From positions 11,369,950 through 11,433,949 of the forward strand of contig NC_134026.1 in assembly GCF_964204645.1 (NCBI RefSeq): a DNA stretch of 64,000 nucleotides. Direction: 5' to 3'. The notes beneath the pieces were generated by a model. It searched no databases. It saw only the letters and a list, made by a program, of their open reading frames with translations, and was not told where the DNA came from. Positions 1-64,000 of this stretch are shown one piece after another (positions within the stretch are counted from its first letter, which is position 1; each line of letters starts with the position of its first letter). This DNA comes from Tubulanus polymorphus. Taxonomy: Eukaryota; Animalia; Nemertea. The translations under genes were made by a program, and so were the position numbers.

Positions 1-454
1 GATCTATTAAAGGTATATTAATATTTTTTACCATTGCAACATATACTAATGGTGCAATAAATGTTGATAATTATTATAATCCTGAAATAACAAAAGTAGA
101 AATAACTATCGAAGGAATAGCAAATAAAATATTTTGTCAAGGAATGAGAATGATAGATCAATGGCCAGAAATTAGAAAACATTTTATGAATGAAAAAGTG
201 AAATCATCTGAAAATTGTAATATTAATCAAATTGATTATTATACAGGTAATAAATATGCATTATGGTTAGATTTTAGAACAACAGAGGATAATTCATTAC
301 ATGGTTCTGGAAAAAACTACAGAACACTAAAGATGGAATACAATTATTCATGACAAAGAATAAAGGAATCAAAAATCTTAAAATGCACATTTATATTATA
401 TCTGACGCGCAATTAAATATTGTAAATTCTCAATTAAATAGTGTTATGTATTAG
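1..454 (+). pseudogene. Major capsid protein C-terminal part (element A), 1-nt frameshift near 311-317
   Basis: Near-identical to 34617-35072 (RSIKGIL...LWLDFRTTEDNSLHGSG...SDAQLNI). The A-run is one base shorter than in B. Confidence 0.8.
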
Positions 455-486
455 AATTTGAACTTTAATAAAAATTTATATAATAA

Positions 487-1338
487 ATGGAAGGAGGTAA
501 AGTATATAACCATATTCCATACATCGATACACATGAAAATAATAATGGCTTATATTATGTAATACCTTGTAATATAGCTTTGATATTTGATCCTATTTTC
601 AAAATTTATAAAACTAAACTAATAGAAATCGATAATAATAAAAGTGGTGTTGTTGATAATTTAAGTAATGTAATTGATAATAATGTAATACCTTCTACAT
701 CTAATAATGTAATACCTTCTACATCTAATAATGTAATACCTTCTACATCTAATAATGTAATACCTTCTACATCTAATAATGAAATAATATTAAATATTAG
801 TGAAAATAGGAATTATTGTGATTATTGTAAAAGTGAATTTTCAAACGCTCCATCAAATTGGAATAATCATATGAATACAAATTCACATATTATTAACGTA
901 ATAGATCGTGTTGGTATAAGAGAATTTATAGAACGCCCATTTAATTATGTTACAAAGTTTGTTTCAAATAAAAAAGTAGATTTATATAAAGATTTATTAG
1001 GTGAATTTTTATCTAAGGAACCTAGTAATGATGAATTAGATTTACCTGCTGCTAAAAAAATATTAGAATCAAGCATTGTAAATACAATATTAAGGTCAAA
1101 CACTAAGAAAGATGACAATGAAAATATAGTTACAGGAAAGCGCATTGATAATAAAGATTCTATGAAACTGAAATCAGAAAATAAAGATATAGTTGAGATG
1201 ACTAATAAGTATATCAATAAACCAATTATTGATGAAGATATGGTAGAGAATTTGAACAAATTGTTAGGGTTTGATGATGAATTGGAGAGTGATGATGAAA
1301 GTGATTTAGAAAGTAATTATCTAACACTCAAAAAGTAA
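487..1338 (+). CDS. Uncharacterised Maverick protein with a C2H2-type zinc finger and 4 x NNVIPSTS repeat
   Basis: 283-aa ORF with CDYCKSEF...HMNTNSH motif; homologue at 35105-35848; ATAAATG start. Confidence 0.75.
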   Translation: MEGGKVYNHIPYIDTHENNNGLYYVIPCNIALIFDPIFKIYKTKLIEIDNNKSGVVDNLSNVIDNNVIPSTSNNVIPSTSNNVIPSTSNNVIPSTSNNEIILNISENRNYCDYCKSEFSNAPSNWNNHMNTNSHIINVIDRVGIREFIERPFNYVTKFVSNKKVDLYKDLLGEFLSKEPSNDELDLPAAKKILESSIVNTILRSNTKKDDNENIVTGKRIDNKDSMKLKSENKDIVEMTNKYINKPIIDEDMVENLNKLLGFDDELESDDESDLESNYLTLKK

Positions 1339-1339
1339 T

Positions 1340-1652
1340 AAAGGTTGAAAATTGTATAAAATAATAGTAAATAAAAACCGGGGTTTTAAGTATTTATGTA
1401 TCTAATACGTATTTAATACGTATTATTTGAAAATACCTTAAATTATATTTTTTTTAAATTTATATTGAAACCTCAGTAATATTAAATAACCTTTATTATT
1501 TTCAAACTTATTCATATATTAGTTGAAAAAATAAAAATAAATTGGTTGCAAATTGTATGAATAATATTTATTTTAAAAAGGGAGTTTTAAGTATTAATGT
1601 ATTTAATACGTATCTAATACGTATTTAATACGTATTAGATACATAGATATAT
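1340..1652. repeat. AT-rich intergenic block: two imperfect direct repeats containing 11-bp GTAT(C/T)TAATAC iterations
   Basis: GTTGAAAATTGTAT...GGGGTTTTAAGTATT-like unit occurs twice, each followed by GTATYTAATAC tandem copies. Homologous block at about 35905-36241. Confidence 0.7.
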
Positions 1653-1658
1653 AAAGAG

Positions 1659-2270
1659 TTATTTTATAAATTTATATTCATATGGAAATTGAAACCTCAG
1701 TAATAATTTTGAACCTTTATTATTCTTTAATTTATTCATATATTCATCATATAATTCAGTAGGTATAATATCATTTTCTTCCAATGATTGTTGCATAGAT
1801 TTTTTAGATTTGTTATAAAATAAAACTAGAAATCTTATATTATCCCTAAAGTTTTTAACAATTGAATTATATTTTTGATTTAAAACCCATGTTGTTATCC
1901 CAAAATGTCTCCCAGAGAAAGCTAAATAACAAAACTCACTTTCTCTAACTTTTGAATCAAGTAAATTTGCACAATCATCTATAATGAATAATGTATTTGA
2001 TCCTTTATAAGTATCAATTGCTATTTCTATACAATTATCTAAATTTTCTTTTACTGTTTTAGGATCTAATATAATAAACTTTTTTATCTTAACTATATCT
2101 CTATTATATGTTTTATTCATTTCAAAAGTAGGACAAAATAATATTATATTATCAAAATGATTCTTATAAATAGTTTCTAACAAGTCTAATATGAAATGTG
2201 TTTTACCACAGTTTGTTGCCCCAGTTATTAATATATTATGCGGTTCAAATATAAATAAATCTTTATTCAT
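1659..2270 (-). CDS. A32-like / FtsK-HerA DNA packaging ATPase (element A, intact)
   Basis: Walker A GATNCGKT, Walker B LFIIDD, GRH arginine-finger motif, and conserved Q in WVLNQ. Confidence 0.92.
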   Translation of the reverse strand: MNKDLFIFEPHNILITGATNCGKTHFILDLLETIYKNHFDNIILFCPTFEMNKTYNRDIVKIKKFIILDPKTVKENLDNCIEIAIDTYKGSNTLFIIDDCANLLDSKVRESEFCYLAFSGRHFGITTWVLNQKYNSIVKNFRDNIRFLVLFYNKSKKSMQQSLEENDIIPTELYDEYMNKLKNNKGSKLLLRFQFPYEYKFIK

Positions 2271-3354
2271 TTATTCTTTTAATTTTACTAGATAAAATCC
2301 ATTCATTAAATTTATCATCATATCCTTTATATTTCACCAAAGAATACTTTTTTCCTTTAAGAGTTTTTGTTTTCAATACTTTTTCTATTTTGTATTCTAT
2401 TTCATCTGGATTTGGTACGAGTGATAATTCTTGTTCATAGAAATAACCTAATATTTCTTCATCTTTTAGATCTTCTAGTTTATAAACAAATGGTTTAGTT
2501 AATATTATCTTTTTAATCTTAAATATTTCTTCTGTAAAATTAGGGGTATAACCTTTATAAAATGTTTTTCTATATTTAGATATTCTAACGTGTTGTCCTA
2601 TTTTAAATTTAGGTTCACCGAAATCATGTGTAACAAATGCTCCATATAAATTATTCCAAACTATTTCTGAATTATCTTCTTTTCTAGCTTGTATAGGTTT
2701 CATATTTATAGAACTATGTTTAGAATTATTATAACCTTTCACTAAATCATCTAATACATCGATATATTTATATGTTTAATTAGCAGTAAAATATTTCCAC
2801 ATTCTAGTTTTCAATGTTTAATTAAATCTTTCTATAATAGATGCTTTTTTATCTGAATGTGTTGAAAAATATTCTACATCGTTATCAGATAATAGTTTTT
2901 TGAAATGTTTGTTATAAAATTCCTTACCTTCATCAAATTGTATCTTATCTGGAATAGCTTCTTTAAATATTGATTTAAAAGCATTTGTTACTTCTATACC
3001 AGTTTTATTTTTGATTGGAATTGACCATGCGTATCTACTGAATATGTCTATAACATTCAGTATCCAGAAATATCCTTTGTTGTATTCTTCTAAGTTCTTC
3101 ATGTCAATTAAATCAGCTTGCCATTGTTGATCGATATATGAAACCATTACTTTTCTTGTTAAATAAGTTTTATCCATTTTCTTGTGGATTTGATGTGTTG
3201 GTTGATTTTGTAACCATGATTTTAATTCACTATATTTTATATTACCATTTTCATTATCAGATTTAATTTTATCCCATAATTCTGAAACGTTAGAATATGA
3301 TACTTTACTTTCTGAGTTGTAATATAAATCTCTTAAATATTGTTCTTTTTTCAT
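2263..3354 (-). pseudogene. Retroviral-like (RVE) integrase with C-terminal chromodomain (element A), disrupted near 2780-2820
   Basis: WQADLIDM, VIDIFSRYAW, QFDEGKEF, SIIERFN DDE motifs; C-terminal YKIEKVL...LVKYKGY..KFNEW chromodomain; split across two ORFs. Confidence 0.92.
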
Positions 3355-3399
3355 CTTATTTTAATCCATTAATAATAATTTAGATTAAGTTTCAATGAC

Positions 3400-3729
3400 T
3401 TAATGATTTGATTTATTTTCTGGTATGATAGGTTTATTATCATTGGAATCATCTTTATCATCAGATTTGAATTTTGATTTATATATTACACCGGATGATA
3501 TAATAATTGTGATTAACCCAATTGTAATATATAAGTAATTATTTCTTCCACTATTAGAAGAACTAGATGGATTATTATTTGAATTAATATCAGATAAAGT
3601 CTGTGATTCATTTATATCAGTTAATTTCTTTTTCTTAGCTGTTTTTAATTCTGAAGATCTTTTACCTAATTCTCTTGCCCATTTGATTTGTTTCTCAGAT
3701 CTAACCTTTTTCTTAACGCCATCACTCAT
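3400..3729 (-). CDS. Small basic single-transmembrane protein (element A)
   Basis: Lys-rich N-terminus and hydrophobic YITIGLITIIISSGVIY; homologue at 39596-39955, which has a longer C-terminus. Confidence 0.7.
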   Translation of the reverse strand: MSDGVKKKVRSEKQIKWARELGKRSSELKTAKKKKLTDINESQTLSDINSNNNPSSSSNSGRNNYLYITIGLITIIISSGVIYKSKFKSDDKDDSNDNKPIIPENKSNH

Positions 3730-3739
3730 TTATTTTAGT

Positions 3740-4330
3740 TTATTTTTGTTCTGATTCATTTTCTGTTTCGCCGTATGGTTGTAGTACATCTGTTTCGTTC
3801 TTACCTGATTTATATTCCATAGGCTTGATATTCGAAAAAAATATGACACCAGTAGAAATTAATGTCATAACCGATCCTAATTGGAATGAAGCATATCCAA
3901 CCCATTTTTGTAATTCAGTCATAACTAAGTAGTCATTTTTCAAATCACTATATAATTTATTTTCATCATCAATTGGTATTAACTGGTTACATAACTTAGA
4001 GTAAAATTTAACAATACCATCTGAAATAGAATCATTTATTCTAGCTAATCTTGACTCTTCATAAATCTTAAAATATTTTATTACTTTATCTGGTTTCATA
4101 GAGTTTAATTCTTGAAAAGTAATGATTCTATTTAAAAACTCCTTAGATTTCCCGCCAGCAATAAGTAACTCAAGATGGTGTTTACAATATAAATAGCATT
4201 CATAATCTATATTGTTATTAACTTGAATATTATTTTCAATTTTGGTCGGAATATCCTAATTATCACTAATACCTAAATCATCTAATGTTTTTTCAATGCT
4301 GGTATTATTCTTACTCGATTTCTTTGACAT
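3740..4330 (-). pseudogene. Uncharacterised Maverick protein (element A), internal stop codons
   Basis: Homologous to 38999-39585 (KHHLELLIAGGKSKEF...ARINDSISDGIVK); ATAAATG start at 4330. Confidence 0.7.
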
Positions 4331-4632
4331 TTATATTAGAGAAATTTAATAAGAAAAATATTATAAGTATTATAAAATGATACCAGTATCTCTTTAGATT
4401 AATACTAGCTTAGTTAAAGGTAAAGAATTTTAGTATTAGTTATTGTTTTTTTTAGTATTTTTTATTTGTGATATAAAGTATTCTTTTTTGAAAAGAAAAT
4501 ATTAAAAAAACAATAACTAATACTAGCTAGTTGAAGGTATGTAATTTTTAATACTTTTTATTTAAAATCTATTATTCTTTAACCACTCATTAAAGACTCA
4601 ACGTATTGTTCATTATTCGGATCATTGTTCCA

Positions 4633-5247
4633 TTAATCAATAAATTTCTTTGCCTTTGTTAACTGTTCTAAATATAACTGTAAATCTAGTTTATTAGATT
4701 TGATTTGATTTTCTTTCTTTTCAAGAGGTCTTAAATTTTTCCAATTCCAAATAAGTTCTTTATTGTATTCATCATTCATGTTAAATTTAGATATTGGTAA
4801 CGTATGATCAATATGAAAATAATCTCCATAATTATCTATATTCATTTGACTATCGAATTGAAATATAATCCATGATTTGAGAAATTTATCTCTACAACTC
4901 AACAAATTAGATAATGTTTCTGAATGTGTTTCTTTGTTGTATAATTGTGTTAATCTAGTCCTTAAACATTGTTTCAATCTAAAATTAAGATCTGTTTGAT
5001 ATCTTTCTCTCATATATTCTGTCATATAATCATTATAAGATTCTCTATTATCTTCTCGATATTGTTTGGTATATAGTTTAAAACAAGTTTTACAGCAATA
5101 TTGAAAACCATCTTTGCTAATCTTACGCTTACTAAATTCTGTTATAGCTAATTTATCTAATTCACACTTAGAACACTTCTTGTAGTATATATTTATAACA
5201 CCAGTGTTATTTGTAATATTGATAGTTTGTGGTTGTTCTGGTTCCAA
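4633..5247 (-). pseudogene. HNH / endonuclease VII-like (His-Me finger) nuclease with N-terminal zinc ribbon (element A)
   Basis: CSKC...CKTC zinc motif; FHIDHTLP...WNWKNLRPLEKKEN..KSNK; start codon is TTG where B has ATG; premature stop about 18 codons before the homologous end. Confidence 0.82.
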
Positions 5248-5384
5248 TTATTATACATATTTTTTTACAAAATTGGTTAATATTTTAGAATTCTCTTCCA
5301 TTTCTGCGACCAACGTCATCCTTTTTCATTCCTCGTTGCTTTTGATGAGTCGTTTCGATTCCTTGATATCTAAGTCATACCACT

Positions 5385-5587
5385 GGCCAAAACCGCTCTT
5401 ATAGGAGCGTTTTTGCTTAATGCGCATGCGCTAATCATAATTATATATTCATTCTGTAAATTCTGTAAAATAGAAACAACCGACATAAAATATCAAAACG
5501 TGTTCGCATTAGGCAAAACCGCTCTTATAGGAGCGTTTTTGCTTAATGCACATGCGCTAATCATAATTATATATTCATTCTGTAAAT
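5385..5587. repeat. Tandem duplication (about 125-bp period) containing a short hairpin
   Basis: AAAACCGCTCTTATAGGAGCGTTTTTGCTTAATGC..ATGCGCTAATCATAATTATATATTCATTCTGTAAAT occurs twice. Confidence 0.8.
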
Positions 5588-6574
5588 AGAAACGACCGAA
5601 CATAAAAATTCACCAAACAGATTTACACAGTACATTATACAAGTTGTTCAGTCCTTTCTTCCAATACATCATTTGATTTCTATATATAAAATCTATAATT
5701 ACAAACATTTTTTCAATTGCTGGTAAATATTTAACTACATCAAGAAATGTTAAACTTAATCATTGGAGTCTTAATGTTTTTGAAATTCTTATATAGTTTC
5801 TTCGTCGATCTTTTGGTGTTTCTACGCCAGTTTCTATTGGTTCGATATCCATTGCTGTTGATTCCTCAGTCAGAAAGAGTATCTTGAGTTTCTCTATCGC
5901 TTCTTGATGCGTATGACGTTTTATCAATCTAAAAGATATTAGCGGCAACTCTATATATCTAAAAGATATACTAAATACACTTAAATATATAAGGTTTCAT
6001 ATTTAATAGCCTTAATAACTACAAAAAACAGTACTTACATTTAGATTTAGAATTGTAAACTATAAACTCCTAATTGCGTTTCGAGAGAGAATATCCTAAG
6101 CGTTATGTTACATCGTCTATTCAGTTCTGGTGCGATTTCTAAATGAACACGTCTGCAATTATGACACGTCATCTCTATTCAGAGTTCCGGTACACCTTCT
6201 AGAATGTTCTACGCGTTTGCAGTATTATGTCTCATATGTCTCGGCGTCATAGTAACAGCTTTGACAGCTGTGAATTTATAGATTTATTCCATAGCTTTTT
6301 ACATGAAATGTATATAGGCTCAAATAGAATCATGTTCTAGTATAAGCAAATGCTATGTATTAAATCAATCACACTTTACTAACACTTTTAATGTTTAAAA
6401 TTCTAACTCATACAAATATGAATATTGAAATAATGTTTAAAATATATCTATATATCTATTCTATAAGAGCTCGTTAATTAGTCGTTACTTTTTTACTAAC
6501 ACTTTTATATTGAATAATCTATCAATTTATATGTTATTCATATATATTTTATTCATGTATATAAATATTTTAAG

Positions 6575-6956
6575 AGTAATAGGGTTTAGTTGTTCTAGGT
6601 TAAAGGTTGAATGGTCGAGCTCATTAAAAACAAAATATTAAAAGTAATTTAAAACTATAATATATTTTCATAGCCGTGTGTATTTTAGTTAAATAATAGA
6701 ATAATTATTATTATTTGAATACATTTGATTATATGAATTTGTGTATTGTAAATAAATCAATTGGTCGCGGAGCGGAGCGGTAGCGAAGCGGAGCGACCAA
6801 TTTAAATTATTAATATCTAAGAATAAATGTTTAGTTATAATATAAAATACACACGGCTATGAAAATATATTATAGTTTTAAATTACTTTTAATAGTTTGT
6901 TTTTAATGAGCTCGACCGTTCGACCTTTGATCTAGAACAACTAAACCCCTATTACT
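6575..6956 (+). repeat. Terminal fold-back palindrome of element A
   Basis: Arms 6575-6687 and 6843-6956 are reverse complements except four G-T pairs, one A-G pair and a 1-nt bulge. Inner stem AATTGGTCGC/GCGACCAATT (6759-6802) encloses a GCGGA-repeat loop. Confidence 0.92.
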
Positions 6957-7015
6957 AATGTTTTTAAATCTTTTGTTATATTATTTGTCTTGATCTCCAG
7001 TACGTAGGCGTCCGT

Positions 7016-8064
7016 ATTCTTGATGATCAATGGAAATCCACATTAAATGTACTATCTTCAGTTGATAAATCATAAACATAATCTGTTGGATTGGATGTTT
7101 CAAATAAATCTCTAACTTCTTCTGTTAGCTCATTTTCTACATACGTTAATTCAAATATATTCGGTTTATCTTCTATAATTCCTAAACGCATATGAAAACC
7201 TAATGAATTACACAATATATTTAATCCCGCTATAGCAACTTTTCCTTTTTGTGCAAAGGTTATTACTGGAGATCTATCAAATTTTTTCCACCATCTGCAG
7301 CATAGAATCCAATCAAGAACCATTTTCTTAAATAACATTTTGCATTTAATACAAAATTGGGCACTATCCTTTCTTTGGTCGAAGTATTACCTTTGACTAT
7401 TGCATGAATATAGAATCCATCATTATATTATATAGCAAAATCTTTAGGATTATTTATAAGTATTCAATAAACTGCTGATGATTTCATATGATCCATGATT
7501 ACTGTATGCGAATAAACTTCTTCACAGTATTTTCTAATTCTTTCTAATAATTTCAAATCTTGATTGCATAAATACCAACAATATTGAGTGCGACACACAT
7601 ATTTATATACGCCGGCTGAACCATCACCCATAAAAATCCTTTAATAAAATATTCTTTTTCTTCTAATGTTTCAGGTACTATGTAATAGATATTATTAATT
7701 AATTCATCCAATGATATATGATTCATTCTTGGGTAAAATCTTTTATGTAATAATCCATCACCAACTTTTATATCAGTTGGTTTGACTTCACCATTTTGTT
7801 TAATCAAGCTATGATCTTCAGTAACATCTACAACCCTAACTTAGTTCCAACTCTATAAATCGTTTTATTTGTTTTATGTCTAATAATATATTTCAATTTT
7901 GTCCATCCATTTCTTGTCCAAACATTCATTAATCCATTTATTTGTGTTAATTATTTTTCACCATATGCAATATAAAGTTCATTTTGTTTAGGCATTATTT
8001 CTGAAATTCTTATTAATATTTTATTATTATATTCTAATACTATTGGGGTGTCGGCTGTTACAGA
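7016..8064 (-). other. Intein with LAGLIDADG homing endonuclease inserted at PolB motif C (frameshifted)
   Basis: N-junction YFD/SVTADTPIVL; block B VDVTEDHSL; LAGLIDADG-like FIKGF.MGDG and WFLIGFYAADG; block F DYVYDLSTEDSTF; C-junction GFPLIIKN/TDAY. The equivalent site in B reads YFDTDSY with no insert. Confidence 0.9.
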
Positions 8065-9439
8065 ATCAAAGTATAATATTGCAATATGTTTCTCCCTAAA
8101 AAGTGGTTGTAGAACATTATAATAAAAATCATACATTAATAATTTTGATACTTCTAAAACAGTTGAACCTATAAAAATTGGTTTATTAACTTTCATTGAT
8201 GTTCTTATTAATTTTACTACTGTTAAATAATCTTCAAAACTTTTATTTCCTAAATGTCTAGCACTTGATTTCAGGTGTCTCAATCGTTCAAAACTATTTA
8301 CTAGTTCAATATTATTTCTATTTTGAATATTTTCACAAGTTTTTCCATAAAAACTATTATTCATTAACTTAAAAGAGTCTTTTTCGAAATCTGTTTTAGA
8401 TATGGTTCTCTGTTGAGTATTGAAATCTATATATTTTTCTAACCACTTCGATTGATTAAATTCAATATATCTATGTACTTTTTAAATTTCATTCCTTGTT
8501 TAAGATAAACTTTTAACATTCTACAGTGAACAATATAATTATAATTATTATTTTGTGTTAGTATAAATTTTTTCGGTTTTATTTTTTTCAGGTATTTACA
8601 TAGATAACTATCATCTAAGGCTAAATGTTCTGGACAATAAGGTAAGTTTCTATATTTAAACTTCATGTTATCAGGATATTCTAAATCAACTACAAAGAAA
8701 TAAGTAATTGGTGCATCATCTTTTAAACTAATAATTGCACCTTCCCAATCAGTTTTATCATCATCTTCAACTCTGTTTATATAACATTTTTATATGGTTG
8801 AGGTTGCATCATTGCCCAACCATATGAATTATTGGCGTCAATATATAATAATTTATATTCATCATTTGCTTTAAAATACCTATTACCCATGACCCCACTA
8901 ATTCCACCTCTAATAGATTTTTCAAACAGTAATACCATGTCTGGTTCTTTTAATAAATCTAATTCTACTTGAATATATTTTAAACCACATTGCCAGGTTA
9001 AAGAAGGACTTGAATAACAGTAACAAGGGTCAACATTAAAATGATTTCAATTAACTTCTCTAAACATCAGCCAATATCATTACATCTGATTTTAAATATG
9101 TCAACTAATTCGCCATGATTTTTAAAATTGAAATGATTCCATATATTCAATGTTTTATTAAACACTTCATCTTTCACGTACTCATTTTTTAATTCATCAC
9201 AATATTGTTCTTTCAATAATTTCGTTTCTTTGAAATCATCGTGCGTTTTATAAAATGAGTAAGGTATTGCGCCTTTATATCTTAATAATTTAAAGTCTTG
9301 TATATCTGGATAATAATAACGCGTTATTATAAAATCATCGTCAACTAAACTTTTTGCTAAATTATCAAATGAACTTGCTAGAATCTATAAGAATCTAAAA
9401 ATCTAATGCAACCAAACTGAAATAAAATATAATTTTCAG

Positions 9440-10326
9440 GGGCCGTTTTCACAAAGCATAATTAACTTTAATTATAATTAGGACCTAAATCATGATTAAA
9501 TTTCCTTAATCATGATTAGTTAATTACGATTAAAATTCGGTTTCACGAAAGGGTTTAATTACAAAATTAACTAATTACATAATTAGGCAACTTAATTACA
9601 ATTAAACTGTATCAAAATGGCGGAATTTTAGACAGCCATTTGCTGTCCAAGCATCAACAACCTTCCTTGTTTAGAGGAAAAGAGAAATTCACTCCTTTGG
9701 GAGTTAAAGATTGCTCTGAAAGGTCTCAGGAACCAGTGGAAAAACTTAGCAAGATGTCTCAAAAGTTTTTAAATAGAAACTCACCTCCAGTCAGCAAAAT
9801 AAAATCCTCGTAAATGGGGTTTATTTCCGAGCAGTGATTAGCACTTTTTAACACTAACTCCATAGATATGTACTCTACTGACAGAAATCTATCATATGTA
9901 TGGACAAAATCAATTAATTCAACACTTCTAAGTATGTGGTGGTCGTGCTGACAAAACATAGGACGTTTGAAAATAAATCAATAGAATTTAGAGTATTGAC
10001 ATGCCTTTTTTACAAAAGGCAAAAATCCAAATTATTTGAGCCAGACAATCTGAAAAACTGAATAAGTGTAGGAATTGCCGTCGTCAATTAATAAACACAA
10101 AATTCCATGAATAATATCGGCAGCTTTTTGTTTTTAATAATAAACTAATGATGATTAAATGGTTTAATTACACTCTAGAGGAGAATTAAATTTTGTAATT
10201 AACTTAATTATAATTAAAGTTAATTACGTTTTGTGAAACACCTAACTTGATTAAATCATGATAATTTAATCATGATTAGTGATTTAATCATAATTAAGGG
10301 TTAATTACGCTTTGTGAAACCGGCCC
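9440..10326. mobile_element. PIF/Harbinger-type non-autonomous element (MITE)
   Basis: TIR GGGCCGTTTTCACAAAGC / GCTTTGTGAAACCGGCCC, 3-bp TSD CAG. Removing it restores PolB codons ATA TCT GAA AAT. Confidence 0.88.
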
Positions 10327-11741
10327 CAGATATCTTAGCTATTAGTTTAAAATCATATTTTCTTATATTTGCATCATTTATAGCTTTATGTTCTTCTATT
10401 TTTTGATTGATTACACCCAATTTTCCTGATAGTTGTTTTATAAATAAGTAGATATCATACCCTCATAAATTATAAAATAATATTTGTACGTTGTTAACTT
10501 TCTTAGCTTATAAGTTGCAATCTTCATGAGCAGCTCCACGATATTTTGAATTTAAATGATCATGATCTTTAACTTTTTTAATCAAATGAGTAAAAACGTT
10601 TTTCACAGTAACAACAATGAGTTGCATAATTAAAATCAACTACATCTTCTTTGGTCATAAGTATTATTTTATTTTCATTTAATAATTGTGCAAAATCACT
10701 TTTTAATTCTATAATTTTATTACAAAATTCACAAAAACTACATCTTCACCTCTAAAAGAAATATATTGACTTTCATATAATTCAGGATAATTTGATTTTA
10801 TATAAATTCAATGCGCAGCAGCTCTTTGACGAACTTTCTAAATTGTACTTATAATTGGTGGGTCTTGTATTATGTCTTCATTTAGTTCATTCCCTTTATC
10901 CATTGATTTTAATAACTGCCTTTTATTAGGGTTTTCTGTTTCTTCACAGAAAACCCTATTGAAATTCGCGTGATTATTATTATTTTTTTTCCCTTTTCCA
11001 CATAGTTTTTGTTAAAAGTGTAAAGGCTTCCTTACCTTACCGCTGTCGCCGATACAATCCGTATGATGTCCTTCAGCTCACTTCAATCTCCAGATACTGC
11101 ATAGGAATTTTGATAAATCCACGTTATAAAGGCACTGTCGAGCCGAAAACATCAGAAATTTTGCTCCATTCAATTAGTAGCCATGTTGTGTTTTCTTACC
11201 GATATTTCTCTCTTCTTTTCGAGGAAGAGCTATCGAATAATTCCCTCTCTTCTCCACAATCAATTTCAAAGTCAATTTTATGAATTCATTGCTCAGCGGG
11301 TCCGAGTCCAAGAGTTTACGAGTCTGGCGTTCGCGTGTCTGACAGGTTTACGGCATTTGTTTGTTACCTCTTTAATATTTTTGATTTCTTGTTATTCCGG
11401 TTATTTTATTTAAGTATATTGCTGATCACTTCATGTAACCAAAAGCGTCAATAAACAGACTTTGAATTGATCAAGTTTAAATCAAGGTCGTTGAGTCGCG
11501 GAAGGCTCCTAGAATTACGTTCGTCTTCGTCTCAGAGAGAAAACAAACGACAGAAAAGTATCAGGTGATTATCGATAGCCTACAACGGCACAGACAGTTG
11601 ACAAACAGTGTTAGGCCTGTGCCGGTTGGTGCGTACTGGGACTAAATATACTGGTTGGTCAGTTGGTTCGGTTGTGAAGTGTGGAAGCTAAGATTATAAG
11701 AAAGCCTACCGGTATTTATTTGTCTATAGGCCTATTATATA

Positions 11742-12330
11742 GAAGCCAATACCATTTTAAGTACGTAGTTGTTAACCGCACTTGACTGTACGGTGATCTC
11801 CTCAGGTTAACCGCGTACGTGAGGTCCCTACTAAGTATATAATGCCATACGTGAGTTCCTAGTAGCCAATACCATTTTAAGTACGAAATTGTAACGCGTA
11901 CGTGACTGTACGGTGATATCCACAGGTTAACCATACGTGAGTTCCCTACTTACGCCGTACGTGAGTTCCTAGTAGCCAATACCATTTTAAGTACGAAATT
12001 GTAACGCGTACGTGACTGTACGGTGATATCCACAGGTTAACCGTACGTGAGTTCCCTAAAAACGCTGTACGTGAGTTCCTATAATCTGCAAACGCGCATG
12101 CGTAAAAGAATAGAGTTTGGGTTAGGTGAGGCTAGGCTATTTGTAAATCAAATTTCATCCACCCACCAGTTACGTTCTGTGGCACAGTGGGTAAATCACT
12201 GGACTACTACTGGATTTTTTTTTCGTTTGGTTTCGAATCCCAATATTGCAAGTCTGAGCGTCAACGTACTCACATATGGCTAACCTGTAGAAATCACCGT
12301 ACAGTCACGTACAGGTAACAACAGCGTTTT
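11742..12330. repeat. Tandem/inverted repeat block (about 110-120-bp units), probably a MITE remnant
   Basis: AGCCAATACCATTTTAAGTACG...TGACTGTACGGTGAT occurs three times, with an inverted copy near 12280-12320. Confidence 0.6.
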
Positions 12331-13370
12331 ATGTATTAAGTGAGTACGACAAGCCTACCATGCCTATGTACTACAAACACAACTTTTTCCCTCTCGTCGG
12401 CCCTACAGTGATGTTACTATAACTGGTGCCATTATAATATGGATAGGATTTGGTCAGGACTAGCCTAAAGTCTAATTCAGTCTATGTACTAATTCACTCC
12501 ATAGGCCTATTTTTAAAACAATACAGTGAAATATTCACACGCAGAAAGGCTAATTGATTTGAGCCATGTGATTAAGTTTGGCCAGGCCTTCTCTGACCTG
12601 CTGACATTAATAGTCAAACCAAAACGTTCATGTGGTCACGGCTTGTATTACCAGAAATCATTGTAGGCCTGTACATTTTGCTGTTCGTAGGTTTGGTATA
12701 CCGATTTCTCCATTCTTGACTGATAAGTGTACGGTACATCTGTACGCATTATATAATTGTTCCAATGGGAATAGGGCCTATTGATTGGGCTTATTATTTC
12801 CTGCTTTAGAGTACTGAAATAAACCTAATGTTCATTCAAATATCCAACATCGGTGAAAGTTTGATTAATAATGTATACATGTACTGTAGGTTTTCATGTT
12901 GTATGAATATTTTGCAGTTCAAATGGGTATGATGCTGATTCCAATGTCAAACGCATGAAGTTAGATGGTCAAGGACAGTCAACACCAAGATATCTCTCTT
13001 CGACCGATGTTGTACCATAGAAGATCTGATTCTTTCAACTCAAGGAAAGTGATTCAACACAATCGACATAACACTGGAATAGGTTTGCAGTAACTAACCG
13101 TTCATTTCATTTAGTCCTATGTACTTTTTAGCCTATTTGGATTTGATTGTAATTGAAACTCTGGAACTGTTAACAAAAGACAAGTAAGACAAGTTGAAAA
13201 AACACAAGTTAGGCTTGATTCCCATGTTCAAATTTAATTCAAATTTATTTTATTACATCATATTTACAAAGCATATCATTGGTTCATACAGTAATAAAAA
13301 TTAGGGCAGAACAAATATTATTACAGAAACTCCAAAAAGGCAATGAATTTCTATGACTAAATGAACATTG

Positions 13371-13930
13371 TTTTTAGCCCACTTGGGACTTTAGTCCCAG
13401 CGGGCTATTGCGTTCACTTTTCGTCCGTCGTCCATCCGTAGACGGAAATCAGTTATTTTAGGAAGTTTTGAAGACGCTTCAATGTAATGTCTTGATATTT
13501 GGGTTTCACATGTATCTACCCTAGACACATCTTCAGCTCAAAAACTGACCCTGTCAGAATCAAGATGGCCGACTGGCAGCCATTGTTGTTCGCCAAAATC
13601 AACACTTTTTACACATTTTTGAACTTTTTGAGGGAAATTTTGAAGATGCTTTGATCAATTACCTTGATCTTTCGGATATATGTGAATGCCCCTGGGCCCA
13701 TCAGCATAACAAAAATTGGGATACGGACTCAAGATGGCCGTCCTATGACCTTTTTTAGTGCCCAAAAATGTCAATTTTGGCCCGAATTCTGAGTTTGCCA
13801 TTTCTCATTGCAATTTGTGATGGGTATTCTTTGAAAAGGGATGTTTTATACCTTTGATACCTGTATTGTTAGATTGTTGAGCATTTGGAACCACTTCCCA
13901 AGTGGGCATGGTGTCCCTGGACCCCTAGTT
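13371..13930 (+). mobile_element. Second HINE/DINE-like family, nested, complete copy
   Basis: 5' TTTTAGCCCACTTGGGAC..GTCCCAG hairpin, CGTC-type microsatellite, 3' subTIR TCCCAAGTGGGC and stem-loop GTCCCTGGAC then CCCTAGTT; second copy at 58064-59213. Confidence 0.78.
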
Positions 13931-16896
13931 CTAATAACTCAGATCAAGAGTGACTCTCCCGTTTATTAGGAAACACACGCAACTAGTGGAATAGGTTTGA
14001 TTTACACACATGTTGCAGGTATCAATTGTTTATCACTGTAGAATTTGTAATCCATAAAAGCCAAAATCAACATCAGCCGGAAACCCAGACCAAATCAATT
14101 CATAATTTATTGATTGAATCTACACTACGATATATGTATTTATTCAAATATTTCAATAAAAACATTAACTTCTTAAATCTAATCTATTCTAAATCATAAT
14201 ACGTTCTTATCTGTGAATTCACTCAATCTATCGGCTCAGCAGGTGCTTAAGATGAGTTCTTAATAGGACAGATCCATTTTTAAGGATGGTGATAATACAG
14301 TATCATGATGTTTGAATGCCAAAATAAGTGCCTGGTCAAATATATTAATATTTGTGATTGTACGTCCACGTATGTTCGGTTTCAAAGCTGAATCATATTT
14401 GACGTTTACACAGTGGTTGCATATTAGGTTCGAATCTGTCAATGCATTTTATTCTATGTATCGATATTTCAATTTACTACAATTCCCATCATTCTGAATG
14501 GCTTTACAGAAAACCCGTCATCGCTGCTTTGCAGCTATATTTGTATATACATTTTTTTATCTTGGTCAGTTAATTCTTTATTCAACGATTCAAAATCTCC
14601 ATATATTAAAAATGGAACAATATTTCTAAACTTATGATTAGTAAATTTCAACTTCTGTTTGCATTATTAATTTACAAAAATCTTTTTTATCACATATTAC
14701 TCTTTATGTTTTAAAAATGCATTCTCTGTCACCGACTTAGATAAACATTTTCAACATAGATAAATTTATAGTGGTTGTTAAAATCACTTTCTGTTCGAAA
14801 GAATAAATCTATTTGTTTTAACCACATATAATGTTCATTTTCAACTTGTTATAATGTTTTGTGAAATATAAAGCTTCTAATGTATTATCTTTAATATTTT
14901 CACCTCTTGTCTCTGGTAGTTGCATTAATTAAAATACATTTATTTTCTAATTATTAACTTTTTCTATCTAAGGTATCATTTTTATAGTTACTGGGTATTG
15001 ATCAGTTTTATATAATGATTATTATATCCGATAATTTGTTATTCTATATACATGTTCTTCTGTTGGATGTAAAGAACTTGTAATCGACCATAGAAAACAT
15101 TTATTATCTTCATTTTGAACATCTATAACTGCTTTTGTTGTAAATGGTAGTTTACCATAAGATGATGCTTCAATATCCTTCTCTGTTGTAAAGTTTGAAT
15201 CATTTGTTAACATTTTATTACTTTTTGATGTTTTATTTCTTTTTGTATTATGAAATTTAAATCTAAATTATAATTTCATTCAATGATAAGCCAACCTTCA
15301 AAATATCTCTCTTCAATTGTTTCTTTTATGTCTAGTGAATCATTATAACTTTTAACATTGTCCATATAAGGTTTATTGAAAATATATTGAGTTTTTTAAT
15401 AGATGTTTTTACTTGTTGAGGTTAATCATCAAAATATGCTGTTCTTAAAATATTTCTAATTAAACTTTGTTGATGTTTTTGTGACTCAAGATGTCTATCC
15501 TAATTCCTTTTACTTATAAATTCATAACAAACATTACATTTAATTTCATCTACATCTTTTAATCGTTCTTTTCTTTAATTTGAACTATCTGGTGTCTCAA
15601 AATCTATAACATTTTTTTAATGATTTTTAGTTTTTTTTGTGTGATTTAGCAATATATTTTTTTTTCAGTATGGACAATAATATTGATTTTTATTACCATC
15701 ATTTTGTTTTGTTTGTTGTTCACTCCCATTTATAAGGAAAAAAATTACGAGTGGTGATGAGTGATGTGTCGACCTCTCGACATCTGGCCTGAAAGCGCAT
15801 TTTTCCAATTACTGACTCTTCCTAATTCTGTGATGATTCCAAATGTGGCATATTTCATCTAAATCATGCTGAAGAATAAATTGCATAATAATATCCAATG
15901 TTTTATGTGATCTAAAGAAAATATTTCTAGAAATGTTTAAATTCATCTATAACATTAATCTTTTCCCAACGAGATAATTGCATGAGTTTTCATCTGTAAA
16001 ATATTGACATACAGAATAGTGTCAATGCTTTGCCGATAGCGCTCTTCGCTTATTGATAAGTGCATAAAGCGTAGGTCATTCCTGTCAATACATACGCTTT
16101 TCTTGATGGCGGGTTACAAGGAGCTTTTGTACTGTAGAACTATTACGCAAAGCTAAAGTTACAAGGCGTTTACACCAAATTCAAGTCGACAACCATGGGT
16201 AGCAGGCACATTACATTGAACTGTATCCTGCCAACATGATGCCGACATACCAGAGCAAAAGGGCATAAATGTATGGCCGCACTTGCGTAGCGTGACCTCA
16301 AATTCAATTAACAGAGGCATAGGTCTGCTGATTGGCAAAAATTACAGCATGATACTGGTCTAATTTATTGGGGCACGAATAAATGTGTTAATTAGATCAG
16401 TGCAGAACAAAACTTAAGCAATTCAAATAATAATGTAATCGCGAGTTCGAAGATAAATACACAGATGATAGCAATTTGTGACCCGACAATAAAGAAAATA
16501 GTGAGAATATCAGATACATTGGAGAACGCTTCGAATGGGGTTACTGAGGAAGTCACAATATTGTCCAAATAACCGCACATTAGCTGAATGCGCCAATATA
16601 TGAGTTAAAGAGAGATCAGCTGGTACATCGATATAAACAGCATATAATCTATAAACGATCTTATCGACAAAGCCTTCTGCCACGATGTCCCTGATGAAGC
16701 TAACCACTCCCCCCGGGTCATGAAACTGAAAAAGACAAATTGAGGGTTGTATGCGATCCCCCCCCCTAAGTTTAAGGACGTATGTCTAAATGTTGTTGAG
16801 GGCTTCATTTCGTGAACTCTATTGGTGTGGATACACCATTCCGTGATGGCCCAGTTGCTGACATTAAATTCATGCTCCATCACACGGATCGCTATT

Positions 16897-17177
16897 CAAA
16901 TATGAAAATAACAATAATTTCTACTTGAATTAGTCGCGTACACTACTAATTCAAGTAGAAATTTTTATTATTTTCATATTTGGAAAATTTCTCAACGATT
17001 CAACCTTTAACCTGAAAGCCCATTACCCCTATTACTCTTAAAATATTCATATACATGGATTAAATATATATGAATAACATATAAATTGATAGATTATTCA
17101 ATATAAAAGTGTGAGTAAAGTGTTAGTAAAAAGGTAACGAGTAATTAACGAGCTCTTATAGAATAGATAGATAGATA
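16897..17177. repeat. Left TIR of element B (truncated), including partial terminal hairpin 16897-16982
   Basis: Reverse complement of 41661-41930; loop CGCGTACACT at 16935-16944. Confidence 0.92.
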
Positions 17178-19364
17178 AACATTATTTCAATATTTATATT
17201 TGTATGATTTAGATTTTTAAACATTAAAAGTGTTAGTAAAGTGTGATTGAAATAATTCATATTTAAATCATTGAACTTCTAAAATCAATTTAAAAAAAAA
17301 AATTTAGTATTAAAATGGAAGCAAATAAGTACTACTGTTCAACATGTAATATCAATATAGATAAATCCCAAAAAGCAAGACACAATAAAACTAAAACACA
17401 TTTAGAGAATAAATTGAAATTAGAATATGAAGATGATATATTAGAAACTAAATTAGATGAATTAAAGAATGAAAAAGAAACAAACAAATGTGATACATGT
17501 AATCAATCATTCAGTGATAAAAGATATTATAAAGAACATTTAAAATCTAAAAATCATATTAGAAATAATATTTTAGGTGAGGATTATTTTGATAATGATA
17601 ACGATAAGAAACATAAGACAATTAAAAGAATAAGAAATAAATTAAACAATAAAAGACCATACATGGAAGATGTAAGAAATTATATTAATTCATTAGATAA
17701 TAAAAAAGGTATAGAGATAACCGAAGCATTTAAAAGTGATATTGGTCCAGCAGCTATCGAGTTTAAATTTCATAAAGGAAAAACATTAGAAGAAAATAAA
17801 AAACATTAAGAAAATATGAAAAATATTATAAAAATAATTACAGATGTTGAATACCCTAAAATTAGTATATCAGTTAAAGTAAAGTTTATAAAATCTGAAG
17901 ATAAACCAATATATAATATAAATTCTCATTCACAACATATTATTTCAAAACAACATATAGATGAAAAATTAGATAAATGTTATAATGAAGTAAAAACTAA
18001 AATAGAAGAGAAATATTTTGAAGGATCTGGTTTAATATTTGATGAAATAATATTTACGACTTTACATGTTTATAACACAAAATATAATAAGTTAACTAAA
18101 TCAAAACCAATTGATGAAAATAATTTATCATATTATAAAGAACCAGATATTGAAGCATCTAGTTATATTAAACTACCATTTAAAACTAATGCTGTAATAA
18201 ATGTACACAATTTTGATGATAAATGTTTTCTATGGACAATTATAAGTTGCTTACACCCAGTTGAAGATTATAATAAACATACTTACAGATTAACAAATTA
18301 TAAACAATTTGAAAATAATTATAAGATATATAATTATCCTGTTAGAATTAAAAATATCCCAAAAATAGAAAGAGATAATAATTTAAGAATAAATGTATTT
18401 GATTTAATCAAATTACCAAATACAAAAGGTAACAATATAAAACATTATACATTAGAACCTTTATACCTATCAAAAGATTATGATTCAAATGATGTTATAG
18501 ATATACTATATTATGAAAATCATTATATGTGGATTAAACAAATCGATTTATTTTTTTAAATCAGAAAATGATCACCATAAAATATATCTTTGTAGAAAAT
18601 GTTTACATAGATTCAGTAATGAAAGTACATTATTAAATCATAAACAATTATGTGAAAATCATGATTATTGTAAATTAGTTTTACCAAATGAAAAGGATAA
18701 AATATTAGAATTCAATAAATATGATTACAAAAATAAAGTACCATTTGTAATACATGGAGATTTTGAATCATTAAATAAAGAATTAACTGATCAAGATAGA
18801 AAAGAAATATATTATAAAAGAAAGAAATTAAATTCTAATGAAAATGATTTTTCAGATGAACCACCAAAAACAAATACAATTAAAAAGATTCATCAATCAG
18901 CTGCAGCTTTTGGATTATATATTAAATCTGATTATCAAGAACTAATTAAAAGTGAACATTATCATTATAGAAATGAAAATGTTATCAATCATTTTTGTGA
19001 CTTATAAATTGAATATGAAATAAAATTTAATGAAAAGTTAAATGAAAATATAGAAATTATAATGACAGAAGAAGATAAAGAAGCATTTGGGTTTGCAGAT
19101 AAATGTTATTATTGTGAAAAGATATTTAATTATAAAGATAAAAAAGTAAGAGACAATGATCATTTGAACGGAAAGTTTAGAGGCGCTGCACATGAGAATT
19201 GTAATTTACAAGCTAAGAAAATTAACTTTGTACCAGTTATATTTCATAATCTATCAGGATATGATGCACATTTATTTATCAAACAAGTTATGTCATAAAA
19301 TAGAAGAAATCAATAATGAAAGAGAAAGATTAAATTCAAATAGATCAAAAGATAAAATACCAAC

Positions 19365-19989
19365 TGTTGCCCACTGGCAACAGTTTTTCTTTCAGGTCTG
19401 TTAAGTTTGAGTGAATTTAGTTTAATATCTTTTTTGGTCTTTATTTTGCGTGCTTTATGTTAGTATGTTGTTGTTAGGTAGTATTGGTAAGCTGTTGGTA
19501 AGCTGTTTTGTGTGGTTTGAATTCATATTAATCTGGTATTATGTAGTGTTGGTGAGCTGTTTTGTGTGGTTTGAATTCATATAAACTGACATTGTGTAGT
19601 GTAGGTAAGCTGTTTCATGGGTGGTTTAATTTTCCTTTACGTTTGCTCTGTACAACTGTACTTCTGTGCATTCGCCACAGTATTCTGATAGAGGAAAGAC
19701 ATAGGCTCTCTACAACTAAAAAGAGTTGTAAGTTAAAATTATACATTTCTAAATGTCAACTATTTATTGCATTTATCGAGGCCTTTTTTTCTCCGTAATT
19801 TGAATTATTATTTATCACATTTTTAGGGTTTAATTGTGTATTTTTCAGTTAACCACTCGCTCGTGTTCACTGTGTATCTGTAACCTGTGCGTTTCACACA
19901 TTCGAGAATAAAGTGCGTTAGACCTTTTATGATTGTAGCCGTCTTGTCCTCGATTTGATAAGTTCTATGTCCAACTCTGGTTTGGGACA
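19365..19989 (+). repeat. 5' LTR
   Basis: TGTTGCCC...GGGACA; direct repeat of 25680-26297. Confidence 0.97.
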
Positions 19990-20072
19990 TATTGTTAAAA
20001 CTCTTTTTATTTAAATTTCATAACGTTGAAGCTATATAATTCTATCGCTCAAGCTCTTGAATTCCGTTAAGA

Positions 20073-21047
20073 ATGGCGCCAGAAGAGATAGCTGTAAAGG
20101 GCTCGGACCCTCCGAGCATTGATAAGATTTCTAAATCGCGTTCGTCGTTGGCTGGTTGGCTAACTAGGACCGTTGACAGTTGCAGAAGCCAAGTCCCGAC
20201 GCTGAACAGTAAAAGCGCAATACTATTGCTTAAAGACCGTTTAGTTACTGCATTTGAAAGGTTAAAACAAAAACACCAGCAGTATATTTCAGTAGCATCA
20301 GAATTGGACTTGGAGATTGCTGAGGCCGAGTTATGGTTCGAGCCATATAACTCGGCGGTTGTAAATTGTTTAGATTTAATTGACTCTAAAATTGACAGCA
20401 TCATCAGTGATTTCACATCTGTTACTTCCGTTAAGTCTGTTCTGGCGACCGGTCAACAAACTTCGTCTGTTCCCCTGGATGTTTCTTCAAGTGCCACCGT
20501 CAACCATGGTCAATCCGCCTACCAGGACGCAGCGATTCCCGGCGATACATCATCAGAGGCGATCGACGATTGGATCGACAAGCTTGTCATCGGACAGGAG
20601 ACTGTCGTGGACGTGCCTACATCGAGATCTTCAGATTCTAACGACGAGGAGATCTTCAAGGCGTTCACCAAACTGAGCTGTGACCGAGACCTACCAAAGG
20701 TCGTGTTCGATGGATCCGCTCTGATGTGGCCACGGTTCGTCGATCAGTTTTATGAACAAGTTCATTCAAGGTATGGTCTTGTAGATAGCAGGCGTATGGA
20801 CCTGTTACTCTCACATACTAAAGGTGAGGCAAGAAAGATGATCCAAGGCCTGGGGTATTCAGGCCGGAACTATGCCCAAGCTCTTCAGGAGCTCAAACAT
20901 GTCTTTGGTCATAAAGTGTTAGTCGCCCGTGCTTGCCTGAATAGTATAACTGGACCTGTTATACAGTCGACCCCTACGTCCATTCGAGATTTCTACGTGT
21001 CAGTTAGACTGTATTGCTGTGTTAAATCAACTAAAGCACACTTATGA
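20073..21047 (+). CDS. gag: BEL/Pao Gag N-terminal region (frameshifted into the next ORF)
   Basis: LPKVVFDGSALMWPRFVDQF...KGEARKMI...ELKHVFG, typical of the BEL gag (DUF1759-like) region. Confidence 0.85.
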   Translation: MAPEEIAVKGSDPPSIDKISKSRSSLAGWLTRTVDSCRSQVPTLNSKSAILLLKDRLVTAFERLKQKHQQYISVASELDLEIAEAELWFEPYNSAVVNCLDLIDSKIDSIISDFTSVTSVKSVLATGQQTSSVPLDVSSSATVNHGQSAYQDAAIPGDTSSEAIDDWIDKLVIGQETVVDVPTSRSSDSNDEEIFKAFTKLSCDRDLPKVVFDGSALMWPRFVDQFYEQVHSRYGLVDSRRMDLLLSHTKGEARKMIQGLGYSGRNYAQALQELKHVFGHKVLVARACLNSITGPVIQSTPTSIRDFYVSVRLYCCVKSTKAHL

Positions 21048-24000
21048 ACTCAATAGTTGTGAACTCTTACAAAAGGTTGCTAAACGTCTTCCCGTTGAGA
21101 AAAGAGGGAAGTGGAATGAGTATGTACGATCAATATCCTCACGAAATAGAGAGCCTAACCTGATTGATTTAGGCCAATGGTTAAAAGATAGGGTTGATGC
21201 CGACTGCGGCCCTTTTGCGGTTTACATCCCTCCCAAAGGCTCTCAAATCGTGTCTAATGTGAATAATTCCCCTAGATTATCTACTTGTATGTCGGCGCAT
21301 GGTGATCAAATTAAAAAGTGCCCACTGTGTCCAAATGAATATCACCATATTTCGAGGTGTCAGAAGTTTGTGGATAGAAATTTGTCCGATCGGTTTGCGC
21401 TTGTACGTTTACATAAACTCTGTATTAATTGTCTTTATGTAGGGCATGTGAAAGCTAATTGTCCATCAAAGGGCAACTGCCATGTTTGTAAGAGACGTCA
21501 TCACACCAGTATACATCGTGATGAACAGCGTCCGTCGGGTCCATCGTCAGGTTCGGGATTGCCTCATCACAGCCAGGTCATGTCAGCTGTACATCGCCAA
21601 ACAACAAAAGGTTCAGGTAACACTGTTGTTCATTTTCAGATTGTCCCTGTCATTGCCCATGGCTCCAATGGCCGCTGCATTGCCACCTTCGCATTGTTAG
21701 ACTCTGCTAGCGATGTAACACTAGTAGAATGTAATTTAGCTAAAGATCTGGGTCTGAAAGGGCAACCAGATCTCCTTAAAATGCGTACGCTTACGTCGAC
21801 CGAAACGAAACCTTCCGAAGTCGTCAGCTTCTCTTTGTCTAACCCAGTGTCTCCCGATTCTGCTAAATTAAATCTCCCAGAGGTGTGGACAAGACAAGGC
21901 ACCATTAGTTGTCCACCGCAGTCGTCTCGAATCTCCCAGCAGTATGATCATTTCCGGGATTTGACGCTAAGTGACATACATCCAGGTGATGTTAAAATTC
22001 TGATCGGTGGGGATGTCCCATTTGCTCATATACAGTTAGAAATTAGGCAAGGCGAAAGGCCGATGGATCCTATAGCAGTCCGCACTCACTTGGGCTGGTG
22101 TATTTTAGGTCCTGCAGTTAAAGGGTCTCGTAATGAACCGAGGTTCGGTTTTAAAACGACAACCATCGAGACTCATGGTACTGATTTCCTGTTGGACAAG
22201 CAGATTGAGAAATTTTGGGAGACCGAAACGTTCGGCGGCGCTGACCTCTTCGATGATGTCAAAAAATCGCGCTCTGTAGAAGATCATCGTGGATTGGAGA
22301 TCTTAGATAAATCCTGCTGTTTAGTCGACGGACACTATCAGGTCGGTATGCTTTGGCGGGACATGGAGTCATTCATGCCCAATAATCGATTTCAGGCCGA
22401 AATTCGTTTCAAAAATCTCAAGAAACGATTAAATAAGGACCCACAATTAATGGCTCTTTATTGCAAAACCGTGAATGGTTACATAGAAAAGGGCCATGCT
22501 AGGAAAGTGAGTAATGAAGAGTTAAAATCCCTTAGTAAAAGAGCATGGTTTCTTCCTCACCACGGTGTAGTTAACCCCAATAAATCCGGCAAGGTCAGGG
22601 TAGTGTTTGACGCTGCAGCTCTTTACCTCGGTGTGTCATTAAATAATCAATTAATGACTGGGCCAGATTTATTAAATAGTCTGTTTGGAGTTTTGCAGCG
22701 GTTTCGTTTAGGAGCTGTTGCCATTGCAGCTGATGTGGAAGGCATGTTCCACCAAGTGAAAGATCCGGAGACTGATTCAAACTCCCTTTTGTTTTTGTGG
22801 CAAGAAGATTTAGCCGCTGATGGAGAGCCAGAAGTCTATAAAATGACAGTACATATTTTCGGCGCAGCGGATTCCCCGTGTGCTGCTAATTATTGTCTTA
22901 AACGCTCAGCAACTGATACTGCTTTGCTTTTCAGTGAGGCTGCCGTACAGACTATAATACGAGATTTTTATGTGGATGATATGTTGAAATCTGTGTCTTT
23001 TCCGTTACAGGCCATCGAACTAGCAGAGGAAGTAACGAAAATTCTGGCTCGTGGTGGTTTCCACCTCACTAAATGGATGGGTAACAACCGTGAAGTACTG
23101 GCGCAGATTTCGAAAGATGAGAGAGCCCGTCCTGAATTAGACTTAGATCTCGACGAGATGCCCGTTGAGAGAGCACTCGGCGTGAAATGGGTTGTCGAAT
23201 CTGATTCCTTCTTGTTCAGGCCAGCTGTTAGAGGGGGAATCCCGACGAAGCGTCTTGTCGTCAGTACGGTTAGTTCCATTTTCGATCCGTGTGGTTTTGT
23301 GGCTCCATATACTTTCAGGGCAAAGTTTCTTATACAGGAGATATGGAGACAGAACTTCGATTGGGATACTGCATTACATGGTGATGTTCTCACACGCTGG
23401 CAGGAAATGGATAAGTGAGCTACATTTTTTAGTCGACTTCAGACTAAATCGGCATCATGTAGATTTGTATGTTGGAAGCACTAAAGTAGAACTCCACGTA
23501 TTTTGTGATGCTTCTGAGGCTGGCTTTGCTGCTGTTGCATATCTCCGAATGAAGCGTCCATCAGGTGAATTTGTGTGTTCGTTTTTGGCGTCAAAGACTA
23601 AGGTGGCTCCTCTTAAGATGTTAACTGTTCCAAAATTGGAGCTCGAGGGAGCCGTTCTCGCTGTCATGCTGTCTAGCTCGCTTAAACATGAGTTGAAGAT
23701 GTTAGAATTTGAGCGCACCTGTTACTGGACTGATGCGGTTTCTGTCCTGAGATATATAAATAACATGTCAACACGCTTCAAAACATTCGTCGCCAATCGA
23801 CTGACGAAAATTCACCGTTCTACCAACGCTCAACAATGGATGCATGTGCCATCAGATCAGAATGCCGCTGATGCTGCTACAAGGGGTTTACCTGCAGCTG
23901 GGATCGATAAGCACCCCATGTGGCTACATGGCCCTCAGTTCCTGAGATTTCATGAGTCCGAATGGCCAGATCAGACTATTGTTCATGGTCCAGTACTATA

Positions 24001-25580
24001 TCCTTTAAATGTAAAAGTGTTCTCTGAATAAAACAAATGTTGCCGTTAGTAAAAATGAAAATTCTGTTGCTGATTCTAGCTTTTTTGAATTTAGTCGTAT
24101 TTCGGATTGTACAGATGTCCATCGATTCTCATCATGGTTCAAGCTACGGCGGCATGTAGCCTGGATTCTACGTGCGGTGAGAAAATTCTCATCAGTCATA
24201 GCCCGTTTGAAAGTCGGCCGAGGCCGGGAAGGTCGCCTTCTATTTCGATCAGAGATAACTGAAGCTCAGACTTCCTTGATCAAATCCTCCCAAGATAGGG
24301 CATATAGGGATGAGATTGAAGCCCTTGAGTGTGGAGAAAATATGTCCAAAAGAAGTCCCTTGCTCCCGTTACGTCCTTTTTATCACCGAGGTGTCCTGAG
24401 AGTCGGCGGTCGTTTGACAAACGCAGTGATACCATATGAGGCTAAGCATCGGGTTATATTGCCCTTTGGTGACCATATTACGCGCCTTATTGTTGCTGAT
24501 GTACACGAATCTCTTTATCATGCTGGGCCGGAACGTAATTTCTGAGGTCAGGCAAAACTTTTGGCCCGTAAAGGCCCGTAGCTTGGTGCAAAGCGTAATT
24601 GGTAAGTGTTCAGTTTGCCGTCTCAGTAGAATCAACCCATCGGTCCCTATTATGGCTGATTTGCCATCGGCCCGTGTTGCTGGTTTTACCCGTCCTTTTA
24701 CTTATACAGGTATCGATTACTTTCGTCCCGTGTTCGTAAAGCTTGGTAGAAGCACAGTTAAAAGATGGTGCTGTTTGTTTACGTGCCTCGTAACCAGGGC
24801 TATTCACTTGGAAGTTGCGGATAACCTGGAAACTGATGCGTTCATTTTAGTCTTGCGTAATTTCATAGGCCGAAGGGGTCCGCCATCCGAAATTTACAGT
24901 GATAGCGGAACTAACTTCGTGGGCGCTGATCGCGAACTTCGCGAGGCATTAGAACGGCTTAATCAAGTGCAAGTCCATAATTGCCTACTCAAACGCGGCA
25001 TTGTATGGCATTTTTCTCCTCCGTCAGCCCCTCATTTCGGCGGGGCTTGGGAACGGTTAGTGAAATCGTCGAAACGGGTATTGAAACAGATTCTTAAGGG
25101 GCAGCTGGTTATCGATTCCGTATTACGAACTGCGTTAATAGAAACGGAGTCCGTCATCAATAGTAGGCCATTAACATACAACAGTACCGATCCAAACGAC
25201 TTCACCGCCATTACTCCAAATCATTTCTTGCACGGCGGTCCAAAAACGATTAATGCACCTGATATATTCGAACCAAAAGAAATTTGCCGTCGCAAAAGGT
25301 GGCGGCAAAGACAGGTCATCGCCGACCATATTTGGCGCCGGTGGACACGCGAGTATCTACCGGTAAGTGGCAGTGCGACGGGCTTGGTGTCGGGGTCAAT
25401 GACCTGGTCATTCTTGTGAATAACGATGTTCCTAGGGGTAAATGGGAATTTGCTAGGGTCGTGAACGTCTGTGCCGGGCCTGACGGACGTATAAGGGTGG
25501 TAAAGGTAAAAACCCAAAGTGGTTCTGTGCTTACCCGTCCAGTCAGTAAAGTGGCTGTGCTGGAGGAGTCTGTGTGTTAG
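21019..25580 (+). pseudogene. pol: BEL/Pao Gag zinc knuckles, protease, RT, RNase H and integrase (several frameshifts and stops)
   Basis: Triple Cys-His knuckles, LLDSAS protease, FYVDDM RT, VFCDASE RNase H, GIDYF / SDSGTNF / GAWERL integrase. Confidence 0.95.
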
Positions 25581-25679
25581 ATTTGGCTTGTTTGTATACG
25601 AGATGTTGTGTGTGTTACTAATACATGTTGATGATAGTATATTGTGTTGACGCTCTATGTGACGTCAAAGGGGGTGGCA

Positions 25680-26297
25680 TGTTGCCCACTGGCAACAGTT
25701 TTTCTTTCAGGTCTGTTAAGTTTCAGTGAATTTAGTTTATTATCTTTTTTGGTCTTTATTTTGCGTGCTTTATGTTAGTATGTTGTTGTTAGGTAGTATT
25801 GGTAAGCTGTTGGTAAGCTGTTTTGTGTGGTTTGAATTCATATTAATCTGGTATTATGTAGTGTTGGTGAGCTGTTTTGTGTGGTTTGAATTCATATAAA
25901 CTGACATTGTATAGTGTAGGTAAGCTGTTTCATGGGTGGTTTAATTTTCCTTTACGTTTGCTCTGTACAACTGTACTTCTGTGCATTCGCCACAGTATTC
26001 TGATAGAGGAAAGATATAGGCTCTCTACAACTAAAAAGAGTTGTAAGTTAAAATTATACATTTCTAAATATTTATTGCATTTATCGAGGCCTTTTTTTCT
26101 CCGTAATTTGAATTATTATTTATCAAATTTTTAGGGTTTAATTGTGTATTTTTCAGTTAACCACTCGCTCGTGTTCACTGTGTATCTGTAACCTGTGCGT
26201 TTCACACATTCGAGAATAAAGTGCGTTAGACCTTTTATGATTGTAGCCGTCTTGTCCTCGATTTGATAAGTTCTATGTCCAACTCTGGTTTGGGACA
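25680..26297 (+). repeat. 3' LTR
   Basis: Matches the 5' LTR apart from about five substitutions and a 7-bp indel counted by eye. Confidence 0.97.
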
Positions 26298-28248
26298 CCA
26301 ACTTATAAATTTAAAATGTTAGCTAGAACATCTGAGAATTATATATCATTCCAATTTGGTTGCCTAACATTTATAGATTCATATAGATTTTTAAATAGTT
26401 CATTAGATAACTTATCAAAATCATTAGTTGATGATGAATTAAGAATATTAAAGCAACACTACCCAAATAATGATGATTTTCAATTAATCAGATATAAAGG
26501 AGCAATTCCATATTCATTTTATAAAAATCATAATGATTTTAACATAACTGATAAATAGAATAATAGAACATTGAGTATTTGGAATCATTTTGGAATGAAA
26601 AATCATGGGCAATTAGTAGATTTATATTTAAAATCAGATGTATTATTATTAACTGATATATTTGAAAGGTTTAGAGATGTAAACCTAAAATATTTTAATA
26701 TTGATCCTTGTCATTGTTATTTCTAGCCCAGGTTTAACATGGGATTGTGGATTAAAATTTACAGATATAAAAATGGATTTGTTAACAAATATAGATCAAT
26801 TACTATTATTTGAAAAATCTATAAGAGGAGGAGTTTCAGGTGTATTAGGGGATAGATATTTCAATATAAATGATAACCCTGGATATCATTTATTATACAT
26901 AGATGCAAATAATTTGTATGGTTGGGCAATGATGGAACCACAACCTCATGGAGTATTTGAAATAAGTGAAGTTTTACAACATGAAAATAATGACAAATTT
27001 GATTGGAAGAAAAGAATCCTAGATATTGCAGATGATTCAGATATTGGTTACTTCTTTGTTGTTGGTTTAGAATATCCTGAAGATTAAAAATTTAAATCTA
27101 GAAATCTAGCTTACTGTCCCGAACATAAAACTGTAACGCATGAAGAATTATCAAATTATCAAAAAAGAATTAAACCCGAAAATCATATTCATACAGAAAA
27201 GTTAATGGTAACTCAAGAAGATAAATATAATTATGTAGTACAATATAGAATGTTGAAGTTTTATTTGAATCAAGGAATGATTCTAAAAAAGTACATAGAT
27301 ATATTTCATTTAGTCAATCTAAATGGTTAGAAAAATATATAGATTTTAACACCAAACAGAGAACTGAAGCTAAAACTGATTTTGAGAAAGATTTCTTCAA
27401 GTTAATGAATAATGCATTCTATGGTAAGACTTGTGAAAATATTAGAAATAGAAATGATATTGAGTTAGTTAGTAATGGTAAAAGAATTAGGCATTTAAAA
27501 ACATATCTTAAATTTATTGGTAACAGAATATTTGATGAAAATTAAGCTGCAGTTAAAGTGAGAACTTCTATGAAATTTAATAAACCAATTTATGTTGGTG
27601 CTTCAGTTTTAGAATTATCAAAGTATTAATGTATGAATTCTATTATAATGTATTACAACCTCATTTTGGAGAAAAACATATAGAAATCTTATATTTTGAT
27701 ACCGACAGTTACATATTAAAGATAAAAACTAATAACATAACAGATGATTTAAAAACATTAAAATCAGTAATTATCCTAAAAATCATGAATTGTTTAGCAA
27801 TGATAATAAAAAAGTTCCAGGGAAGTTTAAGGATGAATTAGGTGGTGAAGAAATGATAGAGTTCATAGGTATTAGATCTAAAATGTATTCATATAAAACT
27901 AAAGAACATGAAGCTAAAAAGTTAAAAGGAATAACCAAAAGTGTAGTAGAAAAGAATATTAATTTCAAAGATTACATCAATTGTATATTCAATGAAGAAG
28001 TTAGAAAACATAAGATGAGATGTTTAAGATCTGAAGATCATGAGATGTTTATTGAAAAAAATTGAAAAGGTTAGTTTGAATCCATTTGATGATAAAAGAT
28101 ATATTTTAGATGATGGAATTCATACAGTTGCATATGGTTGTAATTTAGATAAATATCTAAAGTTCAAAAGAGAAGAAACAAAAGAGAACGAGATAATGAA
28201 AAGAATTCTAACGTGTTAATCAAATTTTAATAAAAATATGTATTATAA

Positions 28249-28602
28249 ATGGAGAGTAAACAAGCACACAGTGAGAACAACAAATTATTTCTAGATATAA
28301 TAAAAGATACTTCAAATGTCAAATCAGTAGATTATAAATTTAAGAAGTTAAAACAATTAATAATCCATAAGAAATATCTAATTACAAATATTGTTACAGT
28401 TACTAACAAATATGGAGATAAATTAGTTATACACTTAGAATATGAAGGATTAAAAGGAAATACATATAAATTCAGAACATATTTACCAGATAGATTTCAT
28501 AGATTATCAAGTGAAGATTTAGAAGAATTATGTTCTGGAGATTTCTATTTCATATATAAGGGTAAGAATGAAAAAGGGCACCATGAAATAGATTTCGAAT
28601 AA
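28249..28602 (+). CDS. Uncharacterised 117-aa Maverick protein
   Basis: Intact ORF with ATAAATG start; TNKYG...YLPDRF motif; position directly after PolB. Confidence 0.7.
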   Translation: MESKQAHSENNKLFLDIIKDTSNVKSVDYKFKKLKQLIIHKKYLITNIVTVTNKYGDKLVIHLEYEGLKGNTYKFRTYLPDRFHRLSSEDLEELCSGDFYFIYKGKNEKGHHEIDFE

Positions 28603-28619
28603 GAAAATATGTAAAATAA

Positions 28620-29369
28620 ATGGCGGAATTAAAAGAATACAGAATATTTGTTGATTCAAGAAAACTTACAAATTATAAATCTCATAATTTACTAATACAA
28701 TTAGATAAAGAATTCAAGAATTGTGTTGATTTAAAATTAGTTAATATAAGTTTATGTAATTCTTTTTATAATATAACGAATAAAACTATTGAAGATAATA
28801 CTTTTTTAATTCATATTAGAAATGTAAATGAATGGTTTCATCTAATTTTAAAACCAGGATTATATAATTTAGAAACATTAGCTCAAGAAATTAAGAGAAG
28901 AGCACGGTTGAAGTGAAGATATATTTTTAATTAGATTTATAAAAAGTGATAGCACAAATAAAATTAAAATAAAGTTACATTATGAAAGTCAACATGCATT
29001 TATGGTAAAAAAACCTATAGCTAAACTGTTAGGAATTGTACCAGATACTGTTACAGGAAACGTAGATGGTAATTCAAATTTAATGACTTTTACACATTTT
29101 TATAATTATTGCAATTTAATTGATCCTACAAAACATTTGAAGCAACTAAAGATACAATTTGTAATTCTAGTATATTAAATATTTTACCATTAAAAAATGT
29201 TAAAAAATTTGGAACGCAAATAAATTATAATTTAGCTGAATGTGATTTTAAACCTTGTATTCCTCAATTTAACAATTTTAAGTTAGAAGTAAGAAATCAC
29301 AATGGATACTTAATTGATTTGAATAACTTTCCTGTGATATATGAATTACTTATAAGATGTAGAGAGTAA
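28620..29369 (+). pseudogene. Minor capsid (penton, single jelly-roll) protein
   Basis: IFVDSR, NSFYNI, PGLYN, AKLLG, YCNLI, and C-terminal LEVRNHNGYLIDLNN pattern typical of Polinton mCP; frameshifted. Confidence 0.75.
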
Positions 29370-29384
29370 TTTTTCATTATATAA

Positions 29385-29645
29385 ATGAATATAACTGTTG
29401 GGCCGACTATATGTTTTGGATTTGATTTTAAACATGAGAAAGAAATGAAATTTAACATTACTGATGTAATAACACATATCAAAAATATTGCATTTTCTAA
29501 TAAAACAACATTTGAGTATGAAACAACAATAGATAAAGAAACTTTAAATGTAGAAAAGATTACTAATTTAATTAGAGAATCTTTAAGATTTTATGAATTA
29601 GATGAAGATTTTATCATCGATGATATTAAAAAAAATAATAATTGA
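29385..29645 (+). CDS. Uncharacterised small protein
   Basis: 86-aa ORF with ATAAATG start inside the co-oriented gene block. Confidence 0.55.
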   Translation: MNITVGPTICFGFDFKHEKEMKFNITDVITHIKNIAFSNKTTFEYETTIDKETLNVEKITNLIRESLRFYELDEDFIIDDIKKNNN

Positions 29646-29742
29646 AATATATACAAATGAAACTAGTAATGAAATAAATGTTGAATTAATCATCACTAAG
29701 ATAACTAAATATTTTGAAGATGGTAATTTTTTTTATAAATAA

Positions 29743-29964
29743 ATGAGTGATAATAAGTGGATAATAACTGGATTATATAATGGAGCATTACTATCAGTTG
29801 GAACTGTTGGTTATTCAATGGTATTAAAAAAAGTATTTAAAATGGGAAGTGTTAATGTTGATAGATTTGATATAAATGATATTTTAAAATTAACGTTAGC
29901 AGTTACTTTATCTAATTTAACTATTGATTATTTGGAAAAACAAAAATATATTCCTCCCATATAA
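29743..29964 (+). CDS. Small hydrophobic protein
   Basis: 73-aa ORF with two hydrophobic stretches and ATAAATG start. Confidence 0.65.
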   Translation: MSDNKWIITGLYNGALLSVGTVGYSMVLKKVFKMGSVNVDRFDINDILKLTLAVTLSNLTIDYLEKQKYIPPI

Positions 29965-29988
29965 ATGCGTAATTGTATTGCTAAATAA

Positions 29989-30411
29989 ATGGCTTCTGCA
30001 GTTATAACTATTATAGGATCGGCAATTGTTAACGCTTTAGCATTTACTGGTGGTGGTTATTTATTTAAGCAAATTGATAAAAATGGATCATTAACAGAAC
30101 AAAAAAGACATAACTTAGCATTAGAGAAATACAATAAAGCAGCAGAAGAATATAGAGAAAAAAGACAAAACTATTTGGATTATATTAACAAGGAATTATA
30201 TGATCAGAAGATTTCACATAGAGATTTTCAATCAGTTGATGATGCAATGAGTTTATATAACGCGGTAACCAATAAAGAAAAATTACATCTATTCAAACCT
30301 AAATTATCAGATTATTATACCCCAAGTAAAGAACAACAGAAATATGAAATAATATGGATTTTAGGGGGAACAGTTATTGTTATATTTGTAGCGTATAGAT
30401 TTACTAATTAG
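29989..30411 (+). CDS. Predicted membrane protein (hydrophobic N-terminus, coiled segment, C-terminal TM)
   Basis: MASAVITIIGSAIVNALAFTGGGYLF...IIWILGGTVIVIFVAY; ATAAATG start. Confidence 0.72.
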   Translation: MASAVITIIGSAIVNALAFTGGGYLFKQIDKNGSLTEQKRHNLALEKYNKAAEEYREKRQNYLDYINKELYDQKISHRDFQSVDDAMSLYNAVTNKEKLHLFKPKLSDYYTPSKEQQKYEIIWILGGTVIVIFVAYRFTN

Positions 30412-30431
30412 TAATTTTTTTTGCTAAATAA

Positions 30432-30797
30432 ATGGATGATAATATTGATATTATTCCTCTTGATATAAATAAAACTAAATTAAAAATATATTTAGAAAAA
30501 CAAATATTAGAATTTGAAAGTGACTTAAAGATAAAAAAGAAAAAATATTTAAAAAGTAAAATTATATATTATCTTATTATCAGTGGTTCGGTTACAATTA
30601 GTTCTGTAATAACATTTCTAGCAATATTCTCACCATTAACACATTTAGCTATATCAATTGGTGTATTAGGATTAAGTTCAAGTGTTTTAACTGGTATAAG
30701 TTCAAAATTAAATATAAAAAGTAATAAAGACAAAATTAAAACTAATATAAAAGAAATTAATGAATTAAAAAATACACTAGATTATATAATAAGTTAA
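30432..30797 (+). CDS. Predicted two-TM protein (may extend to about 30857 through a premature stop)
   Basis: Two hydrophobic helices flanked by Lys-rich segments; ATAAATG start. Confidence 0.65.
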   Translation: MDDNIDIIPLDINKTKLKIYLEKQILEFESDLKIKKKKYLKSKIIYYLIISGSVTISSVITFLAIFSPLTHLAISIGVLGLSSSVLTGISSKLNIKSNKDKIKTNIKEINELKNTLDYIIS

Positions 30798-30873
30798 ATT
30801 GGTCATATAACAGTTGAAGAACAAGATAAATTATTAAAAGAATTAGTTAATTATTAATTTTTTAATTATATAA

Positions 30874-32190
30874 ATGGGGTTTCCAAAAGCTTTCCAATAT
30901 AATAAATCAATTAAATATAATATTCCTGCAATAGATTTAAAAAAAAATATAACATAAAAATTTAGTTTTAATTTCATTAACTAATTTAGAAATTTATGTT
31001 ACTGAATCACAGTTTTTTATTTCTAAAATGGAAAATATATTTAATACATATGAAGTTACTTATACTCGAGATGAATATCATATATATAAAGTAAAATCTA
31101 ATATGAAATATTGGCAGAATCAATTAAATTTTGCTGTTTATTGTGCAACAACTGGTTGTGGTATAAGTTGGAATGATCATTTAAATAACTTAGATAAAAA
31201 TTTGAATTATTCTGATTTAAAATTAATTCACACAATATTTAGATTTCACACACATTTTCAAATCAGAATAATATTAAATGAATTAGAATGTCCTTTACCC
31301 GGATCTAAATATTTTAAAGAATTGGACAATAATATTAATCTATCTAAGTTTTATAAAATATGTGATGAATTTAATATAAATATTAATTCTGATTTTAGAG
31401 CGCATGGTAAATTGCAAGGTGTTGGTGAAGAGTATGAAATAAAAAGAATTGATTATATGCATAGAATTGGAGCTTGTCATAATTATAAAATTGATAATAA
31501 TAATGGTTAGATTAATTTCATTTTAGTAAATTGTGAAGGTTTTACAAAATCAGGTATACAAAGAATAAATCAATCAATTAGAACTTATTTGATATGTATT
31601 TTAGGTGCGCAAGATCACCAATAGTTGGAAATGATAACACTTCATTCGATGCGCAGAAACAATTCAAAGTTTTATTTGAAGATTCCATTCATAATGATAA
31701 AAATAGATCGATTCCAGAAAACATTGTAAGATATCAAAATTATTTAGATAAACCACATATTAGATTAAATTAATGTATAGGTCCTAATCTATTAATTATT
31801 TCTAATGGTTTAGTATTAAAGATGGGAAACATAATTTGTTATAATAATCTAATTAAAACTGCAACAATAAATAATTCATTTGGATTGAATGATATAAATA
31901 AAAAGATTATTGCTGCTCCAAAATTAATGGAAGGTGAAAAAAATAAAAAACATATTCAATCAACAGAAACTAAAACTAAGAATATTAAATAAAATAATGA
32001 TTCTAAAATAAAAGATGACAATACATCAGAAAATGGTGCCGTACGGCACCCACACGGTGATATAAAAACTGATAATATTCAACATGATATAATTAAAACT
32101 GATAATGATAATAAATCCCATGAAAATGCTAAATTAGCTTTAACTTGTATAGGAATTGTTATAGGAGGAATATTATATTTTAAATTTTAA
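30874..32190 (+). pseudogene. Decayed uncharacterised Maverick gene with C-terminal TM
   Basis: ATAAATG at 30874; ORF fragment 31028-31510 (YWQNQLNFAVYCATTGCGIS); coding-like fragments continue to LTCIGIVIGGILYFKF*. Confidence 0.55.
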
Positions 32191-32205
32191 TTTTTTATTA
32201 TATAA

Positions 32206-33912
32206 ATGGAAGAAGATATTCCAATGGATACTTTTGATGAACCCGGTATAAGTGATGAACCACAACCTGATTTTAATGAAACTAATATTGATAATGATGA
32301 TGGACCAGCATATAAGACTAATTTAGGTGGAGATGATGATTATGATGATGATTATGATGGAATTAATTCCGAAGTACGTGAAAAATTAGATAAATATTTA
32401 GAAGCTCCTGAAAGTGGTAGAATTTCAACTAGAACAGAAAGAAAAGAATTTATGAAACTACTAGAAAAACAACAAGAAGAATATCCTGATAAACCCATGG
32501 AACTATATAGAATGAAATCTAGAGTAACAGATACAATTGTTAACGAATTATTACCAAAAGTTGTAACAGATGAAATTGATTCAGAAGGCGTTGTAATGCA
32601 AATTTTAGAAGATGACCCATTTTTCATGAATAATTTAGAATTTCAAAATGATTCATGGTATTATAATCTTGAATTAAATAGGAATACTGTAACAATTCAA
32701 TTATCTAGAATGGGACAAGAAAATATTTTTGAACCTGAAATGCGAGCAAGATCTACAATTGAAGGTTCAAAAGGCGGTAGAGAATTTCTCAGAATTATAT
32801 GGAATGCACTCTATAGAATAAATGAAGAAGAACCAATTCCTAATATTACTATAAACAAATATTCACCATTTAAAAATCCAAATCCTACTGATTTTGATCC
32901 AGAAATGGAAAAGTATGCAGATCGATTAGATAAATTAAGATCTTCAACACCCGAAACATCGAGAAGAGATATTCAACAAATTGATAATGATTCAAGTCAA
33001 TTACAATTAGTAAAACATTTTGATAGCATGTTAGATACAATGAATTCATTTGAAGAAGAGATGAATAGTGTTTTAGATACACCCGGTACTGAAACTGGAA
33101 TAAATCGAATACAATCTTTACTAGAAAAAGGATTATTTGATTTAACTGATGGATGAATTAGAAGCATTTCCTGAACCAACACGTAGAGAAATTAAAGGTA
33201 TGCAAGGATCAGATGATAAAATTGCGCATGAAAAAAGTAAAAGAGATATTAAAATTAGATTTCTAGAAAAAGAATTAACTGATAAAATTAAAGAAATAGA
33301 ACAATTAAAGTCTGATCTTGATCGTCAAGTAATTGATGAAATGGAATATAGGCAAAAAGAATTACGTTTAGAAAAAGAAATTGATAATTTAGAATATAAC
33401 ATAGAATTACAAAAAGAAGAAATTAAATTATTATTAAAATCATATGATTATAATATTAATAGATAAAAAGTTATTTTTAAAGATTTGTTGATAAAACCAA
33501 ATTCTGAAATATCATTGATAGAATAAAATTATTATTTAAATTAGAAGGAATAACAATTCTTTCAATTCTAACAGCTGTAACTATGTTATTTACAACAATA
33601 GGTTTAGCCATATCAAATTCACTGAAATCTACTCCTACTCCCAATAAACCGGATAAACCCCCAGATAATAATAATTCTATACAAGATAAAGTTAAAGATG
33701 GTTTAAAGAAATTAGCAAAATATTCATGGGAACTATCTAAAAAATCTGCTGCAGCATTACCCGGAGTTATTGCATCAATTGTTGGTTTTATATTGAAATC
33801 TGCAGGAAACATTATTAACTTTGCTGCTGAACATATTATTTTATTTTTAATTACAGTTGTAAGTGCAATTATTTTTTGTTTAGTGAATATGATATCAAAA
33901 AATATCAAGTAA
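32206..33912 (+). pseudogene. Acidic / coiled-coil protein with C-terminal membrane segments (split in three ORFs)
   Basis: ORFs 32206-33156, 33149-33466 and 33583-33912 are contiguous and only the first has an ATAAATG start. Confidence 0.6.
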
Positions 33913-33952
33913 ACATAATCAAAAATAAATAATTAATTTTTTTGTTAAATAA

Positions 33953-35072
33953 ATGAGTGGGAGTTATAACAATCCTTCTAAGAATCATAGAATATCTAAT
34001 GCTATTAAAGCAGAAAGATCACATCATATAATTACTCATAACCCTTCTAATATTAATCCTGATGAAACTTTATATGTTAGAATTCCTCGATTAACACAAA
34101 ATACTTTTTATGTTCCAAATAGTATTTATTTTTCGGCCGATATAAAAGTAACCGGTAATAATAATAATCATGTTGTCGATAATGTTGGAAGATATTTGAT
34201 TAAAAAATTAACTATAAAGATTGGTCCAGAAACAGTTTTCTCATAATAAATAGAAATGATATTGAGTTAGTTAGTAATGGTAAAAGAATTGCAAATATAA
34301 AATTCCATTAGACTTTGAATTGATAAATAACAATGCGCCTTTATATAAATACGCAATTCAAGAAGACGTTATATTCGAAATAACATTTGCGCCTGTTAAT
34401 GAAATTGTAATATCTAGCGTTAATAAAGATATGGGTTATAAATTATCGAATATATGTTTAGAATATGATACAGTAACTGATGAAAATATTTCAAGTATAA
34501 TTCAAACTCAATACAATCAAGGATTTTCATTATTATATGATTATATTGATAAATTTAAAACTGTAACTATTAATGCAAATGATGAAATTATTAATGAGAA
34601 TATTAACTTCCCAAGAAGATCTATTAAAGGTATATTAATATTTTTTACCATTGCAACATATACTTATGGCGCAATAAATGTTGATAATTATTATAATCCT
34701 GAAATAACAAAAGAAGAAATAACTATCGAAGGAATAGCAAATAAAATATTTTGTCAAGGAATGAGAATGATAGATCAATGGCCAGAAATTAGAAAACATT
34801 TTATGAATGAAAAAGTGAAATCATCTGAAAATTGTAATATTAATCAAATTGATTATTATACCGGTAATAAATACGCACTATGGTTAGATTTTAGAACAAC
34901 AGAGGATAATTCATTACATGGTTCTGGAAAAAAACTACAGAACACTAGAGATGGAATACAATTATTCATGACAAAGAAAAAAGGAAGCTTAAATTTCAAT
35001 ATGCACATTTATATTATATCTGACGCGCAATTAAATATTGTAAATTCTCAATTAAATAGTGTTATGTATTAG
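33953..35072 (+). pseudogene. Major capsid protein (double jelly-roll), disrupted at 34240-34290
   Basis: THNPSNINPDETLYVRIP, VDNVGRYLIKKL, LSNICLEYD, PRRSIKGIL, LWLDFR motifs; position within the Maverick gene set; second copy at 1-454. Confidence 0.8.
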
Positions 35073-35104
35073 AATTTTAATTTTAATAAAAATTTATATA
35101 ATAA

Positions 35105-35848
35105 ATGGAAGGAGGTAAAGTATATAATCATATTCCATACATCGATACACATGAAAATAATGATGGTTTATATTATGTAATACCTTGTAATATAGCTTTG
35201 ATATTTGATCCTATTTTCAAAATTTATAAAACTAAACTAATAGAAATCGATAATAATAGAAGTGGTGTTGTTGATAATTTAAGTAATGTAATTGATAATA
35301 ATGTAATACCTTCTACATCTAATAATGTAATACCTTCTACATCTAATAATGAAATAATATTAAATTATGGTGAAAATAGAAATTATTGTGGATATTGTAA
35401 TAGTGAATTTTCAAACGCTCCATCAAATTGGAATAAACATATGAATACAAAGACACATATTACTAATGTAATAGAACGTGTTGGTTTAAGAGAATTTATA
35501 GAACACCCATTTATATATGATACAAAGTTTGTTTCAAATAAAAAAGTAAATGGTAAAGAATTATATGAAGATTTATTATTAGCAACACCTAATAAAGATG
35601 AATTAGATTTAACCGATGCTAATAAAATATTAGGATCAAACATTGTAAATGAAATATCAGGAGCAAACACTCAGAAAGATTATAATGAAAATATAGTTAC
35701 AGATAAGCATATTGATATTAAAGATTATGTGGACACACTTTTGGTGAAAGATAAAGAAGAAACTATTGATGATGCGGTAGAAAGGATGAATAAGTTCAAT
35801 AAAACAACTATTGATGATGATACGGTAGAGAGTTTGAATAAATTGTAA
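35105..35848 (+). CDS. Uncharacterised protein with C2H2-type zinc finger (2 x NNVIPSTS)
   Basis: Homologue of 487-1338. Confidence 0.75.
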   Translation: MEGGKVYNHIPYIDTHENNDGLYYVIPCNIALIFDPIFKIYKTKLIEIDNNRSGVVDNLSNVIDNNVIPSTSNNVIPSTSNNEIILNYGENRNYCGYCNSEFSNAPSNWNKHMNTKTHITNVIERVGLREFIEHPFIYDTKFVSNKKVNGKELYEDLLLATPNKDELDLTDANKILGSNIVNEISGANTQKDYNENIVTDKHIDIKDYVDTLLVKDKEETIDDAVERMNKFNKTTIDDDTVESLNKL

Positions 35849-36398
35849 GGGTCTGATAGTGAAAGTGATTAAGATAATTATTATATTTAACTCAAATAAT
35901 AATATTAGTTGAAAATTGTATAAAATAATAGTAAATAAAAAAGGGGGTTTTAAGTATTTAAGGTATTTAAGGTATCTAATACATATCTAATACATATCTA
36001 ATATATATTATTTGAAAATACCTTAAATTATATATTTTTTTAAAATTTATATTGAAACCTTAGTAATAATAAATAACCTTTATTATTTTCAAACTTCATA
36101 TATTAGTTGAAAAATAAAAATAAATTGGTTGAAAATTGTATAAATAATATTTATTTTAAAAAAGGGGTTTTAAGTATTAAGGTATCTAATACAGAGGTAG
36201 GTATTAGGGTATATAATAGGGTATCTAATACATAGGTATATTTTAAACATATTTCAATATTTATATTTGTATGAGTTAGATTTTTAAACATTAAAAGTGT
36301 TAGTGAAGTTTTATTGAAATAATTCATATATATATACATGAATAACATATAAATGAATAACTTCTAAAATCAATTTAGTAATAAAATATGTATAATAA

Positions 36399-37053
36399 AT
36401 GGAACCAGAACAACCACAAACTATCAATATTACAAATAACACTGGTGTCATAAATATATACTACAAGAAGTGTTCTAAATGTGAATTAGATAAATTAGCT
36501 ATAACAGAATTTAATAAGCGTAAGATTAGCAAAGATGGTTTTCAATATTGCTGTAAAACTTGTACTAAACTATATACCAAACAATATCGAGAAGATAATA
36601 GGGAAGCTTATAATGATTATAAGACAGAATATACGAGAGAAAGATATAAAACAGATCTTAATTTTAGATTGAAACAATGCTTAAGATATAGATTAACACA
36701 ATTATTCAACAAAGAAACACATTCAGAAACATTATCTAATTTGTTGGGTTTGTACAGATGAATTTCTCAAATCATGGATTATATTTCAATTCGACTATAA
36801 AATGAACATAGATAATTATGGGAATTATTACCATATTGATCATGTGTTACCGATAGCTAAATTTAACATGAATGATGAAAACAATGAAAAACTTATTTGG
36901 AATAGGAAAAATTTAGGACCTTTAGAAAAGAAGGAAAACATAATTAAATCTAACAAACTAGATATGAAATTATATTTAGATCAACTGGATAAAGCAAAGA
37001 CATTTGTTGAATTATGGAACTCAACACATAATGAAAAATACGTTGAAGCTTAA
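36399..37053 (+). pseudogene. HNH / endonuclease VII-like nuclease, copy 1 (frameshift near 36750)
   Basis: CSKC..CKTC, YHIDHVLP, NLGPLEKKEN. Confidence 0.82.
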
Positions 37054-37973
37054 GCGCTTAGAAAACCGGTTACTCTCGATCTATGTCAAACTGCCTATAT
37101 GTAATTGTATTAGGTTGTTTACAAAAACATCTGTGCCGCATTTTATATTCAGTTGAATGGGGCGCGCCTCATTTGAATATGTGCTATTTCAGTTGAAAAG
37201 GATTAATCAATTGCATTACAAAGGAACATCTGTTGCTTGGACAATGTTTAGCTAGTGAATAACTGGCAGTTATAAGCGCGCATAAGCATAGGAACGCATA
37301 GGATATTCTCTCTATAAACACAATTTTAGGAGTTTACAGTTATAAATGTAAGTACTGTTTTTGTTGTTATTAAGGCGTTGGGAAACGTTAAACATGTAAA
37401 ACTTACCCTGGTAAGATGCGCCACAAATGGCCATGTTTAAATGCTGTAATTAATATTTTACAACTACAACTTCAAGTTAGTTTTATTCTACGCTAGATAT
37501 TTATCTTTTAGATAACAAATGAAGACCATTAAATCAAGAAAGTGAAGATAGGAGGATGTGGAATCAGAAATAATGGATATTTCAACTCATGAGACTGTAG
37601 CCGTTTAGCCATACTGTATAGGCTTCCAATGCATTACGTTTGTCGGAATTTCAATTGCGTCATTAAGCTGTTGTTAATGACACACAGTGACAAGTGTTGT
37701 ATTGTACTTTATTGATTCCTGCATTCCACGCATACCTTACCGCTCCTCTCAGGAGCGGCTTGGAATGTGGAAATCGGTAATGATTGTAGAATAAAATATA
37801 TGTGTGTTTATGAAATAGTATTTCCACCAGTTTCTATGAATTTATTTTCAGTTTGAGGATTTATTATCAAGGATCCGAAATGACTTATCTGGACAGTTAT
37901 AATTACTGCTCCTAATAGATAAACAATAGTAGTGAGATATTAAATCCTAATTTAAATACAAAGTGTATTATAA

Positions 37974-38761
37974 ATGGAGGAACAATCACAAGCTATAAAT
38001 ATAAACAATAATATTGGTGTTGTAAATATATATATCAGAAGACATGTTGCAAATGTAAAAAAAGTAAACCATTTACAGAATATTATAATCATAAAACTAA
38101 GAAAGATGGTAAACAAACATATTGCAAAAGCTGTATTAAACTATATAATAAAAAATTTCTTGAAAATAATCCAAATTATTCAACAGAATATTATATGGAT
38201 AATATTGAAAAATTCAAAGTTAAAAATAAAAAATGGAGAGAAAATCATCGAGATTATAAAACAGAATATATGAGAGAATGGAGGGATAATAATCGTGAAC
38301 ATTATACAGAATATATGAATAATTATCAAAAAGAAAGGCGCCAAACAGATTTTAATTTTAAATTGAAAAAATATCTAAGTTCTAGATTATCAAATTTATT
38401 CAGTAAAGATAGACACTCATACACACTAACAAATTTATTGGATTGTTCAGATGAATTTCTCAAATCATGGATTACATTTCAGTTCAATGATGAAATGAAT
38501 ATTAATAATTATGGAGATTATTTTCATATTGATCACGTTTTACCAATATCTAAATTTGACATGAATGATGAATATGATAAAAAGTTAATTTGGAATTGGA
38601 AGAATCTAAGGCCCCTCGAAAAGAAAGAAAATATGATTAAACATGACAAACTAGATTTACCGTTATATTTAGAACAGTTAACAAAGGCAAAGAAATTCAT
38701 TGAATTATGGAACAATGATCCAAATAATGAACAATATGTTGAATCGTTATTGAGTGGATAA
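37974..38761 (+). pseudogene. HNH / endonuclease VII-like nuclease, copy 2 (frameshift near 38030)
   Basis: FHIDHVLP...WNWKNLRPLEKKENMIKHDK; N-terminal zinc ribbon in the shifted frame. Confidence 0.82.
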
Positions 38762-38998
38762 AGATTAATATATCTCAAATAAAATATAATAAAAATTACA
38801 TAACTTCAACTAGCTAGTGAATTCTATTATATTTTTAATATTTTCTTTTGGTAATTCTAATTGACACTAGATTGAATAGATTTGAATAGAAATTCTTTAA
38901 CTTTAACTAACCTAGTCAATTTAGTATTAACCCAAAGAGATACTAGTATCATTTTATAATACTTATAATATTTTTCTTATTAAATTTCTCTGATATAA

Positions 38999-39585
38999 AT
39001 GTCAAAGAAATCGAGTAAGAATAGTATTGATATTGAAAAAACGTTAGATGATTTGGGTATAAGTGATAATAAAGATACAGTTGTTTCTAATTCTATTCAC
39101 GTTAATAACAATATTGATTATGAATACTACTTATATTGTAAACACCATCTTGAGTTACTAATTGCTGGCGGGAAATCTAAAGAGTTTTTAACTAAGACTA
39201 TTACTTTTCAAGAATTAGATTAGATGAAACCAGATAAAGTAATAAAATATTTTAAGATTTATGAAGAAGCTAGATTAGCTAGAATAAATGATTCTATTTC
39301 AGATGGTATTGTCAAATGTTATTCTAAGTTATGTAACCGGTTAATACCAATTGATGAAAATAAATTATATAGTGATTTGAAAAATGACTACTTAGTTATG
39401 ACTGAATTACAAAATGGGTTGGTTATGCTTCATTTCAATTAGGATCGGTTATGACATTAATTTCTACTGGTGTCATAACATTTTCGAATATCAAACCTAT
39501 GGAATATAAATCAGGTAAGAACGAAACAGATGACGCTGTACTACAACCAAACGGTGAAACAGAAAATGAAAGAGAACAAAAATTA
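38999..39585 (+). pseudogene. Uncharacterised Maverick protein (stop at 39221, frameshift)
   Basis: Homologue of 3740-4330. Confidence 0.7.
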
Positions 39586-39595
39586 ACTAAAATAA

Positions 39596-39955
39596 ATGAG
39601 TGATGGCGTTAAGAAAAAGGATAGATCCGAGAAACAAATTAAATGGGCAAGAGAATTAGGTAAAAGATCTTCAGAATTAAAAAAAGCTAAGAAAAAGAAA
39701 TTAACTGATATAAATGAATCACAGAAATTATCTGATATTGATTCAAATAACAATCCATCTAATTCTTCTAATGCTGGAAGTAATAATTACTCATATATTA
39801 CAATTGGATTAGTAACGGTTATTATATTCTCTGGTGTAATATATAAATCAAAATTCAAATCTGATGATAAAGATGATTCCAATGATGATAAACCAGAAAA
39901 TAAGTCAAATCATAAAGTCATTGAAACTAAATCTAAATTATTATTAATGGATTAA
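39596..39955 (+). CDS. Small basic single-TM protein
   Basis: Homologue of 3400-3729. Confidence 0.72.
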   Translation: MSDGVKKKDRSEKQIKWARELGKRSSELKKAKKKKLTDINESQKLSDIDSNNNPSNSSNAGSNNYSYITIGLVTVIIFSGVIYKSKFKSDDKDDSNDDKPENKSNHKVIETKSKLLLMD

Positions 39956-39961
39956 AATAAG

Positions 39962-41051
39962 ATGAAAAAAGAACAATATTTAAGAGATTTATATTATAAC
40001 CCGGAAAGTGAAGTATCATATTCTAGCGTTTCAGAATTATGGGATAAAATTAAATCTGATAAAGAAAATGGTAATATAAAATATAGTGAATTAAAATCAT
40101 GGCTACAAAATCAACCAACATATCAAATCCACAAGAAAATGGATGAAATTTTTAACAAGAAAAGTTATGGTTTCATATATCGATCAACAATGGCAAGCAG
40201 ATTTAATTGACATGAAGAACTTAGAGGAATACAACAAAGGATATTTATGGATACTGAATGTTATAGACATATTCAGTAGACACGCATGGAGTATACCAAT
40301 CAAAAGTAAAACTGGTATAGAAGTGACAAATGCTTTTAAATCAATATTTAAAGAAGCTATTCCAGATAAGATACAATTTGATGAAGGTAAGGAATTTTAT
40401 AACAAACATTTTTAAAAACTATTATCTGATAACGATGTAGATTATTTTTCAACACATTCAGATAAAAAAGCATCTATTATAGAAAGATTTAATAAAACAT
40501 TGAAAACTAGAATGTGGAAATATTTTACTGCTAATGAAACATATAAATATATCGATGTGTTAGATGATTTAGTGAAAGGTTATAATAATTCTAAACATAG
40601 TTCTATAAATATGAAACCTATACAAGCTAGAAAAGAAGATAATTCGGAAATAGTTTGGAATAATTTATATGGAGCATTTGTTACACATGATTTTGGAGAA
40701 CCTAAATTTAAAATTGGACAACACGTTAGAATATCTAAATATAGAAAAACATTTTATAAAGGTTATACCCCTAATTTTACAGCAGAAATATTCAAGATTA
40801 AAAAGATAATATTAACTAAACCATTTGTTTATAAACTAGAAGATCTAAAAGATGAAGAAATATTAGGTTATTTCTATGAACAAGAATTATCACTTGTACC
40901 AAATCCAGATGAAATAGAATACAAAATAGAAAAAGTATTGAAAACAAAAACTCTTAAAGGAAAAAAGTATTCTTTGGTGAAATATAAAGGATATGATGAT
41001 AAATTTAATGAATGGATTTTATCTAGTAAAATTAAAAGAATAAATGAATAA
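39962..41051 (+). pseudogene. RVE integrase with chromodomain (element B)
   Basis: Same DDE and chromodomain motifs as 2263-3354; frameshift near 40145 and stop near 40413. Confidence 0.92.
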
Positions 41052-41651
41052 AGATTTATTTATATTTGAACCGCATAATATGTTAGTTACTGGAGTAACC
41101 AATTGTGGTAAAACACATTTCATATTAAACTTGTTAGAAACTATAAGAATCATTTTGATAATATAATATTATTCTGTCCTACTTATGAAATGAATAAAAC
41201 ATATAATAGAGATATAGTTAGGATAAAAAAGTTTATTATATTAGATCCTAAAACAGTAAAAGAAAATTTAGATAATTGTATTAAAATAGCAATTGATACT
41301 TATAAAGGATCAAATACATTATTCATTATAGATGATTTCGCTAATTTACATGATTCAAAAGTGAGAGAAAGTGAGTTATGTTATTTAGCTTTTTCTGGGA
41401 GACATTTTGGGATAACAACATGGGTTTTAAATCAAAAATATAATTCAATTGTTAAAGACTTTAGGGAGAATATAAGATTTCTAGTTTTATTCTATAACAA
41501 AGATAGAAAATCTATGCAACAATCATTGGAAGAAAATCAAATTATACCTACTGAATTACATGATGAATATATGAATAAATTAAAGAATAATAAAGGTTCA
41601 AAATTATTACTGAGACTACAATTTCCATATGAATATAAATTTATAAAATAA
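41044..41651 (+). pseudogene. Packaging ATPase (element B), 4-nt deletion near 41143
   Basis: GVTNCGKT Walker A, LFIIDD, GRH; homologue of 1659-2270. Confidence 0.9.
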
Positions 41652-41660
41652 CTATTTATA

Positions 41661-41984
41661 TATCTATCTATCTATTCTATAAGAGCTCGTTAATTACTCG
41701 TTACTTTTTTACTAACACTTTTATATTGAATAATCTATCAATTTATATGTTATTCATATATATTTTATCCATGTATATGAATATTTTAAGAGTAATAGGG
41801 GTAATGGGCTTTCAGGTTAAAGGTTGAACGGTTGAGAAATTTTCTAAATATGAAAATAATAATAATTTCTACTTGAATTAGGAGTGTACGCGACTAATTC
41901 AAGTAGAAATTATTGTTATTTTCATATTTGGAAAATTTCTCGACCGTTTGACCTTTGGCCTGAAAGCCCATTACCCCTATTACT
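41661..41984. repeat. Right TIR of element B including complete terminal hairpin 41791-41984
   Basis: 91-bp arms (41791-41881 / 41894-41984), 12-nt loop, seven mismatches, all G-T on the + strand. Confidence 0.94.
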
Positions 41985-42403
41985 AACAACCGACAGTGTT
42001 TTGAAATGGGGGAAGTCCGTACCATCGTATGGAACTGACACTGTTACGCTGTTATACGATCTCCGTCCCGGACGGAGATCGTATAATGTTACTTCCTTTG
42101 TTAGTTAACGGACTCCGTTAAATAAAAAAGGAAGTTTCCACTTGTTGACAGTTTTAACCAACTCATGAGCTGTGATACTATCCGCACCAGAAGAGCGAGC
42201 TACGTCATTCATGGAGTTGGGTGCCAGTGATCTACCGTGCGAAAAAACTTTTGGTTGTATATTGGACATACAGAATGATAATCAATACTGCCGCATTTCC
42301 ACAAACGACCGGAACGGTATTGCCATTCTTCGGGTACTAGCATTTGGTGGTACTTTTTAGGTGTATTCAATTCCCCGGGATTGAATTTTATAGTTTAGCA
42401 AGC

Positions 42404-43110
42404 CTTGGTTGTGCTCGGTCATTCACCCTAACTTATTCTTATTATCATTGGTGTCTAAAACGTAGCTACCAGTTTGTAAGGGCAGACACATTGATATTAG
42501 TCCGTCGGAGAATCACCAATGTTTATGTTTATGTTTTACTAACTCACGATATTTTGTATTAATGAAATAATTATAGTTCTGAATACTTCGATCAGAATCT
42601 TACTTTTTTATTGAACTGCGTATAAAAGAGATATTATTCGTGACTGTCTGTAGATTTGCATTCTTTTATGTTTGCACAGTTGATATTTTGTAGTTTTACT
42701 TCGCAGTCCAGAACATTTCTTCTATGACCAGCGACATCGTCTTGCGCCGCTAGGTGTCCGCACGAAGTTATGAAGTTATACGTCCACTCCCACTAGAAGC
42801 CCGGCCGTACAAGATTATCAACCAGAAGCTTTTCGTAGTATCACGACGTCAGCCGGAAATTTCTACTTGGTTGTGCTTGGTCTGTCACCCTAACTTATTC
42901 TTGTCATCATTGGTGTATAAAACATAACCTCTAGTTTGTAAGCACAGACATATTGATATCAACCCCCCGAAGAGATCACCTGTGTTTATATAGTGCTTGC
43001 TGTCCACAGGGTAAGTTTTACCAACTCACGATATTTTGTATAAATGATATAATCCTAGTTCTGAATACTTCGATTAGAATCATACTTTGTGATTGAAAAG
43101 AGATGTTATT
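42404..43110. repeat. Imperfect direct duplication (about 240 bp) in unclassified repeat DNA
   Basis: CTTGGTTGTGCT.GGTC...CACCCTAACTTATTCTT...GAATACTTCGAT.AGAATC at about 42404 and again at about 42866. Confidence 0.65.
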
Positions 43111-43959
43111 TTTTCAAATTAATGGGATGAACCATTATTGCAATACAAACTGATGCAGTGTAAAACTGTCTTGAATACAAAGCAAACTAGTCTAGTACCT
43201 AGCCGTTGTTCCTCAAACAACGTCTTGGGCGAAAGTGCTCATAAGGTAAATTTTCGTCCCTCATTTTGAGGGACGAGGCTATGAGCGTCTATTTCACCCC
43301 TTAAAACACCACCAACTTACCTCAAACTGACTGTTCTGTAATCATATGGAAGTTAACTATTGTTTGTGCATAAATTTTTAATGCTAAGTAGCTTTTGACG
43401 ATCGTAGTAGCTCAAAACGTTTGACTTGTCGCCTCAAAAAACAGTTGAAGTGAAGCAACATAACAAATATGGCGGCTTTTCGCGGTGCATGATGGGAGTG
43501 TAAATTACGGATTCGAACTTAAACTTGGACTGCGTCGATGCCAATGCAGATATTATTGTTGTTTCAAATTATTAAAGTAGTTCTAGAATTTGTTAACGTA
43601 AACATTATTTTCTGACAACCTTATATTATTGATATATTATGGTGGCAAAAATAAAATCAAACAATTTTTTGCGAAATCGGCATTTTATTAGAGTCAATTT
43701 TAAAAATACCGCCGGTGAGTCACGTGATGAGATGACGTTAGAGGTTGGCAACACGAACCCGGAAGTAAATGAAATGCGTTTGTTTCTCGGCGTTATTTTT
43801 TCGAGTTTACGATGGTAAAAAAATGTGTCGCGTACGGGTGTGCTAACACACATAAGGATGGTGTATCTTTACACACATTTCCGCATCCAGTAAAGGATGA
43901 GCAGCGATACAAAGACTGGATTAGGCAAGTGAATCGTACACGTCATGACTAGCCGGGAT

Positions 43960-46273
43960 CGCCGTCGATGAATTCATTAAATGGCCGGCAGTCGACGATT
44001 TGAATGACCTGAAGAGAGGCTTTTTTGATCTGGCCGGATTTCCGAACGTTGTTGGTGCCGTCGACTGTATGCACATTCGCATTCAGGCTCCAACAGAAAA
44101 TGAGCCAGCTTTCGTCAACAGAAAGAGCTTTCATAGCATCAATGTTCAGGCAATATGTGATCATAAAGGTAAAATATATTCCCAGTTAATGTTTTGTTTC
44201 TCCCGTAATTCATATATTTCCGGGTACTTGCGACTAGATGCAGCAAGCGACAGTTTTATCTCAGTCTTAGCATTACAGTAGAAGGCGCTACTATACAGTC
44301 CCTAATCTTCCCCGCTTCAATACTGGTCCGAATCCCAAGATAGGTCTACCATCATGAAGCATACTGATCCACAGCTGAATTGTACTTTCAAAAAGATCAA
44401 ACGATTTATATACGTAGGTTTCTTGGCATGTCCTGGGAGAACACACGCATTGTTCCTTATGTACGATAATACATTATCCGCCTTAATGGTTGTTTGTCTG
44501 AAACATTTATACTTGTATCAGACGAGCATTCTAAATCACTTTGAAGGTAATCACGGCGCTGTAGTCATGAGAAGAATTCGTGGAAATGAGCAATTATGAA
44601 ATCAACTTATGAAACACTCGCTGACCCTTAGTCTGATAATTCGATAATAAGGAGTAATATTAAAGAGTAATATTAAAAAGTAATATTAAAGAGTTTTATT
44701 ATTTTAATTAATAAGTGTTTGTGTGTTTAAATTTGAATGTACTAATAATGATAAAGAATATAATTAAGAAAGATGATATTTCGGCTTACATTGTATATTA
44801 CTATTTAGACAAAATTAAATACCATTCATTGTGGGAATTGTAATCATTGGATAAGTTAAAATAAATGAGTTCGAGGGTTGGAAAAATAGTATATATGTAA
44901 TCTCTTCGGTGCGGTTGAGAAGGAGAGCAGACCGGCAGGTATCATGACGTCGAGGGTCGGGTTAAAGTTAGCAGCGAATGAAAAGTCTAGGAATCAGGAC
45001 CCCAGCTCTGCGTCGTGGTGCTGCGTTGGTTGCTCGTTCCCTTTTACGGCTGGCCGCAAGCAGGGTTCTGGATTTTTCTTGGGTGTGGACGCAGCCGTAT
45101 AAAAGGGGCCGCACCTCGAGAGAGAGCGGACTCTTTTAGAAAGCATTTTCAGGGGAAGCATTAGAAGACTATAGAACAGATAACTTTCGGCTATACGGTT
45201 GAATTGCATCTTCTTGTGTGCGGGATTTGTAACAAAATTCTAAATTAAAAGGTAGGGAATTTTATAAATTGTTGAGACTATAGTTCAGTTAAAATTGTAG
45301 AATTAAAGTTGAGTATTATCATATTTAAATCCGGAGTTCCTTTTATTCCTTGGTTTTCGGGTTTCTGTGTTCGTGGTCGACTTTCTCGCCAGGGACCGGA
45401 GTTTGTAATATAGGAAAAAGACAATAGAGAAAGGGACCGCGGAACAATATCCTACTTATGTTTGTGTCAAACTTAACCCTCAGTCATTATACGTAAAAAA
45501 TGTCTATTAGCAGGCCTATTGATCACGCTGTTTTTCTTCTTTCTAGCAAGATTCACTCATGATAGTCATATATTCCGATCATCTCCAGTCAGCAGGTATG
45601 AATGTCTCCGTCTCACTTGAACTATGTGTTCGCCCTCCCTTGTTTCTGTAATTTATGAACTATAAAAATAACCTTTTCATAGATATCAATTCTTGCATAT
45701 TCTAAAGTGTTACGTTATTGGAAAAACCAGAAGGAAAATAATTTTCTCATGAGTCGAAATCTAAGAAAAAGTCCATTTGACTGAGAATTGCTATCAGTCA
45801 TTGGAATCTTTTCTTATTGAAGCTTAGAACCATTCACCATCTATAACTCACAACTTGATTTAGAAATGGCTGATTTCTTCTTTCCTAGATATTTGGAAGC
45901 ACATCCAGAATATGATGGCATCGTTTTAGGAGATAGTGGATATGCGTGCCGGAGGTTTCTGCTTACTCCGTTTTTACATCCGCGCTCAAGGGCAGAAAGA
46001 AGGTACAATGTCTCTCATAAAAGTACCAGAAGCATCATAGAAAGGGCTTTTGGAATCTTTAAACGCCGATTCCACATTCTACACGGAGAGATAAGAATGA
46101 TACCCGGACGTGTCTGTAAGATCGTTTTGTGCTGTGCCATACTACACAACATAGCTATACAGTTGGATGAACCAGAGCCCGCAGATGTCGTCGACGAAAT
46201 GGAGTTTGATGACGTCTTTGCACCACTAAATGTTGATGGCGTGGCATTCAGTGCCAGGCATTTCAATGACTAA
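43960..46273 (+). pseudogene. Harbinger (HARBI1-like) DDE transposase, spliced, N-terminus missing
   Basis: [55 protein letters not shown]. Confidence 0.9.
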
Positions 46274-46372
46274 AATCAATCTAATCATGGGAACAATCTT
46301 TAATAAAATTGAAAAAAACATTCAATCATACGTTGTATTGGATAATTATAAACATGAAATGGAATCTTTAAA

Positions 46373-47529
46373 TTATTCTTCTAATTTTCTAATTTCCAGA
46401 AGTACTTTTTGTTTTTGGAATTCTGCCACTTCTTTCTGGACAACCAGCAACTCGCACTGAAGCTGCAATCGGTCATCAGTGGTAAACTTCCTCCGTTTTG
46501 GCAGTTTTGCTACTACTGACTCCGGCAGCGTAGTTGTCAGCTTCTCTTGCTCCTCTGTAACTTTTGGCTCAGGTTCCGAATTGCTGTCAATCAGCGATTG
46601 TAATTCATAAGCATCTGAAAATGAGAAATCAACCCAATGAGTAAGATGAGGTAATAAAAAGCTGATTGACATAGAATTGAATTGGACCGAGCCAAATTCC
46701 AAATCCGTAACCGCAATTTAGGTACACCCTCCATTAGTAGTTTTAGGTTCTTCTTGAACTTTGCTGTACATGACTGCATGTTGCCTAAGTTAACAGTTAT
46801 AATGGCCGGAATCTAGCATTGATTTTCATATCAGACAATGAGAAAGTATGTAAAGGTAAGCATTTAAATAATCAGTAAGTCCAGAGGGCTTTAATTATCT
46901 CTTATCTGTGCGAACTAAATCACAGTCACTAGAAGCCGGTCTGAAGATCGTTGGCTAGAAACAAAAACAAAGGCAGACGATTGAAAATATGCTACCAAAT
47001 TAGACCCAAAAATCATTCAAAGACCTTTTAATAGTATTTGAATAAAATGATACACGATAGATTAACTCACCAATAGTTGTCGCTCAAAAAGGTAGTTTCA
47101 CACCACACCACCTTCTATTCCAAAAAAAAGGATGGATTCCCTCGCTCTTCTTGGATGGCAATAATCTCGTTTATAACTGGTGACGGCTGAGTAGGTGCAG
47201 GTCCTCCTCCAGTTTTCCGGCTCTCCCGCTGATAGCCTCCTACTGTGGCCTTGGCAGTTACACAAAGCTGCCGCCACTTTTCCTTTACAGCAGCAGGTGT
47301 CCTCTCACAAATTCCAAGAGAACTCACTGACTTACTTATCTCCACCCACTTATCATGTTTTTTTCCGATTTGTAACACTGTTTGTGAAGCTGCTGGTCAA
47401 TAAATCGTAGTTTTCTCTCACTAGGCTAGTTAACAGATCGATTTCTATTACACTGAAGTTAGTTTTTCTTTTATTTCTAATGTTTTGTAGAGCAGGTTTA
47501 ACTGACACAGATTCCATGTTTGCAGCCAT
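46373..47529 (-). pseudogene. Harbinger Myb/SANT-like DNA-binding protein
   Basis: RKTNFS..EIDLL...KWVEIS...RTPAAVKEKW...KTGGGP; frameshift near 47360; C-terminal coiled-coil exon. Confidence 0.85.
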
Positions 47530-49273
47530 TTTGATTTTGAAAATGAGGCTAAACACTGTTTAGGACTTAACTACTAGTTAAAAAAAGATAACGACTCGTT
47601 AGTTAACCAAAGGCTTAAACAGTCTTTGAGCAACCGATCTAAACAGTCGTTAAACGAGTGTTTAAGTAACGAATCTTCAGGGATTTTAACCAGTCGTTAG
47701 TCTTAACGACTGGTTAAAATTAAACAACCTTTGAGCAACCGGCCCCTGGTGTCTAATTTCAGGGATGAATCGTGGCAACCTGGTGAGAAATTCAATATGA
47801 TCTCCGAGAGTCAACTGATGTCGCTGTTCAAAATGTGCCCGCAATGTGTCACTGAGCCCAAAATGAAAACATCAAATGGAACTGCCATCTCTGTGCTTCA
47901 GGAATGCCAATCTGGGTTTTGTGGTTTTAAGCGTGTCTGGCACAGCCAACCGAAAATAGCCAATGTGCCTGTGGGAAACATATCTCTCAGTGCTGCAATA
48001 CGTTTTGCTGGATTGGCTCCATCTAAGGCCTTGCGTTTGTTTCAACATATGAATGTGCACAGCATTTCATATGATACGTTGATGAAACATCAATCAAAGT
48101 ACTTAATTCCAGCCGTGAATGAGGTTTTAACAAAGAAAGTGAGGCACTTTTGTCATCTTTGAAAGAAAAAGAATCCAATGGTAGGCCCATGCACTTCTTT
48201 AGGTTTGAAATTATCATAATTCAAATTAGCAATTTTCCATGCCAATTTACCCGATTTTCATCTAGGTCACTCTGCCAAATATGGAACCTATACCGTAATG
48301 GAAAAGAACTCGAACAAAATCATATCGGCAAAGCTTGTACAGGTATGTAAAATATTGTAAATTAGTTCTTATAAAAATTACACATTTTTCTTTTAATTTA
48401 ACTTATAATATTGACTTCATTCTTTAGTCAAAAGAAGTAACATCTAGTTCGGCCATGGAGAAGGAAGGGTTGATACGGTCTCTTCATGAACTGTCATCAT
48501 TTGGTATCGTTGTCAAAGAACTGGTGACTGACAGACACGTTTCTATCCGGAAAATGATGAGAACAGATTATTCCAACATTAAACACAGTTTTGATGTTTG
48601 GCATCTAGAAAAAGTAGGGTATCTGACTTTTTTTACAAATTTATTTTAAAAATGATTGTTCAAATAATATTTCCTCACCTTTTTAGGTCTTGGAAAAAAA
48701 CTATTGGCTGTTGGTAAAGAAAGAGGGTGTCAGCTCGTTTATGATTGGAAGGCCGCAATATCCAAACATCTAGTATGGGCGGCTCTTTCTAATCATATCG
48801 AAGATATACACGTCCATGATAACCCCCATTTTCCTGAATGTCAACACGGAGAAATAGCAGAAAGAGAATATTTCACTAGCCGTAACTGTTGTCATAACAT
48901 GGCTACGTTGTTTTCTATTGTTGATCATATTTTGCCTCCTTTTACAGTTAATTGATGGACACTATATGTAATGGTAAATCTCATTGATAAATACTATGTT
49001 GTTGCTTTTGGCTTTGGCTTTACTTGTATTTACACACTTCTAATCTATTTTCTCTCACTATAAGCTTATGTGTAATTCTGTGCAGGCACATTGATGCCAT
49101 GAATCCTACAAGAAGCCTTTATTTAGGGGCTGGACTAGAGACTATATGGGTTGAAGGGGCTATATCTAAAATATCTATAACCAAAGTATCTTTTGCTCAC
49201 ATTCTCCTGGTTTATCCAACAGCATTTTTTTAGATTTCGTATTGCACTGTGGTTAGGTTACACTGTTACATAT

Positions 49274-49275
<2 letters not shown>

Positions 49276-49348
<73 letters not shown>
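49276..49348. repeat. (TA)n microsatellite
   Basis: Pure TA dinucleotide run. Confidence 0.98.
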
Positions 49349-49351
<3 letters not shown>

Positions 49352-51114
49352 TATGTATACACTATAATGTTTATGAAAAGATATATCACATGCAAGTATT
49401 AATCTTCGCATTCCATGAATAGATTCAAGGCATATACCAGGCTGACTGATGTAGCATTCAAAACACATTTCAAGAATGATGTAAAATGTCTATCGCCGAA
49501 CGGTGTAACGTCTAGAGTTGAGTCTTTCCATTCACTCCTCAATCATCTAGCGCCAAAAATTGTACATTTTAGTTATCATGGAATAACAGCTAGGCAGGAA
49601 TTTGTTAGCATATCAGTTTTATTCCTAATAACAAGAATTGAGGATCTCTGCTGAAAAACAATGCGATTGTTATATTCAATTCTGTACATTTGCTTGCTCT
49701 ACAGGTATCGTATTGCTGTATTACATCACAATGAAAAAGTCAACAGAAGACAGGCTCAGACCAAAGATGGGGAAATAGGTATAACGTTGTGTATCCCAAG
49801 TTCAAGAAAGGAAGTCATACACTATGTAAAGTGTTTGAGCAAGCAACCTTTAGTAAGTTTCAAACATGGGCTTTTAGAGTATACACGTACATGTACATGT
49901 ATTTATATCTTAAAATTGAATTTTACTTTTTTCCAGACTACATTAAACCACTTATGGCCTGTGTCTTCGAGCGCCTTGCAACTGGGAGGAAATACTTGAG
50001 TGATAGAACCAAACCACCACCTCTCTCAAGTTCAGCAAAAAAAAATCACAAAAGTTGAAGCTATTAGATTGCATAAGACCAGAATGACCAGGTTCACGGA
50101 AGACAAAGAGTAGATGACGGTTGAGTTCTCGGATGCTAGAACATCATTTATGATTTAAGAATATAATTTTCATTCGACCGAATTGTTTTATTAGAAAATT
50201 TAAAAGTTACAAAATTTAACACTTGTACATAGAAATTTTAACAGTAAATATAGCTGCAAAGCAGCGATAACGGGTTTTCTGCACAGTCTTAGAATCCTGT
50301 TCAACGGAGGATTTCGACAAAGCATTTGATAAGGCACAACATCAGCCATTTCTAACAGGCTAATAGGAAACAGTATCATTGCAGTTATCTCTGAACCAAA
50401 ACTTGAAATCAATGGAACGCCTCATCTTGGAATAAGTCGGTCTAACTAGTGGAGTCACGCAAGGTAGTATCCTAAACCGTCTTCTGTTTAATGTCCTGAC
50501 AAATGACATACACAGTAATCGAACATATACCAGACCGAGTTAATTTCCAAATCGACCTTAACACGCTGTTTGACCAAAAAACTTAATGTTCCAACAAGAA
50601 AATCTTGTTCGAATGAAAACAATTCGCTCTTTGCTTGAACCAAAAATTTTCTTCATTCTGACAAAAAGATGAGTTTGAATAAAAAGCTATGTTATTGTTG
50701 AAATGAAAAATTTTTTGTCCCGGCAAAAAATTTGGTTGAGCGAAAACAATTTTTTCGAATGAATGTTTGAATGAAAACAATTCTGTTCGATTGAACGAAA
50801 TACTTAATACTTTTGGTTCGGAGAAAAAACTATTTACAATATACTTGTTCGAACGAAAAACTTAAAGTTCTGACAAGAAAATTCTGTTCAAATCAAAACG
50901 ATTCTGTTCGATCGAATGGTTGTTCGAAAGAAAAACCTTTCGTTTGGACAAAAAAAGTTTGTTCAACTTTGTTCTAACGATTTTTTCAAATTGGTTCAAT
51001 CGAAAAGAATATTATTGGTTGGAATGAAATAAATTTTGGTCAGACGAAAGAATTTTCTAGCGAAAGGTCTATTGAATGAAAAAAAGATATTTCTGGGGCT
51101 CCGCTGTAACTTAA

Positions 51115-51449
51115 AGCCGGACGTAGGTCGGCCTTGTGACGCGATGCGATCCTCGCAAGTTTCGGTGCAATTCGGTTGCGATACGATTGTCAGCGACTGT
51201 GTGCAACTAGTTTCTGCCAGTCGCAAGAGCGCATCGGTTGGATGTGACAGTCGTGTCGCGTCGCAGAAAGTAGAACACGTGCGACTCCTTGTGACTGGCG
51301 TTGCTGAAAGTCGCAACCCATTGCAAGGGAGCGTAGGTCGATGAGTCGTTGCGACAGAATCGTCGTTGCGACAGAATCGTCGCTGGTGGTCGCAATGATT
51401 GGCGTCGCAGTGAATCACAAGCCGTCGCAAGGCCGACCTACGCCATGCT
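51115..51449. mobile_element. MITE (Harbinger/Tourist-like)
   Basis: TIR core CGTAGGTCGGCCTTG / CAAGGCCGACCTACG; TWA flanks; partial copy near 53608-53785. Confidence 0.65.
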
Positions 51450-52863
51450 TTAGTCATTAGGAATTAATGAAATACCAGTTTCATTTATGATGAAAAAACT
51501 CAAATGAAAGGGTGGCTTATAAGCTGTCTGCTCAGACGAAATTTTCAAAAAAATCTTCATTTTTGGCAATAAAATTGATAATTGTGATTGATCGTTGCAA
51601 GTCACAACCAGTTAATCACTAATTAACATGCATTTTAATAGATCTGATTCCTCCTTTACAGTGAACTTAGCTTTAACCTAGTAGAGGCTACTAGCCTATG
51701 TAGGCCTATGTGCATAGGCCTAACATCCAGACAGATTGGTCGTAGGCCTATTGAATAACAACCCACCTAAATATCGTAAATTTTGTTTTGAAGTTCAATG
51801 CAATGAGTCCGTTAATAAACGCAACAATTATACTGCGTTTGTTTGAGACAGTAAAGCTCAGTACCGGTAGGCCTAAAGCCGCGTAAAACTCGATAAACAC
51901 TTCAAGCGACACAGCGAACGATATCCGTTCCCCCACAGCGAACGTTTACTGCGAATGTCAAGTGTGAGTCCAGCATACTGAAAGGAGTGTACTGTTATAT
52001 ACTTGTATTTAGTAAATACCTTGTGCATTTGACAATGATCGGTATGTACTGTAGGAAATATAGAGTATTGATGGAATTTATATAGAGGTTGAAGCCCGCG
52101 GCCGAATAAAGTAATATATTCTTTTATTTTGATACCTCGTCGACATAACAGCTTTTCTCCGCTATATCTCTTCGGCGTGTTTCGTTTAGGCCTACGACTC
52201 CGCGGTACACTTATGATTTATCTTAGTAAATACACGGTTAATTTGATAAACAAAATAGGTATTGCTAAACTAACTGCTTGACGCCCGCGGCCAAATCACT
52301 GGGAGTAATAAATTAATTTGTACTCGATTTGATTCTTATGATGAGGAGAAACTCGCAGCTGATCCCCGGAACGACGATGTAGTGACACACGTCGATGTTT
52401 ACGGCTCGACAGTGCTTTTAAAATCTAAAATAGTAAATTTCCTGTCTATCGGTAATATGATTTGATGAGGAAAATGGGCAATTGTTAAAATTAGTTTTTT
52501 AAAAACTGCGACAGAATGTGCAATCTTTGGGTAATAAATTTGTTAATTTATGCTTGAATTGATAATCGATGTGACAAGAAACGTGCGGTAGATTTCGGAA
52601 AGACGACTTAGAAAAACATGTCGGCTCTTTGAATGGGGCTCAATTTTCGATGTTAACGGCCCGACAGTGCTTTTGTAACGATGATTCTTCAAAATACGCA
52701 CGGGGTATTTGTAGATCGAAGTGAGCTGAATGATATCAGACGGATTGTATCGACAACAGCGGCAAGGTAACAAAGCCTTTGTTCTTTTAGTAAAAATAGT
52801 GTGGAAGAAAATAATAATAATAAATATAGCTGCAAAGCAGCGATAACACAGTCCTGTTCAACG

Positions 52864-53090
52864 GTGGATTTCGACGAAGCATTTGATAATGCACAACATC
52901 AACCATTACTAAACAGGCTATTAGGAAACAGTATCCATGATAGGTCGCTCAAATGGCTCAGCAGTTATCTCTGAACGAAAACTTGTAGCCGAAATCAACG
53001 GAACACTTCATCTTGGAATAAGTCGATCTAACTAGTGGAGACACGCATGGTAGTATCCTGAGTTGTCTTCTGTTTATTGTCCTGACAAAT
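52864..53090 (+). pseudogene. Captured degenerate CR1/L2-type LINE reverse transcriptase fragment (also at about 50307-50500 and 57474-57700)
   Basis: Across the three copies it translates as VDF.KAFD..QH.PLLNRL...KWLSSYL...SGVTQGSIL..LLF, matching the DFSKAFD and GVPQGS RT motifs. Confidence 0.7.
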
Positions 53091-54037
53091 GGCATACACA
53101 GTAATCCAACATATACCTGACCGAGTAAATTTCCAAATCGACCTTAACGCGCTGTTCGACCAAAATACTTAATGTTCCAACAAGAAAATCTTGTTCGAAA
53201 GAAAATAATTCTGTTTGATAGAACAATACGCTTTTTGCTTGAACCAAAAATTTTCTTCATTCTGACAAAAAATGTGTTCGAATAAAAAGCTATGTTATTG
53301 TTGAAATGAAAAAAATTTGGTTGAGCGAAAACAATTTTTTTCGAACAAATGTTTGAATGAAAACAATTCTGTTCGATTGAACGAAATACTTAATACTTTC
53401 GGTTCGGAGAAAAAACTTTTTTCAATATACTTGTTCGAACGAAAAACTTAATGTTCTGACAAGAAAATTCTGTTCAAATTAAAACGATTTTGTTCAATTG
53501 AATGATTGTTCGAACGAAAAACCTTTCGTTTGGACAAAAAAAAGTTTGTTCAACTTTGTTCTAACGATTTTTTCAAATTGGTTCAATTGTATAGAATATT
53601 ATTGGTTCTTGTGACACGATGCGATCCTCGCGTTGCATCGCAAGTTTCGATGCAAGTCGCTTGCAATACGATTGTGTGCGACTAGTTTCTGCCAGTCGCA
53701 AGAGCGCGTCGGTTGGTTGTGACAGTCGTGTCGCGTCGCAGAAAGTAGAACACCTACGACTCCATGTGACTGGCGTTGCTGAAAGATGAGGACGCCAGTG
53801 ATATGACGACTGAGTTTCAAGTCGTCAAAACGTCACGATATGTCGACATATTCATGTCGAATTGATGCGATATATCGACATAAATATGGCGACTTGTCGA
53901 GTTGGAACGCAACAACTCGAGGCCCTTTATCGCTTCCGTAGATCTTTCATTAAGTAGGATCACTTGAATGATCGCTTTAATATCATTTAAAAAAAAAAAG
54001 AATCTGCCAAAATGACCTTAATATTCGACACTATATC

Positions 54038-54449
54038 TACGGAAGCGATAAGGGGCCTCGGAGATGACGCGTTCCAACTCGACAAGTCGCCATATTATTG
54101 TCGACATACCGCGATGTATCGCGTCAAGTCGACATGAATATGTCGATATATCGTGATGTTTTGACGACATATTTCGTTTTCTTAACCATTTTCCTCGCGA
54201 CAAGTCGACATATTCATGACGACTTGAAACTCAGTCGTCATATTACTGGCGTCCTCATCTTACATTTAGACATGTCTTCAAATGACGGCTTGTCCCGTGG
54301 AAAATGAGCAAATAAGCGAAATTTGTCGTGAAAACGTCACGATATGTAGACATATTCATGTGGACACGATATATCGCGATATATCGACATAAATATGGCG
54401 ACTTGTCGAGTTTGAACATGAAAACTCGAGGCCCTTTATCGCTTCCGTA
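54038..54449. mobile_element. MITE with TACGGAAGCG termini and 7-bp TSD
   Basis: TACGGAAGCGATAAGGGGCCTCG / CGAGGCCCTTTATCGCTTCCGTA; CTATATC on both sides; partial copy 53786-53940. Confidence 0.8.
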
Positions 54450-54539
54450 CTATATCAGATTAATCGACTTCAAAATAGGCGAAAGCATAAGTCTTTATAA
54501 CGTTATTAATTGGCCTAATTATTCAAAAGCTAATAATGT

Positions 54540-56109
54540 TGGCGACAAAACCAAAAAAATTAATTGTCGCGGGCGATAAAACCAAAATAATCAATTGTCG
54601 CGGGCGATAAAACCAAAATATTCAATTGTCGCGGGCAACAAAACCAAACTAATGAATTGTCGCGGGCGATAAAACCAAAATAATAAATTGTCACAGGCGA
54701 TAAAACCAAAAAACTGAATTGTCGCGGGCGATAAAACCAAAATCATGAATTGTCGCAGGCGACAAAACCAAACTAATGAATTGGCGCGGGCGATAAAGCC
54801 AAAATAATGAATTGTCGCGGGCGATAAAACCAAAATATTGAAGTGTCGCAGGCGATAAAACCGCGACAAAAAGAGAAAAAAATTGTCGAGGGCGATAAAA
54901 CCAAAATATTGAATTGTCGTGGGCGACAAATCCAAAAAATGAATTGTCGCGGGCGATAAAACCAAAATATTGAAGTGTCGCAGGCGATAAAACTGCGACA
55001 AAAAGAGAAAAAAATTGTCGCCGGCGATAAAACCGAAATAATGAATTGTCGCGGGCGATAAAACCAAAATATTGAATTGTCTTGGGCGACAAATCCAAAA
55101 AATGAATTGTCGCAGGCGATAAAACCAAAATCTTGAATTGTCGCCATTGTCGTGTGCGACAAAACCTAAATAATGAATTGTCGCGGGCGATAAAACCAAA
55201 ATAATAAATTGTCACAGGCGATAAAACCAAAAACCTGAATTGTCGCGGGCGATAAAACCAAAATCATGAATTGTCGCGGGCGACAAAACCAAAATATTCA
55301 ATTGTCGCAGGCGACAAAACCAAACTAATGAATTGGCGCGGGCGATAAAGCCAAAATAATGAATTGTCGCGGGCGATAAAACCAAAATATTGAAGTGTCG
55401 CAGGCGATAAAACCGCGACAAAAAGAGAAAAAAATTGTCGCGGGCGATAAAACCAAAATATTGAATTGTCGTGGGCGACAAATCCAAAAAATGAATTGTC
55501 GCGGGCGATAAAACCAAAATCTTGAATTGTCGCCATTGTCGCGTGCGACAAAACCAAAATAATGAATTGTTGCGGGCCATAAAACCAAAATATTGAAGTG
55601 TCGCAGGCGATAAAACCGCGACAAAAAGAGAAAAAAATTGTCGCGGGCGATAAAACCGAAATAATGAATTGTCGCGGGCGATAAAACCAAAATAATGAAT
55701 TGTCGCGGGTGATAAAACCCAAATATTGAATTGTCGTGAGCGACAAAATCAAAATATTGTTTTGTCGCGGGTGACAAAACCAAATTAATGAAGTGTCGCG
55801 GGCGATAAAACCAAAATAATGAATTGTCGCGGGCGATAAAACCAAAATAATGAATTGTCGCGGGCGATAAAACCAAAATATTGAATTGTCGCGGGCGACA
55901 AATCCAAAAAATGAATTGTCGCGGCAGAAAAACCAAAATCTTGAATTGTCGCAGGCGAAAAAACCAAACTAATGAATTGTTGCGGGCGATAAAACCAAAA
56001 TAATCAATTGTTGCGGGCGATAAAACCAAAATAATGAATTGTCGCGGGCGATAAAACCAAAATATTGAATTGGCATGAGCGACAAAACCAAAATTATTGT
56101 TTTGTCGCA
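54540..56109. repeat. 31-bp satellite array
   Basis: Consensus GAATTGTCGCGGGCGA(T/C)AAAACCAAAATAAT. Confidence 0.95.
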
Positions 56110-57788
56110 TAATTTAGTTTTGTCGTTTTGTCATAATGTCGCCCTCATTTGCATATACGTTTTTTTTTTTACGCATGGCCCTTATCAGCCATCATACTAA
56201 AGCCTTAAGGTCTCGTAAAACTCGATAAACACTTCAAGCGACACAGCGAACGATCTCCTTTCCCCCACAGCGAACGCTTAACCTAGTAGAGGCTACTAGC
56301 CTATGTAGGCCTATGTATATGCGTAGGCCTAACATCCGGACAGATTGGTCGTAGGCCTATTGAATTTAACAACCCACCTAAATATCGTAAATTTTGTTTT
56401 GAAGTTCAATCCAATGAGTCCGTTAATAAACGCAAAACGTACTGTGTTTGTTTGAGACAGTAAAGCTCAGTACCGGTAGGCCTAAAGCCGCGTCAAACTC
56501 GATAAACACTTCAAGCGACACAGCGAACGCTTACTCCGAATTTCAAGTGTGAGTCCAGCATACGGAAAGGATTATGTGTTATATACTTGTATTTAGTAAA
56601 TACCTTGTGCATTTTACAATGATCGGTATGTACTGTAGGAAATATAGAGTATTGATGGTATTGATATAGAGGTTGAAGCCCGCGGCCGAATAAAGTAATA
56701 TATTCTTTTATTTTGATACCTCGTTGACATAACAGCTTTTCTCCGCTATATCTCTTCGGCGTGTTTAGTTTAGGCCTACGATTCCTCGGTACACTAAAGA
56801 TTTATCTTAGTAAATACTAGGTTAATTCGGTAAAGAAAAATAGGTATTGTTATACTAACTCCTTGAAACCCGCAGCCAAATTACTGGTAGTAATAAATTA
56901 ATTTGTACTCGATTTGATTCTCATGATGAGGAGAAACTCGCAGCTGATCCCCGGAACGACGATGTAGTAACACACGTCGATTCGTCGATGTTCACGGCTC
57001 GACAGTGCTTTTAAAATCTAAAGTAGTCAATTTCCAGTGTATCGGTAATATGATTTGATGAGGAAAATGGGCTATTGTTAAAATCACTGTTTGAAGACCG
57101 CGACTGAATTTGTAGTCTGCGGCAATAAATTAGTTCATTTATACTTGAATTGATAATCGAAGTGACAGTCGGCCTGCGGGTTGATTTCGGGATGACGACT
57201 CGAAAAACATGTCGCCGCATTGAATGGGGCTAAATTTTCGATGTTTACGGCCCGACAGCGCTTTTGTAACGATGATTCGTGAAAAAACACGCGGGCTATT
57301 TGTAGATCTCAGTGAGCTGAACGATATTATATGGATTGTATATGAAACAGCGGTAAGGTAACAAAGCCTATGTTCTTTTGGTAAAAATAGTGTGGAAGAA
57401 AATAATAATAATAAATATAGCTGCAAAGCAGCGATAACGGGTTTTCTGCACAGTCTTAGAATCCTGTTCAACGGTGGATTTCAACAAAGCATTTGATAAG
57501 GCTCAACATCAGCCATTACTAAACAGGCTATTAGGAAACAGTATCAATGATAGGTCGCCCAAATGGCTCAGCAGTTATCTCTGAACGGAAACTTGTAACC
57601 GAAATCAACGGAACGCCTCATCTTGGAATGAGACGGTCTAACTAGTGGAGTCACGCAAGGTAGTATCCTAAGTCGTCTTCTGTTTAATGTCCTGATAAAT
57701 GACATACACAGTAATCCAAAATATAACAGACCGAGTAAATTTCCAAAACGACCTTAACACACTGTTCGACCAAAAAACTTAATGTTCC

Positions 57789-60700
57789 GACAAAACCACG
57801 GGCGACAAAACCAAAATTATGAATTGTCGCGGGTGACAAAACCCAAAATATTGAATTGTCACGGGTGACAAAACAAAAATAATGAATTGTCGCGGGCGAT
57901 AAAACCAAAATAATGAATTGTCGCGGGCGATAAAACCACAGTAATGAATTGTCGCGGGCGTTAAAAACCAAAATAATGAATTGTCTCGGACGGCAAAAAC
58001 AAGATATTGAATTGTTGCGTGCGACAAAACCAAAATAATGAATTGTCGCGGGCGACAAAACCAAACTAGGGGTCCAGGGACACCATGCTCACTTGGGAAG
58101 TGGTTTCAAATGCTCAACAATCTAACAATTTCAATACATAACGCCCTCTAGTGACCATATACAAAACCAATGACCTTGAAACCCACCACAATCATAGAAC
58201 ATGTGAGCAGCTATGATTTTGTAATTGATTGTGATAACAAAATATGCCTCGTTACCAATTTAATATGGAAGTACTAAGTTATTCTACTATTCAACGCCCC
58301 CTGGTGACCATATGCAAAACCCAATGACCTTAAAACTCACCACAATCGTAGTACATGTCATGAAATACAACTTTGCAATTGATCATAGTAACAAAATATG
58401 CCTAGGTACCAATCTAATAAGGAAATACTAAGCCATTCTACTATTCAGCGCCCCTGGTGACTATATGGAATAACTAATGTCCTCAAAAACTCACCACAAT
58501 CATAGCCGATGTCATGAACTACAACTTTGCAATGGATCATGGTAACAAACTATGCCTAGGGACCAATCTAATAAGGAAAAACTAAGCTTTTCTACTATTC
58601 AACGCCCCCTGGTGACTATATAGAATAACTAATGTCCTTCAAAACTCACCACAATCATAGGCGATGTCATGAACTACAACTTTGCCATTGATCATGGTAA
58701 CAAAATATGCCTTCGTACAAATATAATATAGCGATACTAAGTTATTGTATTATTCAACGCCCCTGATGGCCACATACAAAAACCAATGACCTTGAAACTC
58801 ACCGAAATCATAGAACACGTTATGGGCTACAACTTTCCAATTGAATATAGTAACACAATATGCTTAGGTTTCAATTAATCGTGGAAAAACTTTTTCCCAC
58901 CTACGAATGAGTACTGATGACACCAAGATGGCCGCCAATTGCGTCATAATTGGCTGATCAAAAATACCTGTCCCAGGTATAAAACATCCCTCTCTAAAGA
59001 ATATCCATCAGCAATTGCAATGAGAAATGGCAAACCAGTAGGAAGCTACAGGACCTAGAATTCTGGCCAAAATTGACATTTTTGGGCACTAAAAAGGTCA
59101 TACGACGGCCATCTTGAGTCAGATCGACCCAATTTTCTTATGCTGATGGGCCTTTGGTAGATTCAAATATAAACGAAAGATCAAGGTAATTGATCAAAGC
59201 GTCTTCAAAATTTTCTTCGGGCGACAAAACCAAAATAATGAATTGTCGCGGGCGATAAAACCAAAATAATGAATTGTCTCGTGTGATAAAACCAAAATAA
59301 TTGTCGCGGGCAATTAAACCAAAATAATGAATTATCGCGGGCGATAAAACCAAAATATTGAATTGTCGCGGGCAATAAAACCAAAATAATGAATGGTCGC
59401 GGGCGACAAAACCAAAAGAAGAATTGTCGCGGACGACAAAACCAAAATAATGAATTGTCGCTGGAGATAAAACCAAAGTAATGAATTGTCGTGGGCGATA
59501 AAACCAAAATATTGAATTGTCGCGGGCGACAAAACCAAACTAATGAATTGACGCGGGCGACAAAACCAAAAAAAGAATTGTGGGGCAACAAAACCAAAAT
59601 AATGAATTGTCGCGGGTGACAAAACCAAAATGGTGAATTGTCCAGGCGACAGAACCAAAATGGTGAATTGTCGCGGGCGATAAAACCAAAATAATGAATT
59701 GTCGCGGGCGATAAAACCAAAATGATGAATTGTCTCGGGCGACAAAACCAGAATAATGAATTGTCGCGGGCGATAAAACCAAAATAATGAATTGTCACAG
59801 GCAATAAAACCAAAATATTGAATTGTCGCGGGCGATAAAACCAAAATAATGAATTGTCGCGGGCGAAAAAACCAATATATTGAATTGTCGCGGGCGACAA
59901 ATCCAAAAAAAAAAAATTGTCGCAGGTGACTAAAACAAAATATAAAACCAAAATAATGAATTGTCGCGGGCGACAAAACCAAAAAAAATTGTCACGGGCG
60001 ACTAAAACAAAATATAAAACCAAAATAATGAATCGTCGCGGGCGACAAAACCAAAAAGAATTGTCGCGGGCGACAAAAGCAAAATAATGAATTTTCGCTG
60101 GAGATAAAACCAAAGTAATGAATTGTCGCAGGCGACAAAACCAAAATATTGAATTGCCGCGACAAAACCAAAATAATAAATTGTCGCGGGCGATAAATCC
60201 AAAATAATGAATTGTCGCGGGCGATAAAACCAAAAAAATGAATTGTCGCGGGCGACAAAACCAAAATAATGAATTGTCGGGGACGACAAAACCAAAAAGA
60301 AGAATTGTCGCGGTCGACAAAACCAAAATAATGAATTGTCGCTGGCAATAAAACCAAAGTAGTGAATTGTCGCGGGCGATAAAACCAAAATATTGAATTT
60401 TCGCGGGCGACAAAACCAAAATATTGAATTGTCGCGGGCGACAAAACCAAAATAATGAATTGTCGCGGGCGACAAAACCTAAAAAAGAATTGTGGGAGCG
60501 ACAAAACCAAAATAATGAATTGTCGCGGGCGACAAAACCAAAATGGTGAATTGTCCAGGCGACAAAACCAAAATGGTGAATTGTCGCAGGCGACAAAACC
60601 ATAATAATGAATTGTCGCGGGCGATAAAACCAAAATGATGAATTGTCTCGGGTGACAAAACCAAAATAATGAATTGTCGCGGGCGATAAAACCAAAATAA

Positions 60701-61128
60701 TGAATTATCGCGGGCGATAAAACCAAAATATTGAATTGTCGCGGGCGATAAAACCAAAATAATGAATTGTCTCGGGCGACAAAACCAAAATGGTGAATTG
60801 TCCAGGCAACAAAACCAAAATGGTGAATTGTCGCGGGCGATAAAACCAAAATAATGAATTGTCTCGGGCGACAAAACCAAAATAATGAATTGTCGCGGGC
60901 TATAAAACCAAAATAATGAATTATCGCGGGCGACAAAACCAAAATATTGAATTGTTGCGGACGACAAAAACAAAATATTAAAAAATAATAATGAATTGTC
61001 TCGGGCGACAAAACCAAAAAGAAGAATTGTCTCGGGCGACGAAACCAAAATAATGAATTGTCGCGGGCGATAAAGCCAAAATAATGAATTATCGCGGGCG
61101 ACAAAACCAAAATTATTGTTTTGTCGCG
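57789..61128. repeat. 31-bp satellite array interrupted by a HINE copy (58064-59213)
   Basis: Same consensus as 54540-56109, with a homologous right flank. Confidence 0.95.
58064..59213 (-). mobile_element. HINE/DINE-like copy with internal ~154-bp tandem repeats, 5'-truncated
   Basis: Starts with the reverse complement of the 13870-13930 terminus; TATTCA.CGCCCC unit recurs at about 58288, 58442, 58596 and 58751. Confidence 0.78.
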
Positions 61129-61369
61129 TTATTTTAGTTTTTTTGTTTTGTCACAAAGTTGCTCTCATTTGCATATATATGTCAAGTGTGAGTCCAGCAT
61201 ACGGAAATAAGTGTGTTATATACTTGTTTTTAGTAAATACCTTGTGGATTTGACAATGATCGGTATGTACTGTAGGAAATATAGAGTATTGATGGTATTG
61301 ATATAGAGTTTGAAGCCCGCGGCCGAATAAAGTAATATATTCTTTTATTTTGATACCTCGTCGACATAA

Positions 61370-61928
61370 TGCCACCCTGATATAATTTGCATATTTCATA
61401 ATCATATAGATCTACAATGTCATATCGAACAGTTCATAACATTTCATAGCTCTACTACATATTAATGATAATAATAATAATAATAATAATAATGATAATA
61501 ATATAATATAACTTATGACTATAGTGTCAATATGTGCTTTAAGGTCGTAATCAACATGTGACATTACTCAACATGTTTTCACGATAATTAGCTATAGTCA
61601 GTGCTCATCGATAATTAATTAATGTCTCTCAAACATGTCACTAGGTGTTTGTTTGTGAGTCCTGATGTCTACAACTTGTCTGACCCCTAGTTCTCGCATT
61701 ATACTCATGATTCTGTATATAAAGACTATGTAAAGCTATGATAATCATTCTCATTCCGGGATGCAATAAAGATTGTACGTATAAGGTTTAACTGCCTTGT
61801 TGTTCCTGATGGATGGAATCCTGTACCGCTGGTGTAAATGCTAGTTCCCCAGCCAGCCTACCGACACAACAACCAGCCGGTTAGAGATGGCGGAGAATCG
61901 GATTTACCTTCACAGATCGACGGTTACA
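61370..61928 (+). mobile_element. Solo LTR
   Basis: TG...CA ends, 4-bp TSD ATAA, internal TATATAA and AATAAA; the empty site GACATAACAGC is present in the sister HINE units. Confidence 0.82.
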
Positions 61929-62709
61929 ATAACAGCTTGTCTCCGCTATATCTCTTCGGCGTGTTTAGTTTAGGCCTACGATTCCCCGGTACACTAAAGA
62001 TTTATCTTAGTAAATACACGGTTAATTCGGAAAAAAAAAGGTATTGTTAAACTCCTCGAAACCCGCAGCCAAATCACTGGTAGTAATAAATTAATTTGTA
62101 CTCGATTTGATTCTCATGATGAGGAGAAACTCGCAGCTGATCCCCGGATCGACGATGTACTAACACACGTCGATTCGTCGATGTTTACGGCTCGACAGTG
62201 CTTTTAAAATCTAAAGTAGTAAATTTCCAGTGTATCGGTAATATGATCTGATGAGGAAAATGGGCTATTGTTAAAATCACTGTTTGAAGACCGCGACTGA
62301 ATGTGAAGTCTGCGGCAATAAATTAGTTCATTTATACTTGAATTGATAATCGAAGTGACAGTCGGCCTGCGGGTTGATTTCGGGATGACGACTCGAAAAA
62401 CATGTCGCCGCATTGAATGGGGCTAAATTTTCGATGTTTACGGCCCGACAGCGCTTTTGTAACGATGATTCGTGAAAAAACACGCGGGCTATTTGTAGAT
62501 CTCAGTAAGCTGAACGATATTATATGGATTGTATATGAAACAGCGGTAAGGTAACAGAGCCTATGTTCTTTTGGTAAAAATAGTGTGGAAGAAAATAATA
62601 ATAATAATAATCACGCGGATATCAATAGGGTTTTCTGTGAAATAACAGAAAACCCTAATATTCACGCGGATATCAATAGGGTTTTCTGTGAACAAACAAA
62701 AAACCCTAA

Positions 62710-63921
62710 TTAATTCAATGTTGGTAATTTAAATCCACGGTATGTCCCTGTTTCATCAGGATAGGTTTCTCGAATTATTTTGACCACACACGAAGGAAGA
62801 GGAACTCTTTTCTTTTTGCCAAGGATTCCATAGCACCATTGTATAAAGCGACGATAACCTGTGTATCTGTACTTCCTGTAAATATTTCCAAAAATGGCGA
62901 AAATTAATTCATAGTTCCATGTTGTTTAACTAATGAAACTGAACATTTGAGCGAAAAATTGTTACAAAATATATGTGATCACATTAATTGAATAATAATA
63001 TATGAAGCCTATATCTATTAAGACATAATCTATGCTTTTACTTACGCTATATTTGGCATGTGTGTCGATGTAGCCATCTGCTTTTAGGTACTGATACCCC
63101 ATTTCAAGCGACCAAGGGTCCAAGCATACAGAGTGGAACCCAGGATGCGCAAATATGCATCTTATATCGCTTCCACCCTCTTCTGCGGCAAACTGTTCCA
63201 TTTTTCCAAGCACTGGGTTTTTTCTTGGCAGCAAAAACTCTCCTCAATCGTTTCCATAGGAATGCAGTTCTGACACTGAAACCTAGAGATAGAGAACTAA
63301 TAACATGTACAGAGCCATTAAATTTCAATTAGGCCTACTGGTAATTGAGAGCAGAAATATATCAATCTGATGTAGCCCTTACCAATCATTATTCCCTATC
63401 CTCTGAATTTCCTCCACACACTCCATAGCACCAATGTTATCTTCTGTCTGTTCTTTGCGAAGTGATTCAAGGTTGAGAATTAGTCCTACTGGCTCATTAT
63501 CACTTCCGAGGTCATCATCACTCCCTGAATCTGGTGATTACAAACAATTTAAAATAAATAAATCAGATATAGTCATATAGCTCCATTTCGGTTTGAACTA
63601 CATGATTGCTCGTATGGTTGAGTGAGTAAAGTTTGTTTACTTCAGTGGTAGCCTCGAAAGCAAGCAGTTAAACTTTTCGCTGTATCTACCGTACTGAACC
63701 CGGAAGTAAAATCAGCAAGTGAGCTTGCCGACAGAGGGAAGATAAATTAAAATCGCAGCATTATAACGACTCAGTTTGACTCTTGAGCGAGAGGGAACAT
63801 GCTTCACAATAAAGGATATTAGAATACGTAAAAATACCTGCACCAGATGATGTATCGGCAGCAGAATCAGACTCTAAATGCAAGTAGTCACTGTCGCTTA
63901 ACGCATTGCTGGGTACTGCCA
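62710..63921 (-). CDS. P2X7 C-terminal-like / KolX Cys-rich protein (spliced), second gene of the KolobokP-like element; 5' end uncertain
   Basis: CQNCIPMETIEESFCCQE, CIFAHPGFHSVCL, YRYTGYRRFIQWCYGILGKKKRVPLPSCVVKIIRETYP...YRGF. Confidence 0.78.
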
Positions 63922-64000
63922 TATTGTTTATATCAACCTCTGATGTCATCAGGTCACGTGGTCCATTCGCGCATTTTCAGTACTGTACATTGATTTTAGG

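Follow-up and report, generated by a model that had tools for sequence, protein, structure and literature searches.

A pseudogenised Pol-c-site intein in a Maverick DNA polymerase, from a lineage likely of giant-virus ancestry and likely maintained by homing

The window, by which we mean the whole stretch of 64,000 nucleotides analysed here, contains Maverick sequences among other transposable elements. Element B (16897 to 41930, plus strand) is a Maverick bounded by terminal inverted repeats (16897-17206 and 41626-41930). On the same strand it carries a PolB recognised by homology (17315-19362 and 26298-28216), a capsid-like ORF (33953-35072), an integrase with a chromodomain (40095-41051) and a packaging ATPase of the Pox_A32 type (41112-41651). 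The hallmarks of Mavericks/Polintons (protein-primed PolB, retroviral-like integrase, packaging ATPase and terminal inverted repeats) are all present in it. ORF 34284-35072 has no Pfam match and resembles Capsid_NCLDV clusters by its features (0.97, of low recognition value), while no maturation protease was found among the ORFs scanned. Two similar ORFs of this element (36399-37053 and 37974-38761; 76 to 78% DNA identity), also without Pfam match, share a HIDHVLP motif that we take to be HNH-nuclease-like. A BEL/Pao LTR retrotransposon (19365 to 26297, plus strand), with LTRs that are 98% identical and CCAAC repeated on both sides, sits within the PolB of element B, so that this polymerase gene is also interrupted. 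BEL/Pao elements are a class described as metazoan (PMC3118150), and the domains of this copy indicate that the host is likely an animal. No host gene was identified in the window.

The left end of the window (1 to 6956) is a rearranged copy of the B family. Its B-family part (1-5278) includes integrase and ATPase and is 84 to 90% identical to the right part of element B; an inversion lies near 1636. To the right of element B, the regions 43949-49999 and 54400-61200 hold pieces of a Harbinger-like transposase with a Myb/SANT ORF, a Mutator-like piece, a 31-bp minisatellite and a 154-bp tandem repeat.

Between the rearranged copy and element B lies element A, which consists only of a PolB relic on the minus strand (15691 to 6956) whose nearest full-length proteins are B-type polymerases. 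Its upstream parts, placed by homology, are heavily decayed (10328-10972 and 14553-15691), and the gene is split by inserts at 9437-10330 and 10975-14553. The first of these (894 nt) has inverted ends (78% over about 80 nt) and is skipped by some contigs, so it is present in some copies only. The palm/exonuclease part (8065 to 9437), 68 to 84% identical to P0306 in five pieces, ends in the YFD of motif C (8073-8065). The other half of the motif, TDAY (7015-7004), begins a short C-extein (6956 to 7015) of these residues plus 16 codons. Terminal-like repeats abut its end (6354-6956, palindromic over 6582-6956) and cut the polymerase 60 nt past the insert described below.

The two halves of motif C in this protein-primed Maverick PolB are separated by 1,049 nt (8064 to 7016, minus strand), a length that is not a multiple of three. 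All the motifs that the first-pass annotation had read from the insert were found where it placed them. An N-terminal splicing region (7811 to 8064) holds block A with Ser1 (SVTADTP, 8064-8044) and block B (TEDH, 7822-7811). Alignment to P0001 and P0250 delimits an endonuclease core (7290 to 7634) with two LAGLIDADG-type motifs, MGDG (7634-7620) and FYAADG (7307-7290), in which the codons for both catalytic Asp residues are retained. The C-terminal splicing region (7016 to 7077) consists of block F (VYDLST, 7077-7060) and block G, which ends in KN (IIKN, 7027-7016). Homology and profile evidence together describe a Pol-c-site intein with Hint and double LAGLIDADG endonuclease domains, now pseudogenised: its motifs are spread over three frames by four frameshifts (near 7835, 7634-7667, 7285 and 7035), and there are three in-frame stops. 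This copy is incapable of splicing or homing. Ser1, the DH of block B, the block F Asp, the terminal Asn and the +1 Thr are nevertheless all present in it, as they are in 7/7 full-length relatives compared.

The insert belongs to a multi-copy family in the sequenced organism. Contigs from 3/3 sequencing runs, which come from one organism and one study and possibly from the source sample of the window, span its 5′ junction; one is nearly identical to the window and two (X2 and X3) are about 91% identical. In run X1 the contig depth summed over the insert reached 8,600 to 20,100, whereas single contigs nearly identical to it had about 44; the sum does not measure copy number. Relative to the neighbouring polymerase it was 0.37 to 0.51, a ratio that is likewise not a copy number and is unusable as evidence for empty alleles.

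Several lines of evidence identify the insert as an intein. A homologue search with the nuclease piece retained, out of 63 candidates, P0001 alone; the intein of this PolB sits at YGD/TDS and can be aligned to nearly the full length of the insert, starting at residue one (E value of 1.6e-39). When all six frames of the window were scanned with a profile built from 110 Pol-c inteins, matches were confined to 8064-7042 (82, 76 and 38 bits); the best other match in the window scored 0 bits, and the best in three shuffled windows −2.6. Pfam gave a weaker picture for the decayed copy, with no Hint domain found on seven window pieces and LAGLIDADG_3 on one of three further pieces at an E value of only 0.12. 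In the unbroken relatives described below, Intein_splicing was detected in 6/6 (E values of 4e-8 to 9e-5), yet at 22.8 to 33.7 bits, below the curated cutoff of 35.8, as was also the case for the giant-virus-type P0001 (30.7 bits); LAGLIDADG_3 exceeded its cutoff in 5/6. One of them, P0250 (1,693 aa), combines PF03175 with Intein_splicing and LAGLIDADG_3. A PDB sequence search gave only weak matches to a Nanoarchaeum split intein (E values of 0.008 and 0.14).

The predicted structure of P0253, another of these relatives, is confident over the intein only (residues 99 to 431). There it matches the TliVMA intein 7QSU (Z score of 26.8, root mean square deviation of 4.1 and 304 aligned residues; Foldseek E value of 1.6e-17) and 2CW8 (Z score of 26.6). 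In this model the Hint fold is split by the LAGLIDADG domain; for the window copy the evidence is the profile match.

Animals possess Hint domains, and an insert that is out of frame and lacks a Pfam Hint match might be a Hedgehog-type Hint gene, a group I intron ORF or an assembly chimera. We consider such readings virtually impossible. The relatives carry the insert in one open frame with the polymerase, the nuclease lies between the Hint halves with Asn-Thr at the exit, Rfam returned 0 matches in 5000-45000, and diverged contigs span the junction; the open-frame relatives and the structural match of P0253 refute these alternatives. The end-to-end alignment with P0001, the profile, the tree described below and the P0253 fold support the proposal of a LAGLIDADG intein at the Pol-c site of a Maverick PolB with giant-virus kinship.

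The window copy is not the only intein of its kind. A scan of 1.84 billion representatives returned 134 matches, the first of which, P0121 (66% identity), is the C-terminal half of the intein, unbroken and fused in frame to a Maverick polymerase. A search with P0121 gave 25 longer proteins: six Maverick PolBs with an unbroken intein (P0250 to P0255), 18 with an empty site and one other, in a set of searches that was seeded with intein-bearing queries and so undersamples empty lineages. The unbroken Maverick inteins are 333 to 354 residues long. A scan for the end motif yielded 57 loci, 56 of them with giant-virus-type flanks and one (L049) a Maverick polymerase whose intein has a single frameshift. 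IMG/VR scans with the nuclease piece of the window and with P0121 gave no matches. The window intein is about 58 to 59% identical to that of P0250 (58 to 65% when P0250 and P0121 are both considered) and at most 43% identical to any of the 53 giant-virus-type rows compared. P0254 comes from a clam-derived bin labelled bacterial, and most other relatives have no host on record.

Short intein fragments were also seen on contigs of 48 to 282 kb (P0122, P0123, P0136, P0143, P0149, P0154, P0177, P0213, P0224 and P0239). Seven of these ten were placed in a tree, where they group with the Maverick inteins and resemble L049 (2-4189). This suggests another decaying multi-copy family that bears the intein.

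The Ser start and the penultimate Lys had been taken for noncanonical splice-junction residues, a view that the wider family contradicts. Motif C inserts could be parsed in 113/120 listed proteins, of which 112 start with Ser and 92 end in KN. In a larger set of 186 giant-virus-type Pol-c inteins, gathered with Ser-start queries, all 186 start with Ser, and the end is KN in 111/186 and HN in 55/186. The Mimivirus intein (P0112) has both features, and the paper describing it calls it canonical and names its first serine (PMC549080). TDA rather than TDS at the +3 position is found only in element A and P0121, which are tree neighbours, and is probably one inherited change. Two further peculiarities of motif C were observed. 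The unbroken polymerases P0252 to P0255 have ASD or SSD rather than YxD before the intein, and the giant-virus-type PolBs P0009, P0018, P0025 and P0002 carry two inteins in the motif with only TD between them.

Element B had been proposed as the empty allele 20 kb away. Its motif C is indeed uninterrupted (YFDTDSY, 27692 to 27712, plus strand), and when the two polymerase genes are aligned as DNA (69% over 1,429 columns), the match breaks off precisely at the junction 8065/27700. Around the insertion site, 13/15 and 10/15 flanking bases match. However, the B protein is only 65% identical to that of A and belongs to a different family; the nearest empty relative of A is P0256 (76%), and B is therefore not the allele of A. 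The same result bears on the scenario favoured in the first-pass annotation, a recent homing event between the coresident Mavericks A and B after germline coinfection with a large DNA virus. Such an event could accommodate the distance of only 20 kb between a filled and an empty PolB, the giant-virus type of the intein and the many copies in the runs. We regard it as highly improbable, since B groups with other empty polymerases, the intein of A is much closer to Maverick inteins than to giant-virus-type ones (see the identities above), and its placement follows that of its polymerase, so that the trees contradict a recent arrival.

To place the Maverick inteins we used a tree of 46 rows, with eight Maverick inteins, two fragments, 30 of the 186 giant-virus-type Pol-c inteins and six other-site inteins as the root; its Pol-c inteins are those of Mavericks and of giant-virus type, none archaeal. 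The Maverick inteins formed a single clade (100/99) nested within the giant-virus-type rows, a constraint that kept those rows together was rejected (p-AU of 0.0015), and a 30-row mixture-model tree concurred (Maverick clade, 98). They group with Pol-c inteins against the six other-site inteins (99/94), and they are inserted after the YxD of motif C, as in the Pol-c allele. The label "giant-virus-type" is based on domain content, flanks, one named member, Atlas leads and the fact that 13/15 viral loci sharing the end motif are giant-virus metagenome-assembled genomes (MAGs), and some rows may come from elsewhere. The row nearest to the Maverick clade is P0127 (94/96, but 82 under the mixture model). 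A search for the donor through P0127 gave best fold matches scattered over several giant-virus groups at 20 to 31% identity.

Within Mavericks, the polymerases were compared in a tree of 23 rows with the intein removed, from which five redundant outgroup rows, two near-duplicates, the non-Maverick P0273 and the later-found P0281 were left out. All nine intein carriers fall in one clade (100/99), with four empty polymerases, including B, nested near its top. Three state changes are required on these rows, and P0281 adds one. The deep branches of the polymerase and intein trees agree, and identities run in step (A and P0250 share 53% in the polymerase and 59% in the intein). The one conflict is shallow and weak, involving P0254 (p-AU of 0.03 on the polymerase and 0.12 on the intein). 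Since the intein tree follows the polymerase tree, one old capture is favoured over repeated recent jumps, and a Maverick lineage likely acquired the intein once, from a giant-virus polymerase. As for the exchange with large viruses put forward earlier, the giant-virus-type kinship agrees with it, but the trees make it look like a single old event at the base of the Maverick lineage.

Where this capture took place is a separate matter. One setting outside animals would be a protist whose cell was shared by giant viruses and a Polinton-like virus; the latter would have made the capture, and the intein-bearing polymerase would have entered animal Mavericks later. We see this as a substantial possibility, if one somewhat short of even. 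Aquatic metagenomes are the source of most giant-virus Pol-c inteins (the MAGs among the viral loci mentioned above), Polinton polymerases have been reported to move between phyla (PMC10748475), and most relatives lack a recorded host. On the other hand, the only hints of a host are animal ones (the BEL/Pao element in the window and the clam bin of P0254), and none of the 15 IMG/VR loci is an intein-bearing Polinton-like contig. A protist origin alters where the capture happened, not what the insert is.

The agreement of the two trees is equally compatible with plain inheritance. The intein might thus have been captured once, as above, and then been inherited with its polymerase and sometimes precisely lost, with no homing today. 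One gain plus losses accounts for the pattern, and there is no significant tree conflict on the intein side. An unused homing nuclease, however, is expected to decay, and both catalytic Asp residues are retained in 8/8 rows. In deep pairs the identity of the endonuclease (41 to 60%) equals that of Hint-N (42 to 64%), while that of the linker falls to 6 to 38%. Pure inheritance is therefore an unlikely account in our view, given that, over splits at about 45% identity, the endonuclease has changed no more than the splicing domain and that the nuclease domain is lost in 0/8 full-length Maverick inteins compared.

A close pair of filled and empty alleles was found in another family. In the P0251 cluster (121 members), five of the 15 members listed have the intein junction and one, P0281, is precisely empty. 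P0281 and the filled P0278 are identical at 571/573 and 169/169 residues on the two sides (99.7 to 100%), and removal of the in-frame insert restores motif C; the window copy has the same junctions, frameshifted. Taking out the insert restores a conserved motif C in the other unbroken relatives too. Nuclease conservation and near-identical filled and empty alleles favour continued mobility and are as expected if homing or loss continues, and such a pair can arise by recent precise loss as well as by homing. A GC-rich patch at the 3′ junction of the window insert was considered as a co-conversion scar and rejected, as an equal 40-nt peak appeared in 38% of 500 shuffles and the patch is absent in L049.

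By analogy with known inteins, the unbroken copies would splice by an acyl shift at Ser1, transfer to the +1 Thr and cyclisation of the Asn. With their TxDH block, Ser1, terminal Asn and +1 Thr they would excise the 333 to 354 residues and rejoin xD-TDS, restoring the catalytic motif. The endonuclease would cut motif C in empty copies of nearly the same sequence, which would then be converted when the break is mended with a filled copy as template; conversion might take place during co-replication or between integrated copies. Homing needs close DNA similarity, so the intein would track its polymerase lineage, while precise loss would regenerate targets. The reading we prefer, and hold to be quite probable, is that the window contains a broken LAGLIDADG intein at the Pol-c site, and that the one lineage to which it belongs likely goes back to a single capture from a giant-virus polymerase and is likely kept up by homing. 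The broader proposition, that an intein of giant viruses crossed from one class of family B polymerases to another and gave rise to a lineage still homing among Maverick copies in animal germlines, as a natural protein-splicing gene drive, is one we put forward tentatively and would not yet call probable.

These findings describe full inteins, forming a lineage, carried by multi-copy elements in at least one genome that is probably an animal's; the gene that holds them is viral and not a host gene. They also seem to record, at the sequence level, that giant viruses and a Maverick exchanged DNA, a point of relevance to whether animal Mavericks ever lived in the same cells as large DNA viruses. 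With filled and empty alleles that are almost identical, both a nuclease and its likely target are at hand, making the homing-cycle model directly testable in a transposon population; if it holds, a protein-splicing element may be acting as a gene drive that spreads from one endogenous virus copy to another in animal chromosomes.

According to PMC5784728, inteins are absent from metazoan genomes, and polymerase inteins occur in Phycodnaviridae, Iridoviridae and Mimiviridae. The literature searched yielded no earlier description of an intein in the polymerase of a Maverick or Polinton; subscription papers, Repbase and Dfam entries and supplements could hold one. The word "intein" does not occur in the main text of PMC8502044, PMC11131425 or 10.64898/2026.10.13.758929, and in the portions available of PMC12220804, PMC3671162 and PMC5718144 it is used in other contexts.

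The closest known system is the pol-c allele of the Mimivirus PolB (P0112; PMC549080), 40% identical to the window insert and 45% to the intein of P0250, with the same motif C site, Ser start, an IVKN-type end, +1 Thr, Hint and LAGLIDADG domains and a length of about 350 aa. Its host protein is a giant-virus PolB (PF00136), whereas here it is a protein-primed Maverick PolB (PF03175 in P0250) amid transposons in a cellular genome. Solved endonuclease-bearing inteins share the fold predicted for P0253, with PI-PfuI (1DQ3) and PI-SceI at Z scores of 21.8 and 16.4 after TliVMA and 2CW8, but are only 16 to 20% identical and reside in archaeal or fungal genes. Inteins in virus-like DNA polymerase genes have been described on nuclear scaffolds of Klebsormidium, Tetrabaena and a labyrinthulomycete (PMC10710043). 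As in our case, an endogenous virus carried a viral polymerase intein into the nuclear genome of a eukaryote; those hosts are not animals and the elements are not reported as Polintons in the text available, whereas here there is a multi-copy lineage with filled and empty alleles. In Polintons themselves, HNH and VSR nuclease domains are inserted in pPolB2 (PMC10748475), and the nuclease domains of these polymerases have been speculated to stem from "intein invasions" (PMC11161782). They resemble our insert in being nuclease domains within a Polinton polymerase and differ in that neither a Hint domain nor LAGLIDADG is reported for them in the accessible parts of these two papers. The polymerases studied here also have an endonuclease-VII-like domain elsewhere, apart from the intein. 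The intein allele itself is known; what is new is the class of host protein that carries it and its genomic setting.

Follow-up and report, generated by a model that had tools for sequence, protein, structure and literature searches.

The closest described relatives of the element reported here are the animal Polintons, or Mavericks. Like them, it combines a protein-primed polymerase (pPolB) carrying terminal-protein (TP) and vOTU domains with an rve integrase, an A32 ATPase, a likely capsid gene and TIRs with AG...CT ends. It differs in that TIRs of its type end in a flush fold-back of 104-382 nt with polarised wobble pairs. No such ends are described in the available text of a vertebrate Maverick survey, in which the words hairpin and palindrome are absent (PMC8097293), of the adintovirus paper, in which the word hairpin is absent (PMC8502044), or of PMC12220804, PMC11296320 and PMC6431247. 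In the literature covered, which took in few subscription journals or Repbase reports and treated preprints without their supplements, we found no description of hairpin ends in animal Polintons. For the exit of a Polinton from the chromosome and the restart of its replication without an end-bound protein, the accessible literature offers models only. A conserved, strand-polarised, flush hairpin provides a defined natural substrate, and the question becomes testable since protein priming and self-priming predict opposite outcomes on it. Annotation of TIRs and short-read assembly may conceal such ends elsewhere.

Terminal palindromes have been described in endogenous virophages of Halocafeteria seosinensis and in one PLV subtype, and hairpin priming was proposed for them (bioRxiv 10.64898/2026.07.28.741278). 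Like the hairpin studied here, these palindromes lie at the extremity of the TIR and adjoin the integration boundary. According to the available text of the preprint, from which the word mismatch is absent, they measure 52 nt in the figured subtype, belong to elements of a protist and occur preferentially with non-pPolB replicases. In contrast, the hairpins reported here are longer, are found in animal-type Polintons that keep a TP-bearing pPolB, and come with data on polarity and covariation. The idea of hairpin priming is therefore already in print for protist elements; what is new is the polarity, the covariation, the absence of flip-flop and the coexistence with TP priming. Evidence of polarity and covariation for such ends was not found in the literature covered (few subscription journals).

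Among systems outside this group, the telomeres of Streptomyces are the nearest case in which terminal-protein priming is combined with a folded 3′ single strand. As far as the consulted part of that paper goes, however, they are bacterial, belong to replicons with an internal origin, comprise a number of short palindromes containing G·A pairs and use a dedicated protein, Tap (PMC4513846). The panhandles of adenovirus and PRD1 also let a single strand remake a duplex end for protein-primed initiation, but there, in the account available to us, the two ends of the genome pair across its whole length (PMC11886824), whereas in the present case pairing is local, with the inverted copy no more than 200-400 nt away. 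The 3′ hairpins of parvoviruses share the flush 3′ fold-back with mismatches, and minute virus of mice (MVM) keeps one orientation, judging from the consulted part of PMC1185569. In contrast to parvoviruses, the present element has no Rep/NS1 match among the scanned ORFs, carries a TP-bearing polymerase and an integrase, and exhibits no AAV-type flip-flop in its integrated copies. Flip-flop loops like those of the closed telomeres of poxviruses and N15 are not found; integrated copies contain the complete hairpin, arms and loop alike, always in a single orientation.

The element and its terminal hairpin

The window (the whole 64,000-nt stretch of Tubulanus polymorphus DNA that was analysed) contains an element that extends from a truncated left TIR at 16897 to position 41984 and measures ~18 kb without an inserted retrotransposon. 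The element is a Polinton/Maverick. Its TIRs have 5′-AG...CT-3′ short-repeat ends, a type of end motif described in the consulted part of PMC8097293, and it carries a broken PolB gene, an rve integrase, a chromodomain, an A32 ATPase and a likely capsid gene. All of the following features lie on the + strand. The PolB gene is interrupted by a Pao/BEL LTR retrotransposon (19365-26297; 625-bp LTRs, 98% alike), and its catalytic region survives as frameshifted pieces at 26689-28062. The likely major capsid protein, in two pieces at 33953-35069, is a candidate by its feature match to NCLDV-type capsid clusters (feature score 0.97, with recognition below threshold and no Pfam match). Two free-standing HNH-like nuclease ORFs at 36399-38758 were identified from a motif read by eye, without a Pfam match. 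A piece of a retrovirus-type integrase lies at 40095-40412, and a piece of the A32-type packaging ATPase at 41112-41651 points into the hairpin. Among the scanned ORFs of this decayed element (sets of 20 and 50), neither a maturation protease nor an HUH/Rep nickase gave a Pfam match, the latter being weak as an absence.

The hairpin, H1, is the last 194 nt of the Polinton (41791-41984, + strand). It consists of an inner arm, which is an inverted copy of the element end, at 41791-41881, a 12-nt loop at 41882-41893 and an outer arm at 41894-41984, giving arms of 91 bp; 41984 is the final base of the element, beyond which reads diverge. The adjoining 41626-41790 (+) is the non-hairpin, sub-terminal portion of the right TIR. 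An earlier reading of this DNA, made from the sequence only, had reported a 91-bp stem whose seven mismatches were all G-T on the strand ending 3′, and recomputation reproduced it: 7/7 mismatches are G·T on the + (3′-ending) strand, six of them T(inner)·G(outer) and one G(inner)·T(outer) (two-sided sign test, p = 0.016). With DNA parameters the folding energy is -86.9 kcal/mol for the + strand and -78.5 kcal/mol for the - strand, compared with a mean of -13.6 kcal/mol for shuffled H1 sequences (z ~ -28). The difference between the strands is ~8 kcal/mol with DNA parameters versus 27-29 kcal/mol with RNA parameters. The 3′-terminal base forms a flush pair with the base that opens the inner arm, and the element sequence runs on past that pair. 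The inner arm contains 20 G and 6 C.

The left TIR of the same element (16897-17206, - strand) is truncated, the hairpin having lost its outer 54 nt there, so that only two of the seven H1 pairs can be read there on both arms. The counterpart of 41860/41915 is again G·T, and that of 41845/41930 is Watson-Crick. The loops of the left and right TIRs share one orientation. It had been proposed that six inner-arm variants predate insertion because they recur in the left TIR. Six inner-arm bases of H1 do agree with the left TIR, but only five of the seven G·T pairs are common in the family, so that five rather than six can be taken to predate insertion. The other two are nearly private: at 41826/41949 the deviant base sits on the outer arm and is found in ~1% of reads, and at 41845/41930 the base of this copy at 41845 is found in ~9%. 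In the non-hairpin TIR, left and right differ at five isolated places, each of another kind, with no polarity in this small sample.

Variation of the hairpin across the family

Family-wide evidence came from 150-nt reads of an independent DNA run, X5, which sample integrated copies. Depth was ~2,000 at the outer arm compared with ~8 in the flank, corresponding to roughly 250 ends, and 1,096 reads go past 41984 into unrelated flanks (agreement 0.34). Position 41984 is the true element end in many copies. These depths and diverging reads rule out an assembly artefact.

At a share of at least 6% of reads, 50 places were variable; 40 of the 50 were examined and the remaining rows were taken as invariant. 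Pooled read shares add up to ~4.7 G·T per hairpin against at most 1.0 A·C, the A·C sum being an upper estimate with the 10 remaining variable places treated as invariant. These shares are rough, as the arms are unequally sampled (inner ~1,240, outer ~1,900) and subfamilies are mixed. Five pairs have G·T in 49-100% of reads, and A·C does not exceed 23% at any pair. T·G was found in 77% of reads at 41817/41958, 75% at 41818/41957, 57% at 41860/41915, 49% at 41829/41946 and 31% at 41833/41942; at 41825/41950, also T·G, neither base is among the listed variable places. Pairs with an inner G account for 27% at 41815/41960 and 22% at 41816/41959. Possible A·C was seen in 9-23% of reads at six pairs. 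Counted by site the bias is weaker, with some G·T at 12 pairs compared with possible A·C at 6. A comparison of G-T with A-C across the family, which the sequence-only reading had suggested as a check, thus gave a strong excess of G·T but not an absolute bias. Paired, compensatory transversions were found at 41872/41903, 41849/41926, 41869/41906, 41815/41960 and 41852/41923, indicating that the arms change together.

A flipped isomer would carry outer-arm bases at both 41817 and 41825, and at least one of these is below 6% of reads. Ten T-to-C places exceed 6%, and neither position is among the nine that were examined; all six G-to-A places were examined and none falls in the loop. Flip-flop isomers were therefore not seen among integrated copies in 150-nt reads, and the co-oriented TIR loops likewise show that polarity is fixed. 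The suggestion of a resolvable telomere, for which flip-flop isomers were to be sought, is accordingly not supported. Joints and loose ends in the X5 reads also revealed several terminus subfamilies that have the first ~45 bp of the stem in common and differ in stem length and loop.

A second terminus and distant Polintons

A second fold-back terminus, H2, belongs to a related element in the same window (6575-6956, + strand) and has arms of ~113 bp around a structured 155-nt loop. This hairpin, too, is flush. Its stem contains 4 G·T, 0 A·C, 1 A·G and 1 indel, and two of its G·T sites lie elsewhere than those of H1. H2 and H1 have common sub-terminal sequence but different stems. The genes adjoining H2 point away from the element end, and the polarity is the same as in H1. 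Within the H2 loop, 6765-6800 forms a short GC-rich stem with GAGCG repeats, and similar repeats are present in the loop of a distant Polinton locus, L094; we take them to be reminiscent of parvovirus Rep-binding arrays.

A profile of the PolB N-terminus found 31 loci. Four of them have a flush fold-back upstream of PolB that starts at a known Polinton end motif (L094, 125 nt; L100, 142 nt; L101, 129 nt; L102, 104 nt), with element boundaries defined by that motif alone and L094 possibly chimeric. Their PolB pieces are ~30% identical to that of the window. The ratio of G·T to A·C on the 3′-ending strand is 3:0 in L101, 2:0 in L102, 1:1 in L100 and 0:0 in L094 (plus a possible terminal G·T). 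In an inverted repeat of L100 that served as a control, the two kinds are balanced (2 G·T, 2 A·C). In each of the four termini, folding favours the 3′-ending strand, by 0.9-8.9 kcal/mol. When H1 and H2, which are related to each other, are included, six termini with three end motifs are all flush, and the 3′-ending strand folds better in 6/6 by 0.9-10.4 kcal/mol. In each the 3′ base takes part in a flush pair and has template ahead of it, the last pair of L094 being G·T.

L107 has an apparent end with the end motif and no flush hairpin, which indicates that the structure is dispensable in this polymerase class. No hairpin was found in the non-coding DNA upstream of PolB in L092 and L093, and in most of the other loci among the 31 the upstream part is too short or is occupied by other genes. 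A scan with full-length PolB gave 24 loci. Nine of them (L126-L134), which matched weakly and through the nuclease alone, were excluded, and L084 was already covered; the other 14, viral loci of which two came from contigs already sampled, yielded no new flush terminal hairpin. An ATPase-based search of viral contigs gave no relative, and the best 80 of 87 ATPase-based metagenome loci, none of which was seen to reach an element end, had no terminal hairpin. Searches by DNA motif matched 0/80 loci and no viral contig. The flush hairpin is thus widespread in this polymerase class without being universal, and the G·T bias is clear in some lineages only.

Some of these loci have further features. 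The apparent end of L107 (172-600) is packed with a short repeat resembling a motif of the window stem. Upstream of PolB in L114, divergent genes flank a 184-nt hairpin (4657-4840) in which the order of the Polinton end motif is reversed; it may represent either a junction or the insertion of a small element. At 9470-9522 of L094 the Polinton end adjoins bacterial carbamoyl-phosphate synthase genes, which is probably an assembly chimera.

The polymerase and its associated domains

One PolB piece matches PF03175 below the cut-off (E 3.8e-5), the gene being broken in this copy. Full-length relatives at 68-75% identity identify it as a protein-primed PolB. The N-terminal piece (17810-18556, + strand) carries a TP-like domain with S73 and a vOTU domain with C139 and H238. 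This ORF has 20 longer relatives, and the three residues are invariant in 21/21 aligned sequences. In the predicted structure (pLDDT 82), S73 lies in a loop ahead of the last strand of the first domain. That domain aligns with the little fingers of Y-family polymerases at Z 5.0-5.8 (best match Z 5.8, rmsd 2.5, 79 aligned), values that unrelated alpha/beta folds also reach. The second domain aligns with viral OTU proteases (Z 7.8, rmsd 3.7, 110 aligned); Foldseek alone gave only weak OTU matches. A TP and vOTU layout has been reported for polinton pPolB in the available part of PMC11071308. Judging from these alignments and the structure model, PolB keeps TP and vOTU domains and still looks protein-primed. 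The hairpin end had been set against replication by protein priming, a contrast that finds no support in a polymerase retaining these domains. Their retention and the lack of flip-flop argue against hairpin resolution of the parvovirus or poxvirus type.

An endonuclease VII-like domain lies within the broken PolB gene (19008-19295, + strand; E 2.5e-4, below the curated cut-off), and the corresponding region is a domain within PolB in 6/6 full-length relatives scanned. The motif is also present in PolBs of loci in which no hairpin was found, and such inserts have been interpreted as homing-endonuclease invasions (PMC11071308, available part). Nucleases of this type had been put forward as candidate resolvases; nothing ties the domain to the hairpin.

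A proposed local panhandle at the element end

The original proposal was that the hairpin is selected as a strand-specific, single-stranded structure of DNA or RNA. The divergent second hairpin, the compensatory changes, the high G·T shares at five pairs, with A·C at or below 23% throughout, and the flush hairpins of distant Polintons all bear this out, with the reservation that the bias is not absolute. An end of the H1 type is family-wide and under selection as a single-stranded fold.

We tentatively favour, at somewhat less than an even chance, the view that H1 is a built-in mini-panhandle that rebuilds the protein-priming origin on a displaced or excised single strand. The 3′ end of such a strand would snap back into a local fold, and the folded end would be a duplex copy of the terminal origin, with the same sequence as the normal terminus. 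The TP-primed polymerase would then start opposite the paired 3′ end, push off the inner arm and copy through the loop. Because copying through the loop would invert nothing, polarity would stay fixed and a resolvase would be unnecessary. Since only the 3′-ending strand would have to fold, G·T wobbles would be tolerated there and A·C purged. The near-fixed wobbles at 41817, 41818 and 41825 might weaken the inner arm as an end signal in duplex DNA. We infer both the folding of the single-stranded intermediate and the priming on the folded end; re-initiation from a long-range panhandle is itself a standing, still unproven model for displaced strands of adenovirus and PRD1 (PMC11886824, in the part available). 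The local panhandle is favoured because it explains the flush registration, the polarity, the co-changing arms, the lack of flip-flop and the retained TP with the fewest extra steps. It must, however, let protein priming outcompete the flush 3′-OH, which is a ready primer.

That ready primer is the basis of the main rival, a self-priming hairpin, in which extension of the paired 3′-OH makes the second strand and produces a turnaround or head-to-head dimer. An asymmetric cut at the outer arm would then follow, the arms being distinguished by their G·T differences. The 3′ base is suitably paired, with template ahead, in all six termini, and the element contains nuclease genes and domains. Asymmetric resolution with a single orientation retained is known from the left end of MVM, where a bubble tells the arms apart (PMC1185569), and the same model was put forward for the protist virophage and PLV palindromes (bioRxiv 10.64898/2026.07.28.741278), in the portions of both papers available to us. 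We nevertheless regard self-priming as unlikely: TP and vOTU domains are retained, the scanned ORFs gave no HUH/Rep Pfam match (weak as an absence), the endonuclease VII-like domain recurs at loci in which no hairpin was found and belongs to a kind of insert interpreted as homing-endonuclease invasion (PMC11071308, available part), and dimers and a cutter, both unseen, would be required. The mini-panhandle and self-priming are compatible, and occasional self-priming would yield mirror-image genomes. It is equally doubtful that this widespread class of animal Polintons uses a hybrid cycle of TP priming and parvovirus-like self-priming from the 3′ fold-back, in which the G·T pairs would be an asymmetry mark letting an element nuclease cut only the true end. 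If true, such a cycle would explain both the first replication round of an integrated, protein-free Polinton after excision and the origin of mirror-image satellite elements.

The remaining readings do not involve priming. A transcript running to the genome end could fold with G·U pairs and serve as a terminator, decoy or small-RNA precursor, as the larger strand difference with RNA parameters and the ATPase gene pointing into H1 would allow. An RNA role is nonetheless quite improbable, since the genes next to H2 point away while polarity is unchanged, an RNA would not require registration with the last DNA base, and Rfam matches only generic hairpins below the gathering score. Nor do we consider it probable that the fold is a protective cap or protein platform on the 3′ single strand, the wobbles mainly blocking cruciform extrusion of the duplex palindrome. 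Avoidance of cruciforms predicts mismatches but not polarity, and the wide variation of stem length and loop (104-382 nt) is easier to reconcile with a simple duplex than with a shaped binding site; on the other side, H2 and L094 have structured, GC-rich loops, and in Streptomyces replicons terminal proteins occur together with folded 3′ overhangs to which Tap binds (PMC4513846, available part). Least probable, and very much so, is a neutral by-product in which fold-back accidents duplicate ends and strand-biased mutation (C to T and A to G on the 3′-ending strand) supplies the wobbles. Accidental annealing is given as an alternative in the accessible text of bioRxiv 10.64898/2026.07.28.741278, and C to T on the 3′-ending strand accounts for each of the two near-private changes of H1. 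But the five isolated differences in the non-hairpin TIR, a small sample, lack polarity, the control repeat of L100 is evenly divided, and an inner arm with 20 G and 6 C that drifts to AT should yield more A·C than G·T. Several T·G pairs lie at CpG sites, and decay of methylated CpG was considered as a cause of polarity and rejected, as the process is strand-symmetric and the host is not CpG-depleted (observed/expected 1.25). Simple deamination of the displaced strand was rejected as well, since it would be expected to give the opposite polarity.

Other features of the window

The integrase-chromodomain-ATPase module lies at 36228-41674, flanked by an internal copy of the sub-terminal TIR sequence (36228-36368, + strand) and by the right TIR; the neighbouring element carries it in inverted orientation (1636-6455). 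Contigs in three runs have an alternative junction at 41671, and related loci have both gene orientations; the module may be an invertible segment. Positions 1-16896 hold nested Polintons, with the element ending at 6956 placed inside the PolB of an older, divergent minus-strand copy (~6956-15400). A candidate third hairpin at 15769-15816 was a weak match that does not fold (z 0.76) and was discarded. The right flank contains a fragment of a Harbinger-type DDE transposase at 43949-44278, and host inverted repeats, several with G·T mismatches, are clustered at 53783-54449.
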